A stretch of 61,950 bases of DNA, counting the filler, from Hausera hauseri (Eukaryota): assembly GCA_046269625.1 (NCBI GenBank). It is 11 parts of 11 records of this genome, joined end to end, with 100 filler letters (N's around TTAATTAATTAA, not from the genome) between each part and the next. Parts side by side here need not be neighbours in the genome. Positions count along the whole stretch, not along the records: positions 28,662 to 32,679 come from JBJURY010816308.1; 10 more parts are not named here. The stretch is one strand, 5' to 3'. Of this stretch, positions 1 through 61,950 are shown piece after piece. Within the stretch, counting starts at the first letter, position 1, and the number at the start of each line of letters is the position of its first letter. The notes under the pieces were generated by a model. It was not told the DNA's origin. It searched no databases and was given only the letters and a program-made list of their open reading frames with translations. Both the position numbers and the translations under genes were made by a program.

Positions 1-779
1 CTGTATTTCCTTTTCTATTTTTAAATAATAAAAACATTTGCACAAACGCATTAATATGTCTAAACACTGCGGCTATCTACAACACCATCTCCACTTTTCT
101 TTGCTCACCGGACCTTTATCTCACACACGACGGCTCCACAGTACCTCTCGTTGGGATCCTGCAATCACCTTCATCTTATATCTGCTTTCACATACACTTC
201 CGCATTCGTGATGGCATGGATTCATCGCCCACTATTGATACCACGGACAACCCCACCAAACCACCAACCTCCATCACTTACCTATCCAAACAAAGTGCTT
301 AAAGCACTCCGACACAGCACATACTCCCCACTTATTCACCCTGCAGAGAATACTTTTTCGACAGCCAAATTTCTACCCAAACATGGCTAAAACTTCATCA
401 ATTATGGCTCCAATCACAAAACGTCGTCGACCCCTTATCCAAAGCCAACAGCCTGTTTTTCTATTTACCTGCTTCTATCAAAATCAAAATCACAAACATC
501 ATCAACATCCTTCACCACACCGATTCGTATGTTCAACTTTATAAAGCCGTTTTTAAGCTCACTGAGCTGTCCATCGATTCTATCATTCAAAGGTTCTTCA
601 ATGACAACACCGTGGGCTTTCAGAAGTCTTTTGAATTCTTGCGCACATCTTTGTCTTACCTCAATACCCTTGGCGTAACATCTGAGCATAGTCCAGAACT
701 TCTTTGTCTTTACTTTTAAACGCATTGCCCCTTTAAATAAGAGCTTTGTTCACTGTGGTCGAAGACTCCACGGCATAGG

Positions 780-3700
780 AAAAGTTAGCCGAACTGGCGG
801 ACAAAGCCTATGAAGTGCTGCACTCACACACAGCACCAACTGTCTCTGCGGCATTAACAACAAACCACCACCAACAAAATGTAATGTTGCAGCAACAAAT
901 TTCGCAATTACGCACAGAAAACGAAATGTTGCAAAAAACAATTAATAATATAAATGAGAAATTAAATGAATAAAATCTACCTCAATGGAGTTTTTCTACG
1001 ACTGCGTCCCCTGATGCATTTCGTCAACGAAAAGACGGTCGCCTTCGCATGCGCGGTCATTTATCTGCTACTATCACAGCAAATTTGGCAACAATGCTCA
1101 GAAATACTGCATCGATTGTAAACTTTACACCTCCGATTTTAACACAAGTAACATCGATTGCATCTATCATGCAAAATTTGGAACAAAAGCACAAAAATGC
1201 CTACCTGGTTGTAACTACAACACACAATAAAGCCAACACTATTAAACTCACAAAATAGTAGGCCAAACTCACCAACTATAAAAAACTTATTTCGCCGCTA
1301 CGATACACGGCAAGTTCTAGTAAAGGCAACAATCTACAAAAAGCTGGCCGACACATTTCTTTTGCTGTATTAACATTGGAAGCGGCAGTCGTCACTCCAG
1401 CAAGGCAAAACATTAATTTTCTCATAAACACCGGCGCATCAATCTCTTTACTACCACAAACACAGCACATCCAAAACAATTTTGCTTCTAACAAACAACT
1501 GTTCACTGCGTCCAGTGAATCTTTACAAATTTTTGGCATTACTAAATTAACTTTTACCATACCAAATTTCTCAAACACATTAACCTGGAAATTCACAGTA
1601 GCCAATGTACGCACACCTATATTGGGTACAGACTTTTTGTCCCACTATAATTTACTTGTGGACTGCAAACGATGTTCCTTAAAGAACGGAAACAATATTA
1701 ATCAAATTAGCGGCATTTCGGTGACTGCGCGGGCGACCGCTGCCAGGAAGTCAATACTGAAAATAAACGACTCACTCATTATTTAGAAATTTTTATTACG
1801 GTGACAAATAAGATATTGCCAACTGTGTGGCACTCATTACTGATAGTACATCTGCCAACACTCTTCAACACAAACATCCTGCACCTAATACCACCTTGTC
1901 ACAACACCTCATCTACAACTCATACTTCAACTGCATGCAGTAACGATGCATCGACACCATCTGAAAACATTTCATCTTTGCCTTCTGATTTACAGCAATG
2001 TTTCGTCTTCCTGCACTCGTTTGTCACAAAAGGACAAGTCATTCGTACCACCTAAATCCACCTTCCATCACATAGTAACAACACATCAAAGACCAATACG
2101 TCAAAAGGTCCGCCCACTGTCGCCTCACCACAAACAGGCAATGGAGGCTGTTTATCGAACCGAAAAAATCAGGAATAATCAGATGATCCAAATCCCCTTG
2201 GTCTTCACCACTACATGTGGTTCCAAAAAACATAGTACCTTTAGCCCATGCGGTGATTACCACCAACTCAACACAATAACAATAATGGATGCCTACCCTC
2301 TGCCATTAATCAACGACATCCTTAAAAGGCTTCATGGTTCCACCATTTTTTCTTGCATTGATTTGCACAAAGCAAACCACCAAATTCCGGTGGCTCCAGC
2401 AGACATTCCGAAAATGGCTGTTATTACACCTTTCGACCTTTTTGAATATATTTCCATGCTATTTGGACTCCGTAGCGCCTCCCAGACCTTCCAAAGGCAT
2501 ATTGATACAGTTCTCTCAGGTTTAGACTTTGCTTATCCCTATATAGATGATATCCTAATCGCATCATCTTCGAAACAACAGTCCGAAAATTTACCTTTAA
2601 TCTTTTAGCGTTTGCAGCAAAACAATTTGCAAATTAATTTCTCCAAATGCTCCTTTTTTCAACATAAAGTCAACTTCCTAGGACTTGTTATTAGCTCCTG
2701 CGGAGCCCTCAGAGCCCTTCACACAGCTCAAAAACATACAACAACCACGTATATCAACAGAGATGCGTTCTTTCCTCGGAACCTTGCACTTTATTCACAA
2801 GTATATTCCACACTGTTCTACTCTAGCCGCTCCATTTGCGTCACTAAGCTCTGGCAAGAAAAAACAGCCTATTCAATGGACCGCTGAGCTAGTCAACGCT
2901 TTTGATTACCTCAAAGACAATCTAAAACCGTGGAAATCTTGGCCTATCCCGACTCCCATGCAGAACTCTTCTTAACCACGGATGCATCTACAACAGCTTC
3001 AGGTGCTGTCTCCATCAAGTTACAAATGGATCCCATGAGCCATTCGAATTCTTTTCTCGAAAATTTGCGGCTCAAGAGCAAAGATATTCCATCTTTTATA
3101 GAGAGCTGCTTGCGGTGGTTCTTGCCGTAAACCACTTTAAACATCTGGTAACCGCACGAACTTTTATAACACAAACGGACCACAAGCCCTTGCTTCAAAA
3201 ATTTACCATGAAATCGCCTTCTCCACGTCAGGAGAGGCAAATATCGTATTTTTCCACATTTAATTTTGAAATTAAACACTTAAACGGAGTGGACAATTTA
3301 GTAGCTAACTTTTTGTCCCGATATGTCAGCTCGATTGATTTTAAACCAATTTTCCCTCAATCCAAACTTCAACAAAACCAGCCACCTCCTGACATCCTTA
3401 AATCTTATAAATCGTGCAAAACCATCGACGGTGTGGCCTTTGACATTTCCAAATCTAATAATCCTAAAGTCATCCTTTCCGAATCGCTTCAAAAAGAAGC
3501 ATTAAACAACATCCATTCGTTGCATCATCCCGGTGCCATGGATACTTTTCGACTCTTACAACGTCAATTAGTATGGCCGTCGATGCGCTCTGACGTACAG
3601 GCATGGGTTAGGCAGTGTGTGGCATGCCAAAAATACAAAATTACTAAGTATTTAAAGCCACCACTATATCATTTCCGTGCACGTCTCGTTTTGAATCTCT

Positions 3701-4430
3701 TCACATTGACCTTGTAGGCCCACTACCCGTAGACAACATCGCGATGGCCAGAGGCTGTCCCGCTTCGGAACACCAACACACAAACAATCGCAGACGTTTT
3801 CATCCGCACTTGGATCAGCAAGTTTGGATCACCTCGCCACATCATGTCGGACCAAGGCCCACAGTTTGATTCCAACCTGTTTAAAGATCTCGTCAATCGA
3901 TTGGGAATTAACCATATACACACGTCACCATATCATCCTCAATCAAATAGCCTTCGCGATAGCTTCCGCCGAACGATGAAAACGTCTCACAAAATCCTTG
4001 GTGGGTACAATACCAGTTGTACCACACGCCTTTCGTACGTTCTGCTTTACGGGCAGAACACACCATCTACTTCTACAAGCTGTTCACCCGCAGAAGCATT
4101 ATTTGGTACTCCTATCAGACCATTATTCGATCTGGCTGAGCTGGATAATATTCCTACAGACGAAACCATACAAGCGGACCAGAGACACTGTTGCGATCAG
4201 CATAGATTCATTTTGTAGATTGTTATACGGCAATAAAAACTACATACCTGATGATTTATATACTTCAAAGTTCGTATGGCTAAAGAACCAGACGCCGTTT
4301 GATTTTCAACCTCAGTACGTTGGCCATTACAAAGTAATTTGTTTACACTACCATAATGATATTATCCTCAAAGACGACAAACAAGTGACAGTCCACATCA
4401 ACAACGCTAAGCCGCTTTCTTTATTGACGA
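780..4430 (+). mobile_element. Degenerate Ty3/Gypsy LTR retrotransposon internal region (gag-PR-RT-RH-INT), CsRn1-like
   Basis: Gag knuckles CYYHSKFGNNAQKYC (~1066) and CIYHAKFGTKAQKCLPGC (~1159); protease FLINTGAS (D>N); RT DAYPLP, FGLRSASQTFQR, YIDD; RNase H TTDAS, TDHKPL; integrase H-x2-HHPG..CVAC, SDQGPQF, PYHPQSN. Many frameshifts and stops. Boundaries approximate. Confidence 0.92.
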
Positions 4431-4499
4431 TACGTCCACCATCGAGACCATTTCTCCACCAATATCTTTACAAGACGCGCAGCAATCCAAAAATTCACC

Positions 4500-5010
4500 C
4501 CCTATTTCTGTTCAATTCTTTAACCAACTTTCCCCCACGTTTTCTCTCAATCCTTCTACTTCTACTTTTTCTGACAGTTCATTTCCTTTTTTCCATTCAA
4601 TTCTGCACCTTCTAGTCCCTTAACACCTCCTTCATCCCATGGTGACAACCTGCCTTCCTCACATACGAGACTTTCTCCGCCAATCACCACTTCTACTTCA
4701 CGAATCTCTCCATCTACGCCTTTCATCATTCAACCTCTTGCATGTCACCTTCCAACACCTCTCCTTCACCTTCTTCATCTTCTTACGCTCTTCCGTCTTG
4801 CTCCTCTTCGGCGTTCTCTCTACCTCTTTCTCCACACACATCTTCGTCATCATCGGCACTCTCTTTCCTCCTTTTTCCTAACACACCTTCTTCTACTCTT
4901 CTCAATTCCACTTCGCAACTTCCGCCTCTCTCAAACTCTAGTCCCTATCAGCCTTCTTCTCATAATCTTTTGACATCTTTTACTTCTTCACTTCGACCTT
5001 CAACCAACAC
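4500..5010 (+). repeat. Pyrimidine-rich low-complexity tract after the integrase (reads as Ser/Pro-rich)
   Basis: CT-rich sequence; ORF 4742-5113 is dominated by S/P. Confidence 0.6.
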
Positions 5011-6208
5011 AATCCCAAAACCAGTATCGGTTTTAAACCAAAATCAGCTGCAAACAAACAAACCACGTATACAAGCAAGCAAAACTGTAAGATTCAACAA
5101 ACATCCAAAGTAAAAAACCAACAGGGAACTGAACGCCTTGAAACCCTCCACCTTTAAATATACTTTCACCTGTTCGCGCTTCTGCTTCTCCTTTTGTCGT
5201 GCTTTACCGTTTTTCAACTCAACCACGGGGGTGATATTGTACCCACATGGTTTGCCCCCTGGCCCGTCTGGCCGGACAAGATCGGGGATTTGTTGTTCCC
5301 CGGGCGGCACGAAAGTCAAGGACCGAACGCCTCCCTTTTCCCCGGATTTTGTTTGGCGGTCGTGGTGTGGTGAAAAGTGCTATATAAAGAACAAGCAGAA
5401 TCTCGGATTTCTGAACAGCAGTGGTTCCTCGGGCAGAACTTGTTTTAATAACGTGTAAAACCGGCACTATTCATGTCTATTCTTTTGCGTTTTGTACGAG
5501 AAAGTGACAGGGCAACACACGTAGCAGTCGGTGTGCATGCATTGTGGGCGTTTGTTGTACATGTGCATATATAAATGTGCTATTTTTTTGTTGTTCGTTT
5601 TTTTTCTTGATTGGAACTAATACTGTTTTACTGTGCCAAGAGTTTTGAAATTTAGCTGGGCGAAAATAAATCTTTTAATGCCGAAATTCAAAATGGAGTT
5701 TTCTTTTTGTGAAACCGTATGCAAATTCTTTTTATCTAGCGTTAAGACAATTAATGTCATCAAACACAGAATTGCTTGATCTGAAGACTTTATTTGATAA
5801 AAATAAGTTTTCTGAAATGGGCAAAGCGATCTTTTGCTAATCCCGAATTTTCAAGTAATTTGGATAAATTTATTTCTACCAACTATGGAGATAGTTAGAA
5901 AGGAACTCACGGTGAGGATTTCGAAAGTAAACTAAATGAGATGTGCGGTGAAATTATTCTAAAGTATGATATTGACGAATCAATTATACGGGGTATTAAT
6001 AACAGTAGTTTCTATCAATTCCATATTGAGTTAAATGCTTTGGAAATGAGTATTAAAAAATTAGATTCCCTGGAAGAGTCTTTGAATAAAACAAGTAATA
6101 TGGCTAAAATACTTGGTGTACTAGATTGCAGACGTGTTAGATCAAATGAAGAAATTGCAGAAGAAATAGTAATTTCTACAAAAGTTGATGATATGCAAAT
6201 TGTATCAT

Positions 6209-6308
6209 NNNNNNNNNNNNNNNNNNNNNNNNNNNNNNNNNNNNNNNNNNNNTTAATTAATTAANNNNNNNNNNNNNNNNNNNNNNNNNNNNNNNNNNNN
6301 NNNNNNNN
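6209..6308. other. Artificial contig linker (44 N + TTAATTAATTAA + 44 N). The same linker occurs at 10382-10481, 15071-15170, 21112-21211, 28562-28661, 32680-32779, 38368-38467, 42788-42887, 52961-53060 and 57061-57160
   Basis: The identical 100-bp spacer, with stops in all six frames, occurs ten times. Confidence 0.99.
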
Positions 6309-7620
6309 TAACAATGGATCAAGCATTTAAAATCTCAACAGAACAAAGAAAGGAAAAAGTTATTCAGCACATTATAGAATTTGCTAAAAAGGATATTATA
6401 CCAAAGGGGCGACAGTTGATGAAACATTTACACGGACATGGACACAAATATTGCGCCTTAAATGACAAGAGCAATGAGGATATTTTATTTTACGAACGAA
6501 AAAGAAGAATATTAATAGTTATTCCAAAAAATATACGAACCGAAGTGTTAACTTCAGAACATAATTCATATTTAGCTGGACACATGTCATGGAAGAAAAC
6601 ATTAGAAAGAGTAATAAATAAATACTTTTGGCCTAGTATCTATATTGATGTAAAAATTGGGAAAATGCCTGCGAAGTATGTGAAACTAAGCAAAAGAAGA
6701 CGAAAAACTACATGGCCGAATTAGAACCAATTAATGTGCCCGATAGACCTATGCAAGCCATGTCTACGGATATCGTAGGACCTCTCCCTATGACTTACAG
6801 GAACAATAAGTATATCCTAACTTGTATTGATCGATTAACTCATTTTGTCGAGTTAATAGCGTTAGTTGATCAGAAGGCAAAAACCTTAGCAGAAGCCGTA
6901 GTAAGAAGAATTATCTGCCGCTATGGACCCCCAGATCATATACTCACAGATCGAGGAAGAAATTTCACAAGTGAACTTTTCGAGAATATCATTAATATAT
7001 TTGAAACTGAACGATTAACAACCAACTCATATCACCCTCAGTGTAATGGAATGGTCGAACGGATGAATGCTACCATCATACGTATACTGTCAACAGTGGT
7101 AGCGAAAGATCAAAGAGATTGGGACGAGTTTTTAGAATGAACTCAATTCGCCATTAATACCACACCACATCCAGCAACAGGATTTACACCGTTTTTTATG
7201 ATGTATGGACGTGAACCTGTGTTACCCTCAGATTTAGGAATGACGCCTTAAGCAATCAACCCCGAAGATTTAGAACAGAATTTTGCCCAAGTGCTGCAAA
7301 CGCGATTGCAAAAGTGTTGGGAAATCGCCAAAGAATTATTCCTAGAATATCAAGAACAGTTTAAAAACCAATATAACCAGAAAGCGAAACTACATGATAT
7401 AGAACCAGAAAACTGGGTTTATGTACACTATCCAGTAGCCAGGAAAGGCACCTCACTGAAGTTGACCCGCACCTGTATAGGACCGTACAAAGTTACCAGA
7501 GTTACGCCAACCACAGTATACATTAACAAGAATGGAAAGGAAGAAATCGTGTCAGTACAAAGAGTTGTTAAGACCGAGATACGGCCCAATAAACGTTACA
7601 ACCTGCGCCAACGCGAAATA
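6309..7620 (+). mobile_element. Ty3/Gypsy integrase (pseudogenised)
   Basis: EHNSYLAGH..YFWPS Zn finger; DIVGPLP, TDRGRNF, YHPQCNGMVER DDE core; GPY motif (IGPYKV). Frameshift near 6655, stops at 7138 and 7248. Confidence 0.93.
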
Positions 7621-7639
7621 AAAACTTCCTCAATAGTTA

Positions 7640-9000
7640 GTAGACCAATATCATACGTTCAGATAGTTTTAGCATTATCGTTAATTGCTTCTTATATTCC
7701 GACAGCACAAACTAAATGGTGACACGACGAATCTACACTAGGAGATATATATGGAATTAGGAAAAGTGGATCAAGATTGAAACCTATTAAAACGGAAAAG
7801 AAACCAACATTCGAAGATATTCAAAGACAAGGAGATACTAAATTATTACAGTCAATGACAGTTCATTACTACTCGCCTAGCTGCGTATGTGTTAGATTTA
7901 AGACTTGGAAACCACACCACGATTTCGGAAGATTTTAAATTGTCTTACACGATATAACAACACGAGAAGCAAAGAATTGTGATTTTGAACCTGGAGACAA
8001 TACGCAGTGTTGCGACATAGATTTTGTACATACTTATAACCTTACTTATCGCTTGTACTTACCGGACTCATCCGAAATTTATATTGAAATAAAATCACAA
8101 TCTCAATTAGTCATTCCTGCATGGAACAGACATCATGGAATAAAACATGTAGTCGTGCTACGATCCACTGATCCAGATATAAAGCTACTTGACGAAAATA
8201 TCCAAAGAATTTCAGTTAATACGGCAAGACAGTGCATCCAAGTAGATGCCCGGACCGAGATAAGCGTCAGTCAAGAAATTAGTATCACAGTCGAAGCAGC
8301 AATTGGACCAACCCCGAAAATAGGATATTGTTCTATTCGCGCAGGTATACAACACCCGTGTTGCAAACTGCCTGTGAACCGAGAATTTAAAATAAAAATT
8401 GATTTATACGAGGTACGACCTAATAAACCAAGCATACAATTGCGAATCTACCATCCAGAAAATAGAATTTGGAAAATTTCAGTGGGAACTACGACCAAAA
8501 AGTCGACCACTAAGGTTAGTCCCACCATCCGAACTGTTACGACAAACAATATACCCGAAGCAGAGTTTAAAAACATACCTATTAGATTTTCGACGCAGCG
8601 ATATAAGACCTTGTTCTTTGTGGAGAAAGAATAAACTTATGACATACACATAAGTTGTCGGACAACATATAATAACAAAATTGTAATATTATTTAGAAAT
8701 ACTTATCAAACAGAGTGCAATTTATTAAAACCGCAATCTGAATATATAGTACAAGTACATGCAGAGAATAAGCAAATCCAAACAATTACATTACGCACCT
8801 TAGACGAAATTCGTGTAGAGCCACACATACGCAGATAGAGACGATGAAACTACAATGCCAATTACTACTCAAGCACCGATAAGATTAACTGTCTTACCGA
8901 TTGTATCTATTTCAGTAATATCAACGTTTGTTCTTATTATGTTAACTGAAATTTTTCGATTAGTTACCAAAATTGTTATTCTAAGCGTCCTAAAAATTTA
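7640..9000 (+). pseudogene. Env-position ORF: type I membrane protein with signal peptide, Cys-containing ectodomain, FN3-like domain and TM helix
   Basis: Hydrophobic ISYVQIVLALSLIASYIPTA in frame with the integrase tail; CC pairs; Thr-rich linker; LLKPQSEYIVQVHAEN (~8722-8770); TM LTVLPIVSISVISTFVLIML (~8885-8945). Interrupted by stops and a frameshift. Confidence 0.6.
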
Positions 9001-9183
9001 GAATGGGAACTAAGGGAATTGGAAAACCCTGTAGATCCATATAAAAAAATAACCCGACAACTACAGATCAGGTTATTCTGTCATCAAACAAAGAATTGGT
9101 TTTGGTTTAAAGCCATACCTTGTTTTAAGATTAACCTTTATATTTTCTTTTTCAGACTGGTAAGTAACCGAATCGAAAAGAAC

Positions 9184-10381
9184 ATGAGTCGACTTAGCAT
9201 CGACGAATTTTTGCAGCACTACGTAACCGTACGGATCCCAAATTCCAAATCCACCTACAAGCAAATCAACACGGAACTACAAGGGTAAACCTTCATCCAA
9301 TACCAAAAGATTCACGATATCCCCAATAATTTAAAGGGAACAACAGAAGAAGCTAGAGCTGTCTACTTATATGCGTGGAGAGAAGACAAAGAGGCAAGAG
9401 CATACCCTGTACGCCAGATCGCCCAATACAAAACAAACAGGGAACAGAAAAAATATATACACAGCCGACGCAAAAATCCATTATCGTCTGGAAAACCAAA
9501 AATGGGACTTATTCCAAGGAAAACAAAGTCGGTTTAGCACATTTGTATTGAACAGTAGAAATTTCCACGATTACGAGCTGGCATTTCGTATAGCCGCCTT
9601 ACCCGTAAAAGCGATGATGGAAATAACTGAAGAGGAAACAATAGTCATTTCATTGCTGCCCTTAGAGTTCAAACAAAGACCCACCGAAGAAGAACAGGAC
9701 GCACAGCTACACGCATTTAGATTTGTAACCGATGACAGGAATATCACGATTGTCGTAATAAATTATGGAGAAGGAGACGAAGTAAATTCTATCCGAATTG
9801 AAATATCCATACGAGACGTAAACGGGGCCGAAGTCTATTCAAAAGTCATTAACCCGAGAAAGAAGGTACAAGAAACGTATGCAGAAGTAACCGAGATAAA
9901 AAGGGAGCAATAAATCCACGGTAAAGATTCCAGATTAGTGCAAGAGGAAGTAGCACAGTGCCTATGCGGATACGTCTTAGTGGGGTATTAAGTAGAAAGG
10001 ATGACAGAAAAGTTAAACATACCAGGAACTTATATAGCCGAAAGGAGAGAGATAGAGACCCACCCAACAGTAATGGGATAAATGGAAATCAAAGTCAAAG
10101 AGAAAAAGGGTCATCTACTGCCGACCGCGGAAGGCCGATTTAAGTTAATGGTAGAAGCAATGACTGGAGGACAAATCAAAATAAGCCGATTGTTGACCGC
10201 TAGTCAAAGATCCCAGTATCTAAGGGATATAAATGCTGGATTAAACTGGGAACATGAATGGATTTCCAGTAACCCCGGACAGAACCTACGAAGTTTCCCA
10301 AAACTGGAAGGAACCAGTACACAATATAGAAGACTTCCGTCCGTACTCTCCGCCAAGAAATGTCGAGACGACACCGAAATA
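9184..10381 (+). pseudogene. Further ORFs of unknown function downstream of the membrane ORF (including 9371-9913 and 10082 to contig end)
   Basis: Same strand and same A-rich composition as the upstream element; no recognisable motif. Confidence 0.35.
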
Positions 10382-10481
10382 NNNNNNNNNNNNNNNNNNN
10401 NNNNNNNNNNNNNNNNNNNNNNNNNTTAATTAATTAANNNNNNNNNNNNNNNNNNNNNNNNNNNNNNNNNNNNNNNNNNNN

Positions 10482-10665
10482 ACTCGGAAGGAACTACTGG
10501 CCATGTATTATTTCTGTCAACATTTCAACCATTACCTATACGGGAAACGGTTCACATTAAGAAAGGACAATAAGGCAATAACGTTCATGGTAAAGACAAA
10601 AAAACCGATAACCGCTTCATTTCAGACGTGGATCAACTACCTATCCAGTCTATACATCAACCTGG
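10482..10665 (+). mobile_element. Ty3/Gypsy RNase H fragment
   Basis: TRKELLAMYYFCQHFNHYLYGKRFTLRKDNKAI..WINYL. Confidence 0.85.
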
Positions 10666-11089
10666 TTTTTCTTTCAAACGACGAAGTCTACAAATCAAAT
10701 CATTATCAAACTCATAAAACATTAATCAGCGTTTAACCCAATTACTAAATTTCACTGAACGGACAACGAACGAAGAGCGATGCCCCTTGGAAAAGGCAAA
10801 GTAGTTCAAATATTTAGTTGACTGGATATTGCTAATGTTGAAGACGAGTCATCGACCTTTCCTTGTTGTTTCATAGCAATAAAATTAATGACATTGTTGA
10901 AATGATTCGATATGGGCTCGCCTTCGTTGTGAATAACCAGTAAATAATTCGGATGTTATCGATTAGATTATTCAATCTCGTCACTGACACATCAACAGGG
11001 TAGAGTTGGAAAATTTACAGAAATCTGCTCAGTCACTCGATAAGGAGTTGAGCTTTCCTTGCTACATCTATACATTCGTTTGCCCATAC

Positions 11090-11694
11090 CGATGCGAACT
11101 GGTCTGAACGATTATGCAGCGGTGATGTTATTGTCATTGACGATTTACTTCAAGAAGCCGCGAAACAAACCGATTTCAACAACCTGTTCACGAAGATTGC
11201 ACGGCACCGTGGCGTAACGGTAATTTTCATTACGCAAAACATGTTCCATCATGGCGGACAGCACCAAACAAGAATTATCAACGTACACTATTTGGTGTTA
11301 TTCAAAAACCACCGTGATCAGACTATCATTGATTACGTTGTGCGACAGGCAATTCCTCACAACCGGTCCTACTTGATAGATGCATATTATGATACTACGA
11401 CCGAGCCACACGGATATTTGTTCACTGACTTCATCAAGAATTTCAATCAGAACTGGAACCATGAGGTTTTCCGAACTTCAGCAATCAACACAAAACAATC
11501 GCCCGTCATGTACGTTTTGGAAGATGAGAATGGTGAGGAGATACGTGGTAAATTCTACGAACAGGAACTGCAGGTACTGTCAGAGAAACTGACGTATATC
11601 GTATTCATGCGTCAGAGGTTCGAATAAACAATATTTTGTCAAGTGACACGAATACACCAAACCCAGCTGGATATTTGCATCGCAGATTGAATGA
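11090..11694 (+). pseudogene. A32/FtsK-like packaging ATPase 3' part fused in frame to the integrase C-terminus
   Basis: VIVIDDL Walker B, ARHRGVTVIFITQN, YLVLFKN, HGYLFTDF, then directly IKNFNQNWNHEVF..GKFYEQELQ from the integrase. Confidence 0.88.
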
Positions 11695-13202
11695 TGAACA
11701 CTTACTTGATACTTGATAGTGACAAGTCATCATCACAGAATGACAACAATACAGCTGAACGGTCTACCATGGCGTTGTATCAGCCTCTCGAATTACGCGC
11801 GGGAACCTGGGAAGTGGCTCTGACGGAATTCACATTTACATTTTCACCCAAATCAATACGTGAGAAAAGCGGCATTTACTTTACCCGACTAGAAAAATAC
11901 CCTGTTTCAAGCCGTTTAGAGTTAATCCGAAACTCTAACAAATATATTCTTCGCAATTATTCGCAATACACTTTCGCGGTTTATGCTTATTTTTCAAACT
12001 ACCGTATGAAACTAACACATCGACATCCCATGGAATTGCAGTTTACATCTATAGCTGATACTCAGGCATGGGGTTTTCAATTAGACAATGTACGTTCGAA
12101 AGGTCTACGGCTAGGTGGACATGTTGTAATTGGTGAAAAATACATGGTGTTGCCAAGCAACAGTTGTACTAAGACTCGTCCGACTAATTCAGCCAGTGAA
12201 TACGTTGTAGATTGGGGCAATCCTTTGGATTTATCTGGAAAATGGGAGGTTGCACTGACGGAATTTAACTTTCTCTACATACCGGCGACATTGAAAGGTA
12301 GTATGAATATAACGTACAACAAGACTTTTCTGAAACCAAAACGCATTCTTGTCCTCTGACACTAACTAACAATAAAATAACCGTTGGAAAATCTTCCATT
12401 TGCACGACCAGTACAAATTGCGATTCACACGGCAAGATCGGTGTTTGTATTTTAGGGAAAACTTAAATTTTGTGGAAATTTTGAATTTGCTGTCACATTT
12501 GAGTTCTCTGATATGGCGCAAAAATTCGGATTAAAAAAAAGACTATAAAGGTTAAAATATTAAAAATGAATATACAATTGCTCCAAGATTAAGTCCCATA
12601 CATTACCATACAACGGTGAAATTTACCTATACAGCACAAAGGGTGTCAACGTCATATGTATCGATTGGCGACATGTCTAATGCGAATTTGTAGCATATCA
12701 CTATCAACACTTTTCAAATCAAAAGTACAAGGAGATATTTAAAGTTTTCAAGTCAGATGCAAATGGGTACATTAAATTTGAACTGGTTAAGAACATTGTC
12801 GACATATTATTGGACAAAGCTTTAGCAATGGTATTGGCTTTTCAAAAACAGCGGTTTGAGGCGTGGAATACGTAGACGGCGGCACATATTGCAACACTTA
12901 AACCCAAACTGAAAACGGGACTAAGTCAAATGTACATTTACGTGAACGTCACCGAAACGATTTTGGTGGGTGGAGTACGTATACCGCTACTTCGTGCAAT
13001 TTATCCGGAAAGCAGCAAGTATACTGTTTGCGACAATGTTACTGTCAAGCTCGATAATCCAATGTACCTACCTGTGGCATCTACATCTATAAACAATGTT
13101 GACGTGAATACCAGATATGAGGCCGGCTACTTTATTGAATTTCCATACGGTGCCACAATCAGTCTAACTCTTCATTTCCATCAAAACCAACAACATAATT
13201 GA
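11691..13202 (+). pseudogene. Minor capsid (penton-like) protein; hybrid of paralog 1 N-half and paralog 2
   Basis: Two WEVALTEF motifs; LPSNS..NSASEY start motif; C-terminal YIYVN..VGG..PLLR..NPMYLPV..LTLHF. Confidence 0.85.
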
Positions 13203-13564
13203 TTCTGAAATTGCTTCCATTTACAGTAAACCGTAGCAGGGCGATGAACTGCCGTATTTCGTTGGTAAACAGTATGGCTCTGGATGGTTGCGTACATTGG
13301 CACGTTTAGCATTTCCAGTGTTGAAGCATATTGGCGCCGTGGCAGCAAAAATAGCACAGAACGTACTATATGAAAACAAATCAATTTTACCATAACTGAA
13401 GGAACACGCCTTGTCAGAAATAAAAAGCGCTGCACCGGGAGTCGTTGAATCAATCAAAAAACAATTAGCTGGTAGTGGCTTGATGAGAAAACGTAGACGT
13501 GGTAGATCAGCTAGCTTTTCAACTATAAACAAACGTCGTCGTCGTACGATTTTCGATAAATTGA
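13195..13564 (+). pseudogene. QxGxG-motif basic protein (putative virion core protein), copy A
   Basis: Homologous to 22954-23316 and 46811-47173; ATG>ATA and two in-frame stops. Confidence 0.75.
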
Positions 13565-13583
13565 CTGACGGACAGACATACAA

Positions 13584-14819
13584 ATGGCATCTGCAAAATC
13601 GGAATTGTGCATATTTGACAAGGCGGCGCCACAAGTCTTTATTGACAATGCGGCATTTGAAGAAATCTACCCCATTGATTCGGTTTCAACGGACGATAAC
13701 ATTGACATTCTATTCAACATTATGGCATCGGACAATGAATACCTGGATTTGAACGATACGCTACTCTATGTAAAAGTCATTGTTAAAAAGGACGCGGCAA
13801 CGGTTCTCGCTGCAACAGACACTGTCACACCGGCCAATTACCTTTTCCTCACACTGTTCCAGGAGGCTTCACTGACTCTAAACATCATCAAAATCGAAGG
13901 CAACACCAGTCTATACAGTATCAAAGCACTCATTGAAAGGGCTCTGAATTACAGTACCGACACGAAAAGGACTCATTTGACGAAAATCATCGGATATGAC
14001 GCCACTGCAGCAAACTGTCAGGCATATGTGGCAGAATCAAAAGCACTTACAATGTGTGGATCGCTGTACTTTGACTTTTTAGATCAGCTGAAATACCTAC
14101 TGCCTGGTGTTAAAGCCATGATTCGGCTCAAACGCAGCGACAATGTCTTTTGTTTGAAAACCGCAGTTGCAAATCTCAAGCCCATACTGAAAATTACCGA
14201 GGCACGATTATACGTACGTCGTATAAAGGTAGAACCATCTGCGCTTATGGGTCATCGATTGGGCTTTGAAACTCAAAATGCCTGTTACCCAATACAACGC
14301 ACAGAACTCGTGTTTTATACCATAACCAAAGGTTCAACTACGTTTTACAAAGATGCACTGTTTAGCGACATACGATTGCCGAAATTTGTGCTCGTTACAT
14401 TTCAAACGACTGTTCAACAAACGGGTAGTAATACCATCCATTCGGAAACGTTTACCCATAGCAATGTGAATTACATAAGTTTGGGTCGGAATGCGGATTT
14501 CATTGAGACATACAAACAAGACTTTGAGTCTAATGATTACGTTTGCACATATATGCAATCTATCGTGTGCAACACGGGTTTGCTGAACAAAAATGTCAAC
14601 AATGGCATATCGATGGATTTGTTCAAGTCCACCTATCCATTCTTCACCTTCGCGCTGGCTCCGAACTATGGCGTTGAACAGACTCAACTACCTCAGCAGG
14701 GAAACCTGCGACTGGAGGTTCACTTTGCTAAAACGTTGGCGCAATCTACCGTAATGTACATTTACGGTGTATTTGATGCCGATGTTGAAATAACAAAAAA
14801 CGAAACCGTCATTGTATAA
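13584..14819 (+). CDS. Polinton/adintovirus-type major capsid protein (double jelly-roll), open 411-aa ORF
   Basis: N-terminal KSELCIF..Q..I..IYP..YLDLNDTLLYV; YLLPGV; C-terminal GNLRLEVHF..YGVFD..EI, typical of Polinton MCPs. Lies between the core-like ORF and the protease. Confidence 0.88.
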   Translation: MASAKSELCIFDKAAPQVFIDNAAFEEIYPIDSVSTDDNIDILFNIMASDNEYLDLNDTLLYVKVIVKKDAATVLAATDTVTPANYLFLTLFQEASLTLNIIKIEGNTSLYSIKALIERALNYSTDTKRTHLTKIIGYDATAANCQAYVAESKALTMCGSLYFDFLDQLKYLLPGVKAMIRLKRSDNVFCLKTAVANLKPILKITEARLYVRRIKVEPSALMGHRLGFETQNACYPIQRTELVFYTITKGSTTFYKDALFSDIRLPKFVLVTFQTTVQQTGSNTIHSETFTHSNVNYISLGRNADFIETYKQDFESNDYVCTYMQSIVCNTGLLNKNVNNGISMDLFKSTYPFFTFALAPNYGVEQTQLPQQGNLRLEVHFAKTLAQSTVMYIYGVFDADVEITKNETVIV

Positions 14820-14863
14820 ATAAAATCCGCTTTGTCTCACCTTTTCTTCTTTGTCGTCGTACT

Positions 14864-15070
14864 ATGAAGTTGTTTATTAATATTAATATTATGCTTAATT
14901 CACATTTAGCTCCACCGAGCTCAGTCACTACAGAAAACTGCTCTTGGGCGTGAAATTTCGTGGCCTGTTTCAACTGGATAGTGTGCCACTTGATTTACGA
15001 CAAACCGGCGCCTTTATTGTCAATACACACACTTCATCGTTGCCGGGTGAACATAGGATTGTTGTGTATG
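14864..15070 (+). pseudogene. Adenain-type (C5) cysteine protease, 5' part, truncated by contig end
   Basis: FRGLF..D..AFIVNTHTSSLPGEH(R), against a consensus of NT..PGxHW. Confidence 0.82.
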
Positions 15071-15170
15071 NNNNNNNNNNNNNNNNNNNNNNNNNNNNNN
15101 NNNNNNNNNNNNNNTTAATTAATTAANNNNNNNNNNNNNNNNNNNNNNNNNNNNNNNNNNNNNNNNNNNN

Positions 15171-16132
15171 CCGAGAGATTACAACTTTATCCCAGACAGA
15201 TGTGTATACAGCAAACATTAACTAGCGCCACCAATTCACTATCCCAATTAATTCTTACCGATCAACCACAGAAATTCGATACTATTGCCATCCATCTCAT
15301 TTATGGCAACTTGACAGTCAATGTCAATTTCGATGATCCTATTCTTGACATTAATCATGAACTGCTTAACAATTCTAGTGTAATTATCACAATTCCTCCT
15401 GCTGAATTATTATCCTTCACTATTTCTTCTTCAAACGATTGTCTATTTGCTGTAGAAATAACCCAACCGAAGCTCATATACACCTATAATGAGAGCTATG
15501 ATCAATTAAATTATATACCGAGACCACTACTACCAATAAACGAATATTCCTCGACACCAGAAGGATTATTTACATCCGACTTAGAATCTCTATCCGTTTT
15601 CGTAGCCTATACATACGTCACCACTCAACCCAGTCTGACAACCATTAACCAAACTATTATTGACATCACTATATTAGACTTCAAAGGCGAGATATTACTA
15701 CAACAGCAAATGTACCCCCGACATAAAGTCGTAGATTGGAGAGCACCTTTTACAGGAATAACTGATAATCTTACCCTAAATAAAATAGACAACGAAGATT
15801 TTCTACCCTACATACAAGATATTTTAAAATATAAATTCATAATAACGACACAACTCGACCTATTATTGTGTTCATTGAAACTGCCTAATACCCTTACTAA
15901 TGGTTTCTTCAATCTTAGTCACCACCCTATCGCTATCAACTTTTCAACAGACCCAATGCTTATAACTCGCCTGAGCGAGCAGTTATTACACACCACTACT
16001 ATTCCCACATATACTTCACCACTAATACAAGCTCACCTACTTAGACAATTGTATAATCTTTTGATGAATTCGTTATACATTGAAGATACTGACAATATGA
16101 ATCATAATATTATTGAGTTAAATCTCAATTAA
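15171..16132 (+). CDS. Retroelement cargo ORF with a degenerate DEDDh (REX4/ISG20-like) exonuclease domain
   Basis: IIDITILDFKGEILLQQQMYPRHKVVDWRAPFTGIT..IQDILKYKFII follows the REX4/ISG20 pattern (xSIVNxxGxxxYDxxxxPxxxVxDYRTxxSGI..ILKGxILV). The ExoI DxE is replaced by AYT. Possibly 5'-incomplete at the contig start. Confidence 0.55.
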
Positions 16133-16148
16133 TTCCATTTATATTTAG

Positions 16149-17422
16149 ATCCACCGGAATGCATGTTCTGCAGAGCTATTATCTCTGAAGTGTACAGATT
16201 AACACCCTGCCTACATATGGTTTGTTTATTTTGTATAGAACAAGTTCGAACACGAGCCCATCCTACACCATATTGCCCTGTGTGCACATATGAAGTCAAA
16301 TATTGTATTCACCATAACGTATACCCATCCGACGCTGATCAATCACTACTAGACGCCCAGACCCTTGATGTCATTGAACCTACGGATCATACTACCTATT
16401 ACTACACTTGGAATATATCCACCCCTTTTTCCATTCCAAACTTTCAATTGCACATGTGTTGCCTATGTCAAAAACCTAATAGAATATCCTATCAATTTAG
16501 CTGTTGTAATGCCGAATACTGTGCTCATTGCTATCAACTAGAATCTCACCATCGATATTTAATCTGTAGCATATGTAACTTTTGCCCCCAGTTCATTTAC
16601 GCATATTTCCACCATCCTAGAAGAGCTCTCCTTACCATTACTAACACTCCAATTCCCCAAATACTTCCGACAAGATACTTCCGGTTAGAACAACAGGCAT
16701 CAGTTAGAATAGAATTCCCAATTCATAAATTTGACCCCTCTATAATAACCAGACTACCACCGATTGTTCTTCAAACACCTTTACCTCACATTAATGTTAT
16801 GACTCTCTTACGACAACCATCTTCAATACCACATCCACGCTATCATCCAGAACAAATTACTAGACCATTACCTGAATTGCCAGTACCAGTACCTACAATA
16901 ATACCCACACCAGCTATTTCTTATAGCCCACCATTACCAATATCTTTACAAGAAGATTGGTTTCCTGTCTACAGCAAATGTCCAATAGACCTTATTTCTG
17001 ACCTAGCCCCTCCTGACTTATGGGCAACACTACAATCTCACTACTATGACCAATTTCCCACCTACGAATGTACTATATGCCTTACCGAAAGAATAACAGT
17101 AGTTCAATTTCAATGCAACCACAAATTATGTGCAACCTGTTTCAACAAACTTCGATCCCAATCTATCAAATCAATCGATCCAGAAGATGCTTTACAGATG
17201 ACCTTTCAAAACGGCATTTCTTGTCCATACTGCCGGCAACCATCAGTATACTACCATTTCTCCTACACCTATGACGACCGAACCCAAAGACTATGCCATT
17301 GGATGAACCCCGTAAACGATGCGACTTTGACAATTAAACCCAGAAACCTCAGTTTCGTCGATGCCAGCACTCAGAGTGATCCGGAGGACCGAATCTTTTT
17401 TCAAAAGGGGGAGAAATGTTGA
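16149..17422 (+). CDS. Triple RING-finger protein with Pro-rich linker (putative E3 ligase)
   Basis: CMFC..CLH..CLFC..CPVC; CCLC..CC..CAHC..CSIC; CTIC..CNH..CATC..CPYC. The first Cys (16160) lies upstream of the annotated ATG. Confidence 0.8.
17403..17422 (+). mobile_element. Polypurine tract and start of a 3' LTR (TGTTG at 17417)
   Basis: GAGGAC..TTTTTTC-AAAAGGGGGAGAAA-TGT, a typical Gypsy 3' end. The LTR's right end could not be located. Confidence 0.72.
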
Positions 17423-18095
17423 GACTCATTAGACTCATTAATTGATCATTAATTGATCTTTAATTTGATCTTGATCTTTAATTGACAATGAGTGACAATA
17501 AGAACGTTAAGACTGACAACAACATTTTAACCTTTTTCCGAAAGCCTTTTGACAATGTGTACTTGTACTTTTATGACTTCAATTCACAACTCTAGAATAC
17601 AAGTATTTTAAAATATGTAAAGCCTCCCTGATAGGCATTTTTATAAACTGTTGTATGTGAATTGTGTGTGACCCTTTTTTCTTTCTATGTCACAAAATCG
17701 ATTATGAAAATATAAATTCGTATTTAAAAATCGACCTTTAAATTAAAATTGAGGTTATCAGTACTTAGACACGAATCTAAAATTCGAAGTACATTGAATT
17801 AAAAAGGTATACATTGAATTAAACAATTAAAGTCCGCCGAAAAGTCCGCCGAATTGACGTCAATAAATGCGTTTGTAAATCAGATTGGCGAAATTAATGT
17901 TCAGTTTTACAAACAAATTAAAAATGATGTCATTGTTTAAATTAAAAATCCAATTATACATACGAATTAAAAAAAATCATAGTTCAAATTGAATTGACGT
18001 AGGCAACTACAAATAAATTTGAAAATTAAATTAGATAATTGACGCGCGTAGGCAACGACAAATTTGAAAATTAAATTAGATAATTGACGCGACGG
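17421..18095 (+). repeat. Short tandem duplications in the putative LTR U3
   Basis: AGACTCATT x2, ATTGATC repeats, TACATTGAATTAAA x2, AAAGTCCGCCGA x2, and a ~45-bp duplication (GTAGGCAAC..AAATTTGAAAATTAAATTAGATAATTGACGCG). TATAAATA near 18109. Confidence 0.7.
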
Positions 18096-21000
18096 CATAG
18101 TGTACAGGTATAAATAGAAGAACCACTTTGTACAAAAAAACTACAAACACACAAAAAATTTATTCAATATTCTGACGCGAAAAGTTCGAAACATTTAAAT
18201 GTTTGGTAAGTTTGTCGAACGACATATATGTACTGACAAATTACCTAGATTTTTAAACGAAGAAAATGAACAATAATAACGGAAACAATGCCTCCTCCGA
18301 TAATCATGATCAAGGAAGTGGTGAGCAAAAAAATTTGTTTTGTATTTGTTTTATTTCTCTTGTAACCTATTGTTGTATTTTTTGAATAAAATTTTTAAAT
18401 TATAAATTGTCAAATAAATATGGTGTGAAAACTGATATCCGTTGATGAGTGGAAGGAGTCAGAGAAACTATGCTCGAACGCGATAATTCGATGTTGGGGA
18501 CGGTGATGACCAACCTTATATATGTAAAATTGATTAAAGGTATCTACCCGAAGGTCATCTCGATGAGCGAAAGAATGTCGTTAAAATTGCGAATAGATCG
18601 AGGAAATTTCCACTCATACCCTCAGAATCGTTTTTCGCCGAATGAAGTTATAACTATACGAAGGTGACTTATTGTTGGTCGAAGTTCACCCTGACGTTCT
18701 GAAATAAATGGAGCCCCATCAGATTAACACCATCCTATTCACTAGGTGTTATATTGCTGAAGACATTAAAGGTTTAAAGGAAAGAGAAGAGTTGGTTAAA
18801 CCATTAGTGATCCAAGAGATGCATTTGGCTTACTGTGCGTGTTTCGATACGATTTTTCTGCGGATTACTATCCTATATGCGACGTTGACGAGCGAGAGTC
18901 TTGATTTCCATTCAAGTTCGGTCTTCCATTCAGTCGATGCTATTTTCAATTAGAAATGGGAATGACCAACTGGAGTGACGTCGAGGTAATCGAGATATAA
19001 GATAATGAAAACGAGAGATGTGAATTACAATTATCGAAATTAGAGGAAACGGGTGAAATTTGTTTAATCCCATTATTTTTAATAAAAGAGTTGAATAATT
19101 ATATTTCAATGACGATTAATTCCCGATATAGTTTCATACTATGTTTTCATTTGTTCAATTTAGAGTTAGATTCATATTGTATATTCTTGATTGTATCGAC
19201 GGATCCATGAATAAAAAGGATTTTGACATGAAACCATGAGTTGAGTTGAATAATTATATGACGATTAATTCTCGATGTAGTTTCATACTATATTTTCATT
19301 ACCCCTGGGAGAGCGGACTTCCTTTATTGATATAAATTAAAAGAAGACAAAGACATGCCCATTGATGAAGATTATTTATATTTTAATATCCAGTCTCCTA
19401 TGATTATTGCGACACGACAGAAGAGCCATCAAATCCCATGTGTAATAATAATTGGTAGAATATACAGAATCAAATTTGAGGAAATATGATAAGTAAACCA
19501 TTATTGTTAGAAAGTAAAAGATTAAAATTTGAAATGTAATGATTGAGATAATAACAATCTGATATTTCTGTATATATGCTTGTCCGTACTTTACTGAGTA
19601 TCAAGAATATGTTTTGCATCCTTGCCTCTAATTGATTTTGGGATTTTATGGTTCATAGTGGGATTCGTAAATAAACGAAATATAAATGGGCCTGTTTTTG
19701 TAGATACATTAAGTAATTAAATTAATATAATCCACATACAGTTATACAGTTCTTATAATGGAAAACCTTTTCGAAAAGGATATAACCCATTTCTGAATTA
19801 CAACTAAGTCAATTGAATGCTCCAGAATATGAATTTATTACAATCAATTTTTCCATAAATCATAAAAGGTTTTTGAAACCTCCTTCCACCATGTACTGCT
19901 TTATGCTCCAAATCAAATGACCATTAAACATCGTTTTCCCTCCATTCTATTCCTCACAGTCTAGAATGACTGAAGGCTTGAGGAGGAGCAGTAATGATGC
20001 AGAAAGCAACAAACAGTCCACTGAGCCAGCAGAATAACATGACTGCCATCCCATGGCCGAAGGATGAACAGGCACCTCCTCTCCTGGTGCACCATGCAGA
20101 CAGCAGGATATGGCACAGCTGCTAAAATAGGAGTTATTCTCTGTCCATTGCATTTATTTTATAGGTCGAGCACAATTCCACCGAGCCTGTTTCTCTTTCT
20201 GTATAATGAAGGGCTGTGATGGTGCTTTATCACTTGAACATCCTCATCCCCAACATTAGCTCAGATATAATGAGGGTTATTCAGAGGACGGGGGCCCTCT
20301 CTCCAGAATGATAAAAGACCCGAGAGTGCGCCGGTGACACGGCATCGGTCATTAGCCTGGCTCACTTTGCCCTTTCATGTATTTCTAAATAAGTGCTTTC
20401 CTGTGGGTTTAACAGACCACCTAATCTGCCTACTTACTCTGCGGGCGAGGAGTGGGAATCCAGAGGTGAATTTCAGATGGCTAAATGTGCTTATCTGTGC
20501 TGTGGCATGTTTAGCCTCTCAGGTGGAAAGTCTGCCACAGGCTTCCAACCCCAGCAGGTTTCACTACTGATATAAATTATGAAAGGATTAATGTATTTCT
20601 GTGACATACTATATGTAGCAGATGTGGAGCAGCAGCTCCCATAGATGTTACAGCTTCAAATCGTGTGAGCATAATTCGTGTGCCTACGTCCACACATTAT
20701 CTACTGGGTAGCGGCAGAGAAACGTGTCGGGTCACGAGGCTCGAGATAGTCTACAATTGAATGGTGGATCACTGCTAGGAGGCTAAGCATCGCAGATATT
20801 GCCTGCAGGACCACCTCCCAGATAACCTCCGGTGAGGCAGGAAAGCTTTCTGTCTCGCCCCCATCTGTCTTTTCCAGAACGACCAAAACAGCCATTTTGG
20901 AGGGTTGTCAACAAGATCTGACTCTCGATGATGTGAGGATCAAAGCTATGACAACACATTTTCAAAACATTGCAAAGGATGATCTCCAAACCAAATATAT

Positions 21001-22679
21001 GAGTACGTCTGAAATTGCAGGGAAAGGATAACACAAATTAAACCATCTGCTGGTGAAAGATATTTGTTACTATATATGAAAAATTAATTTCAGTAGAACT
21101 TCATAGTTGGTNNNNNNNNNNNNNNNNNNNNNNNNNNNNNNNNNNNNNNNNNNNNTTAATTAATTAANNNNNNNNNNNNNNNNNNNNNNNNNNNNNNNNN
21201 NNNNNNNNNNNAAAACCGAAATCTATTTTGTAATGCTAAGTATATATATAATTTAGGAGAACAAAATTAAAAACATACCATTTGTCGTACTATTCATTCA
21301 AATAACGCCATGCTATTTACACACCACTATTTATATCCGACCATCAAAATTAAAACAAAAAATTTTTTGGCGCGAAATTCAAATTTTACACCTACCTAAA
21401 ACCCGTGAAGTACTCGTGCTTGTGTGCGTTCACTTTGTGACTGTATATCCTATCTCCGCCCTATTAATCGTGCGTGTGTGTACCGTTTTTTCTACCCAAT
21501 GACTCATCCCGAACCACTTCTCTTCCTTCCTTCAATGTGGGTCTGTTGTTGTGTCCTCCTTTCTACCTACTCAAAAGCCGTTCAAAGAACATGCTACCGA
21601 TCTTTATTTTGGTGTGTAGAATGGGGGAATGACAAAGTTCTTCGAAATATTGATCAAGTCACCCTTTTTTCCGACAAGTTTCCTCTTAATAACCATCTTC
21701 TCAAATTCTTCATCTCTTTCAGGATATTTCGCAAAGTCGATATTATTAGGTTCACTCAATTTTCTCTTTCTGAAAGGCTTTTGGTACCACAAGCATGGGT
21801 GATTCATGGCACAACTTAATGCAAAATTCCTTATGCGAAACGAGAGATCTCCACCTAAGTAAACGGTATTACCAGTTTTCACAAGAGCTTCATAGGGTTT
21901 CTCGTCAACGTGATCTTTCAAAGCATTATAGGAGTCAGCACCTTGTCAACAGTGCAAAGGGAGAAAATTATAATACGATGAAGGCTTTGAATGGAAAATC
22001 AAGGCAGCCTAGAGACTACGCGTCCATATTTTTATCAAGTGACATCAACAATTTCCTTTCCAACTTACCATTCAAATGAGGTCGTAGAATTCGTTCTTCA
22101 ATGACTCGAGCAGAATAAACCAATACAAATCCATAAACAGTCATGTTTTCGTGTCGAATAAGCTTCTCAAAATTTCTCTTTGTTGCATCAAGAATACTCT
22201 TCGAGGTTATTGGAGAACCGAAAAAATTTTTTGCAAATAAGTTAACTTTTCCAATTCCCATATTAGTCAGTTTCATGACTCTTTTAAAGCCAAGCGGTTT
22301 TTCAGGTGAAGCAGGATTTGAATTGGAAGAGTTGCTTCTTCTGGCTTCATTCATGCTTCGGCATCTTGCAGCCTTGGCAATATGCGCCGTATTTCTTGAT
22401 TGTCTCTTCCATTGTTTTGAGCTCTTGATAGCCAAATATTTGTTAAATGCCCAGTGCAATCGAAATTTGTACTTTAAGAACTACATTGGGCAATATTTTG
22501 TGAAGCCCGGGTTGAGGCTTTTATCAAGTTTAAACTACCAATTGTCAATGGTCCTTTGTCTCTCAGCACGCAACAATACTTAAAGTTGTTTACTAGTACT
22601 TTCTTCAAATTAAGCGTGTTATGTTTTGCCTTTCGTCAACCCATCTAAAAGACATATATGATAATACATAAAAAACATA

Positions 22680-22957
22680 TAATGGTATTTGGCCGGTGTG
22701 ACAGTATCTGTTGCAGCGAGAACCGTTGATGCATTCTTTTTAACAATGCCTTTTACATAGAGTAGCCTATCGTTCAAATCGAGATATTCACTGTTTGATG
22801 CCATAATGTTAAATTGAATGTCTATGTTATTGTCGGTTGAAACCAAATCAACGGAGTAGATTTCTTTAAATGCTGCATTGTCAATAACAACTTGTGGCGC
22901 GCCTTTGTCAAATATACATAATTCAGATTTTGCCGATGAAAATTGTCTGTTTTTCAA
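22680..22957 (-). pseudogene. Major capsid protein 5' fragment
   Basis: Closely similar to the first ~87 aa of the MCP at 13584; homology stops after VTPAKY. Confidence 0.88.
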
Positions 22958-23316
22958 TCGAAAATCGTACGACTACGACGTTTGTTTATAGTTAAAAAGC
23001 TAGCTGATCTACCACGTTTTCGATTTCTCAAGCCACTGCCAGCGAATTGTTTTTTGACTGATTCAAAGACTTCCGGTGTACAGCTTTTTATTTCTGACGA
23101 GGCGTGATTCTTCAGTGATGGTAAAATCGATTTGTTTTCATACAGTTCATCCTGTGCTATTTTTGCTGCCACGGCTCCAATACGCTTCATTACCGGAACT
23201 GCTAAACGTGCTAATGTACGCAACCATCCATAACCATACTGTTTACTAACCAAATACGGCAGTTCATTGCCTTGCTGGGGTTTACTGTAAATGGAAACGA
23301 TTTCAGAATCAATCAT
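22954..23316 (-). CDS. QxGxG-motif basic protein (putative core / membrane-lytic precursor)
   Basis: QQGN, QYGYG followed by amphipathic WLRTLARLAVPVMKRIG; Arg-rich C-terminus ending RTIFD. Confidence 0.7.
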   Translation of the reverse strand: MIDSEIVSIYSKPQQGNELPYLVSKQYGYGWLRTLARLAVPVMKRIGAVAAKIAQDELYENKSILPSLKNHASSEIKSCTPEVFESVKKQFAGSGLRNRKRGRSASFLTINKRRSRTIFD

Positions 23317-23319
23317 GTT

Positions 23320-24368
23320 GTTGGATTCGATGCAAGTAAAGAAATACGGAAATCCAATAAGCTAGTCCGCGTCACATCGGATATTCACTTCAACATTGTT
23401 TATAGATGTAGATGCTACAGGTAGTCACGTTAGATTATCGAGCTTAACAGTGACTTTGTCGCCGACAGAATATTTTCTGCTTTCCGAATAAATTGCACGG
23501 AGTAACAGTACACGTACTCCACCAACCAAAATCGGTTCGGTGACGTTCACGTAAATGTACATTTGATTTAGTCCAGTTATCAGTTTGGGTTTAAGTGTTG
23601 CAACATGTGCCGCCGCCTTCTTCGCCCCAAACCTCTGTTTACAAAACCAAATACCATGGCCAAAGCTTTGTCCAATAAAATGTCGACAATATCCTTAGCC
23701 AGTTCAAATTTATTGTACCTATTTGCATCTGACTCAAAAACTTTAAATATTTCATTGTACTTTTGATTTAAAAAAAACTGTTGACAGAGATGTGCTACAG
23801 ATTCGCAATAGACATAGTCTCCAATGATACGTATGACGTTAACACCCTTTCTATTATATTGGTAAATCTCACGGTTGTCTGGTACTGTACGGGACTTAAT
23901 CTTGGAGCAACTGCATATTCACTTTTGATATCTTTACCTTTGTACTCTGTATTTTTGAACCCAAATTTGTGCGCCATATAACAGGACTCAAAGGTGACAG
24001 TAAATTCAAAATTCGCCATAAAATGTGAGTTTTTACACTAAAATAAAAACACCGATCTTGCCGTTGGAACCGTAATTTTTACTCGTCGTGCAAATGGCCG
24101 ATTCTCCGACTGTTATTTTATTGCCAGTAAGTGTCAAAGGACAAGAATGTGTTTTAAATTCAGTAACAGTCTTGTTGTACGTTATTTTCATACTACCTTT
24201 CAATGTCATAGGTGCGTAGGTAAAGTTAAATTCCGTCAGTGTAACCTCCAATTTTCCAAATAAATCCAAAGAATTGTTCCAATCTACAACGTATTCACTG
24301 GCGGAATTGTTCGGATGAGTCGTCGAACAACTGTTGTTCGGCAACATCATGTAAATACTCATATTCAC
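23320..24368 (-). pseudogene. Minor capsid protein paralog 2
   Basis: YMMLPNNS..NSASEY..LEVTLTEF; homologous to 12140-13202. Confidence 0.83.
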
Positions 24369-24399
24369 AATGATGTCAATGATGATTATGCAGTTTGTT

Positions 24400-25466
24400 T
24401 TTTATCGACGATGACGTAGAAAATGTAACGTTAAATGTGTCGTTGACCCAAAAAGAAATTTAATGGGTTCCCAAATTCAACAGTCATATACATGGAAATA
24501 CTGTGCACAATATTATGAGACAATAATAAGTACATAGATCTGAGCATATTAACGCGAAAATTTTCACCGATGTTTTGTATGTGTCAGAATCCAGTTTCAT
24601 AGAAGTCAGTAGTTGTTTACGTTCTCCACCAACGAGTACGAATTCGGTTAAGTCCGTTAAAATGTTGATTCTATGAAATGCTCCATAGAGTTACGCTTTG
24701 TATTTGGTAACAATAGATCGTCCAACAATGTTTTGATAGAATTCGCGTTTTGAAAAACCCAGATTCCAAGCCAATAATTCATCAAAGGCAAAATATGTAA
24801 CATTGGCACGTAGAATAATAGAAATATAACCATCTGTGTTTATTTCACGTGTTTACGGCTAATGTAGCCGTTTTCTTGACGTACTCACACAATTCCATTT
24901 CCGTTTCCATTAATAAATCATGTTGTATAATATATGAGCGGAAGACGGATTCTGACCTAGTCCACTTTACTATAATATCGGATTCCGCAATGGATGAAAG
25001 GTCCAATTTTTCACCAATTATAACATGGCCACCTAGCCGTAAACGTTTTGAGTGTACATTGACTGATTGAAAACCCCATGCCTGAGCACCAGCTATAGAA
25101 TTAAACTGCATTTCAATGGGTTTCCATGCACTAGTTTTATACGGTAGTTTGAAAAATAAGCACAAACCGAGAAATGTTGTCGCGAATAATTGCGAAGAGT
25201 ATATCGGTTATTGTGTCGGATTGTCGCAAGCGACTTGAAATAGGTTACGTTTCTTGTCGGGTAAAGTAAATACCACTGTTTTGATGTATTATCATTGGTC
25301 AAAATGTAATTGTGAATTCTGTCAAAGCCACTTACCAGGCTCCCTGACGTAAATCGACCGGTTGGTCCAAGTGTATGGTAAACTGTTTAGCGGTATTGTC
25401 ATTGTCGTCGTGTTGTGATAATGATCTGTTACTATCAAGTACCAAGTAAATGCCGCTGCTGCTCAT
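24400..25466 (-). pseudogene. Minor capsid protein paralog 1
   Basis: YLVLDSNRS..NTAKQFTIHLDQPVDLRQGAW; C-terminal VLVGGERKQLL. 3' boundary approximate. Confidence 0.75.
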
Positions 25467-26492
25467 TGAATCTGTGATGCAAAAATCCGACTCGGTGCAG
25501 TGTATCCGTGTCACTTGACGAGATATTGTTTATTCGAACCTTTGCCACGTGAAGGTAGAATTTCCTTAATACGATATATATCGGGTTTCTAGGACAGTAC
25601 TTGCAGTTCATGTTCGTAGAATTTACTGTGTATTTCCTCACCGTTTTTATTTTCTAAAACGTACATGACAGATGTTTGTTTTGTGTTGATTGTCGAAATG
25701 TGGAAAACCTCATCGCGCCAGTTCTGATTGAAATTCTTAATGAATGGCGTCGTACTTATTTCGATATACGTACGTAAGCACCAATTTTATATTTTGAGCG
25801 TTTAATTGAATCTCGTTGTGTTTGGTTTTGATAAAGCCACACATCCAAATCATCTATTTCAACCGGCGCATTCTGTTTATTCCACGGTGTGTCAAATGAT
25901 TGTATGCATTAATAATATCCGGTAGTACACCTACCAAGCGTTTGTTGCTTTGCTTCGTAAAGAATTTGTTTAGGCGACCGCGCAATGTTCGATTAAATCG
26001 TTCAACGAGTGCAGCATTGTATTGGGAAGACACCGAGTAGTGGTTAACTCCGAACCTTTTCAAGACCGCTGCAACGTAAACATTGTAGAATTCCTTACCT
26101 AAATCCGTTTGTAAATGCTTCGGCTGTTGTTGTTGTTGTATCAGTGTCTGAACAGCGTCAGCGATCTCTTTACCGGATTTAGATTTCACGGCAATTGCAC
26201 GTGCAAAACGACTAAACATATCAACGCATGTCAGCACGTACCGGCACCCATCGTTCATACTGGTGTACGGAATTATTTCCATCAGATCCATTTGCCATAC
26301 ATTATTTACACCGGCTGCACGGTATGCACGAGTTGGAAACTGCCTTCTTATCGGTTTGTTTAGGCTGTATGCTAACTGTTTCCCGAGCCAACGTTGGGTC
26401 TGTTGCCGAGTCCGTTTGACAGTCTTTGCCACTTTGTCGACGCCAGTATAGCCGAAGGGATGATGCAGGTCGAACCACACATCGTCCATCAT
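25463..26492 (-). pseudogene. Polinton DDE (rve) integrase with chromo-like C-terminus
   Basis: WLGKQLAYSLNKP, WQMDL, CVDMFSRF, LQTDLGKEF, VERFNRTL, YN..HRGI; frameshifted tail with KFYEHELQ..YLVK*HGY. Confidence 0.92.
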
Positions 26493-26621
26493 TGCCGTCG
26501 ATGGTGTCGGTTTTGCTCGCATTATAACAATTAGAACGAAACGTAAATGAAAGATTAGGTGAACTGGGACAGAAAGATGAAAACCATTCACCCATATCGC
26601 CGAATCATCATATACTTATCG

Positions 26622-26960
26622 TCACTGTTTATACTGTGCTGTTGAAGAACCAGTGAGTCCACCCAGTAATGATGTGGCAATCGGTAGAATTACACCAGGG
26701 AACGCGCCATCTTGCTGGTACATAACCACTCGTTTCAGTCGTTTACTACGGGTGTTGGCAAGGCAAATGAGTCGTTTTCGATACTTTAGTAAATTCCGCT
26801 TTCCACTACCAATGTCAACGTGACCCACAAAAATATTGTATAAAATCTCCATCAAATCGTCTACTACAAACTGTGAAAATGATCGCAGCATGTTTTGCTT
26901 ATGTCTCGTAGGTTTCTTGAGCAATGCAATAAAGTACGGCTGACCACGTTTATATCGCAT
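26622..26960 (-). CDS. Conserved small Polinton protein with a C-terminal amphipathic peptide after Q-x-x-G-(G/A)
   Basis: LMEILYNI..GHV..LLKYRKRL..L..YQQDGAFPGVILPIATSLLGGL; open in copies B and C. Confidence 0.7.
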   Translation of the reverse strand: MRYKRGQPYFIALLKKPTRHKQNMLRSFSQFVVDDLMEILYNIFVGHVDIGSGKRNLLKYRKRLICLANTRSKRLKRVVMYQQDGAFPGVILPIATSLLGGLTGSSTAQYKQ

Positions 26961-26974
26961 TTTTGGACGTATTT

Positions 26975-27176
26975 ATGTTGATGAGATGTAGTTGTTTGTA
27001 ACCGTTGCCACTGTGACAGCAATTTGCGTCTAGCTGCTGCTGTTGTTGTTCGACGAAACACAGAATTGATTAATCGCTTAACTGTAGCAGTGATTCTTTT
27101 TGATACACGTTTTTTGCCACCGGACACCCGCTTGGTAGGTTTACGTTTAACAATTGTTTTTCGGAAATTCTTCATT
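26975..27176 (-). CDS. Small Lys/Arg-rich ORF (putative DNA-condensing protein)
   Basis: MKNFRKTIVKRKPTKRVSGGKKRVSKR..; conserved in copy C (50704-50877). 3' end uncertain. Confidence 0.45.
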
Positions 27177-27188
27177 TTTTTATCATAA

Positions 27189-27831
27189 TCATGTCGTCGA
27201 TTTTCGAATTTGTTTATAGACACATACACCACCTTTCTGATTGAAAATGTCTGTTCGTACACGCATGTCATCGGGACACTGTTGCGTAAAGTCGATGAAC
27301 AAGTATCCGTGTGGTTCGGTCGTAGCATCATGATATGCATCTATCAAGTAGGCTCGATTGTGAGGAAATGCTTGTCGTGCAACATAATCAATGATAGTCT
27401 GATCACGGGGATTTTTGAACAACACCAAATAGTGTACGTTTAGATTTCTTGTTTGATGCTGTCCGCCCTGATGGAACATGTTTTGCGTAACGAAAATAAC
27501 AGTCACACCACGATGTCGTGCAATCTTTGTGAACAGATTACTGAAGTCGGTTTGTTTTGTTGCCTCTTGAAATCAATCGTAAATGACAATAACGTCACCG
27601 TTTTGTAACGTTTCAAACCAATTCTCATCGAACCCATTTTAATTTACAAAATTCCCGATGTATCAAACCGGACTCACCATCATCACCAACACCCTGATGC
27701 CAATATATGTGATTGTACCGCAGTGAATGGAACATGTCACAGTAGTTCTGCAATAGTTTACACACAAAGTGCGTTTTGCCACTTCCACCGGGGTTCACAA
27801 CCTGGAAAATTGAATCATTCTGCAACTTCAT
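27189..27831 (-). pseudogene. A32/FtsK-like packaging ATPase
   Basis: Walker A PGGSGKT, damaged Walker B, RHRGVTVIFVTQN, YLVLFKNPRD, HGYLFIDF. Confidence 0.92.
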
Positions 27832-27866
27832 CTAAATAATAACACAACCTTTCCTCACATGATTTG

Positions 27867-27896
27867 TTTATAATCGTGTTACACACATATAAATAG
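27867..27896. promoter_or_regulatory. Back-to-back TATA boxes in the 90-bp spacer between the ATPase and the TBP-like gene
   Basis: TATAAA on the - strand (27867-27872) and TATAAATAG on the + strand (27888-27896), each ~25-35 bp upstream of the respective ATG. Confidence 0.45.
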
Positions 27897-27921
27897 CTAT
27901 AGTTTAAACACTGTTTCCCTA

Positions 27922-28427
27922 ATGTTAGCTAATATTAACTATCGTGGACATGTTACCGAGTGTGACATTAACACACCACCTTTTAATCAATAGAAGTCGA
28001 GGCAGTATGTCCTCAAGTGTCCGCCGGATTTTACATGCATCACATTTCAATCGGGAAATTGTCGTATTATGGGTTGTCGCAAATTAATCACAGATGACAG
28101 TAACAATATACTACTGGAATTCGGAATTGTCATTGACTAAATCCAATCAATAACGGTAATGACTCAGTTAGACTGTCCACCAATTAATCTGTACAAATTA
28201 ACAATGGCCACTGAAAGTACTTATGAACCCGACCTGTTTTCTACAGTGAGATTGACATTGTTTTGCCACTTTGTGCCAATGTGTTTAGCAGTGGAAAAAT
28301 TGTTGTACTCGGTAGTCGGACAGTGGACTGTGAACCGATTATTAATCAAATTAAAAACCACATAAATGTTTTAGTGAATGAAAATAATGTACACTGCACA
28401 AAAACAACAAACTGCAAATACCATTAA
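27922..28427 (+). pseudogene. Divergent TATA-binding protein (TBP)-like gene
   Basis: Manual translation through two stops and one frameshift (~28263): MLANINYRG..CITFQSGNCRIMG..IQSITV..PPINLYKL..TYEPDLFSTVRL..PLCANVFSSGKIVVLG. This matches both TBP core repeats (IFxSGKMVCTG; IQN..PIRLEGL..YEPELFPGL..IFVSGKVVLTG). Confidence 0.8.
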
Positions 28428-28661
28428 CATGCTCATTCAGACATTACTACCATGGAAGACGACAATAAAACGATTTTACTCAATGATGATGGTGGTTGTG
28501 AGAATGATGAAAGTTCAGATTGGTCGTGGTTATTTGGCTACAAAAAGGACAATTTTAATGTNNNNNNNNNNNNNNNNNNNNNNNNNNNNNNNNNNNNNNN
28601 NNNNNTTAATTAATTAANNNNNNNNNNNNNNNNNNNNNNNNNNNNNNNNNNNNNNNNNNNN

Positions 28662-29235
28662 GCTACTCTATGGAATTATCACCCCAAGACAGTGTATCAA
28701 CAACTTTGATACGCACATTACGGGCCCTACTGAAGCCAATATCAATAATCAGATGAATCCACCGGATATCTACCGGAAGGTTGCTGAAAAACTTACGGAG
28801 AAGATTGTAATCGGAGCCGACGTTATTGAAATGGTAGTAAATCATTTCAAATGCCCAATTCGGCTTCTGGCCGGAATCCGTGACATTCTTTATCATGAGG
28901 AAATTATTCGCCAGTATCAGCTAGTGACGGGCACTTTCAAGGAATTAGCCAGAAAATTCTACGATACTAAAGGGTTTCCTCTCCGTAGCACTGCCTTAGT
29001 GCAGTGCTACCAATCCATCTATAAACAAGTTAGATGGACTGATGAGTTAATCACTAAAAATTCGGCTTCCGAAGGGGTACGAACAGCACCAACTACATCT
29101 ACGTGTGGCAGAAAAAGACATCTGCAAGTATACGAAACTATTATTGTGGACGATGAAGTATTCGAACCGGAATCCATCCGATACAAATCACGAACAACAG
29201 ATATGTTCGTCCATATACCCCTCCCAAACAATTAA
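28662..29235 (+). CDS. Hypothetical ORF of unknown function (28753-29235; possibly a 3' fragment)
   Basis: 160-aa ORF with no recognisable motif. Confidence 0.3.
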
Positions 29236-30026
29236 CAAATTTGAGTCAATTTCTTCAAACCCCCGTCGAGTCTGTGAGCTATGGCTACTGCTTACATTTC
29301 TGTGAACATTAATTATTTAACACTAGCAATCATGGCTACTATTTACATTGTGAATATTAATTATTTACGACCACATTTCTGTGGACATTATTTATCTGGT
29401 GTAAAGAAATTAATTATGTACTACTTTCAATTGATTTAGTTGCTCACGTTTTATGCATATGTCATTGTTATTATTTCTACGATCTATTCTATTTTAGTGT
29501 GTACATTGTGAATTTTTAATTAAAACTGCTATATGAAAATGACTATATAAGCAGTGTCATACTTAGTATTTTTATGAACATTTTTTTGACATTTTTCTTG
29601 CGAATATTGTGAACCTTATGACATCATGTAAGTCTACTGAGCTATAATCTTATAAGTGTATGGTAAATTTTGAATTGGTTATTAGATTGCATAGATTATA
29701 TTTTTCTTGTTTTGATTTCTATATATTTTGGGGCAAATTAAAAACAAATAACTAAGTAAGCGGAAACTAATTCGGATAATTGGTCGACCAGGTCAAAACT
29801 ACCTGACGACCGCCAAAGTAATCATAAATAATCGAATAGGATATTAAACAGTTAATGAGTAAAGTTAAATTCTTTTCACCTACTTGAAATACATTACCGT
29901 CTATCACTTAGGTATGGTGTACGACATTCCTCTGACAGTTGATATTAAAGTACGTGACTTGAAATTGTTCTACCCATTAATTAGTGGATTTACGAAAGCA
30001 AACGACTAACATTAATTAGTGAGGAT

Positions 30027-30053
30027 TGTACAAACTGGTGCCCTGACCCGGGA
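30027..30053 (+). mobile_element. 5' LTR end (..TGTACA) and tRNA primer-binding site
   Basis: CA-aac-TGGTGCCCTGACCCGGGA, resembling tRNA-Phe/His PBSs, ~130 bp upstream of gag. Confidence 0.75.
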
Positions 30054-30181
30054 TTATTATTTGAAGACCTTTAGATTAAGAAAGTATCACCATTACCACA
30101 AGAAGAGGAACAGTTTATCAACCAGAGGAAGACGAACCTTTCGGACTAGAATATTTGAGGAATTTAAGTGAAGACGAACCA

Positions 30182-31030
30182 ATGGAAAATCACAACGTGG
30201 AACAGAAGATCCAGCCAAATGCTGATTTTACCTTACCAATGAAGAGGTTCTCATGGAAAGAAGATATACAAGATTTTTAATGGAATATGAAGTATATTCC
30301 AAAAGTTTAAGCTGGGACAACAAGCAGAGAGTGTAAAGATTACCTCTTCACTTAAAAGGGACGACTCTCATGATTTATTTTCAAATGCCCGATAAAGATA
30401 AGAAGGACTGGAAAGGAATTAAAGGAAAACTGCCTAAAAAGTGTTTAATAGATCCCTTTGGAAAGGGGAGAATTCAAGAGTTTATAAGAAAGAGGCAACG
30501 TAAAGACGAAATAGTCCAAGACTTTGTCTGTGCATTGGAAAAACTTGCATCAAGAGCATATCCAGACGTAACCACAAGAAATAATGCACTACTAGCTCAA
30601 TTTCAATACGGATATGAAGAAAGATTAAGGACGATAATATCACAAACAGACCCGCTTACTTTCTATGAAGCAATAAGAAAGGCGCAAAAGGCCGAACGAG
30701 ATGCGGAACTGTATAGATGGAACAAGCCTAGAAATAATAATAACGGTTATGACAGAAGAATAAATAATAGCACTCAAAAGTATCAACGTTATGAAAGAAA
30801 CAGAAGTCTGTCACAAACGTCAGTCACAGAAGCTGAATCAGATATATAAAAGAAAGTGAGATTTAATTTACGAAACGATGGAGAAAAGATGAATTATAAG
30901 AAGAAATCCAAAAAGGATGGAAGGGGCATTACCTAATATAGATTCCGAAGGAAGATTAAAATGTTTCAATTGTAATAAATGTGGCCATACAGCGAAATCA
31001 TGTAGACTACGCAGAGGAGATTTATGAAAA
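30182..31030 (+). pseudogene. Ty3/Gypsy gag (capsid + CCHC knuckle)
   Basis: W..K..LPLHLKG; RKQRKDEIVQDF..LEKLASRAYP..AQFQYG; CFNCNKCGHTAKSC at ~30962-31003. Confidence 0.85.
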
Positions 31031-31334
31031 CGAAGTAATAAAAATAAACAAAAAAAGATCACACATCAGCTACATCAGATGAATCATCGGACAGAAAATA
31101 TGAAACGGAGAATAGTAAACAAGAAGTTAAGAAAAAAGATAAAAAGAAAGAAAGTGTCAATTATATAAACGATACACTACCTCAGCACATGAAAAAGCAA
31201 TTAGAAATAGAACTAAAAGAGTAGAAAAGACAACAGCAAAAATTGAAAGAAAATAATATCTATGTTATAGGGGAACAACCAGAAAAAAGAGCATCTCATA
31301 AAGAAAGGAAGAAAGGTAATAAAAAATCTTTGAC

Positions 31335-32679
31335 GTGGAGGTTGGATCAAGAGAAACATCAACAGAGAGGGAAGAGGTAATGAAAGAAAAGAAAAGAGGA
31401 AGAAGGAAGAGTAACCTTAGTACACCTTCATTGGATGAAGACGAACCTCAAGTTACACCAATATTCGATGAAGCTATACTAGACAAAGTAATAAGGGATC
31501 CAAGCGTAGATTTAGATGAGGAAGAGGATATTATTCAGGCAGTATTGGCTGTAGATCCTGGTAATATAATCAATATGGATAAAGCAACTACCACGATATT
31601 AAAGATAATTACTAATAAAGTAATGTTGAAAACGTTAAACGAAATCTTACCTCAATTGGTATTATCAGCCCAAGGTGCCAGTCCTGTGAGGAAAATAGCC
31701 AGGACAGTATTGGCCAAAGCCGCAGAAGATGGGAAAGGCAGGAATGAAGCTATACGAGTAACGGTAAGAGAAGGAAATCAGGATAAGAGTGTCATCAGGA
31801 TGAATGAAATAGATGATGTACAAATTTTAAGAGAAAAGATTGAGGAGTTGGAGCCTTTTTATCAAGGGATTCCTTATGGATTAAATTATTATGGAAGAAC
31901 CCTATATAATTACGATAAGTTATTGAGAATTGGATGTAGAAGTGAAAACTACAATCCAATATCAATAACCAAAATACATCCGGAGGCAAGAGTATAGTCA
32001 ACAGTAGAGAATATCCTAAGGGAAATGGAACTGCAGGAAGTAGATAACCCCATGGGTGATATACAAGATTTTACAGTTCAGACGGAAGCCAAGAGAAGAG
32101 GTAGGCCGAGAGGAACAAAAATAAGTGACATTCGCAATAGGAAAGATAGGAATGAAGAAATAGTAAGACGTTTGTTACTAGCAGGAACAAATGGCACTCC
32201 CGAATCGGTGGATACTGATCCATTACTAAGAACGTTATTGCTAGGCTACATACGTCATTTGCCTCATTTGATATGCATGCAATAATCCCAGACGAACTGT
32301 TCACAACGGTACTTAATAGCATGTTACAAATAAGTCGACAATTCTATGAGAATTTAGATGAAGAACGGATAAATGAACTACATGAGCTGGATATTTTGGA
32401 GAAGATGTTCGCAACAAAAATCATACGAGACAAAGTTCAGACGGCTATATCTTACCTTCTGTATAAAATAATAGTAATTATTCATCAAACTCAAAATCTA
32501 GAAGAGATTGAACGAAATATAAAAACAGCCGTAAAGATTTTGAAGGATACGCTAGGAAGCTGGGCTCAATGTAGAGGTGAATGGTTGAACAGCCTGATGA
32601 CTAATATAATAAGGTCAGGAGAACGAGAAAGATTAGTAGATACACCTACCGCAATGCAACCAAACGTCTCTAGACTAGG
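31335..32679 (+). pseudogene. Non-pol ORF after gag with a ubiquitin-like domain, an AT-hook and a helical region
   Basis: IRVTVREG..DDVQILREKIEE..LNYYGRTL..KLLRIG resembles the ubiquitin fold; KRRGRPRGTK AT-hook. ORFs 31335 and 32025 are in the same frame, separated by one TAG. Confidence 0.55.
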
Positions 32680-33305
32680 NNNNNNNNNNNNNNNNNNNNN
32701 NNNNNNNNNNNNNNNNNNNNNNNTTAATTAATTAANNNNNNNNNNNNNNNNNNNNNNNNNNNNNNNNNNNNNNNNNNNNTGTGTAGCCAAAATCAGTGCT
32801 GAAATATGAAAATAAATGTGTTGTCGGCATGTTGTACTCGATGTAAACAAAACCAGACTGTAGATTAGTTTGTTAAATTGTCAGATGAACTTTAACAATT
32901 GAATCTTGTAACTGCGCAATATTCGTTGAGTATCCTTACATAAAAATGATCAATTTCATCAAAACTATGAATACAGGTTTAATAATTCTTGAATTATTTG
33001 AGAATTTTGGTCAAATCGGCTCACATTGTACTTTCTAGGTATAAAAACGGCCAAAACGAATGTTTCAAATAGTTTCTGAATATCAACAACGTCTCTTTTG
33101 CAATATCCCTATTTGGGGAATATTTTTAAGTTATGCGACACACTGACGTCACAGCAAAGTTCAGAAGTTTTTGAAACTCCATGAAACAATCCCATGACAA
33201 CATCTACTGTATGTTACACAACTTTATACGTGAAAATAACGAGAAAAATTCAATAATGGAGACAGAAGCAATTTATGGTCATAGCGTCAATATTAAAATA
33301 ATAAA

Positions 33306-33797
33306 TCAAAATAAAACTGAATTCGTAAAGAAAAAAGATCCAAAACCAACCCTCTTTTTGATATCGATCTTAAAATGTGACTGAAGAAGATCGACGAACG
33401 GAGCTTTACAACTGGAATAGAGCATCCGTTCCTTGACAGAAGCCGAATAGCCGGGCATATTATATGTGAAAACTATCGGTTTGTGACTGTCGTTTTCAAA
33501 TTGATGTCGAAATCTGATTAAAATATATCGGGGTTTATCTGGATCTACTCTTGACTGAACCTCTTCGCAGGTGATAGTTTCAAGACTACATTCGGGCCTA
33601 ATTCGTTCTTTATCTATTTCTATGTTCATTTCAAGGAAATCAATATCCTCCCGACTAAAATTCTCCAACTCTTTAATCAAGTCATCCGTCGGCGGAAGTC
33701 CTGTGCATTTCAACGTACAGTGTCCGTCATCGAGAGCGGTTTGTTTCTCGGCCATTTTAATTTCCATTAATTCCAATTTCAAAGAATCCAAAACCAT
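33306..33797 (-). pseudogene. TWF: Twinfilin fragment (linker + C-terminal ADF-H domain)
   Basis: PRY..FRH..VFTYNMPGYSASVKERMLYSSCKAP; no N-terminal ADF-H domain seen. Confidence 0.8.
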
Positions 33798-34879
33798 TAT
33801 ATGAGTTCAATCTTTGTTGATTTGTTGGACAAAAACATGATTCTGTGACTTTGAATACACATAATATGTGGAACAAATATAGGTTTAAATTTCATTTGCT
33901 TTGTTACTACTTGATTTTTACGAACGCATTCATTTTAATTTTTGAATTGTGTATAAACACTGTTGAAAAGCCAAGCTTAGACTTATTTATATTTATTAAT
34001 TTCGGAATTCGACAGAAAACATGGAACTAATCAGTCACTGGAATCGGTGCAGAGCTTCCAAAATGTAATCTATATAAATATAGTGCGCTTTAGATTTTTG
34101 CCGTACATCTCGTAGATTTCATGAATCGACAAACTTTTTTATTACTTATGCCGAATTCCCACATTGAGAAAGTACATAAAAGTCAATTCAACTGAATCTA
34201 CATTAATAAATTTCCTTTTCGATAGAACGACAATTAAACACTACCCTTCCACAAAAGGTAACAATAAAACTGTTCACAATACTCCGTATAAATAAAACGT
34301 AAACAAAAGTCGAGAGAAAAAAAAATTATTTTTGAATTAAGAATCTAATCAAAACTGCCGTGAATGCATGTGAAAGAATAATCGCCAATCATTTATCCAT
34401 CAATCATCACGTCACACAAACAAGAACAACGCAGACACACACAAACACATAGAGAAAGAAGAATTGTGTTATTTACATGAGTCTCATCATCATCAATATC
34501 TTCGTCCTCATAGGGTTTGTTGTTGATTGGTGCGTTTCATTTTTGGTTTTAACTGCATTTTCGTGATGATTTTCATGATGATGACGACGATATTATCATC
34601 ATCACATCATCTACATCCAACAATTGTTCATTTTGGCCAATTTTCTGTATTTTACCAACATTCTCATCAATTTTATCGCTGTCCAATCCTCATTCGATAA
34701 ATCTCTGTCAAACCGTTGAACATCCGACTAAATCTCCCTCGTCAATTGCTCCTTGACCTTCAAATTCTCCATTTCCAACAGTCGTTCTTAGTAATAAATT
34801 TGTGACGAATACTCATTCCACACAGAATGATACGAAATTGTAGACAATATATCTGTCTCTGAAAAACAAAACGAGAAAA

Positions 34880-35201
34880 CATTCAAAGGAATATTAATAA
34901 TAGTTATAGCTTCCATTAGACATCTCTATACACAGTTATCAAAATCACAAATCAAAAAAAATATCACTTACTTTGACACAAATACCACAACCTATACAAA
35001 GCACTTCCAATATTAAAGATATTTTGTCTTGATATGTAACTTCAACACACCTTTTGCATTTATTACAAAGCATTAATTTTACAGAAAACAAACAAAAATA
35101 CCAGTTCTGTTTACTGGACAACCTTCTTGCATTCCAAATTGCATTTCTTCGGTTTGCATTTATCTTTGTTCACAATAGCGATTCTTCTTTTATCATATAT
35201 C
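34880..35201 (-). pseudogene. ABCE1: ABCE1/RLI1 N-terminal Fe-S domain fragment with short introns
   Basis: RIAIVNKDKCKPKKCNLECKK(frameshift)CPV..CVEV..LCIGCGICVK | 46-nt GT-AG intron 34971-34926 | RCLMEAITIINIP; homology then ends. Confidence 0.85.
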
Positions 35202-36569
35202 TACATTAAACAAATGTTCATACTTTAATGACATATAACAGCAAAAAAATAATAATAAAAACATGCCACCTTTATTTCTATTTGATACTTATTTAAACAA
35301 ATAGTGGTAAACTATGATTGGCCATTTTTGCTAAACATTGGGCAAATAGACCGAACTTCATTGAACCTTTTGACAACCATTAGGAGAGTGTCCTAAGCAA
35401 TTTTTAAAATTATCAGACGTGTAAAATACTATAAAAATTGGTGATTTGCGTACTATTTGTATGTTACGGCTTTATTATCACACTCCATGAACTTATATTT
35501 TTTTGAAACTTATTTGTACTTGTCAATTTCGACTTAGATTTTTTGGTGCTAATGCGTGTTGTCCTCCTGTAGCAATTCAATTTATAATTTTATCAAGATT
35601 TGAAGGTAAGACAAAAAATTTCAAGTATATCTATTTCGTTTGAAAACTATTTGTGTTTTATGTATATATATATATAAAACATACCCATTTAAAGTTTGAG
35701 AATATGTTGAGAACATTTCGCTCCCATTACTTCAAATCATTCGCTTAACCGGATATAAGTAAATGTCTAAAGCAAGCTATACTGATGGAAAGTTAAGTAA
35801 CAAAATTTTATAAATTTACCATAATAATAATTATGTAATTTATTGATTACACTTCGGCTATGGGCCCTTAGGCGAGGAATCCGATTGGGCTCAGTAGACC
35901 CAAACAATTCAAATCCCACCCTTCCCATAACATAAAATAACATTTATATCACAAGGCCTATTTTTATAAATACGATTAAACTAAGGTGGGTACCATGAAT
36001 TTTTATAAACTTGGCATTTTATGTTACGCTACAATTATTTACAGGTGTACTAAGGTCAAATTGAAAATAAAAATTTAGGAAACTTTTTTTACTCGATCCC
36101 TCATTATTCAACAAATTTTAACTAAACAAACGTTATTTTTACAATTTATTATAATTTATTAGGTACCTTGATATGTACCAGATTTTTAAAAATAATATAG
36201 TGGTTTTATTTAAATCTACGTGTTACATGAATTAATAGTAATATCGGCATTTATATAACGGATCATAAGAAAACGGAAGTCTTCAGCTTCAACGTCATAG
36301 CCGCTTTTTATATAAAGAAGTGCTTATTTTCAATCTATAATGATTTAAAATAGCATCTATATGCGTCAACAGTTAAATATCATGTTTTGTTTCATTGAAT
36401 CAATTTAACCAATGTTATTTTACGTTAACCTTGAATTATTTGATCTTCAAAAATTTTTGCAGATTTTTCATTCACTTATTTTTCTGATAATGGAAATTTA
36501 TTAAATAACTTAAAATTTTGTAACTGAAATTAATTACATTTGTGATTTTTCACTTCTCCATTTCTCTGC

Positions 36570-37060
36570 AAAAACCAAAGTTTTCAGAACAACCATCAGA
36601 TTCTTACGGACTAATTGATCAACAAATAACGTTGAGATGCAAGTCAAGAGATGATAGTGATAAAGTTTCACGGATCAAGGATGGGAAACAGTTGAATTTT
36701 AACAGGAATTTATTCGTGTTTTTTGCTTAGTCAACAAATCGAAGGTCAGTATCAATGTAACGTTTCCATTAGTTTTGGTTTTATACTTACGGACAAAGTC
36801 ACCGTTCGATTTGCGTATTTGAACAATTTTCGCATAATGGAGAGTATGAAAAAGTTCGTCACTCCCGGTTCGACATTTCTTCTGGAATGCCCTGTACCAG
36901 ACGTACTGCCGAAACCGGACGTCGAGTGAAAATCGAACACGACTTCATTCAATCATCGATTCAAACAAGATAGCAACCACAATTTACGATTTGATAATAT
37001 CCGACGGTCTGATGAAGGTTTTTACTGGTGCGAGGCCAAAAATCTCGCATTCACAAAAGT
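36570..37060 (+). pseudogene. Immunoglobulin-superfamily (DCC/Robo/L1-like) fragment, two Ig domains
   Basis: PKFSEQPSD..ITLRC..EGQYQC; LLECPVP..P..DEGFYWCEAKN. Conserved Trp residues mutated (to Arg and to a stop); frameshift. Confidence 0.75.
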
Positions 37061-37144
37061 GAGTTCACCGATCAATACCACACACAACAATATTTATTGC
37101 AGATTCTGTCACTTTCAAAATCTGCATATTATAGGGAATAATAA

Positions 37145-38103
37145 ATGTCTTCCACATTAAAAAAGTGGGTCGGACTTCAACAGCTTTTAAACACTCCCGG
37201 CCCGTTCCAAAGACGGGATTTTAAGCCTCAAGCTGATGTATTTTATTTTATTATGATTTTCTAAATAATTTCATTTAGCTTTTGGAATTAATTCGTGCAA
37301 ATGTTAGCATTTTGGTCATCGGAGCGGGAGGATTGGGTTGTGAATTACTCAAGAATCTAGTAAAATGTTCCTGAATTTCGCTGTTTACGTTTTTCACAGG
37401 CTCTACTGGGATTTAAAAACATCGAGGTCATTGATGCCGATATCGTCGACCTATCTAACCTCAACCGACAATTTTTATTTCGTATTCAAGACATTGGAAA
37501 ACCGAAAGCTGTCGTTGCTGCCAATTTCATTATGTCTCGCATTCCAGACTGTAAAGTGATTCCACATTTTTGTAAAATCCAGCAATACGATTCCCATTTC
37601 TATAAGAAATTTCACGTTATTGTTTGTGGACTGGATTCGGTTGTAGCGAGAAGGTGGATCAATGGAATGCTGGTTTGGTTGATTGAGTTGTCGATTATAA
37701 AATATTGGTTAGGCTAGTTTAGTGTACTATCCATTATGTACACTGGCAAGTACTCCTCGATTGCCCGAGCATTGTATCGAATACGTCCGAGTAATGTTGT
37801 GGCACAAGGAATGGCCATTTGGGCCGAGTGACAATCCCGATCATCTGAATTGGGTTTATCAACGGGCTGAAGAACGGGCAAATCAATTTTCCATCACCGA
37901 TTTGACATATCGACTGACTGAAGGCGTGATCAAGCATATTATTCCGGCAGTGGCGTCGACAAATGCCGTCATTGCAGCGGTTTGTGCAACGGAAGTGAGT
38001 TCGATCCAATGCGTTGACTCGTACTGTGGATTTGTGACGTTTCTTTACGACTACAATGATGCTGATGGAGTTTATACGTTTACTTTTACGGCTGAAAGAA
38101 AGG
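37145..38103 (+). pseudogene. UBA3: NEDD8-activating enzyme catalytic subunit UBA3, internally deleted copy
   Basis: [67 protein letters not shown]. 40-nt introns at 37360-37399 and 37673-37712. The conserved DGGTEGFKG segment is missing. Confidence 0.88.
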
Positions 38104-38919
38104 TAACGTTTTTCGTATTTCAATTCGTTAATTTAACAAGTTCGTCTGCATTGATCTATTAGTTTTGTAACTAATTGTGTTAAATGGAACTGCGAATAGC
38201 TCATCATTCGGTTGGTTTTAGGAAATATTAGAATTTCGGAAATGGTGCACAAAATTCCCATTTCGTTATATGGTATTCTGTGCACAGTTTCCGAAATTCG
38301 GATATTTAATGTGGGAATCTACAGGGATACGTATTTCTTATTGATTTTTAATATTTTCTGTATCGATNNNNNNNNNNNNNNNNNNNNNNNNNNNNNNNNN
38401 NNNNNNNNNNNTTAATTAATTAANNNNNNNNNNNNNNNNNNNNNNNNNNNNNNNNNNNNNNNNNNNNTTTTTGGTAATTGTGATACATCTCATAAATTGG
38501 TTATCTTTTAATTGTTTTTTTCTTATAACGCTGTTATCGTTAATAATACATTGTATTTTTACATTAAGAATTGTTCTCCCTCTAACTAAAATAACTAAAT
38601 AAGTAAATTCTTAAGTAAATTGGAAGAAACAGCAGTCCGTATAATTATAAGTAATGTGCCTTTAAGTAAACCGTAGAAAGTAATATAAAATCAGCCGTAA
38701 CGGCTATTATCCCCTTACACATTACCTATAAGTTAAGGCTAGGTAAGATCTTATTGCCTGTCTCGCCCTACTCGACGCGCTGAAAGTAATCATTGAAGTA
38801 TATTTGTTCTCCCCATTAATTCAACACACGTTCAATTAATAAGTCTCTCCCAACTCGAATTAGTGAGGAATAAACAAAACGGAAATTCCTTTAACGTGTT
38901 TTAAAACAATTTTTCTCAA

Positions 38920-41900
38920 AAAGAATCATACACCAATGGAATTACTTGATTTGCAGAAATTGCCAATTAAGGCACTGAGGAATGAAGAATTCGAGCATTC
39001 TTACAACAACCGTAAGAAGAATTTCAATGTAATTCAAACACAATATTTTGAAGCATTGTATAACTCCGATGAAAATGTGTTCCTCGGTGCACCAACAGAA
39101 AGTGGGAAAACGGAATGTCCAGAATTTGCCGTTATGCTTTTGTTTTCTGACAAACAAGAGGGTCGCTGTGTTTATATATTGGCAATTGAAAACACGACTC
39201 AAATATGATATGATAAGTGGCAGAAAACCTTGGGCAGTTTGAACAAAATGTTGTTAAACAAACTTGAAATACGAACATGGATATACGGATGATTGCCAAA
39301 ACAAATATTGTTGTGACAAGACGAAAAATTGCATGTATTGTCTTGAAGTTGGATGAGCAGAAAGGCCGTTCAAAATATAAGTTTGTTTATTGTCGATGAT
39401 TTGCACTTGCTCGAGAGTCATTATAATGGAAATTGTGTACTCAACAACTAGAAATATGACTTTCCAACTTGAAAATCCAATACGAATAATCAGTCTGTTT
39501 TATGCACTCAGCAACTCCAGAGTTGTTGGTGAATTGTTGGATTGCAGTAGTTCGGCAACTTATAATTTCCATCCAGATGTCCGCCACCGTCTTATTAACA
39601 TCGAATTTACGACTTTAAACATCGTTCATACCGCTAGTAGGCTGAATACTATTGTTGTAGAATTGTACATATTATTTGGATGAAATAAGCAGTGTAGAAA
39701 ATTAGAAAACTGTATATAATTAAAAAAGAGTATTCAGAACATTTTGCCGTATTTTTAACATTTTAGATGAATTTTCCGAATGTCTATGAATTTACATAAG
39801 AAATTAATTAATAAATGGTGCTTAATACATAGACTATATCTGTAAATTGAATAATCGAATAATCGAACACAATTAACGAAAAACCAGATAGTCACGTAGT
39901 CAGTCGACTATATAAGCGGAGAGCGAAACGAGACACGAGTAATTAGTTGTTTTGCAGTTGTTAGCAGTTGGGTAGTTTGAAGCTGAATCAGATATCAGTT
40001 TTTGTTGAATCAATCAGTGAGTGTTGAATAAGTTGAAATGATTGGACAAAACAGAATTCAGTTGAGAAATTATTCGATTGAGAAAATATTCGATAACCGG
40101 AAATGAACATTATTCAGAATCGATTTGATTCATGCAGTGAAATACGATTGTATTCGTTGTATTAATAAATTTGTTTTATCAAAATTTTCGATAGTTTCCC
40201 ACTGCCTCAAAGGTAGTTTGACGACATTAAGGTTTAAACTTGATACGTAAATTATATAGATAAGTCTAGAAGTTATTTAATTAATTTGCACAGGACCGTA
40301 AGAGAGTACCCACATTACTACTTGAAATCTTCATATAAAGCACAATCCATCTGGACGAGAACGTTTAGATCTTACCTGTTAAAATAGTAATTTAATTTCA
40401 AGTGTAATTATTGTTTTATAGTAGGAGTTGTATAAGGGCCACCCCAATATATAACACTATGGTGAGACCAGTTTATTAAGTTGTAGTTAGAAATCAGATG
40501 AACAGTCCCATTATAATTTTTACACCAGCAATGAAGCAACAGAAGTAAGTGTTCAATCTAATGGGATTTGCGCTGTCTGATAAGCGGAATTTCAGTGGAG
40601 CAACTGAAGCACAACTGAATGAATATATGGCCAGAATTACCAATGAAATTTTAATTGAAACTTTAGCCTTCGGCATCGGTTTCATTCACGAAGCCCTATC
40701 TCATAATGAACGCAATCAAATTCTGGTGTTGTTTTCATATTATTTGATTCAAATACTGATGGTTTGTCATAGTCTGTGTTTGTCAATTCCATCAAATGCC
40801 CATTTGGTCATTGTTATGGATACTTAAGTTTACAATGGCAATGATTGTATGTACAACGACTATGCGGCTGTTGATATAATCCAGATGATTGGTCGTGTGA
40901 ATAACGTGCAATATGAAGATTCCAGGGCAATAATAATGTGTCAGAATAAGAAGGATTTATTGATAAATTCCTTTCGGAACCGCTACCGCTTGAGTCTCAC
41001 TTAGATAATCATCTGCATGATCATTTTGATGCTGAGGTAGTTACGAAAACTATTGAGAACAAGCAAGGTTCAGAAGACTATTTGACATGGACGTTCCTTT
41101 ACTATCGAATGACGAATAATCCGAAGTATTATCAATTGAGAGGCGTCGGCCATTGTTATTTGAGTGATTATTTTAGTGAACTTGTTGAGAACACACTTAA
41201 CGATCTTGAAAAGTCAAAGTGCTTAACAATCAAGAATGACATTGATGTAACTTCAATCAATCTGGGTATGATCGCTGCATTTTATTACGTCCATTATGCT
41301 ACAATCGAAATGTTCAGAAAATCACTGCTGGCCAATTCAAAAGTGAAAGGGTTATTAGAACTTATTTGCAATGACGATGAATTTGAAGAACTTCCAATTC
41401 GGCATGGTGAAGATGTTTTATCAAAAATCCGACCGTTCCTTCGTATACCATCGTTGAACAAGAGAAGTTTAGCAAATCTAAAGACCAAGGCCCATATATT
41501 ATTTCATTCCCATTTTCTTCGTATTCTAATTAAAGCAGCTGAACTTAGAAAAGATGTCAATCAAATATTGGTGAAATGTGGCAGACTCATTCAGATATGT
41601 ATTGATGTACTATCGAGTAACAGATGGTTGAGTACGGCTCTAGCAGCAATGGAATTAGCTCAGGCACAATGGCATCGTCGTTCGCTTTTTCATCAAATTC
41701 CTTATTTCTATAACTAAGAAATTTTGCAGAGATGTGAAAATGCCAATTTTAAAAGCGTATTCGACTTTACGGAACTTGACGAGGAGAAGAAATTAGAAAT
41801 TCTCAGTCACCCGAGAATAAGGTGCGTGATGTGGTTGATATCCAATGCTATCCGAATACCGAATTGACGTTCAATGCCACCAAACAGATGCAAACTAGTC

Positions 41901-42180
41901 GATCGATAACAGTCAACGTTCAATTACAGCAAGATAAGAGTTCCTTTGGTTCGGTATGTGTGGCACTGTTTCCTTGTGTAAGTTTTTCATTATTGAATAA
42001 CATGTTTTATAATAGATTCTTTCAGAAAAGACATGAACGTTGGTGGCTTGTCATTGATGATGCAAATGATAAAAGATTGTTGTCTATAAAATTGTTGACA
42101 TCCAGGAAATTACGAATATTCTTTGTACTTCATGTCAGGCAGCTATCTTGGTTGTGATCAGGAATACCTATTTAGTGTTC
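38920..42180 (+). pseudogene. SNRNP200: SNRNP200/Brr2 C-terminal helicase cassette + Sec63 unit, pseudogene
   Basis: LLDLQKLP, FNVIQTQ, GAPTESGKT, YNFHPDVR, ESHLD..LHDHF, TWTFLYYRMTNNPKYY, LPIRHGED, LAAMELAQ, WWLV. Many stops and frameshifts; one intron at ~41978-42024. Confidence 0.93.
39653..40456 (+). mobile_element. Solo LTR (804 bp) with 4-bp CTAT target-site duplication
   Basis: ctat-TGTTGTA...TATAACA-ctat. Removal restores Brr2 RLNTMVRPVY. Internal TATATAA (~39909) and AATAAA (~40164). Confidence 0.9.
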
Positions 42181-42887
42181 AAGTGTGTGTTATAAACTCT
42201 TGTCAATACATCACAGTTTTGTCTTATTCTGGTGTTAATAACATTGTTGTTTCTTGTTCATTTTCTGCACTTAATCGTAAATTTTTCAAATAGATATTTT
42301 AGCGTAAATTTTCTTGAAATTTTATTGGCATCTTTAACTTATCATTCGTGCGTGACTAAAATGAAACGCTTGCCGTGTTAACAAATGTTGTGGTCGCTCC
42401 TTCGAATTTGTTGTTGACCATCATTTTGCATATTTATATAAGTTTATCAATTGCATAGATTGTCAATCAGTTGTGCATTAGTGGGCACTACTCATCCACA
42501 TGGTATGTCAGTTGCACATTAGAAACTCCTTTCCACATGTGGATTTTTAGCATTTTCCTCTAACAAAGTCTTGATTATTGTAAGGGCTCGGTTCGCTTCC
42601 GTGGGTCTCTGACGGTTTGACAACAGTTGTCTGGGTCTATATCTCAAATCGTAAAAGCGAGAAGCTCGTCAAATAAGAACTATTTATAATCAATGAACAT
42701 CAATTGATCAAAGTCTAAGAGGTTTATTTAAAAGTTTTATTAACACAAGAATTATTTATTAACAATTATAATCAACTAGTCGAAGCANNNNNNNNNNNNN
42801 NNNNNNNNNNNNNNNNNNNNNNNNNNNNNNNTTAATTAATTAANNNNNNNNNNNNNNNNNNNNNNNNNNNNNNNNNNNNNNNNNNNN

Positions 42888-43090
42888 AAAAATCCCTTGG
42901 ACAGCAAAGAGAACAAATGAAGATGTTTTACAAGAAGCAGATGCAGAAAGAACACTTATCAGTATGATCAGAAAGAGACAAACATGTATAATTGGCCCTA
43001 TTTTAATAAGAGAAGGTCTGGATATCTTGGTCATGACAGGCAAAATAACAGAAAACAGAAATAGTGGACGACGGAGGATGAAGTGGCATC
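42888..43090 (+). mobile_element. RTE/BovB-like LINE 3' fragment
   Basis: KIPWTAKRTNEDVL..IRKRQ..G.I..L..LVMTGKI..R.GRRRMKW. Confidence 0.78.
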
Positions 43091-45197
43091 TGATGATAAT
43101 GATGGACGTTTTTGTATTTTTTTTTACTTTTAGTGGTTGTAGTTTTTTTTTTTTTTTTGCACTGGTGCAAAATAATGATTTAATTGTTAATAATTTGTTT
43201 TCACATTGTTCAGCTTTTATAACTAATTTTATTCTGCTACAAGACCAAAATACCAGTTTAATTGACAAAAACAAGTATGTCTTTTGATGATTCAAACTGC
43301 TTTTAATAAACAGCTCCCTCAGGTGGTGAACAGGGGAACAATAGTGAGCAATCCTTGAGGTCTGTCACATGATCATTTTTACAGTTTTATGTCTTTTTTG
43401 CTTGTCACAACCATTCAAGTGTTCCTGCAGCTGTTCTGAATAAGTACAATATGCACTCAGTATGTGTATGAATAATTCAGCTGCACATGTGTTTGAGTGC
43501 TTACATTTGTATGCGCTTGCGTGGGTGTGTGTGTGTGTGTTCTTTGTGAGACAGTATTAAGTGTAGATAGAGTTTTCGGAGTAGAACTGATCTCTGAGAG
43601 CTGGGGAGGGTCTCTGGGCTCTTAGAGAAGAGCTTCAGGTCTTCTCCTCGCCATTCCCCCCTCAACTCCGCTTCCACTTGCCTCAACCCCTTTTGCTTAA
43701 ATATCGTAGAGGCCTCGGGATAAGACGTGGATACACTTTGTTGGTCTCCATTTAAAACAAGCCAGCTTTAGAAGAACTTGAGGAAGAAAAGAGAAAAGAT
43801 CTTCCCTTTTCCAGCTTTTAAAGTTCGGTTCACGGCGCAAGAACCGACGAGGACCTCGTCGCACGTCGTTTTCACCAGATCTCGACATTGGGATCTTAAG
43901 ATGCTTTCGGTTTTCCGCGGTGTCCATGGGAGAGGGGAGGAATTGTTTTTCGTCTCCCCCCATCCGCCCCCCTTTCTTGAATTTCACAGAGCAAAATCTA
44001 AGAAATTATGTAAAATGAAAGAATTATTACCTATATAATATTTAAAAAATTATTCACTTATTTGCACTACAAATATGGTTTTGCTTTTATGCATGTACTT
44101 GTTTTCATTGTAAATATTGAGCCAGAATTGTCCTTAATTTTCCACCAACTAGAAAGTAGTTTATATGCTCTGGCCAAAATATAATCTTCGTAATTCCGAA
44201 CTTTGCCTGTGTATGTTGGCACATTGCATGCATAGTAAGTTCATACATCACAGTGTCCATTCTTTTATGCCATATTTGTCAGGTTTGGATGGGCAATCTC
44301 TCGCGATCTGGAATCAACTGTTCATTCACAGTAACATAATTACCAAGAATGTACATCGATCTTACAAGACAATTTCGCGAACTTATGTATGCCAAATTCA
44401 ATAAAAGTATGCCGGAGAATTATTAACGTTTAGACAAAAAGTCTGGCAAAATTCTAGCTGCGGCAATTCAATGATACACATGTATAGTAGGTAGAACTGA
44501 GCTCTCCACCACACTTCTCTGATTGGTCGGAAAACCACTTTTCTCCACCTGATTGGCTATAACGATCATTTCACTAAAATTTTCTCACGACCCCCCCCCA
44601 CCCTGGCCGAAAAGGAGGTCGAGCAATGGACTTTGGACCAAGTGATATCGATAGCGCGTAACAAGGTGAGCAAAAGTTAATATAGGTGGGGTGTACCTAA
44701 AATGTAAGGGAAAGGCGATAGAAGAGGAAGATGCAAAATAGGAAATGTGTCACGTATAACGCTAAAATGCTGCTAGCACTAAGAAAATGTGTACAAGGGG
44801 TAAATCGATATTGACGATTGCATTGGACACGGTTGCAACGTTGCCGGACTATGGGAACATGGGGAAAAATCGATGGGAAATTTTCAAATGGGCAAAATTT
44901 CCCCTTGCACAAGACAGACGCTGATGGAAATGGGTTGAGTACGTAGCCCATCGGTAGTTGAGCATTTCAAATCATAGCCACCTCACGATCCGACGATTGT
45001 AAGTCGTTGAGAAACGTCGCTGAAAATCACCATCATCATCGTCATTATTGTGAAAATTCCAGTTTCAATTTGTTTTTTGTTTACAAAACCAACCGAAACC
45101 GATAATCGGTTATGGTAACGGAATTTCACTATGCACACAAACCAAAAGCATGGACAACGACAAAATGAAATATATTTCACAAAATAGAAAACGTTTT

Positions 45198-45603
45198 TCA
45201 CAAAAGTGAGTGTAATATAAGCCACAATAAGCAGTAATGTCCAGACGGCTTAGTCATTGGATGTTGATAATGAAGTTTGTTATATTCAGTACGATATGAT
45301 GATAATGATTGTCTTTCAATTTGAGAAACTAACGATGACGGATACTACAATCCGAGCGGTTAGAATACCCTGACGACGGTCGGATGTACGTACACAGTAA
45401 TCCAATATTTGTCCGGCAACGATGAAGTGTGTATTGATCATGAAGCCGCTAGTTTGTCGTAAATCACGCGGCACACAATCCGGTGGAAACACGCCACAAA
45501 ATTTCGCGCCCAAGAGCAGTTTTTTGTAGTGACCGAGCTCAGTGGAGGTAAATGTAAAATGTGATTGAAGGATAATAGTAGTAATCAAAATATATTACTT
45601 CAT
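45198..45603 (-). pseudogene. Adenain-type protease, full length but inactivated
   Basis: FCGVFPPD..INTH..LPDKYW (His>Tyr)..VF*PLG..YN..YQHPMTKPSGHYCL (catalytic Cys>Ser). Confidence 0.82.
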
Positions 45604-45645
45604 AGTACGACGAAGAAGACGAAAAGGTTAGACAGCGGATTTTAT

Positions 45646-46814
45646 TTATACAATGACGGTTCCATTTTTCGTTATTTCAACCTCGGCATCAAATACATCG
45701 TAAATGTACATCACGGTTGACTGCTCCAACACTTTAGCAAAGTGAACCTCCAGTCGTAGGTTTCCCTGCTGAGGTAGTTGAGTCTGTTCAACGTCGTAAT
45801 CTGGAGCCAGGACAAAGGTAAAGAATGGATAGGTGGACTTGAACAAATCCATCGATATTCCATTGTCGACATTTTTGTTCAACAAACCCATGTCGTTCAC
45901 GAGAGATTGCATATATGTCAAACATAATTGCCGGTCTCGAAATCCTGCTTGTATGTCTCAACGAAATCAACTTTCTTAACCAAACTGATGTTATTCACAT
46001 TGCTATGGGTAAACGTTTTAGAATCGATGGTATAACTGCCCGTTTGTTGAGTAGTCGTTTGAAATGTAACGAGCACAAATTTCGGCAATCGCATGTCGCC
46101 AAACAGTGCATCTTTGTAAAACGTACTTGAACCTTTTGGTATGGTGTAATAGACGAGTTCTGCGCGTTGTATCAGGTAACAGGCATTTTGTGTTTTTAAG
46201 CCCAATCGATATCCCATGAGCATAGATGGTTCTACCTTTACACGACGTACGTATAATCGTGCCTCGGTAATTTTCAGTATGGGTTTAATATTTGCAACTG
46301 CAGTTTTCAAACAAAAGACATTGTTGCTGCGTTTGAGCCGAATCATGGCTTTAACACCGGGCAGTACGTATTTCGGCAGTTGTTTTATATCCTGATGGTT
46401 TTCGTTAAATGAGTCGTTTTCGTGTCTACTGTAATTTAGAGCCGTTTCGATGAGTGCTTTGATACTGTATAGGCTGGTGTTGCCTTCAATTTTGACGCTG
46501 TTTAGGGTCAGTGAAGCCTCCTGGAACAGTGTGAAGAAAAGGTAATTGGCCGGTGTGACAATATCTCTTGCGCCGAGAACCACTGATGCATCCTTTTTAA
46601 CAATGACTTTTACATACTGTAACGTGTCATTTAAATCGAGATATTCATTGTCTGACGCCATAATGTTAAATTTAATGTCAATGTTGTCGTCCATTGAAAC
46701 AAAATCAACGAGGTAGATTTCTTCAAATTCTGAAGTGTCAATAACCATTGGTGGTGCGCCTTTTTCAATTATACACATTTCAGATTTTGCAGGTGTTATT
46801 TGTCTGTCAATCAA
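45646..46814 (-). pseudogene. Major capsid protein, frameshifted with an internal deletion
   Basis: Aligns with 13584-14819; break at ~45918; the LTMCGSLYFDF region is missing. Confidence 0.9.
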
Positions 46815-47173
46815 TCGAAAATCGTACGACGACGACGTTTGTTTATAGTTGATGAGCTCGATGATGCTCTACGGCGTTTTCTCATCAAGCCTTCGGCAGC
46901 GAATTGTTTTTTGAGTGATTCAACGACTCCCGGTGCAGCGCTTTTTATTTCTGACAAGGCGTGTTCCTTAAGTGATGGTAAAATCGATTTGTTTTTATAT
47001 AGTACGTTCTGTGCTGTTTTTGCTGCCACGGCTCCAATACGCTTCAACACTGGAAATACTAAACGTGCCAATGTACGCAACCATCCAGAGCCATACTGTT
47101 TACTAACGAAATACGACAGTTCACCGCCTTGCTGAGGTTTACTGTAAATGGAAACGATTTCAGAATGAATCAT
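46811..47173 (-). CDS. QxGxG-motif basic protein, copy C
   Basis: QQGG, QYGSG-WLRTLARLVFPVLKRIG, RRRTIFD. Confidence 0.7.
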   Translation of the reverse strand: MIHSEIVSIYSKPQQGGELSYFVSKQYGSGWLRTLARLVFPVLKRIGAVAAKTAQNVLYKNKSILPSLKEHALSEIKSAAPGVVESLKKQFAAEGLMRKRRRASSSSSTINKRRRRTIFD

Positions 47174-50100
47174 GTTTCTGTTGTTGGTTTCGACGGAAAT
47201 GAAGAGTTAGAGAGGTTGCGGTACCGTATGGAAATTCAATAAAGTAGCCCGCGTCACATCTGATTTTCACTTCAACATTGTTTATAGATGTAGTTTCAAC
47301 AGACAAGTGTATTGGATTATTGAGCTTGACAGTGACATTATCTCCAGAAGTATACCGGTTACTTTGCGGACAAATCGAACGGAGTAGTGGCACACGTACT
47401 CCACCAACCAGAATCTGTTCGGTAACATTCGTGTAAATGTACATCTATTGTAGTTCGTTTTTCAGCTTTGGTTTAAGTGTTGCAACATTTGCCTTTGTAT
47501 TCGCCTCAAACCGATGTTTTTCAAAATCCAATACCATGGCCAAAGCTTTGTCCAATGAAATGTCGACAATATCCTTAGCCAGTTCAAATATAATGTACCC
47601 ACTTGCATCTGACTCGAAAACTTTAAATATCTCCTAGTACTTTTGATTCGAAAAGTGTTAACAGAGATGTGCTACAGATTCACAATGGATATTGTCTCCA
47701 ATCGATACGTATGATGTTGACTCCCTTTGTGCTGTATAGGTAAATTTCACCATTGCTGATAATGTATGGGACTTAATCTTGGAGCTACTGCATATTCACT
47801 TTTAATCTTTTTACCTTTATACTCTATATTTTTGAATTCAAATTTCTGGGCTATATCTGAGGACTCAAAGGTGACAGTAAATTCAAAATCTGCCACAAAA
47901 TGTAAGTTTTGCTCTAAAATAAAAACACCGATCTTGCCGTATGAACCATAATTTGTACTGGTCGTGCAAATGGGAGATTCTCCAACTGTTATTTTATTGT
48001 TAGTAATTGTCAGAGGAGAAGAATGTGTTTTTGTTTCAGGAACAGTCTTGTACGTTTTTTCATACTAACTTTCATTGTCACCGGTGCGTAGGGAAAGTTA
48101 AATTACGTCAGTGCAATCTTCCATTTCCAGATAAATCCAAAGGATTGTCCCAGTCTACAACGTATTCACTGGCTAAATTGTTCAGACGAGTCGTCGGACA
48201 ACTGTTGCTTGGCAACACCATGTAAATACAGTTTGTTTATTAACGACGACGTCGAAAATATAACGTCAAATGTTTCGTTGACTCAAGCAGAAGTTTAGTG
48301 GGTTCCTAAAATTCATCAAGCATATACACGGAAATATTGTGCACAGTATTGTGAGACAATGATAAGTACAAGGGTCTGAGCATATTAACGCGAACTGTTT
48401 CACTCGATGTTTTGTACGTGTCAGAATCCAGTTTGATAGAAGCCAGTAGTTGTTTACATTCTCCACTAACAAGTACGGATTTGGTTAAGTCCGTTAAAAT
48501 GTTGATTATATGAAATGCTCCATAGAGTTGCGGTTTTTATTTGGCAACAATAGATTGTCCAACAATGGTTTGATACAATTCGCTTTTTGAAAAACCCAGA
48601 TTCCGAGCCAATAATTCATCAAAGGCAAAATATGTTACACTATCATGTAGTGTAAGCGAAATATGATCATATGCGTTTAGTTCTCATGTCTTTACAGCTG
48701 ATGTAGTCATTTTCTTTACGTATTCACACAATTCCAGTTCTGTTTCCATAAATAAGTCACATGATGTAATATATGAGCGAAAGACTGATTCTTTTCTAAT
48801 CCAGTCCACTACAACTGTGGTTGTCACATTAGAGGAAATGTACAATTTTTCACCAATTATAACATGTCCACCTAGCCGTAGACCTTTCGAGCGTACATTG
48901 ATTGATTGAAAACCCCATGCTTGAGCATCAGCTATGGATTTAAACTGCAATTCCATGAGATGTCGATGTGTTAGTTTCATACGGTAATTTGAAAAATAAG
49001 CATAAACCGAGAAATTGTATCGCGAATAATTGCGAATAAATACATTTGTTAGAGTCTCGGATTAATTGTAAACGGCTTGAAACAGGGTATTTTTCTAATC
49101 GGGTAAAGTAAATATCGCTTTTCTCACGTATTGATTTGGGTGAAAATGTAAATGTGAATTTCGTCAGAGCCACTTCCCAGGTTCCCGTGCGTAATTCAAG
49201 CGGTTGGTCCAAGTCCATGGTAAAGCGTTTAGCTGTATTGTCATTCTGTGATGATGACTTGTCACTAAGTAAATGTTCATTCAATCTGCGATGCAAATAT
49301 TTAGCTGGGTTTGGTGTATCCATGCCACTTAACGAGATATTGTTTATTCGAACCTTTGTTGTGTGAACGTATAATTTCCTGAATACTATATACGTCGGGT
49401 GTTTCTGACAGTACCTGCAGTTCCTGTTCGTAGAATTTACGACGTATCTCCTGGCCATTCTCATCTTCCAAAACGTACATGAAAGGTGATTGTTTTGCGT
49501 TGATTGCCGAAATTCGGGACACCTCATCGCTTCAGTTCTGATTGAAATTCTTGATAGATGGCGTTATGCTCAGCCGCGAAATGCGTACATAATCGCCAAT
49601 TCTATATTTCGGAAGTCGATTAACTGCTTGTCGGTTTTGGTAAATCCACATGCCCAAATCATCGATTACATCAACCGGACGTAAACCATTGATTCCTCGG
49701 TGTGTCAAGTGATTGTATGCATGAATAATATCCGGAATTACCTCTATCCAGTGTTTATTGCCTTGCTTGGTGAATAATTTGTTTAGGTGACCGCGTAGTG
49801 CTCGATTAAATTGTTCAACGAGTGAGGCCTTTTATTTTGAAAATAAAGAGTAGTGGTTTACACCGAACCGACTGAAAACCGAGGCGACATGATATTTGTA
49901 AAATTCCTTACCCAAGTCCATTTGTGTGTGCTTCGGCGGCTGTTGTTCAATTAATCTGTGAACGGCGTCAGCAATCTCCTTACCGGATTTGGATTGGGCT
50001 GCAATTGCACGTGCAAAGCGACTAAACACACCAAAGCACGTCAACACATACCGATACCCATCGTTAATGCTTGCATACGGAATCATTCCCATCAGATCCA

Positions 50101-52664
50101 TTTGTCATACGTTGTTTACTTCTGCAGCACGGTATACACGAGTCCCTGTTAGATTGTCGACGCCAGTACACCTTACGGGATGACGCAGATCGAACCACAC
50201 GTCGCCCATCGTTGTCGATCGTGTCGGTTTTGCTTTCATTACAACAATTTGAACGAAACGTAAATTAAAGATTCGGTAAAATGGGACAAAATAATGAAAA
50301 CCATGCACCCATACCGCCAAACATCGAGTACTTATATCAATTGTTTATACTGTTCACCCGAAGAGACCACTGATTAATGACGCGGCGACCGGTAAAATTG
50401 CACTAAGGCATCCTCCGTCTTGCTGGTACATGACCTCCTGTTTAAGTCGTTTACTCCGAGCGTTGGCAAGGCTGATGAGTCGTTTTCGATACTTTAGTAA
50501 ATTCCTCTTCCCACTACCAATGTCAACATGGCCCACAACAATATTGTACAAAATTTCCATTGATTCGTCTACTACAAATTGCGGGAATGATCGTAAAATG
50601 TTTCGCTTATGTCTCGTATGCGCCTTAAGCAAAGCAATAAAGTACGGCTGACTACGTTTTAATCGCATTTTTGGACGTATTGATGGTGATGCTACGTAGT
50701 TGTTTATAACCGTTGCCACTGTGACGGTAATTTGCGTCTAGTTGCTGCTGCTGTTGTTGTTCGAGGCACAGAATTGATTAATCGCTTGACTGTAGCGGTT
50801 TGTTTTGATACATGTTTATTGCTATACATCAGCTTGGTAGGTTTACGTTTAACAATTGTTTTTTGGAAATTTTTCATTTTATAGCAATTATGTCGATTTT
50901 TGATTTTGTTCATAGACGCATACACCTTTCTGATTGAAAATGTCTGTTCATTCACGCATGTCATCGGGACACTGTTGGTTGAAGTCAATGAACAAATATT
51001 CGTGTGGTTCGGTAGTAACATCATGATATGCATCTATCAAGTAGGCTCGATTGTGAGGAAATGCTTGTCGTGCAACGTAATCAATGATAGTCTGATCCCG
51101 AGGATTTTTGAACAACACCAAATAGTGTACGTTTAGACTTCTTGTTCTATGCTGTCCGCCCTGGTGGGACATTTTTGCGTTTTGAAGATAACTGTCACAC
51201 CACGGTGCCGTGCAATCTTTGTGAACAGGTTGTTGAGGTCGGTTTGTTTCGTTGCCTCTTGAAAGAAATTGTCAATGACAATAACGTCATCGTTGCGCAA
51301 TCGTTCAGATCAGTTCTTATCAAACCCATCAATTACCATTGTGAGGAGGAGTTGAAACGGATATTAAGGTTTAAATTTAATTCAAAGGTAATTCAGTAAA
51401 CAGCCAACAGAAAGTCAGGAAATTCAAAAAAGAAGGAAAATAAGGCTCATTTCCCGAATGAAGGAGATAAATGTTATACAAACTTTTATAATAAATATCT
51501 TATGGATAAATCAATCTTACAATCATCAAGTGATGTTGATGTCGGGATGGTAGAGACGCGATTTACTCACAAAAGTAAAATGAAATTTAATTAAAATCCA
51601 AATTTAAACTAAAATTAAACTCAATTTAAATCAAAAATTTAAGTTAATATTGAACTTTTTCTTGAAATCAAATTTAAGATAAAGTTATATTTAATTTAAA
51701 AATAAATTTTACTTAAAACTAAATTCAATTCACAAGGCAGAAGAATGCAGTACCTGCCGGATGAGCCGCAATCAATGGCGGAGCTCAAGGTATTGGGATA
51801 TAAAATGTCCAACACAGGTAAATCATCGTCAATGATGGAAATTCAAAGGGTTTCAGAATTCTCGTTGGACTTTGAAGGTCAATCATTTATTATTTCTTTC
51901 TTTGGATTAATAAAGTTTTACTGTTTTCTTTTTTCATTGTCTTACTAATAACTTCTTTTTAAGTTACTTTACAATAAACAATAATATTACAAATGCATTT
52001 AAAATCAAATTTCAATTAAAATAAAATTTACCTTAACTTAAAATCATACATAAAATAGAATTTTACTTCAAATCAAAAATTATTTTAAAATCAAATTTAA
52101 CCAATAATAAAGTTTAATTTAATATCAAACTAACAAAGATACATGAGGTAATATAATCCACCTTGTTTTTACAGCACAGGAGATGTCTTTGTTTAAAACA
52201 GCAGGCAGGTTTTTTACCTCTGTTATGATTAAAAAAAACTTGAACAGAAGCTCTGTGTCCTAGAACGTAAGAAGATTTTTATAACTGCTGGCCAGAGGGG
52301 ACAGTGGAGGCTGTAAATGTCATTAAAAACCAGAGATCAATGAAGCTCAGACAGAAAGTGGAGGACTCACTTTAAAACTTTTAGTTATTGTCTCGATGGC
52401 AACAGAACTTAACGAGGCTCAGAGCGCATGAGTGTGTGAAAGAAAATCAAAAAGAGGGACACAAGTGTATGGAACAAACGCAGGCACCTCCGAGAGCAAG
52501 AGCTTCAAAACACTCCTTTTACTCAAGTCCAGACCAACGCTTGTTGTGATTGGAGGGTTGGGGCAAAGCAGTGAGATGAGGAATAATAATAATCAGCAGA
52601 GCAGCAAATCATCCAACGCAAAGGGCGTGCAAAAGTTTGGAGACAGTCACATGCAGCATAGAAG

Positions 52665-52960
52665 CTAGTTGATGTTTCTGCAACAGGAATGTTTTCTTCA
52701 ATTAGTATCTGAGTCATTAACCTTTGAAATACTGAGGGAGCTATTTTTAAACCAAATGGCATTCGTTTGAATTGATAAATTCCTCGTGGTACTCTAAAAG
52801 CTGTCTTGTACCTATCTTCTTTGGCAATTTTAACATGCCAGAATCCACATTGGAAATCGATCGTAATGTAAAATTCGCTGTTCTTCAGCTTTTCGATTAT
52901 TTCTTTTATTTTTGGTAGTGGAAACGTATCACTTATTATAAAGTTATTTATATGTCGAAA
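52665..52960 (-). mobile_element. Ty3/Gypsy reverse transcriptase fragment
   Basis: DTFPLPKI..IDFQCGFWHV..DRYKTAF..YQFKRMPFGLKIAPSVFQRLM. Confidence 0.9.
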
Positions 52961-53379
52961 NNNNNNNNNNNNNNNNNNNNNNNNNNNNNNNNNNNNNNNN
53001 NNNNTTAATTAATTAANNNNNNNNNNNNNNNNNNNNNNNNNNNNNNNNNNNNNNNNNNNNGGTATGGTTTACTATTGGCAAAGATTGCTGGTAATGTATT
53101 ATTACGTGCTGGGGAAAAATCTTTTCACGTAGTAAAAATCCAGTGAAGCATTAAAGGAAGCTGAAATGGATATATGACCGGCAGCCAAGTCTCATGCCAA
53201 TTTCTACACCATAGATCATGTTGATGGGCAAAAGAGGATAGTTCTAAACGCTGCATTTTCAGAATTACGAATGTGTATATGAACGTAATAAATTGGTAGC
53301 TATACCAATAAACATTACATGTATTTGTAACAATACAACAAAGTCATAACAATGCATAACAACAATATAACAATGCTAT

Positions 53380-55447
53380 TCACAGCATGCCCATATTTGC
53401 CGCATGTCCGTGAGGCAGCATGCATATTCCATTATCCAGGATGTGTCTGTTGTCATCCATCCAATCTGGGCTCTTCTTCCACAGCATTACAGTTTCGATG
53501 TTGAGGCCTGGATAGGATCCTTCGCATTTCGGATATTATGTGTGCTTGCTCCTGCAGAACTCTCACATAGTCAGCGAAGCTGATTTTCTTTGCTAAGGTG
53601 GCTCTTTGAACACCTTTGACCCACTTCTTTACTTGGCCACATACATCAATGGCGTACATTTTTGATCTTAACGCCACGAATCTTGAGATGATTGCCCTAT
53701 TCATCTCATTTTCCAATTTCCCAAGGATATGTTTGTTCTTCACAGAGAAGTTCCTATGGTCTTTTGGATAGTCGGACATATCCAAATGCTGTGCCAAATG
53801 AACAAAGTCCTCATATATGTTGTCCGTATAAATCTGATATATGAATCTATCGGTATCCATATACATAAGCTGCAGAATCTTGTACGTGGGGACCATGATT
53901 CCGTAGTGGAAGTCTTACGTCAAGGTGTTTGACATGTCCAGTATTGACATACCCACATATTGGCTTGTCGAATTCTAGAGATATCTTGAGCATATGGATG
54001 ATGATCAAGTTCTCTGTGTATATGGTGCTGTTGTTGAAATTCGGCTTAGCAATTAGCTTCTTGGCTCGCTTCCACTCACATACTAACTCCATTCTGATCA
54101 TGTTCCGGATATTTTCCATCGTTTTGCCAAAACCGCTATTGTTATACAGCTTGGATTGACCCTTTCAAAGTCATTTTTGGCATTGGCCCGCTGCGTATTG
54201 AGATCTATATAAGGTTTCAACCACGTGGACTGGCTGAACTTCAGGGCCCAATGGATCTGCATGATGCGGAGTCCATTCTTCATTGCTTGCTGGAGATTGA
54301 TATTATGGGCTACATGCCTCTCCCTATTCTCCACATGGCAGAGCAGCTTTCTGTGTTTACCATTACGTGGATGCTTGCTCTTAGGGAGGAAAGGCAGCTG
54401 TTCATGCCTTGTATGGATATTATGCGCATTTTCAATATCCACCTCCAGTATGTAGTCCGTACCTCCAGTTGGATCCAGGTCCAGGATAGGGATGTCTTCA
54501 GGATGTTCGACCCACTTGAAGTTATCATACGGCAATGGGGCTCTCATTGTCCATCCATATAGGTTGTCGGCATCCATGTAGGTAATATAGGAGGATGCCT
54601 TGGATGGATCATATTCGGCCATATACATGTTATTGGCCTCACTGTACCAGCGAATGACCTGGCATATTCCACCTCTAATGCCTCGCTCGATCATGAGGAA
54701 CATGTCATAATCCTTCAAACATTGCTACCCGACTCATTCCTGGAGCTGTTAAGAAATGAGCTGGATCCAACTTGTGGCTTACAAGTGTTACATCCCTGAA
54801 ACTTTCAGTAGCAGCACGTCCTTCTTGAGGTATACATCACTGTATTCTCCTACTGTCCTACATTTGAATACTTCCCAAACCTTTTGTGCGTGTTGATAAT
54901 CCGTATCACTGATATCACTGTCTGAGAGATGACTGTAAAAGTCTTTTTTGGCAGGCAATGCTGTTTCATCCGGTGATTCCCATGATATGATGTAATCATA
55001 GGGAAACACTCCTTTCCTCTTGACCAAGTCAAATGTAGTAGGAAAGAACCGCTTCGTCTCCTTCAGTTCTGCTGGAAGGTTCTTCACTAGGCTGTCAAGT
55101 GAAGAAGACATGAATCGAAAACTGTCTACCAAACGGAGTCTGACTTTTCCAACATGCTTCGTAAATGTGACATATTTCTTCTCACTGTTTGGGACAACAC
55201 CAATATTCCCCTAAATGTTCCTTAGTTCCCGAACAATAAAGTGGGAATCATATCCACTGAGGTTGTGGAATGCAGCGGGCTCAAATGTCACTGTTCTGCA
55301 ACGTAGATTGCAATTGTTGCAGGCTGTGCCTCAATATTTTCCTGTAGCGGATCAGTGATCCCTGACTTTGCGATTCTCCGCTGTGAAGGATTTTGAGCAC
55401 AAGTAACATATTGTTGCCTCGAGCCACTTTTCTTGTTCCTTAAACAT
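53380..55447 (-). pseudogene. Protein-primed family B DNA polymerase (Polinton pPolB), degraded
   Basis: CYLC..VRDH..TGKY.G.ACNNCNL insertion, FHNLSGYDSHFI (ExoII), DSFRFM, KGVFPYDY, YLKKDVLLL (ExoIII), YMDADNLYGW (motif A), YMDTD (motif C), LRSKMYA, KGV. Confidence 0.93.
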
Positions 55448-55449
55448 GC

Positions 55450-56400
55450 TCATTGTATCCAATACCTTATGTTGCTGCAACATATCTCCAATATATGGGC
55501 CATATCTTCTAATCTGGTCATAAAATGTGCATCTGCATTTGGACCCGTACTACGGGAAAAATGGCGGTTCGGTCCCACCCCAAGGAATCGATACTGCACA
55601 TGTGCCAATTGATAGTGCACATGGTGCACTATCGACCAATAGAGTGCTAGGCGACGGTACCGATAGGCACCGTTGCTAGGAGCACTTTTGCACTTTTCAC
55701 AAATCGATCGCTGCACAGTGTAGTATTGATCGAATCGATCGGGACAAAGTGCTAATCGATAGCGCACATCAGTGCGCATCGATTGGTGCACATTCCAGGT
55801 ATGCAGCACATGTGCAAGTGTGCAAAAATCAATAATATTGAATTTCCGATAATCCCAATATTGATGATTAGCACTCGGCACCGGGTGAAATCGGTAGCAC
55901 ACATGATGCGCTATGTGAATGTGCAGTTAGAATTTAAATCGGTTGATTGGTGTTCGAATAATTCGCAAGTGGGACCGAACCGCCACAGGCCTTTCCGCTA
56001 TAAATTTTAAATCAATAATATCAATAGGGCACATATACTGGCGGGTGCAGTACTTGATGTACTATCATTCAGTGCAATACTCGGTATTGGTGTGCTCTTG
56101 GATACGGTTGCCAGGGCACTTTTTCACTTTGCACATTTTTGCAGTTGTGCAGCGTAGGATTGATGGAATTGTTCGGGGTCAAGTGCGAGTGGATAGAGCA
56201 CATCGAGATGCACCTTAATATATGGTGTGCAGTGCAAAAACATGTGTGCAAGTGTGCAAAAATCAATAATATCGAATTTCTGATAAATCACATATGGATG
56301 ATTAGCACTCAGGACCGGGGGCATGCAGACACAAACACGGTGTAGTATATGAATGTGCAGTTAGAATGTAAATTTATTGATTAGTTATTGAATAATATCG
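55450..56400 (-). repeat. Diverged tandem duplication (two units of roughly 400-500 bp), each with a related ORF of unknown function
   Basis: Shared TGTGCAAGTGTGCAAAAATCAATAATAT..TGATTAGCACTC and TGAATGTGCAGTTAGAAT; shared peptide SANHxY..KFxIIDFCTLAH. Confidence 0.75.
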
Positions 56401-57160
56401 ATCAAAATTGCAAATAGGTTATTTATTCAACATGTTGTTTAAGCCTATGGCAGCAAAATTCGACCCAACATTGAGCGGGGACAGAGAGGAAATAGAATAT
56501 CCCAAACTCGAATATCGAGTTGAAAACTCGATATTCAAAGAATTCAAACACGAAAATCGAAGTTTGAACTATTCGAAAAATCTGATGGCAGAAATCGATT
56601 CCTCGTATTTGACAACCCCCATGTGCATAAAAATTAATTCATGAAAACGTACTACACAGATACAAAATCAATATTTCGAATTAAGCAAAATGTAAATTTA
56701 AAGTGAAGTGAATCGGAAATCGATAAATTTTTAAGCGTACATGGATTGGAAAGTATATGCGAGGAATCGGAATATGAAGTTAGATGATCGAAAAGTATAT
56801 TCGAACTCGAAGAAATATTAATTCGAACTCGAATATTTGATGAAGCGTGCATTATTTGAAGAATCTGATGTTGCCAATCGATTCGGCATGTATGAAAACC
56901 TATTTAAAAATGGCGTGCGTGATAACGTAAATCATTTGATGCTTTAAAACAAAGTCGTGATGTTGACAAGAAATGGTACGTGACAATTTTATGCATTTGA
57001 TGCATTAAAACAAATGAACATTATATGGACTATAAAACAACCATATTCATTGTTGAATTTNNNNNNNNNNNNNNNNNNNNNNNNNNNNNNNNNNNNNNNN
57101 NNNNTTAATTAATTAANNNNNNNNNNNNNNNNNNNNNNNNNNNNNNNNNNNNNNNNNNNN

Positions 57161-60100
57161 GCGAGGTGTAAGATCGGAATTCGAACCATTATCGTATTAA
57201 GTTTTTACCCCTACTATTTTTTCTATTTTTTTACATTGGTGCATCGGCCGGGAAATTCCAGTCGAGCACCTTTCGCGTTAAGATTATTCCTGTAGGACTT
57301 TGTGCCTTCGATTTAGAACTTTCGATTTACATTACCAAGGGATTGCGTGGATTACTCTGCCAAAGGTGTGTATTTAGAAGAATTATTCATTTGGATAAGA
57401 GAGGTAAGTCGATTTGAATATTTCAATATGGATATCGAAAAGGTAAAAAAGAACAGATCAACTTTGAAAGCTTCCACTACGAGGTTGCTAAAAAAAATCG
57501 ATCAGAATTTAAATAATCCCGATTTAGATGAACTCGAAATTAACTTGATGCAATTAAATGAAAAAATGAATTCTTTGAAAATTGTTAATAATGAACTTTT
57601 AGTCGCTATAAAAAATGAAGATGTGGAATCAGAAGTCGAGAAATCTGAGGAATACAGCGAAAATTTGTTGGTTTATAAATATAAATTGTCTAAGAAAATT
57701 AAAGAACTAAGTTCTCATGTTGCAAACAATACCGTTGAAACCAACATACCTTCTTCAAATATTGGCACACATCCACCCAACAATTCTATTAAATTACCCA
57801 AACTTACTATAAACAAATTCTACGGAGACCCTGCAAACTGGTTGGAATTTATCGGTCAATTTGAAAATGCGATTGATAACAATTCTAGCTTATCTAAAAT
57901 ACAAAAACTAATTTATTTGAAAAACTTTCTTGGTGGTTCTGCAGCTAAAACAATTTCTGGGTTTGCTTTTAAAGAAGAAAATTATGACACAGCATTAAAA
58001 CTCTTGAAATCTAGATATGGCCAAAAAAACCTTCTGATTAACTGTCACATAAATCATCTTTTGAATATTTCCCCTGTCAGAAATTCAAATGATACAAATG
58101 GCCTTAGAAAATTATTAGATGATGCTGAAACGCAAATCAGAAATTTGGAATCCTTAAAAATAGATTCTGTATCCTATGGTAATTTACTAACTCCAATATT
58201 ATTAAAATTACTACCCTCCGAATTAACACTGGAATTTAGCAGAAAAAACACAGGCGAGAATTGGGATTTAGAAGCTCTTCTAACGTTTTTAAGAACAGAA
58301 ATATCGTCACGCGAAAGAGCCCTCTCCATTAATTCACCCCCTAGAGATAGAAAATTTATTCGCCCAGAAATACCCAATGCAGATCGGTCAAGAACAAATA
58401 TTCGAACGCAAGAAAAACCCTCTGCTCATGAGTTTCTAGCGAATGTCAAGAATTATTGCTTGTTCTGCAAAACTGAAAACCACATGTCACATGACTGTTC
58501 CAATATGAAAATTGATAACAAAAAAGAACTGTTAAGAAAAGAAGGGAGGTGTTTTCTGTGTTTAAAACCGAAGCACAAAATCAGCGAATGCTATAGTAAG
58601 GAAAAGTGTGGATTTTGCAATAATAAACATTCCAAGGCTATTTGCTACCGTTTACACCAGAAAGGGGGGGATGCTGCAGACGGCACTAATTCAGAATTGA
58701 AGATTATTTCCGCTGTTTCTCCATGTGAAAACGAAACTAACTTTAAAACAAATAGAATTCTTCTACAGACGGCTTCAGCTCTAATTAGAAAAAATGAACA
58801 CGAAGAAAATATTACATTGCTTTTTGATTGCGGTGCTATGAGATCATTTATTTCTCAGGAAATATGCCGAAAGTTAAACTTACCTATACATAGAAAAGAA
58901 AAACTTTCTGTTTATTCGTTTGGCGATAGAACTCCTTTAGAAAAGACTTTTAATATCGTAAAGGTCAATTTAGAAAACAGAGAAGACCCAAATTTGAAAA
59001 TAGAAATCGAAGCTTTAGAAATAGAAAATATATCCACTGCCCATATTTCCCCGCCAGATTGTAAACAGTTAAATAAAATAAAACAACTGAAAGGTTTGCA
59101 ATTAGCAGATTCATATATACGAAATCGAAATGATCGTATAGATATTCTCATTGGAGCGGATTACTATTGTGCAGCGGTGACTGGGAGAATAAAACGTATC
59201 AATAAGAAACTTGTAGCGACTGAAACTGTATTTGGGTGGTGTTTGTTGGGTGAAAACAATTCAGTGTGTAATGATATATTAACGATGAAGGTTATTATTG
59301 AAGAAAATAATATTTCTGACCAAATAAGAAAATTTTGGCAGTTAGAAAATATTGGCATAGAACCTGTTGATGATTCACAAAATAGTTTTGATGAGAAAAT
59401 TTTAAATGATTTCGAATCTAGTGTTAAATATTGTGCTAATAGATATAAAGTTAATCTTCCTTGGAAACCTAATTGTAAACATTTGTTGGATGACAATTAT
59501 GATGTGGCATTACAAAGGTTTTCAAGACTTAAATTGAAGTTTGTTAATGATTCTCACTTGTTTACTGGATATAATAATGTGCTAAAAAATTACCTAGATA
59601 AAAACATTATAGAAAAGGTCCCTGACTGTGAAGAAAACAAAACCGAAAATCCTGTATTCTATCTACCACATAGAGCGATAATACGCGAAGACAAAATAAC
59701 CAGTAAAGAGAATCCAGCGGACGTTCTTTCTAGAGGATCACCTGTTGAAGATTTAATTGGAAATGAATTGTGGTGGTCTGGACCACCTTGGCTACGACTA
59801 CCGTCTCAATTTTGGCCACAGGCTGAGAAATTAACCACTAAAAACACAGAATTAGAACTAAAAGCAAAGTACAAAAACGTAATTCAAAATGAATGCATAG
59901 TTGAACCTAAGGAAGCACTCTTAAACACTGATAAATACAGTAGTCTGACAAAATTACTCAGAATTACTGCTTGGATACTACGATTCGTATTTAATTTAAG
60001 AAATTCTCTTAAACGCTGTAAACAACTTTCAACCGAAGAACTGCACCATGCCGAGGGATATTGGATTCGAATTACTCAAACTCAACATTACAAATCTGAA

Positions 60101-61950
60101 ATTTTAGAGCTCGAAAAGAATAAATGTGTTAAACCCAATTCACATATTATAAAGCTAGCTCCTTATCTAGACGAAAGAAGACTTATTCGAATTAAAGGTC
60201 GACTAGAGGAATCAGAGTTTACCCTTGATGAGAAACAACCAATCCTTTTACCTCGAAATTCCAAGTTCACGAAACTTTTGATAATAAAAGAACACGAAAA
60301 TATGATGCATGGAGGAGTGTCATTGACTTTAATGAAAATAAGAGAAAGGTACTGGGTCCCTAAAGCGCGACAATTAGTTAAGAAAATAATTAGAAATTGT
60401 TTGATTTGTAGAAAATGCTCAGTGAAACCAGCTAACCAAATGACGGGTCAGTTACCTAAGGATAGAATTTCCGAAACCCCTCCTTTCGACGTCTGCGGAG
60501 TGGATTTCGCGGGACCAGTCTATGTTAAGAATGAGTCCGGCGATACGAAAACGAAAAAGTCATACATCACTTTGTTTACATGTGCGGTCACACGAGCTAT
60601 ACATTTAGAGCTAATCTCAAGTCTATCAACAGAATCTTTCCTTTTAGCTCTAAGAAGATTCGTATCCCGAAGAGGAAACATTAGTATAATTTATTCTGAC
60701 AATGCAAAGACCTTCAAGAGTGCTCATAAAGAATTACAATATTTTTCTAAAATTGTTGAAGACAGGAAACTACAAGATTTCGTAACTAGCAAGAAAATAA
60801 ATTGGAAATACATCGTTGAGCGTGCCCCATGGTGGGGAGGGTTCTACGAACGTCTCGTAAAGTCAATCAAAGACCCCCTAAGAAAAATTTTGGGTAGAGC
60901 ACTCCTGACTTTCGAAGAATTGACAACAGTTTTAACAGAAATTGAACACATTATAAATTCAAGACCCCTAACCTACATTTATGATGATCCGAATGAACCC
61001 ACACCTTTGACTCCAGCACATTTTTTGCGATTTGGAAAAAACGACTTCAGCCATCCTCAAACCTTTGCTGGACTAGAAAATAAGATTTCCTCCAAAAAAT
61101 CCTTAGTTAAAAGAAAAATGTATCAATCAAAATTGCTAGAACAGTTGTGGATCAAATGGAAACACCAATACCTATTGGACTTAAAGACCGCACATCACTT
61201 TAAAACTCCAGAATCGCATAGGAATCTCAAAGTTGGTGAAGTTGTGCTTGTAGATGGAACATCGAAATCCAAGTTACTGTGGGACATGGCAATAATCAAG
61301 GAACTCTTGGAAGGACGTGATGGACATATTCGTGCTTGTGTCGTGAAAACAGCTAGAGGACTGTTCAGAAAACCAGTTCAATTGCTGTACCCTCTGGAAA
61401 TAAGTGACTGAAGACTATAATTTTGACTTTTCGATAAGACTTTTAGATGTATCCTTTTAATTTAGTTCATATGATTTAAAGAAAGTATTTGTTCCATTGT
61501 CTTTTCATTGATAATATTTTATGTGTTCCTATATTGTATTCAAGTAACTGATTATCATCTATTACGTATATTACTTAAATTTAAATTTGTTCATTTCATT
61601 ACCTTTAGTTTTCCTTATATTCCATGAATATGTAATCTTTATTGTTTATTTGAATATTTTTGATCTAGATGAACTCTCTTAATGAGAGTTCAGGTGGGGA
61701 GTGTGGCAAAAGACTCCTGAAGGGGGCGCTGCGACGCCCGGTCTGAGTGCAAGACTTTGTTTTGATTTGGAGTTAGAGTGTACTTTGATCCAAAATTATG
61801 TGGCATTGATTTAGATCCGGGCTTGTCACCGGAAAATAGATAATTGTATATAGATTTAATTGTATTAAACATGTATTTAAATTTAGATTACCTCTCTTCA
61901 ATTAAATTGATTCGACTTTATGAAATATGTAGATTTAGAAACGCGCGAGG
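57161..61950 (+). mobile_element. BEL/Pao LTR retrotransposon, internally deleted (non-autonomous)
   Basis: Partial 5' LTR ending CA at 57235; PBS TGGTGCATCGGCCGGGAA (57237-57254, tRNA-Gly type); single ORF; PPT GGTGGGGAG followed by LTR TGT at 61702. Confidence 0.95.
57428..61411 (+). CDS. BEL/Pao Gag-PR-(delta RT/RH)-INT polyprotein
   Basis: KLPKLTINKFYGD gag; three Cys/His knuckles; LFDCGA protease; YLPHRAI..DKITSK joined directly to ENPAD; integrase H..HGG..CLIC, DFAGP, SDNA, WWGGFYER. Probable ATG at 57428. Confidence 0.93.
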   Translation: MDIEKVKKNRSTLKASTTRLLKKIDQNLNNPDLDELEINLMQLNEKMNSLKIVNNELLVAIKNEDVESEVEKSEEYSENLLVYKYKLSKKIKELSSHVANNTVETNIPSSNIGTHPPNNSIKLPKLTINKFYGDPANWLEFIGQFENAIDNNSSLSKIQKLIYLKNFLGGSAAKTISGFAFKEENYDTALKLLKSRYGQKNLLINCHINHLLNISPVRNSNDTNGLRKLLDDAETQIRNLESLKIDSVSYGNLLTPILLKLLPSELTLEFSRKNTGENWDLEALLTFLRTEISSRERALSINSPPRDRKFIRPEIPNADRSRTNIRTQEKPSAHEFLANVKNYCLFCKTENHMSHDCSNMKIDNKKELLRKEGRCFLCLKPKHKISECYSKEKCGFCNNKHSKAICYRLHQKGGDAADGTNSELKIISAVSPCENETNFKTNRILLQTASALIRKNEHEENITLLFDCGAMRSFISQEICRKLNLPIHRKEKLSVYSFGDRTPLEKTFNIVKVNLENREDPNLKIEIEALEIENISTAHISPPDCKQLNKIKQLKGLQLADSYIRNRNDRIDILIGADYYCAAVTGRIKRINKKLVATETVFGWCLLGENNSVCNDILTMKVIIEENNISDQIRKFWQLENIGIEPVDDSQNSFDEKILNDFESSVKYCANRYKVNLPWKPNCKHLLDDNYDVALQRFSRLKLKFVNDSHLFTGYNNVLKNYLDKNIIEKVPDCEENKTENPVFYLPHRAIIREDKITSKENPADVLSRGSPVEDLIGNELWWSGPPWLRLPSQFWPQAEKLTTKNTELELKAKYKNVIQNECIVEPKEALLNTDKYSSLTKLLRITAWILRFVFNLRNSLKRCKQLSTEELHHAEGYWIRITQTQHYKSEILELEKNKCVKPNSHIIKLAPYLDERRLIRIKGRLEESEFTLDEKQPILLPRNSKFTKLLIIKEHENMMHGGVSLTLMKIRERYWVPKARQLVKKIIRNCLICRKCSVKPANQMTGQLPKDRISETPPFDVCGVDFAGPVYVKNESGDTKTKKSYITLFTCAVTRAIHLELISSLSTESFLLALRRFVSRRGNISIIYSDNAKTFKSAHKELQYFSKIVEDRKLQDFVTSKKINWKYIVERAPWWGGFYERLVKSIKDPLRKILGRALLTFEELTTVLTEIEHIINSRPLTYIYDDPNEPTPLTPAHFLRFGKNDFSHPQTFAGLENKISSKKSLVKRKMYQSKLLEQLWIKWKHQYLLDLKTAHHFKTPESHRNLKVGEVVLVDGTSKSKLLWDMAIIKELLEGRDGHIRACVVKTARGLFRKPVQLLYPLEISD

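Follow-up and report, generated by a model that had tools for sequence, protein, structure and literature searches.

A pseudo-exonuclease and RING-finger gene pair at the 3′ end of a probable Gypsy-type element of Hausera hauseri

What use would a retroelement have for a nuclease that has lost its catalytic residues and for the RING-finger protein encoded directly behind it? The question is raised by a locus of Hausera hauseri at the start of contig 15171–21111, one of the 11 separate contigs, joined by N linkers, that make up the 61,950 nucleotides analysed here (the window). The contig begins inside the first of the two genes, so nothing upstream of 15171 is their true neighbour; the Polinton-like sequence upstream of 15071 was ruled out as such because it belongs to a separate contig behind a linker. 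A sequence-only reading had proposed that the locus is the 3′ cargo of an LTR retroelement, composed of a pseudo-exonuclease and a triple-RING protein that runs into the polypurine tract. We find that the cassette is real, conserved and undescribed in this combination, and that it lies within the known class of LTR-retrotransposon accessory ORFs.

Two genes in one reading frame

The estimate of about 2.2 kb of coding sequence was correct: positions 15173–17422 (+ strand) form a single 750-codon frame whose only internal stop is at 16130–16132, and the longest ORF is 429 aa compared with 169 aa in 300 shuffles. The frame does not represent one interrupted gene. Because all three close homologues of the first gene (349–357 aa, 60–68% identity) end at the same stop, we regard the stop as part of the design, separating ORF1 (15173–16132, +) from ORF2 (16133–17422, +). 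ORF1 is truncated at its 5′ end, where the contig starts (15171), and is ∼39 codons shorter than its homologues; those of ORF2 form two clusters (58–64% identity). The ORF1 homologue P0001 and the ORF2 homologue P0004 come from contigs of the same size (19,467 bases), as do P0002 and P0005 (3,286 bases), and from this equality we infer that the two genes adjoin there too. No related locus with DNA was found in IMG/VR, the JGI metagenomes, GTDB or the phage collections.

As a single sequence, ORF1 gave no match in Pfam or the PDB. All four PDB matches of a profile built from the four-member ORF1 clade are DEDDh exonucleases, though weak ones (E 0.049–0.4), and homologue P0001 matches PF00929 (E 0.0048). 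ORF1 aligns with 11 proteins of a wider family over 316 columns (hhalign probability 99.5%), and the profile of these 11 proteins matches ISG20L2 at 4e-24. Profile and alignment place a REX4/ISG20-type DEDDh exonuclease domain at 15596–16057 (+), in which homology to the ExoI–III core (REX4/ISG20, PF00929) is present. The fold family had thus been named correctly, but the loss is not confined to the acidic residues of ExoI: none of the five catalytic residues (four acidic metal ligands and the general-base histidine) is kept in any of the four clade members, which have A/T, N/T, L, T/S and Q at these positions. The dead domain is still 66–75% identical within the clade. Judged by its sequence, ORF1 is a pseudo-enzyme relative of the DEDDh exonucleases and not an active member. 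By profile it belongs to the same fold family as the exoribonucleases REX4, ISG20 and ISG20L2 (PF00929; PDB 7yw5, 1wlj), and it differs from them in its five replaced residues, in an extra N-terminal domain and in being borne on a repeat.

An N-terminal domain was not part of the sequence-only reading. Its limits (approximately 15173–15487, +) follow from family homology and a model of the family member P0008, and its fold is predicted to be that of a cupin. Against a profile made from 11 N-termini of the family, that of ORF1 scores 28 bits (shuffles ≤ 6.4). Residues 25–140 of the P0008 Atlas model reach TM scores of 0.60–0.71 (by query) with ten clusters, mostly cupins or cupin-fold enzymes, in a comparison where both structures are predicted models (whole-model pLDDT 0.57). 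No Pfam cupin match was obtained in 23 rows; two AlphaFold models were too poor (pLDDT 38.9 and 28.5), and Foldseek on the first returned nothing at E 0.001. In our literature search we found no description of a cupin and DEDDh pairing for retrotransposons.

A search of 1.84 billion representatives returned 25 proteins, of which 17 were kept as family-like. The excluded proteins were P0013 (a spurious match through SprB repeats), P0031 (DnaQ-like), P0002 (the ORF1 clade's own member) and P0009, P0016, P0025, P0027 and P0030, cellular REX4-like proteins by our reading. All members of sufficient length share the N-terminal motif and domain before the exonuclease. The names of ten family proteins are uninformative (nine unnamed, one 'hypothetical protein'). 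Among 21 aligned rows all five catalytic residues are intact in 11 and none in the four of the ORF1 clade; five rows lack the first Asp, and one fragment has ExoI intact. Several members outside the clade have also lost ExoI, with no known RING partner. The exonuclease tree, in which 3 of 23 inner branches are starred, supports only the ORF1 clade, on a long branch, and gives neither a donor nor a count of independent losses. P0008–P0034 delineate a wide family without a name, represented in ENA, JGI and Logan data, that joins a cupin-like domain to a REX4-type exonuclease; some members are intact and others dead, and several lie on 14–25 kb contigs.

ORF2, from its frame and domain matches, is arranged as RING, Cys cluster, Pro-rich linker and RING. 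Two of the three RINGs originally proposed are C3HC4 fingers: RING1 (16160–16285, +) and RING3 (17069–17233, +, with a long second loop) coincide with the two stretches matched by PF00097 (27.7 bits, cut-off 21) and both have the pattern C-x2-C ... C-x-H-x2-C-x2-C ... C-x2-C. The middle finger (16457–16585, +) is a 10-Cys cluster whose spacing is RING-like by eye, but it has no histidine at ligand 4, has no PDB match and is absent from the Pfam stretches. It is nevertheless the most conserved block of ORF2 (67–76% identity), and all ten cysteines are kept in the four long sequences. The Pro-rich linker had been recognized correctly (16613–17047, +; 19.3% Pro) and is 58–67% identical among the homologues. 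Profile and structure searches of both ORFs, which the sequence-only reading had recommended, lead to DEDDh exonucleases for ORF1 and to two RINGs for ORF2, and leave the middle cluster unmatched. Given what is known of the RING family, ORF2 probably has E3 ligase activity.

The repeat and its 3′ boundary

The last codons of ORF2 overlap a tract of 14 purines (17403–17416, +) that is followed by TG at 17417, and the three full-length homologue proteins share the ending GEKC. Tract and TG are meaningful because the repeat family changes sequence at that point: 52 contigs of run X1, three of X2 and one of X3 (three of the four runs) diverge from the window's sequence after 17420, and 17417 is the exact first position of one X1 contig. 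The stretch that starts with this TG (17417–19802, +), at the family's point of divergence, is a candidate 3′ LTR with its right end at about 19789–19802; the match to X1 record 7 stops at 19794. The purine tract and TG are thus where they had been reported, but the LTR that they would border keeps the status of a candidate. The LTR-like region also contains, at 18420–19500, short open frames and repeated stretches that may be the remains of a captured gene.

The 5.9-kb contig was matched by 10,309 contigs in X1 and by 1,499, 242 and 147 in the other runs (4/4 runs, from four studies), mostly 80–99% alike. These are many variant copies, although contig counts do not themselves imply dispersal. 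Summed contig depth in X1, which is no copy number, is 9,500–39,000 over the ORFs, 46–165 over 17559–19747 and 0–2.7 over 19947–20543; the contig itself may derive from the X1 sample. The pattern fits copies with a common cassette but differing LTRs, of which the window apparently has a rarer one of ∼2.4 kb, unlike that of most copies. A nested insertion into the LTR is unsupported, as the start of the commoner LTR type gave only three weak matches, none of them on this contig. The flank at 19950–21111 is more GC-rich, matches long X4 and X2 contigs at ∼90% and is barely covered in X1; it may be an insertion site or a chimeric join.

Both genes are kept across copies that are 58–68% identical in protein. 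Of 33 coding differences among copies, 25 are silent, all at third positions (34% expected for transitions, p ∼1e-6); the 33 were those with the best support among more than 800 rows, not drawn at random, and the figure is no dN/dS. At the sequence level this is a strong hint that ORF1 and ORF2 are under selection.

With the ORF1-family profile, two more members, both distant, are detected on other contigs of the window at 84.6 and 47.8 bits (20 shuffles reach at most 5.1), each in a different element. The first, on contig 6309–10381 (6311–10200, +), has a Gypsy-type integrase with zinc finger, core and C-terminal part (PF17921, PF00665; the nearest solved integrases are those of foamy virus and Ty3), a broken env-like ORF, an acceptor-like site ending at 9155 and a broken ORF1-family gene from ∼9184. 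The env-like ORF, which occupies the env position, has a hydrophobic start near 7660–7720 and a transmembrane stretch near 8885–8950 and gave no env match in Pfam. The acceptor-like site is followed, after four bases, by a donor-like one. The second element, on contig 28662–32679 (28663–31024, +), contains the end of an ORF1-family gene (28663–29235), a non-coding LTR-like stretch ending with CA at 30032, a primer-site-like TGG three bases on at 30036, a broken gag-like ORF (a weak match, E 0.024) and a CCHC knuckle (E 0.0008). Its layout is likely that of an element whose two LTRs were collapsed in assembly. A further ∼1.6 kb of broken coding sequence at 31323–32677, with no Pfam match, suggests a long cargo-bearing polyprotein. 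On this sequence evidence the ORF1 family is 3′ cargo of Gypsy-type elements in both contexts that can be read. No RING gene follows the family member at 28663, which suggests that ORF2 was added in the present lineage and also counts against cooperation between ORF1 and ORF2.

The proposal of LTR-element cargo is thus strengthened by the many variant copies, by the boundary at purine tract and TG and by the two relatives in Gypsy-type contexts, but the support is indirect and includes no link to a pol gene of its own. The region is not single-copy and its ORFs do not look like host genes; however, contig 15171–21111 has no second LTR, primer site, target-site duplication, gag or pol, and no second copy of the LTR was found in the window. 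From the boundary and the two relatives we consider an LTR/Gypsy identity highly probable. Two loci matched by the purine-tract pattern encode no relative and were dropped. A decayed Gypsy element at 1–6208 (protease, RT, RNase H, integrase) was rejected as the 5′ half since it has no DNA similarity to contig 15171–21111; it has the same C-rich strand bias as the ORF1/ORF2 region. As for the other contigs, 10482–15070, 21212–28561, 42888–52960 and 53061–57060 are decayed Polinton-like copies, 80–90% alike (rve integrase; polB fragment at 54101–54724), and 57317–61411 has a 1364-aa BEL/Pao-type open frame (DUF1759, protease, integrase zinc finger, DUF5641) with no Pfam reverse transcriptase match. 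Host-type genes are represented in 40950–41717 and 33306–33806 by an uninterrupted, diverged Brr2/SNRNP200 fragment, with human and nematode scores above fungal ones that make an animal source likely, and by a cofilin/ADF domain.

Expression of the RING gene

The first methionine of ORF2 sits between the first two cysteines of RING1, in the window as in P0004 (P0005 was called from a later methionine), and a full RING1 therefore needs either splicing or readthrough. A candidate intron 3′ end is predicted at 16126–16148 (+), where a branch-like site overlapping the ORF1 stop is followed by a pyrimidine tract and an AG at 16148, past the stop but ahead of the first RING cysteine. With 9/12 pyrimidines this acceptor-like site is in the top seven, though not first, of the 55 YAG sites that the two ORFs contain. 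A candidate leader for subgenomic messages is predicted in the LTR-like region (18109–18326, +) and consists of a TATA-like box (18109–18116), a 43-nt intron-like stretch (18206–18248), an ATG at 18266 and a donor-like site at 18321. The frame from this ATG is open to the donor-like site and has the phase needed by the acceptor at 16148; two later leader ATGs are in another phase, and the first ATG (18199) is changed in those X1 and X2 contigs that span it. These signals lead us to favour, by a modest degree, a model where ORF2 would be translated from an env-style spliced mRNA whose start codon is supplied by the 5′ LTR leader.

If the conserved stop were instead read through, ORF1 and ORF2 would be made as one protein with no splicing; this alternative concerns expression only and would fit any function. 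The common frame, the single stop between the genes and the lack of a methionine before RING1 are in its favour. Against it, no fused form of 626–2000 aa was found, which is weak evidence, and P0001 and P0004 alone cannot reveal the frame in the homologues. The nine codons behind the stop also have the make-up of a pyrimidine tract with AG, a strong acceptor-like site (11/12 pyrimidines) closely precedes the family gene at 9184, and the rotifer ORF3 genes discussed below are described as spliced units (PMC5408684). We judge readthrough rather unlikely, and the spliced message is the route that we prefer.

Precedents and possible function

That Gypsy elements have nothing or env at this 3′ position, as the sequence-only reading assumed, is an overstatement, since exonuclease and other ORF3 genes have been published (PMC5408684). 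The Juno and Vesta LTR retrotransposons of bdelloid rotifers encode a DEDDy-type exonuclease as ORF3 (Rodriguez, Kenefick and Arkhipova, 2017; PMC5408684), a finding also cited in PMC6338049 and PMC5718144. As presented in the sections of that paper available to us, the rotifer ORF3 resembles ORF1 in being a DnaQ-like 3′–5′ exonuclease gene at the env position of an animal LTR retrotransposon, and it is a separate spliced unit, RNase D-like, with intact catalytic residues. ORF1 differs from it in belonging to a REX4/ISG20-like DEDDh family with a predicted cupin, in being dead throughout its clade and in having a RING gene behind it; the word 'ring' does not occur in the main text of PMC5408684. 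The giant Gypsy elements of planarians, Burro and GYPSM1 (Arkhipova and Yushenova, 2019; PMC6431247), are likewise high-copy animal elements whose cargo is linked with ubiquitination and host control. According to the portions of the Burro paper covered, this cargo (AIR1, MATH, BIR, BCL2, ubiquitin-like, ankyrin) is located for the most part inside the polyprotein or upstream, and neither an exonuclease nor a stand-alone 3′ multi-RING gene is listed. Orchid Gypsy elements have an extra AlkB/2-ODD ORF (PMC9289625), again a captured and retained RNA-acting gene in a large Gypsy element that was proposed to help against host control; from the part of the report at hand, they differ in being plant elements and in encoding an active demethylase, with no nuclease fold and no RING. 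In the excerpts of a review of plant extra ORFs that we consulted (PMC7264820), RING, zinc, exonuclease and ubiquitin are not mentioned.

Inactive derivatives of DEDD nucleases do occur among host proteins. Maelstrom and EXD1 function in piRNA biogenesis, where the nuclease fold serves as a binder of RNA or protein (as summarized in passages of PMC5408684), the role that we would assign to ORF1. They are, in contrast, host silencing factors of other DEDD branches, and we found no sequence link to ORF1. Extra exonuclease genes and ubiquitin-related cargo are thus known already, from rotifers and Burro respectively, and their combination did not turn up in the literature that we searched. Among the texts accessible to us we found no animal LTR retrotransposon with a DEDDh or cupin-exonuclease ORF, or with a stand-alone multi-RING ORF, at its 3′ end; supplements, Repbase-type databases and most subscription papers were outside the scope of this search. 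To our knowledge, few transposon-encoded counter-defence proteins have been described in animals. A survey of literature on this subject, by title, returned none of this kind.

We propose that the locus is a 3′ accessory cassette of a many-copy animal Gypsy-type element, in which the dead nuclease binds RNA or host partners and the RINGs ubiquitinate host defence proteins; taken as a whole, this proposal stands at about even chances. The ancestral gene of the ORF1 family would have encoded an active exonuclease and been carried alone; in the ORF1 lineage the fold would have been kept as a binder and the RING gene gained. The dead nuclease would likely still bind RNA ends, or partners of host RNA-processing enzymes, and the RING protein of ORF2 would likely recruit E2 enzymes and substrates. 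By ubiquitinating host defence proteins the pair would then act as a counter-defence cassette. That its target lies in host defence is a supposition we hold with slightly less assurance than the proposal as a whole, and the putative combination of E3 ligase activity with an anti-silencing role, as suggested for the locus from the outset, is plausible. A more specific version, in which the cassette is a targeted-degradation tool, is speculative and on balance improbable: the dead nuclease and cupin would recognize RNA or silencing complexes and the multi-finger ligase would destroy them, making the cassette a counterpart of viral accessory ligases that arose from a wide element-borne family losing catalysis several times.

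The main rival is that the cassette serves the element's own cycle, the dead nuclease capping or chaperoning the 3′ end of RNA or cDNA and the RINGs ubiquitinating Gag or Pol in assembly, traffic or turnover. As far as we know, most LTR retrotransposons replicate without such genes, and a multi-finger protein with a long Pro-rich linker is more like a viral substrate-recruiting ligase than a replication factor. The family members with an intact DEDDh site (11 of the 21 rows) do fit a processing of element nucleic acid, as was proposed for the DEDDy ORF3 of rotifers in the pages consulted of PMC5408684. We regard this explanation as unlikely, if only a little more so than the degradation tool. 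Less credible again, and in our opinion improbable, is that the RING gene acts on host cell fate or signalling, such as apoptosis or stem-cell state, to the benefit of the element, similar to the BIR, BCL2 and MATH cargo of Burro and unrelated to ORF1. Burro does have ubiquitination- and apoptosis-related domains (available text of PMC6431247), relatives of ORF1 occur with no RING gene, and the best PDB matches of RING3 are to TRAF6 (E 0.009); this match, however, is weak and generic for RINGs, and the Pfam search of ORF2 detected no BIR, MATH or BCL2 domain. Finally, we consider it very improbable that these are genes of a Polinton, an endogenous DNA virus or a host gene family, with purine tract and TG met by chance: several further contigs in the window are taken up by Polinton-like fragments, homologues lie on 14–25 kb contigs and at least 13 purines precede a TG nine times in the window (both strands), but the family diverges at that very TG, both relatives of ORF1 in the window are in LTR-retrotransposon contexts, and ORF1 is one long open frame covered by thousands of variant contigs.

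The counter-defence proposal concerns a cassette that selection appears to maintain in a very abundant element, and whose parts are simple to assay. Active and dead versions of the exonuclease in the same position offer a natural series from replication helper to binder or decoy. If the proposal is true, the element would have gained a tool to bind RNA and to mark host proteins for removal.

Follow-up and report, generated by a model that had tools for sequence, protein, structure and literature searches.

A Polinton lineage carries its own short TBP-like gene, a candidate late-promoter factor

Introduction

The best functional analogy for the gene described here is the vTBP of beta- and gammaherpesviruses, in which a viral TBP is tied to a variant TATA box. 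KSHV ORF24 reads TATTWAA at late genes and works alongside five other viral factors, as described in PMC12529657. According to the same account, the DNA face of ORF24 is altered at the V122, T124, V161 and L205 positions, which are also changed in the short TBP of Polintons/adintoviruses, here called mini-TBP. However, ORF24 comprises 752 aa with extra domains, carries four Phe and has no TFIIB glutamates (PMC12529657), whereas mini-TBP has only ~150 aa and kept the TFIIB stirrup. Among the word-index matches, the mini-TBP family (~145-160 aa) is without the Pol II-binding and C-terminal domains of ORF24. Judged by this analogy, mini-TBP would work like the herpesvirus vTBPs but is not one of them, and it is a TBP-fold protein rather than a canonical TBP.

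Similarities also exist to the TBPs of large dsDNA viruses, which have lost the eukaryotic N-lobe signature and may in this way evade Mot1/BTAF1 (PMC7221094). In contrast to mini-TBP, whose stirrup is conserved to 98-100%, these proteins are described with ~40% stirrup conservation and are mostly paired with a viral TFIIB (PMC7221094). No match to TFIIB was obtained among 31 representative ORFs of the TBP loci, which are partial elements. In BFVD, the best fold match of P0003, an intact mini-TBP homologue, had E=7e-8.

Cellular TBP (PF00352; eukaryotic TBP/TRF, archaeal TBP) shares with the modelled mini-TBP the two-repeat saddle fold (Z 13.2), the equivalents of N69, F116, F190, P191 and F207 and both TFIIB-binding Glu; yeast TBP position numbers follow Table 1 of PMC12529657. 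Unlike cellular TBP, mini-TBP has a core that is ~25 aa shorter, nearly all of it missing from N-lobe H1 and H2, and it possesses no aligned Phe at F99, no basic H2, no introns and no N-terminal extension.

The TBP-bearing loci resemble Polintons, Mavericks and adintoviruses (PMC8502044; PMC8097293) in having PolB, rve integrase, ATPase, adenain-like protease, PLA2-like and MAEL-like genes. In PMC8502044 the label 'TBP' appears in the legend of Fig. 5 for MELD viruses, which are discussed under non-animal datasets, and in the preprint it is likewise confined to legends. In the text of that paper we found no TBP analysis, promoter box or mechanism, and the text of its Suppl. Fig. S2, the animal adintovirus maps, carries no TBP label; in PMC8097293, on the vertebrate Maverick, the word 'TATA' does not occur in the text. 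An earlier note on this DNA had singled out the Polinton TBP as its best candidate for an undescribed system. This stands in so far as our search of the literature turned up, in text, no paper that analyses such a TBP or a YATAAAC box, although figures and supplements may still name a TBP-bearing element, but the label itself had already been used in the legend of PMC8502044 for a related non-animal element.

Results

A decayed TBP-like gene beside a Polinton packaging ATPase

The window, which is the whole analysed stretch of 61,950 nucleotides from Hausera hauseri, consists of short contigs strung together with N linkers, and the TBP gene lies on contig 21212-28561. Six-frame translation placed FQSGNCRIMG and YEPDLF in one plus-strand frame and NVFSSGKIVVLG in another. 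Stops were located at 27991-27993 and 28138-28140 and a frame change near 28266-28293. With stops read as X, the first piece (P0001) matched Pfam TBP with E=2.4e-4 and 21.3 bits and the second (P0002) with E=2.4e-3 and 18.1 bits, each alone under the cut-off of 22.9 bits. A search with the first piece led to 1/1 candidates, P0003, an intact protein of 160 aa from a cluster of three which is 70% identical and scores 59 bits against Pfam TBP, above this cut-off. Residues 1-156 of P0003 align to the window (67% and 61% identity, E=2e-47), and the alignment begins at ATG 27922 and crosses two stops and one frame change. Both TBP motifs, the two stops and the frameshift reported in the earlier note were thus confirmed, whereas the extent of the gene had to be corrected: by homology it starts at ATG 27922 instead of 27867 and encodes ~160 instead of ~165 aa. 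Its distance of 90 bp to the ATPase ATG (27831-27829, minus strand) was correct, and no intron is needed to read the gene, as had been stated. The window copy retains 10/12 invariant and 16/20 nearly invariant family positions. As read here it is broken and would not yield a full-length protein. Its decay was said to be about that of the viral genes, and indeed two stops and one frameshift compare with one of each in the ATPase and two of each in the integrase; the putative capsid gene, of 412 residues, breaks off near residue 100. The features of the contig are as follows.

27922..28427, plus strand: decayed mini-TBP gene of ~160 codons, two stops and one frameshift; HMM matches in three pieces
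27888..27895, plus strand: host-type TATA box TATAAATA, read from the sequence, 34 bp upstream of the TBP ATG; putative promoter element
27866..27872, minus strand: YATAAAC box 41 bp upstream of the ATPase ATG and 15 bp from the TATA box of the TBP gene, back to back
27189..27831, minus strand: decayed packaging ATPase gene with Walker A GSGKT, one stop and one frameshift
27212..27218, minus strand: YATAAAC box 43 bp upstream of the basic ORF
26864..27175, minus strand: Lys/Arg-rich ORF of 103 codons without Pfam match
26622..26963, minus strand: conserved ORF of ~100 aa after the ATPase (PZ/c4), PM-like by position
26627..26633, minus strand: YATAAAC box upstream of the integrase
25469..26549, minus strand: decayed rve integrase gene (Pfam rve E=8e-14), start approximate
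23344..25448, minus strand: putative minor capsid gene in two tandem decayed copies, named by gene order
23398..23404, minus strand: YATAAAC box upstream of the PW-like ORF
22957..23313, minus strand: PW-like ORF, by position
22984..22990, minus strand: YATAAAC box upstream of the putative major capsid gene
22646..22942, minus strand: 5' quarter of the putative major capsid gene, where this element copy terminates

The PM-like name of the ORF at 26622..26963 is based on the gene order in PMC8097293. On this contig six of seven YATAAAC boxes lie on the coding strand of the late module; five of these are upstream boxes, of the ATPase, basic ORF, integrase, PW-like ORF and capsid gene, and another falls within the PM-like ORF. 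Within the 90-bp spacer between the TBP gene and the ATPase, TATAAATA faces the TBP gene and TATAAAC, 15 bp away, faces the ATPase. Complexes on these back-to-back boxes (27866-27895) might be mutually exclusive and exert negative feedback on the TBP gene, which is a speculation on a rare layout.

Read coverage in four runs was similar for the TBP, ATPase and integrase bins, and the flank 21702-22681 was barely covered. In run X1 the summed depth amounted to 2.3-3.2 x 10^5 in the TBP, ATPase and integrase bins versus 14-50 in the flank, where depth is not to be equated with copy number. Read depth as high as over the element was also seen for an acidic ORF (MEDDNKTILL...) at 28453-28561 on the plus strand, which starts 25 bp past the stop of TBP and runs off the contig.

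Two more copies of the late module, 80-87% identical, are located at 11090-15068 (plus strand) and 45391-51329 (minus strand). Both are without TBP, yet their match ends at 27630-27637 inside the ATPase. Since they begin at about the same ATPase point, they suggest a shared deletion derivative. Both contain pieces of an adenain-like protease, and from the copy at 11090-15068 the greater part of the integrase is missing as well. A tandem duplication of the putative minor capsid gene is seen at 23344-25448, in the copy at 45391-51329 and at 5616-7684 of the metagenome locus L024. Decayed PolB pieces are present on a separate contig (53061-57060, minus strand), with no YATAAAC site in 4 kb.

Other parts of the window contain further coding pieces. 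A RING-finger ORF without introns (16133-17422) comes after another ORF, in which an exonuclease-like stretch was read by eye and which has no Pfam match; both lie in 15171-21111 and may be part of another mobile element. Host-type gene pieces comprise a twinfilin-like fragment (33306-33806), which matches chiton and insects at 33-40% and so places the host among the invertebrates, a ThiF piece (37364-38162) that we take to be UBA3-like, and a decayed-looking DEAD-box helicase (38867-42157), presumably BRR2-like. An open ORF of 1364 codons (57317-61411, plus strand) presumably resembles a BEL/Pao retrotransposon gag-pol, and further decayed pieces at 1-10381 and 30337-32679 are, we assume, Ty3/gypsy-like.

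A family of short TBPs in Polinton elements

In a search with P0003, 240 of the 251 candidates had E<=1e-3, and the best 120 of these 240 relatives were mostly 145-160 aa long and all contained PF00352. Alignment A1 comprises 113 of the best 120 after exclusion of 7 unusually short or long rows. The full-library search gave 670 matches at E<=1e-3, cellular TBPs among them. For the genomic context, we used the best 80 of 173 confirmed metagenome loci from A1, many of which share an id prefix and are non-independent. A core Polinton gene was found in 36 of the 80 TBP loci, and in 18/21 when only loci of at least 4 kb were counted; 35 more of the 80 carry an accessory gene that is linked elsewhere to core genes. 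Protein-primed PolB is present in L013, L024, L063, L064, L066 and L067 (in L064 with DNA_pol_B_2 at E=3e-23), and Peptidase_C5, the adenain-like protease, in L059 with 23.9 bits against a cut-off of 21.3. The ATPase shows Walker A and a conserved gene order but has no Pfam match, and the putative capsid genes, likewise with no Pfam match, are named by size and gene order. No terminal pair of inverted repeats was found in 6/6 regions examined, all of them partial contigs. The TBP gene is part of the Polinton element.

Among the 26 ATPase-bearing loci, 23 have TBP ahead of the ATPase in the same orientation, 2 have it head-to-head (at 385 and 1685 bp) and 1 has it downstream of the capsid-protease block; TBP follows the protease in seven loci in all. 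The head-to-head arrangement claimed in the earlier note is therefore real in the window but is not conserved, and as a family trait it was rejected. Because 23 of 26 loci are co-directional, the tight layout of the window is a local one.

A quick tree placed 43/43 short TBPs on one side of a long branch (SH-aLRT 100%) versus 14 full-length TBPs, an outgroup whose rows include no identified animal TBP, TRF1 or TRF2; L001, one full-length TBP from the TBP scan, served as outgroup only. The window copy nests among rows with Polinton context. Median dN/dS of TBP was 0.24, with values below 0.5 in 101/106 pairs, which are non-independent. For the ATPase the median was 0.41 (13 pairs), while integrase and capsid offered 0 and 1 usable pairs. 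By these values the TBP gene is under purifying selection. Predicted fold, genomic context, tree and selection together support the proposal of a divergent TBP encoded by this Polinton lineage itself.

Two ORFs accompany TBP repeatedly. An ORF of ~165 aa (L030 3360-3857 and 24 other loci) often flanks TBP and has the box in 18/23; it gave an Atlas lead (0.87) to a Maelstrom-like domain, with Arthropoda as the commonest taxon among the nearest clusters. A leucine-rich-repeat ORF with a signal-peptide-like start is located two genes past TBP in L034 (1918-3327) and four further loci, with the box in 5/5. The ATPase scan returned five distant matches (L082-L086), which were left out, and IMG/VR scans with capsid queries gave no match. 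L087-L091 are Polinton contigs within bacterial genome bins and probably represent eukaryotic carry-over.

Predicted anatomy of the mini-TBP

The AF2 model of P0003 reached a pLDDT of 95. Its top Foldseek matches were all TBPs (E=8e-9), and in VIA its residues 1-148 superimposed on human TBP 164-337 with Z 13.2 and rmsd 2.6 over 145 aligned residues, the next unrelated fold reaching 6.3. The TBP fold suspected in the earlier note is thus borne out at the level of the model.

Between anchors the core measures 122 residues versus 147 in plant-type TBP; ~10 are missing around N-lobe H1, ~13 around H2 and ~1 in the C-lobe. N-lobe H2 is absent in the clade of the window, where the gap in the profile alignment spans H2. 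The distant clade has a 7-residue H1 and a 12-residue H2, the latter net acidic in 15/18 loci versus 8 basic residues in the plant-type region. According to PMC7221094, TFIIB contacts two C-lobe Glu, whereas TFIIA, Mot1/BTAF1, Brf1/2 and TAF1 contact a basic N-lobe patch, largely on H2, in which three named positions fall. The stirrup Glu are retained in 98% and 100% of the 113 aligned proteins (41/47 and 47/47 in the distant clade).

On the DNA face, three of four intercalating Phe are invariant in 113/113. Alignment mapping found no Phe at the F99 position, as none is conserved before the N-lobe Pro, and V71, V122, T124, N159, V161 and L205 correspond to nearly invariant N, R, M, S, T and N, several of these substitutions being 98-100% invariant. 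The largest changes occur in the N-terminal repeat. On this mapping, the DNA face of mini-TBP is more polar than that of cellular TBP. The apparent loss of F99 together with changed N159, V122 and T124 could weaken or abolish DNA bending.

A strand-specific box upstream of most element genes

We surveyed 131 de-duplicated upstream regions from 11 gene classes. In a de novo k-mer count ATAAAC ranked first, occurring in 113/131 regions versus 11 expected. Within 120 bp upstream, YATAAAC was found in 108/131 regions in sense and in 0/131 in antisense orientation. It precedes the ATPase in 23/24, the putative major capsid gene in 9/10, the integrase in 11/14 and the zinc-finger ORF in 3/8 regions. 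For PolB the count was 1/3, with only 3 usable regions. Later counts give 110/128, the zinc-finger class having been swapped for the leucine-rich-repeat class after the counts had been seen. Both TBP clades carry the box (56/65 and 54/63). Box and ATG are 7-113 nt apart, often 30-45 nt; the wide range arises in part because starts were set at the first Met. Across the entire window YATAAAC is not enriched (29 versus 29.6 expected). The label 'late' is a loose one because integrase, MAEL-like and PLA2-like genes carry the box too.

At TBP genes YATAAAC was detected in 2/64 upstream regions. TATAWAD occurs there in 30/64 (shuffle mean 10.6, maximum 20) and the initiator-like TCAYWWT, a pattern picked after viewing the sequences, in 36/64 (shuffle mean 3.2); the latter lies 30-32 nt from the TATA start in 11/21 pairs. 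No such enrichment was seen at the boxed genes. TATAAA is followed by C at 80/97 late sites versus 2/25 TBP-gene sites. The degenerate host TATA consensus YWTAWADN given in PMC1935006 excludes C at position 7.

Control loci were chosen by ATPase or integrase, not by TBP. L104 and L106-L110, in which integrase alone was recognised, were excluded. Besides L087, which has both TBP and boxes, the selection yielded 17 Polinton-like loci without TBP match. In these 17 the box occurred at 2/132 ORFs of at least 100 aa, versus 83/150 in 20 hand-picked TBP-positive loci with core genes; TBP-negative loci were enriched in TATAAA(T) and TCAGT instead. The control loci are partial, and a TBP gene might therefore sit beyond their ends; GC content is high in three of them (51-56%), and several are near-copies. 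In the integrase tree, TBP-positive elements form one clade (1 change, SH-aLRT 92), and in the weakly supported ATPase tree TBP presence needs 2 changes. As the TBP-positive elements form one clade, the association of box and TBP counts as one evolutionary event and not as repeated evidence. Box and TBP may merely be co-inherited.

Discussion

The short TBP of these Polintons/adintoviruses likely acts as the element's own late-promoter factor in a one-gene early-to-late switch, a reading to which we assign a probability of about 0.65 on the basis of sequence comparison. One TATA-like box is shared by most packaging and putative capsid genes, and so mini-TBP likely reads it. The shared box lends indirect support to the suggestion in the earlier note that such a TBP may direct the late module. 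The N-terminal repeat is the part of cellular TBP that sits over the 3' half of a TATA box, and the C of YATAAAC falls in this half. According to the proposed switch, host machinery would transcribe the TBP gene early from an ordinary TATA and initiator promoter. Mini-TBP would then use its retooled, more polar DNA face to bind YATAAAC(A) in front of the genes for ATPase, integrase and putative capsid proteins, and its conserved YEPE stirrup would recruit host TFIIB and Pol II. The lost or acidified N-lobe H2 would allow escape from TFIIA, TAF1, Mot1/BTAF1 and Brf1.

It is unlikely, in our view, that a host TBP or TRF reads the box while mini-TBP is a decoy, sequestering TFIIB or sitting on host promoters and so dampening host transcription. 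Conservation of the stirrup with loss of one Phe would fit a decoy, and TATAAAC is one base off the consensus. PDB 1qn3 is, by its title, a complex of wild-type TBP on a C(-25) TATA variant, and host TBP can therefore bind a C-variant site, which speaks against the switch. However, the nearly invariant DNA-face substitutions suggest a selected specificity, 35/115 C-ending sites also start with C and are thereby two steps off consensus, and in elements that lack TBP the place of the box is taken by TATAAA(T) and TCAGT.

Less probable again is that the box is read by another element protein, such as the product of the zinc-finger ORF or of some unassigned accessory ORF, and that TBP has a function of its own or assists this reader. 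Since TBP and box go back to one clade, any clade-specific gene would fit equally, and a C2H2 ORF exists in 8 loci. The C2H2 cluster was, however, seen in the distant clade alone whereas the box occurs in both, and besides TBP the MAEL-like cluster is the sole accessory one that spans both clades. The TATA-like, strand-specific character of the box and its frequent position 30-45 nt from the ATG argue against such a reader as well.

We give little credence to a role of the TBP fold in non-transcriptional DNA bending during packaging or replication, with the box as a packaging or poly(A)-type signal, even though TBP often adjoins the packaging ATPase and the box is similar to AATAAA. The first base is A in only 4/115 C-ending sites and 36/110 boxes sit within upstream coding sequence, and the poly(A)-signal reading was rejected on these grounds. 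Besides, the box precedes the ATPase even in head-to-head layouts (window, L026, L033), and the TFIIB stirrup is retained.

A retro-pseudogene of a host TBP or TRF that came to lie beside the element by chance is largely refuted, for although the other two element copies of the window are without TBP and the tree is without animal TBP or TRF2, the window copy nests among homologues with Polinton context, core genes are present in 36/80 loci, and TBP is covered by reads like ATPase and integrase whereas the flank barely is.

Returning to mini-TBP as the late-promoter factor, a dedicated promoter factor with a matching box would open early and late phases of Polintons to direct test, and it speaks for a virion phase that is programmed. 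Viral TBPs elsewhere act with several viral partners, as described for herpesviruses (PMC12529657), or usually with a viral TFIIB, as described for large DNA viruses (PMC7221094). If the proposed role is true, a small TBP that keeps the host TFIIB contact without the regulatory helix would be a natural experiment on the minimal TBP. Mini-TBP and YATAAAC are a candidate orthogonal promoter-factor pair. Somewhat better than even, judging from the sequences, are the chances that a lineage of animal Polintons runs a true viral early-to-late cascade by one stripped TBP of 150 residues which reads YATAAAC, depends on the TFIIB and Pol II of the host and does not respond to TFIIA, TAF1 or Mot1, and which would thus constitute a minimal orthogonal promoter system.

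Follow-up and report, generated by a model that had tools for sequence, protein, structure and literature searches.

What follows gag in a Ty3/Gypsy-like element whose contig yields neither a protease nor a reverse transcriptase? The question is raised by positions 30027 to 32679 of a 61,950-nucleotide stretch of the Hausera hauseri assembly GCA_046269625.1 (the window), a chain of short contigs with N linkers between them; the feature sits on one of these, the 4018-bp contig JBJURY010816308.1 (G000:C816308). A sequence-only reading had proposed that a ubiquitin-like/AT-hook ORF stands there in place of protease-pol and encodes an accessory nuclear protein. We favor a different explanation, to which we give a probability of roughly 0.55: the locus is a decayed, contig-truncated copy of a Ty3/Gypsy element, and a Bcl-2-like part of its insert would be anchored in a membrane and modulate host cell death.

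The window copy is decayed and cut by the end of its contig

The last base of the contig, 32679, is also the end of the feature. It falls about 6 codons short of the envelope signal sequence, with residue 867 of the reference frame at 32674. The frame changes near 30275, 30930-31060, 31330, and 32230, and there are several stops, one at 31995-31997; the window copy is a pseudogene, decayed and cut by the contig end.

All features of this copy lie on the plus strand. The contig begins with the 3′ part of an accessory ORF, ORF2 (28666-29235; about 477 aa elsewhere, 70% identity to ORF2 of locus L067), followed by a noncoding stretch containing the LTR (29240-30032; 68 to 80% similar to the DNA before the primer binding site in L018, L022, and L023), with the LTR ending at about 30032. 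The primer binding site (PBS), at 30036-30053, has one difference from the usual PBS of the family, and the same motif is found directly 5′ of gag in L018, L022, L023, L026, L068, L071, L072, and L073. We take it to be of the tRNA-His type; our searches for a matching host tRNA gene found none, and in L085 the PBS complement extends into T-loop-like sequence. The broken gag (30092-31330) comprises the capsid, one CCHC knuckle (30962-31003), and a charged linker, and aligns by tblastn to residues 6 to 419 of a 3,270-aa frame at about 70%. A variable spacer (32616-32679) is cut by the contig end just 5′ of the envelope signal anchor.

The LTR end, PBS, and gag with its knuckle are thus where the sequence-only reading had placed them, and no protease or RT motif occurs up to 32679 in the window contig. 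That the insert stands "instead of" protease-pol is an artefact, given that the contig stops at 32679 and other copies run in frame into env and pol; an ORF replacing pol is ruled out by the contig end and by the longer copies that carry pol. Nor is there a separate ORF after gag, the module being in gag's own frame in uninterrupted copies. What survives of the proposed accessory nuclear protein between gag and pol is an additional module after gag that is conserved and has a ubiquitin-like fold; it is neither a separate protein nor a replacement for protease-pol.

A single frame runs from Gag to a membrane tail

In intact copies, a single frame of about 3,270 aa encodes Gag, a helical segment, a ubiquitin-like domain (Ubl), an AT-hook-like motif, a Bcl-2-like domain, a signal anchor, a class III fusion glycoprotein, protease (PR), RT, RNase H (RH), integrase (IN), and a membrane tail. 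Two 3,270-aa frames are uninterrupted (in C98875 and C85546); other open frames run from gag to protease (1,893 aa) and from the module to the integrase zinc finger (2,041 aa), and the copies listed also include frames of 3,279 and 3,031 aa. Pfam finds in the 3,270-aa frames a Ty3 capsid at residues 54-207 (Ty3_capsid, E 9e-5), a CCHC knuckle at 294-309 (zf-CCHC, E 3e-4), a weak Bcl-2 match at 773-839, and Monjiviricetes_fusion at 877-1517 (E 3e-89), then protease, RT, RNase H, and integrase. The LTR, PBS, Ty3-type capsid, and PR-RT-RH-IN order place the element in Ty3/Gypsy (Metaviridae), with pol read from other copies and not from the window contig.

The element is abundant. When DNA 31323-32679 was compared with the assembly, at least 40 matches were scored among 1,578 candidates, at 78 to 100%; with a protein query, at least 150 copies were scored among 2,258 candidates. 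The sequence-only reading had offered a check, namely, whether other copies pass straight from gag to protease. Among 30 loci selected by gag (of 150 matches), 14 end too early, and all 16 that reach the module enter it. One of the 14, L135, looked like such a skip and was rejected: its PR and env tail are only 27 to 35% identical and lie upstream of gag, indicating a junction with another family. In that locus (G000:C318383), an env C terminus is followed by protease, so the assembly holds a second env-before-pol family. A copy in L028 (G000:C427697) is without most of the env ectodomain (reference residues 887-1467), with module and pol kept.

The whole plan is seen in C633218: the LTR starts at about 1,907 and the PBS is at 2,568, after which come the polyprotein, ORF2, and a 3′ LTR that runs from 13,976 up to the end of the contig; the two LTRs are 90.9% alike over 331 bp. 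The element measures about 12.4 kb as seen there and about 12.7 kb as estimated. All 30 bins of the gag-to-env stretch are covered by contigs of two runs from two studies, one of which may be the source sample; no RNA data carrying the element were among the matches listed. We are highly confident that this is a multicopy Ty3/Gypsy LTR element with Gag, Ubl, Bcl-2-like domain, class III env, and Pol in one frame.

Beyond the integrase (residues ~2800-3270 in L066 and L069) there is a signal-like segment, about 400 aa with cysteines and sequons, and a strong TM helix. Pfam gave no match in this region, which is likely a second surface protein.

The module combines helical, ubiquitin-like, and AT-hook-like parts

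The module opens with a basic patch (about 31382-31412), noted before and confirmed here, and a four-helix segment (31323-31739 together) that aligns in the outside relative P0004 and partly in another, P0003 (both described below). In the full-length AlphaFold2 model, built from 24 natural sequences with a mean pLDDT of 42, these helices are of low confidence (about 40 to 52). An acidic stretch within the segment, DEEEDIIQAVLA (31515-31550), had been read as UIM-like. The stretch is real, and its identity as a UIM did not hold up. The UIM consensus is an acidic run followed by an Ala-x-x-x-Ser helix; here the Ser is absent, P0004 lacks the Ala, and Pfam found neither a UIM nor an AT-hook in any of the 24 members at an E value of ≤1.

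The ubiquitin-fold segment fared better. At 31740-31979, AlphaFold2 predicts a beta-grasp topology (strand-strand-helix-strand-helix-strand, pLDDT about 50 to 74). Structural support comes from one search, Foldseek, in which the best match was ubiquitin (TMt 0.76, rmsd 2.6 Å, E 1.4e-3) and the matches listed were almost all ubiquitin or Ubl proteins, none reaching an E value of ≤0.001. P0004 matches PF00240 at E 0.031. Since the domain has no C-terminal diglycine, ending YNPI...HPEA with the frame running on, it is an integral domain that cannot be conjugated, and is likely a protein-docking module.

The AT-hook proposed earlier (RRGRPR, 32094-32111) is present as the AT-hook-like motif KRRGRPRG at 32091-32114, and its GRP core is kept in most copies ([RK]GRP in 19 of the 22 family rows spanning the site, and in P0004).

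The last part of the module is Bcl-2-like

The sequence-only reading had also noted a helical region near the end. The region is real; its identity, a Bcl-2-family domain, had been missed. It spans 32148-32615 in the window copy, across the frame change near 32230, with a BH2-like WxxCRGGW and a degenerate BH1. The window's own piece, taken alone, has no Pfam match, whereas the Pfam Bcl-2 family matches 36 of 42 natural copies at an E value of ≤1 (best, 4.9e-8). Run against the same assembly, PF00452 gave 22 matches at or above its curated cut-off of 31.4 bits, half of them (11) copies of the element family and the other 11 other Bcl-2 genes.

Profile and fold comparisons point the same way. 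A profile of the domain had BOK as its best match among PDB sequences (E 0.005) and matched the assembly's Bcl-2 exons at E 4e-5 with a probability of 70%. The Bcl-2 part did not resolve in the full-length model; when it was modeled by itself, the best of five models had pLDDT 65 and pTM 0.63 and the remaining four stayed at 42 to 48. All 39 Foldseek matches listed were of the Bcl-2 family, none at an E value of ≤0.001. In a VIA search of 48,161 chains, the top 29 rows were without exception Bcl-2 family (Z from 8.3 down to 5.4; about 110 residues superposed at an rmsd of about 3.3 Å), ahead of a first unrelated row at Z 5.2. For a helical domain these Z values are modest, and the call rests on the coherent ranking together with the sequence evidence. 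On fold prediction and family matches, we conclude that the domain is a predicted Bcl-2-like fold. The viral matches were led by weak vBcl-2 matches. A specific origin from BOK, the best PDB sequence match, was considered and is not claimed, as the fold ranks are tied and the assembly Bcl-2 exons score weakly.

The domain passes the curated Pfam cut-off and ranks with the family in the fold searches, but lacks the canonical prosurvival BH1 motif. NWGR occurs in none of the 42 copies; it is replaced by TREK-like sequences, the Gly position being Glu in 36 and Gly in 1, and the BH2-like WxxxxGGW is retained. The Gly and Arg of NWGR are described as important for BH3 binding (PMC9027176), and G145E in human Bcl-2 is described as abolishing Bax binding (PMC6825947). 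With cellular BOK, BAK, MCL-1, and BFL-1 and with viral KsBcl-2, GIV66, CNP058, and BHRF1, the domain shares the predicted helical fold, the BH2-like motif, and the position of a C-terminal hydrophobic anchor. It differs from them in its TREK-like sequence and in being fused within a retroelement polyprotein, and the Z values of the subfamilies are tied.

The module is under strong purifying selection

Median pairwise dN/dS was 0.031 for the Bcl-2-like domain (19 pairs), 0.071 for the Ubl (20), and 0.067 for the signal (28), compared with 0.030 for capsid (3), 0.026 for env (8), and 0.54 for the spacer (51). The helical segment gave 0.080, the AT-hook linker 0.115, and RT 0.010. These medians come from 11 natural long frames and use 3 to 51 of the 55 possible pairs, which share ancestry and so are not independent; pair numbers vary because incomplete or saturated pairs were dropped. 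The module is under strong purifying selection, with the Bcl-2-like domain as constrained as capsid.

Relatives outside the assembly

Two proteins from outside the assembly are relatives of the element. P0004, an ENA protein, keeps the module at 36% identity with the same domain order, and in an exhaustive search with the X region (X of the Gag-X-Env-Pol polyprotein) it was the sole match among 1.84 billion representatives. The A1 profile found no match among PDB sequences. No homologue of the X region was found by word index, in the ESM Atlas, or in JGI and IMG/VR contigs; these blanks are not proof of absence, because the word-index search also missed P0004. P0003, a 3,036-aa relative found through its env, has alignable helical and Ubl parts, env, three aspartic-protease-like stretches, C2H2 fingers, and pol, and has no Bcl-2-like part. 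Its N terminus, used as a query against our assembly's own sequences, was not found.

The layout is that of Burro elements in compact form

A layout of this kind has been published. The planarian LTR elements Burro1-4/GYPSM1 are giant and gypsy-like (Arkhipova and Yushenova 2019, PMC6431247, citing Grohme 2018 and Jurka 2007); they are described there as combining, in one ORF, Gag, a Ubi2/SUMO-like domain, BCL2, an env that is in frame and related to glycoproteins of mononegaviruses, and pol, and as carrying BIR repeats as well. In our literature search, as far as texts were accessible to it, that paper alone was found to describe Ubl, BCL2, and env together. The present element shares with Burro the one ORF from Gag to integrase, a Ubl and then a BCL2-like domain directly before an in-frame env, env before PR, and an accessory ORF (PMC6431247). 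It is smaller (about 12.7 kb, with a 3,270-aa frame; Burro exceeds 30 kb, with an ORF1 of 4,873 to 5,140 aa) and has one CCHC knuckle rather than 2 to 3 (PMC6431247). No Pfam match to BIR, MATH, or ankyrin, all features of Burro, was found in two whole frames at an E value of ≤0.1, and a PR-RT segment of a size suited to the dUTPase-like part of Burro gave no dUTPase match in a PDB search. Conversely, the published account, as accessible to us, mentions for Burro none of the AT-hook-like motif, the post-integrase membrane protein, or the degenerate exonuclease ORF2 (PMC6431247). Given the size and the absent extra domains, and a comparison made by description rather than by an RT tree, we call the element Burro-like and not Burro. 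The Gag-Ubl-BCL2-env-pol single-ORF layout is thus already published (PMC6431247), and the element is a compact new member. The earlier suggestion that retroelements here repeatedly carry ubiquitin-system modules fits the description of Burro (PMC6431247), and the RING ORF it invoked is real; that ORF lies on another contig.

A second comparison is with the GAG-ENV-POL errantiviruses of HSV/gB type reported in Nematoda, Bryozoa, and Platyhelminthes, including Smed_errantivirus_1-6 (Chary and Hayashi 2026, PMC13524379). Shared with these are a Ty3/Gypsy pol, a class III env between gag and pol, multiple copies, and a similar element size (PMC13524379). In the element, env is class III (HSV gB/chuvirus-like; Monjiviricetes_fusion, E about 1e-89), with a signal before it and a TM segment after it, and lies between gag and pol. 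The likeness is by description; in the main text of PMC13524379 the terms Bcl, ubiquitin, apopto-, and polyprotein do not occur, and Bcl, ubiquitin, and apoptosis were not found in its supplement by a search that also missed an element name present there.

The layout being known, what the locus adds is a small, many-copy version of Burro whose cargo can be measured. Both folds are structurally supported, and the Bcl-2-like domain is constrained at the level of capsid despite loss of the canonical BH3-binding motif. The 2019 review left open whether the apoptosis and ubiquitin domains of Burro act on the host (PMC6431247); a natural domain of 150 residues in a 12.7-kb element should be easier to test than a polyprotein of 5,000 aa.

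What the module may do

Hydrophobic segments lie at residues 869-891, 1436-1454, 1463-1487, and 3216-3247, with a weaker one near 2809, and small residues stand at -3 and -1 before xxYDC. On hydropathy, one can envision that the polyprotein would thread the ER membrane, with Gag-Ubl-Bcl-2 remaining cytosolic. The hydrophobic segment at residues 873-894 would serve twice, as the Env signal and, once signal peptidase has cut before IVAYDC, as a C-terminal anchor for the Bcl-2-like domain, in the same position as in cellular Bcl-2 proteins. The Env ectodomain would be luminal and PR-RT-RH-IN back in the cytosol; two hydrophobic segments follow the ectodomain, and this topology would fit an odd number of crossings only. 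Synthesis of the product would be in a 1:1 ratio with capsid and Env, and we imagine that the product would keep the producing cell alive or alter ER stress or death signaling, probably not via the canonical BH3 groove.

Such a function, an ER-anchored Gag extension modulating host cell death, is one to which, taken by itself, we would give a little short of even odds. It ranks first among the functions because of the fold, the anchor position, and the BIR repeats in Burro. Weighing against it are the loss of NWGR in all 42 copies, with Glu for Gly in 36; the existence of P0003, which has helical, Ubl, env, and pol parts and does without a Bcl-2-like domain; and the modest fold scores (best VIA Z 8.3, one model of five at pLDDT 65). 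The lost BH1 motif and the capsid-level constraint would suit a structural part, which for that reason comes second: a Bcl-2 fold repurposed as a matrix-like tether, anchored by the Env signal, that holds capsid at the ER membrane beside Env, the Ubl and basic/AT-hook parts aiding assembly or RNA binding. Its in-frame position would make it one-to-one with Gag and Env, and the ~50 residues before capsid leave no obvious matrix. Against this stand P0003, with Ubl, env, and pol and no Bcl-2-like part, the retained BH2-like motif, and, in the description of Burro, BIR repeats next to BCL2 that point to apoptosis control (PMC6431247); we consider it somewhat unlikely. An evolutionary version strikes us as unlikely. 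In it, the tail anchor would have come with the Bcl-2 protein at capture and would now serve as the envelope signal peptide as well; having lost the motif for BH3 binding, the protein would have turned into a structural matrix of capsid grade that connects Gag and the class III envelope at the ER. If true, the compact element would represent the Burro layout reduced to its core, a retroelement that resembles a flavivirus polyprotein in construction and uses a Bcl-2 fold as its matrix.

A nuclear accessory protein comes third, and we find it improbable. Here the basic patch would import the protein, the AT-hook would bind AT-rich chromatin, and the Ubl would engage the nuclear ubiquitin/SUMO machinery, for instance in preintegration complex tethering or antisilencing. 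The GRP motif is conserved inside a variable linker, P0004 included, the linker at residues 311-460 is rich in K/R (41 in 150 aa), the Ubl fold is supported, and the element's protease could free a soluble Ubl/AT-hook piece. Still, there is no separate ORF, no Pfam UIM or AT-hook match, and a membrane anchor at the end; a module ending in a hydrophobic signal anchor would more readily suit a product tethered to the membrane than one free in the nucleus, and the Bcl-2-like domain, the most conserved part, would be left unexplained. As for the reading that the module is a captured host fragment evolving neutrally, or an assembly chimera, the assembly is indeed fragmented and mixed, with at least 6 different COX1 genes plus a flatworm-code COX1. 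Selection and the multicopy data nevertheless refute this reading, which is scarcely credible in the face of the copy number (150 or more scored), the several frames that reach 3,000 aa or more, dN/dS of 0.03 to 0.08, the same order in P0004, and contigs of two studies' runs covering all 30 bins.

Host, ORF2, and other ORFs of the window

The assembly holds six full-length COX1 genes of 70 to 88% mutual identity, one with vertebrate-type codon use, and a further COX1 (L161, L164) that reads best with AAA as Asn, flatworm-like. In L086, L088, and L155-L164 we saw Bcl-2 exons that look fish-like by eye, along with at least 7 animal COX1 types, and for these reasons we conclude that the assembly mixes several organisms. 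A flatworm host would fit, in a mixed assembly in which the element is not tied to one host.

In C633218, ORF2 is located downstream of pol and before the 3′ LTR. It looks like a catalytically degenerate DEDDh/ISG20L2-like exonuclease by sequence, with a weak match to ISG20L2 in the PDB (E 0.09); DEDDy ORF3s are described in rotifer LTR elements (PMC5408684). As ORF2 normally sits at the 3′ end of the element, the piece at 28666-29235 would come from a preceding copy or from a join across the LTR. ORF2 upstream of LTR and gag was seen in six loci (window 28664-30053, L023, L025, L072, L075, and L154), implying head-to-tail tandems with one shared LTR or short-read joins across the LTR. ORF2 (L067:117-1547) also aligns weakly with a window ORF at 15173-16129 (E 7e-4, probability 27%), which lies 5′ of the RING-finger ORF on another contig (16133-17422; Pfam zf-C3HC4, E 2.5e-6). 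Elsewhere in the window, three related blocks (~11000-14900, 22600-27600, and 45400-56000) carry, by eye, capsid-, ATPase-, integrase-, and DNA-polymerase-like ORFs; these are presumably Polinton/adintovirus-like copies.
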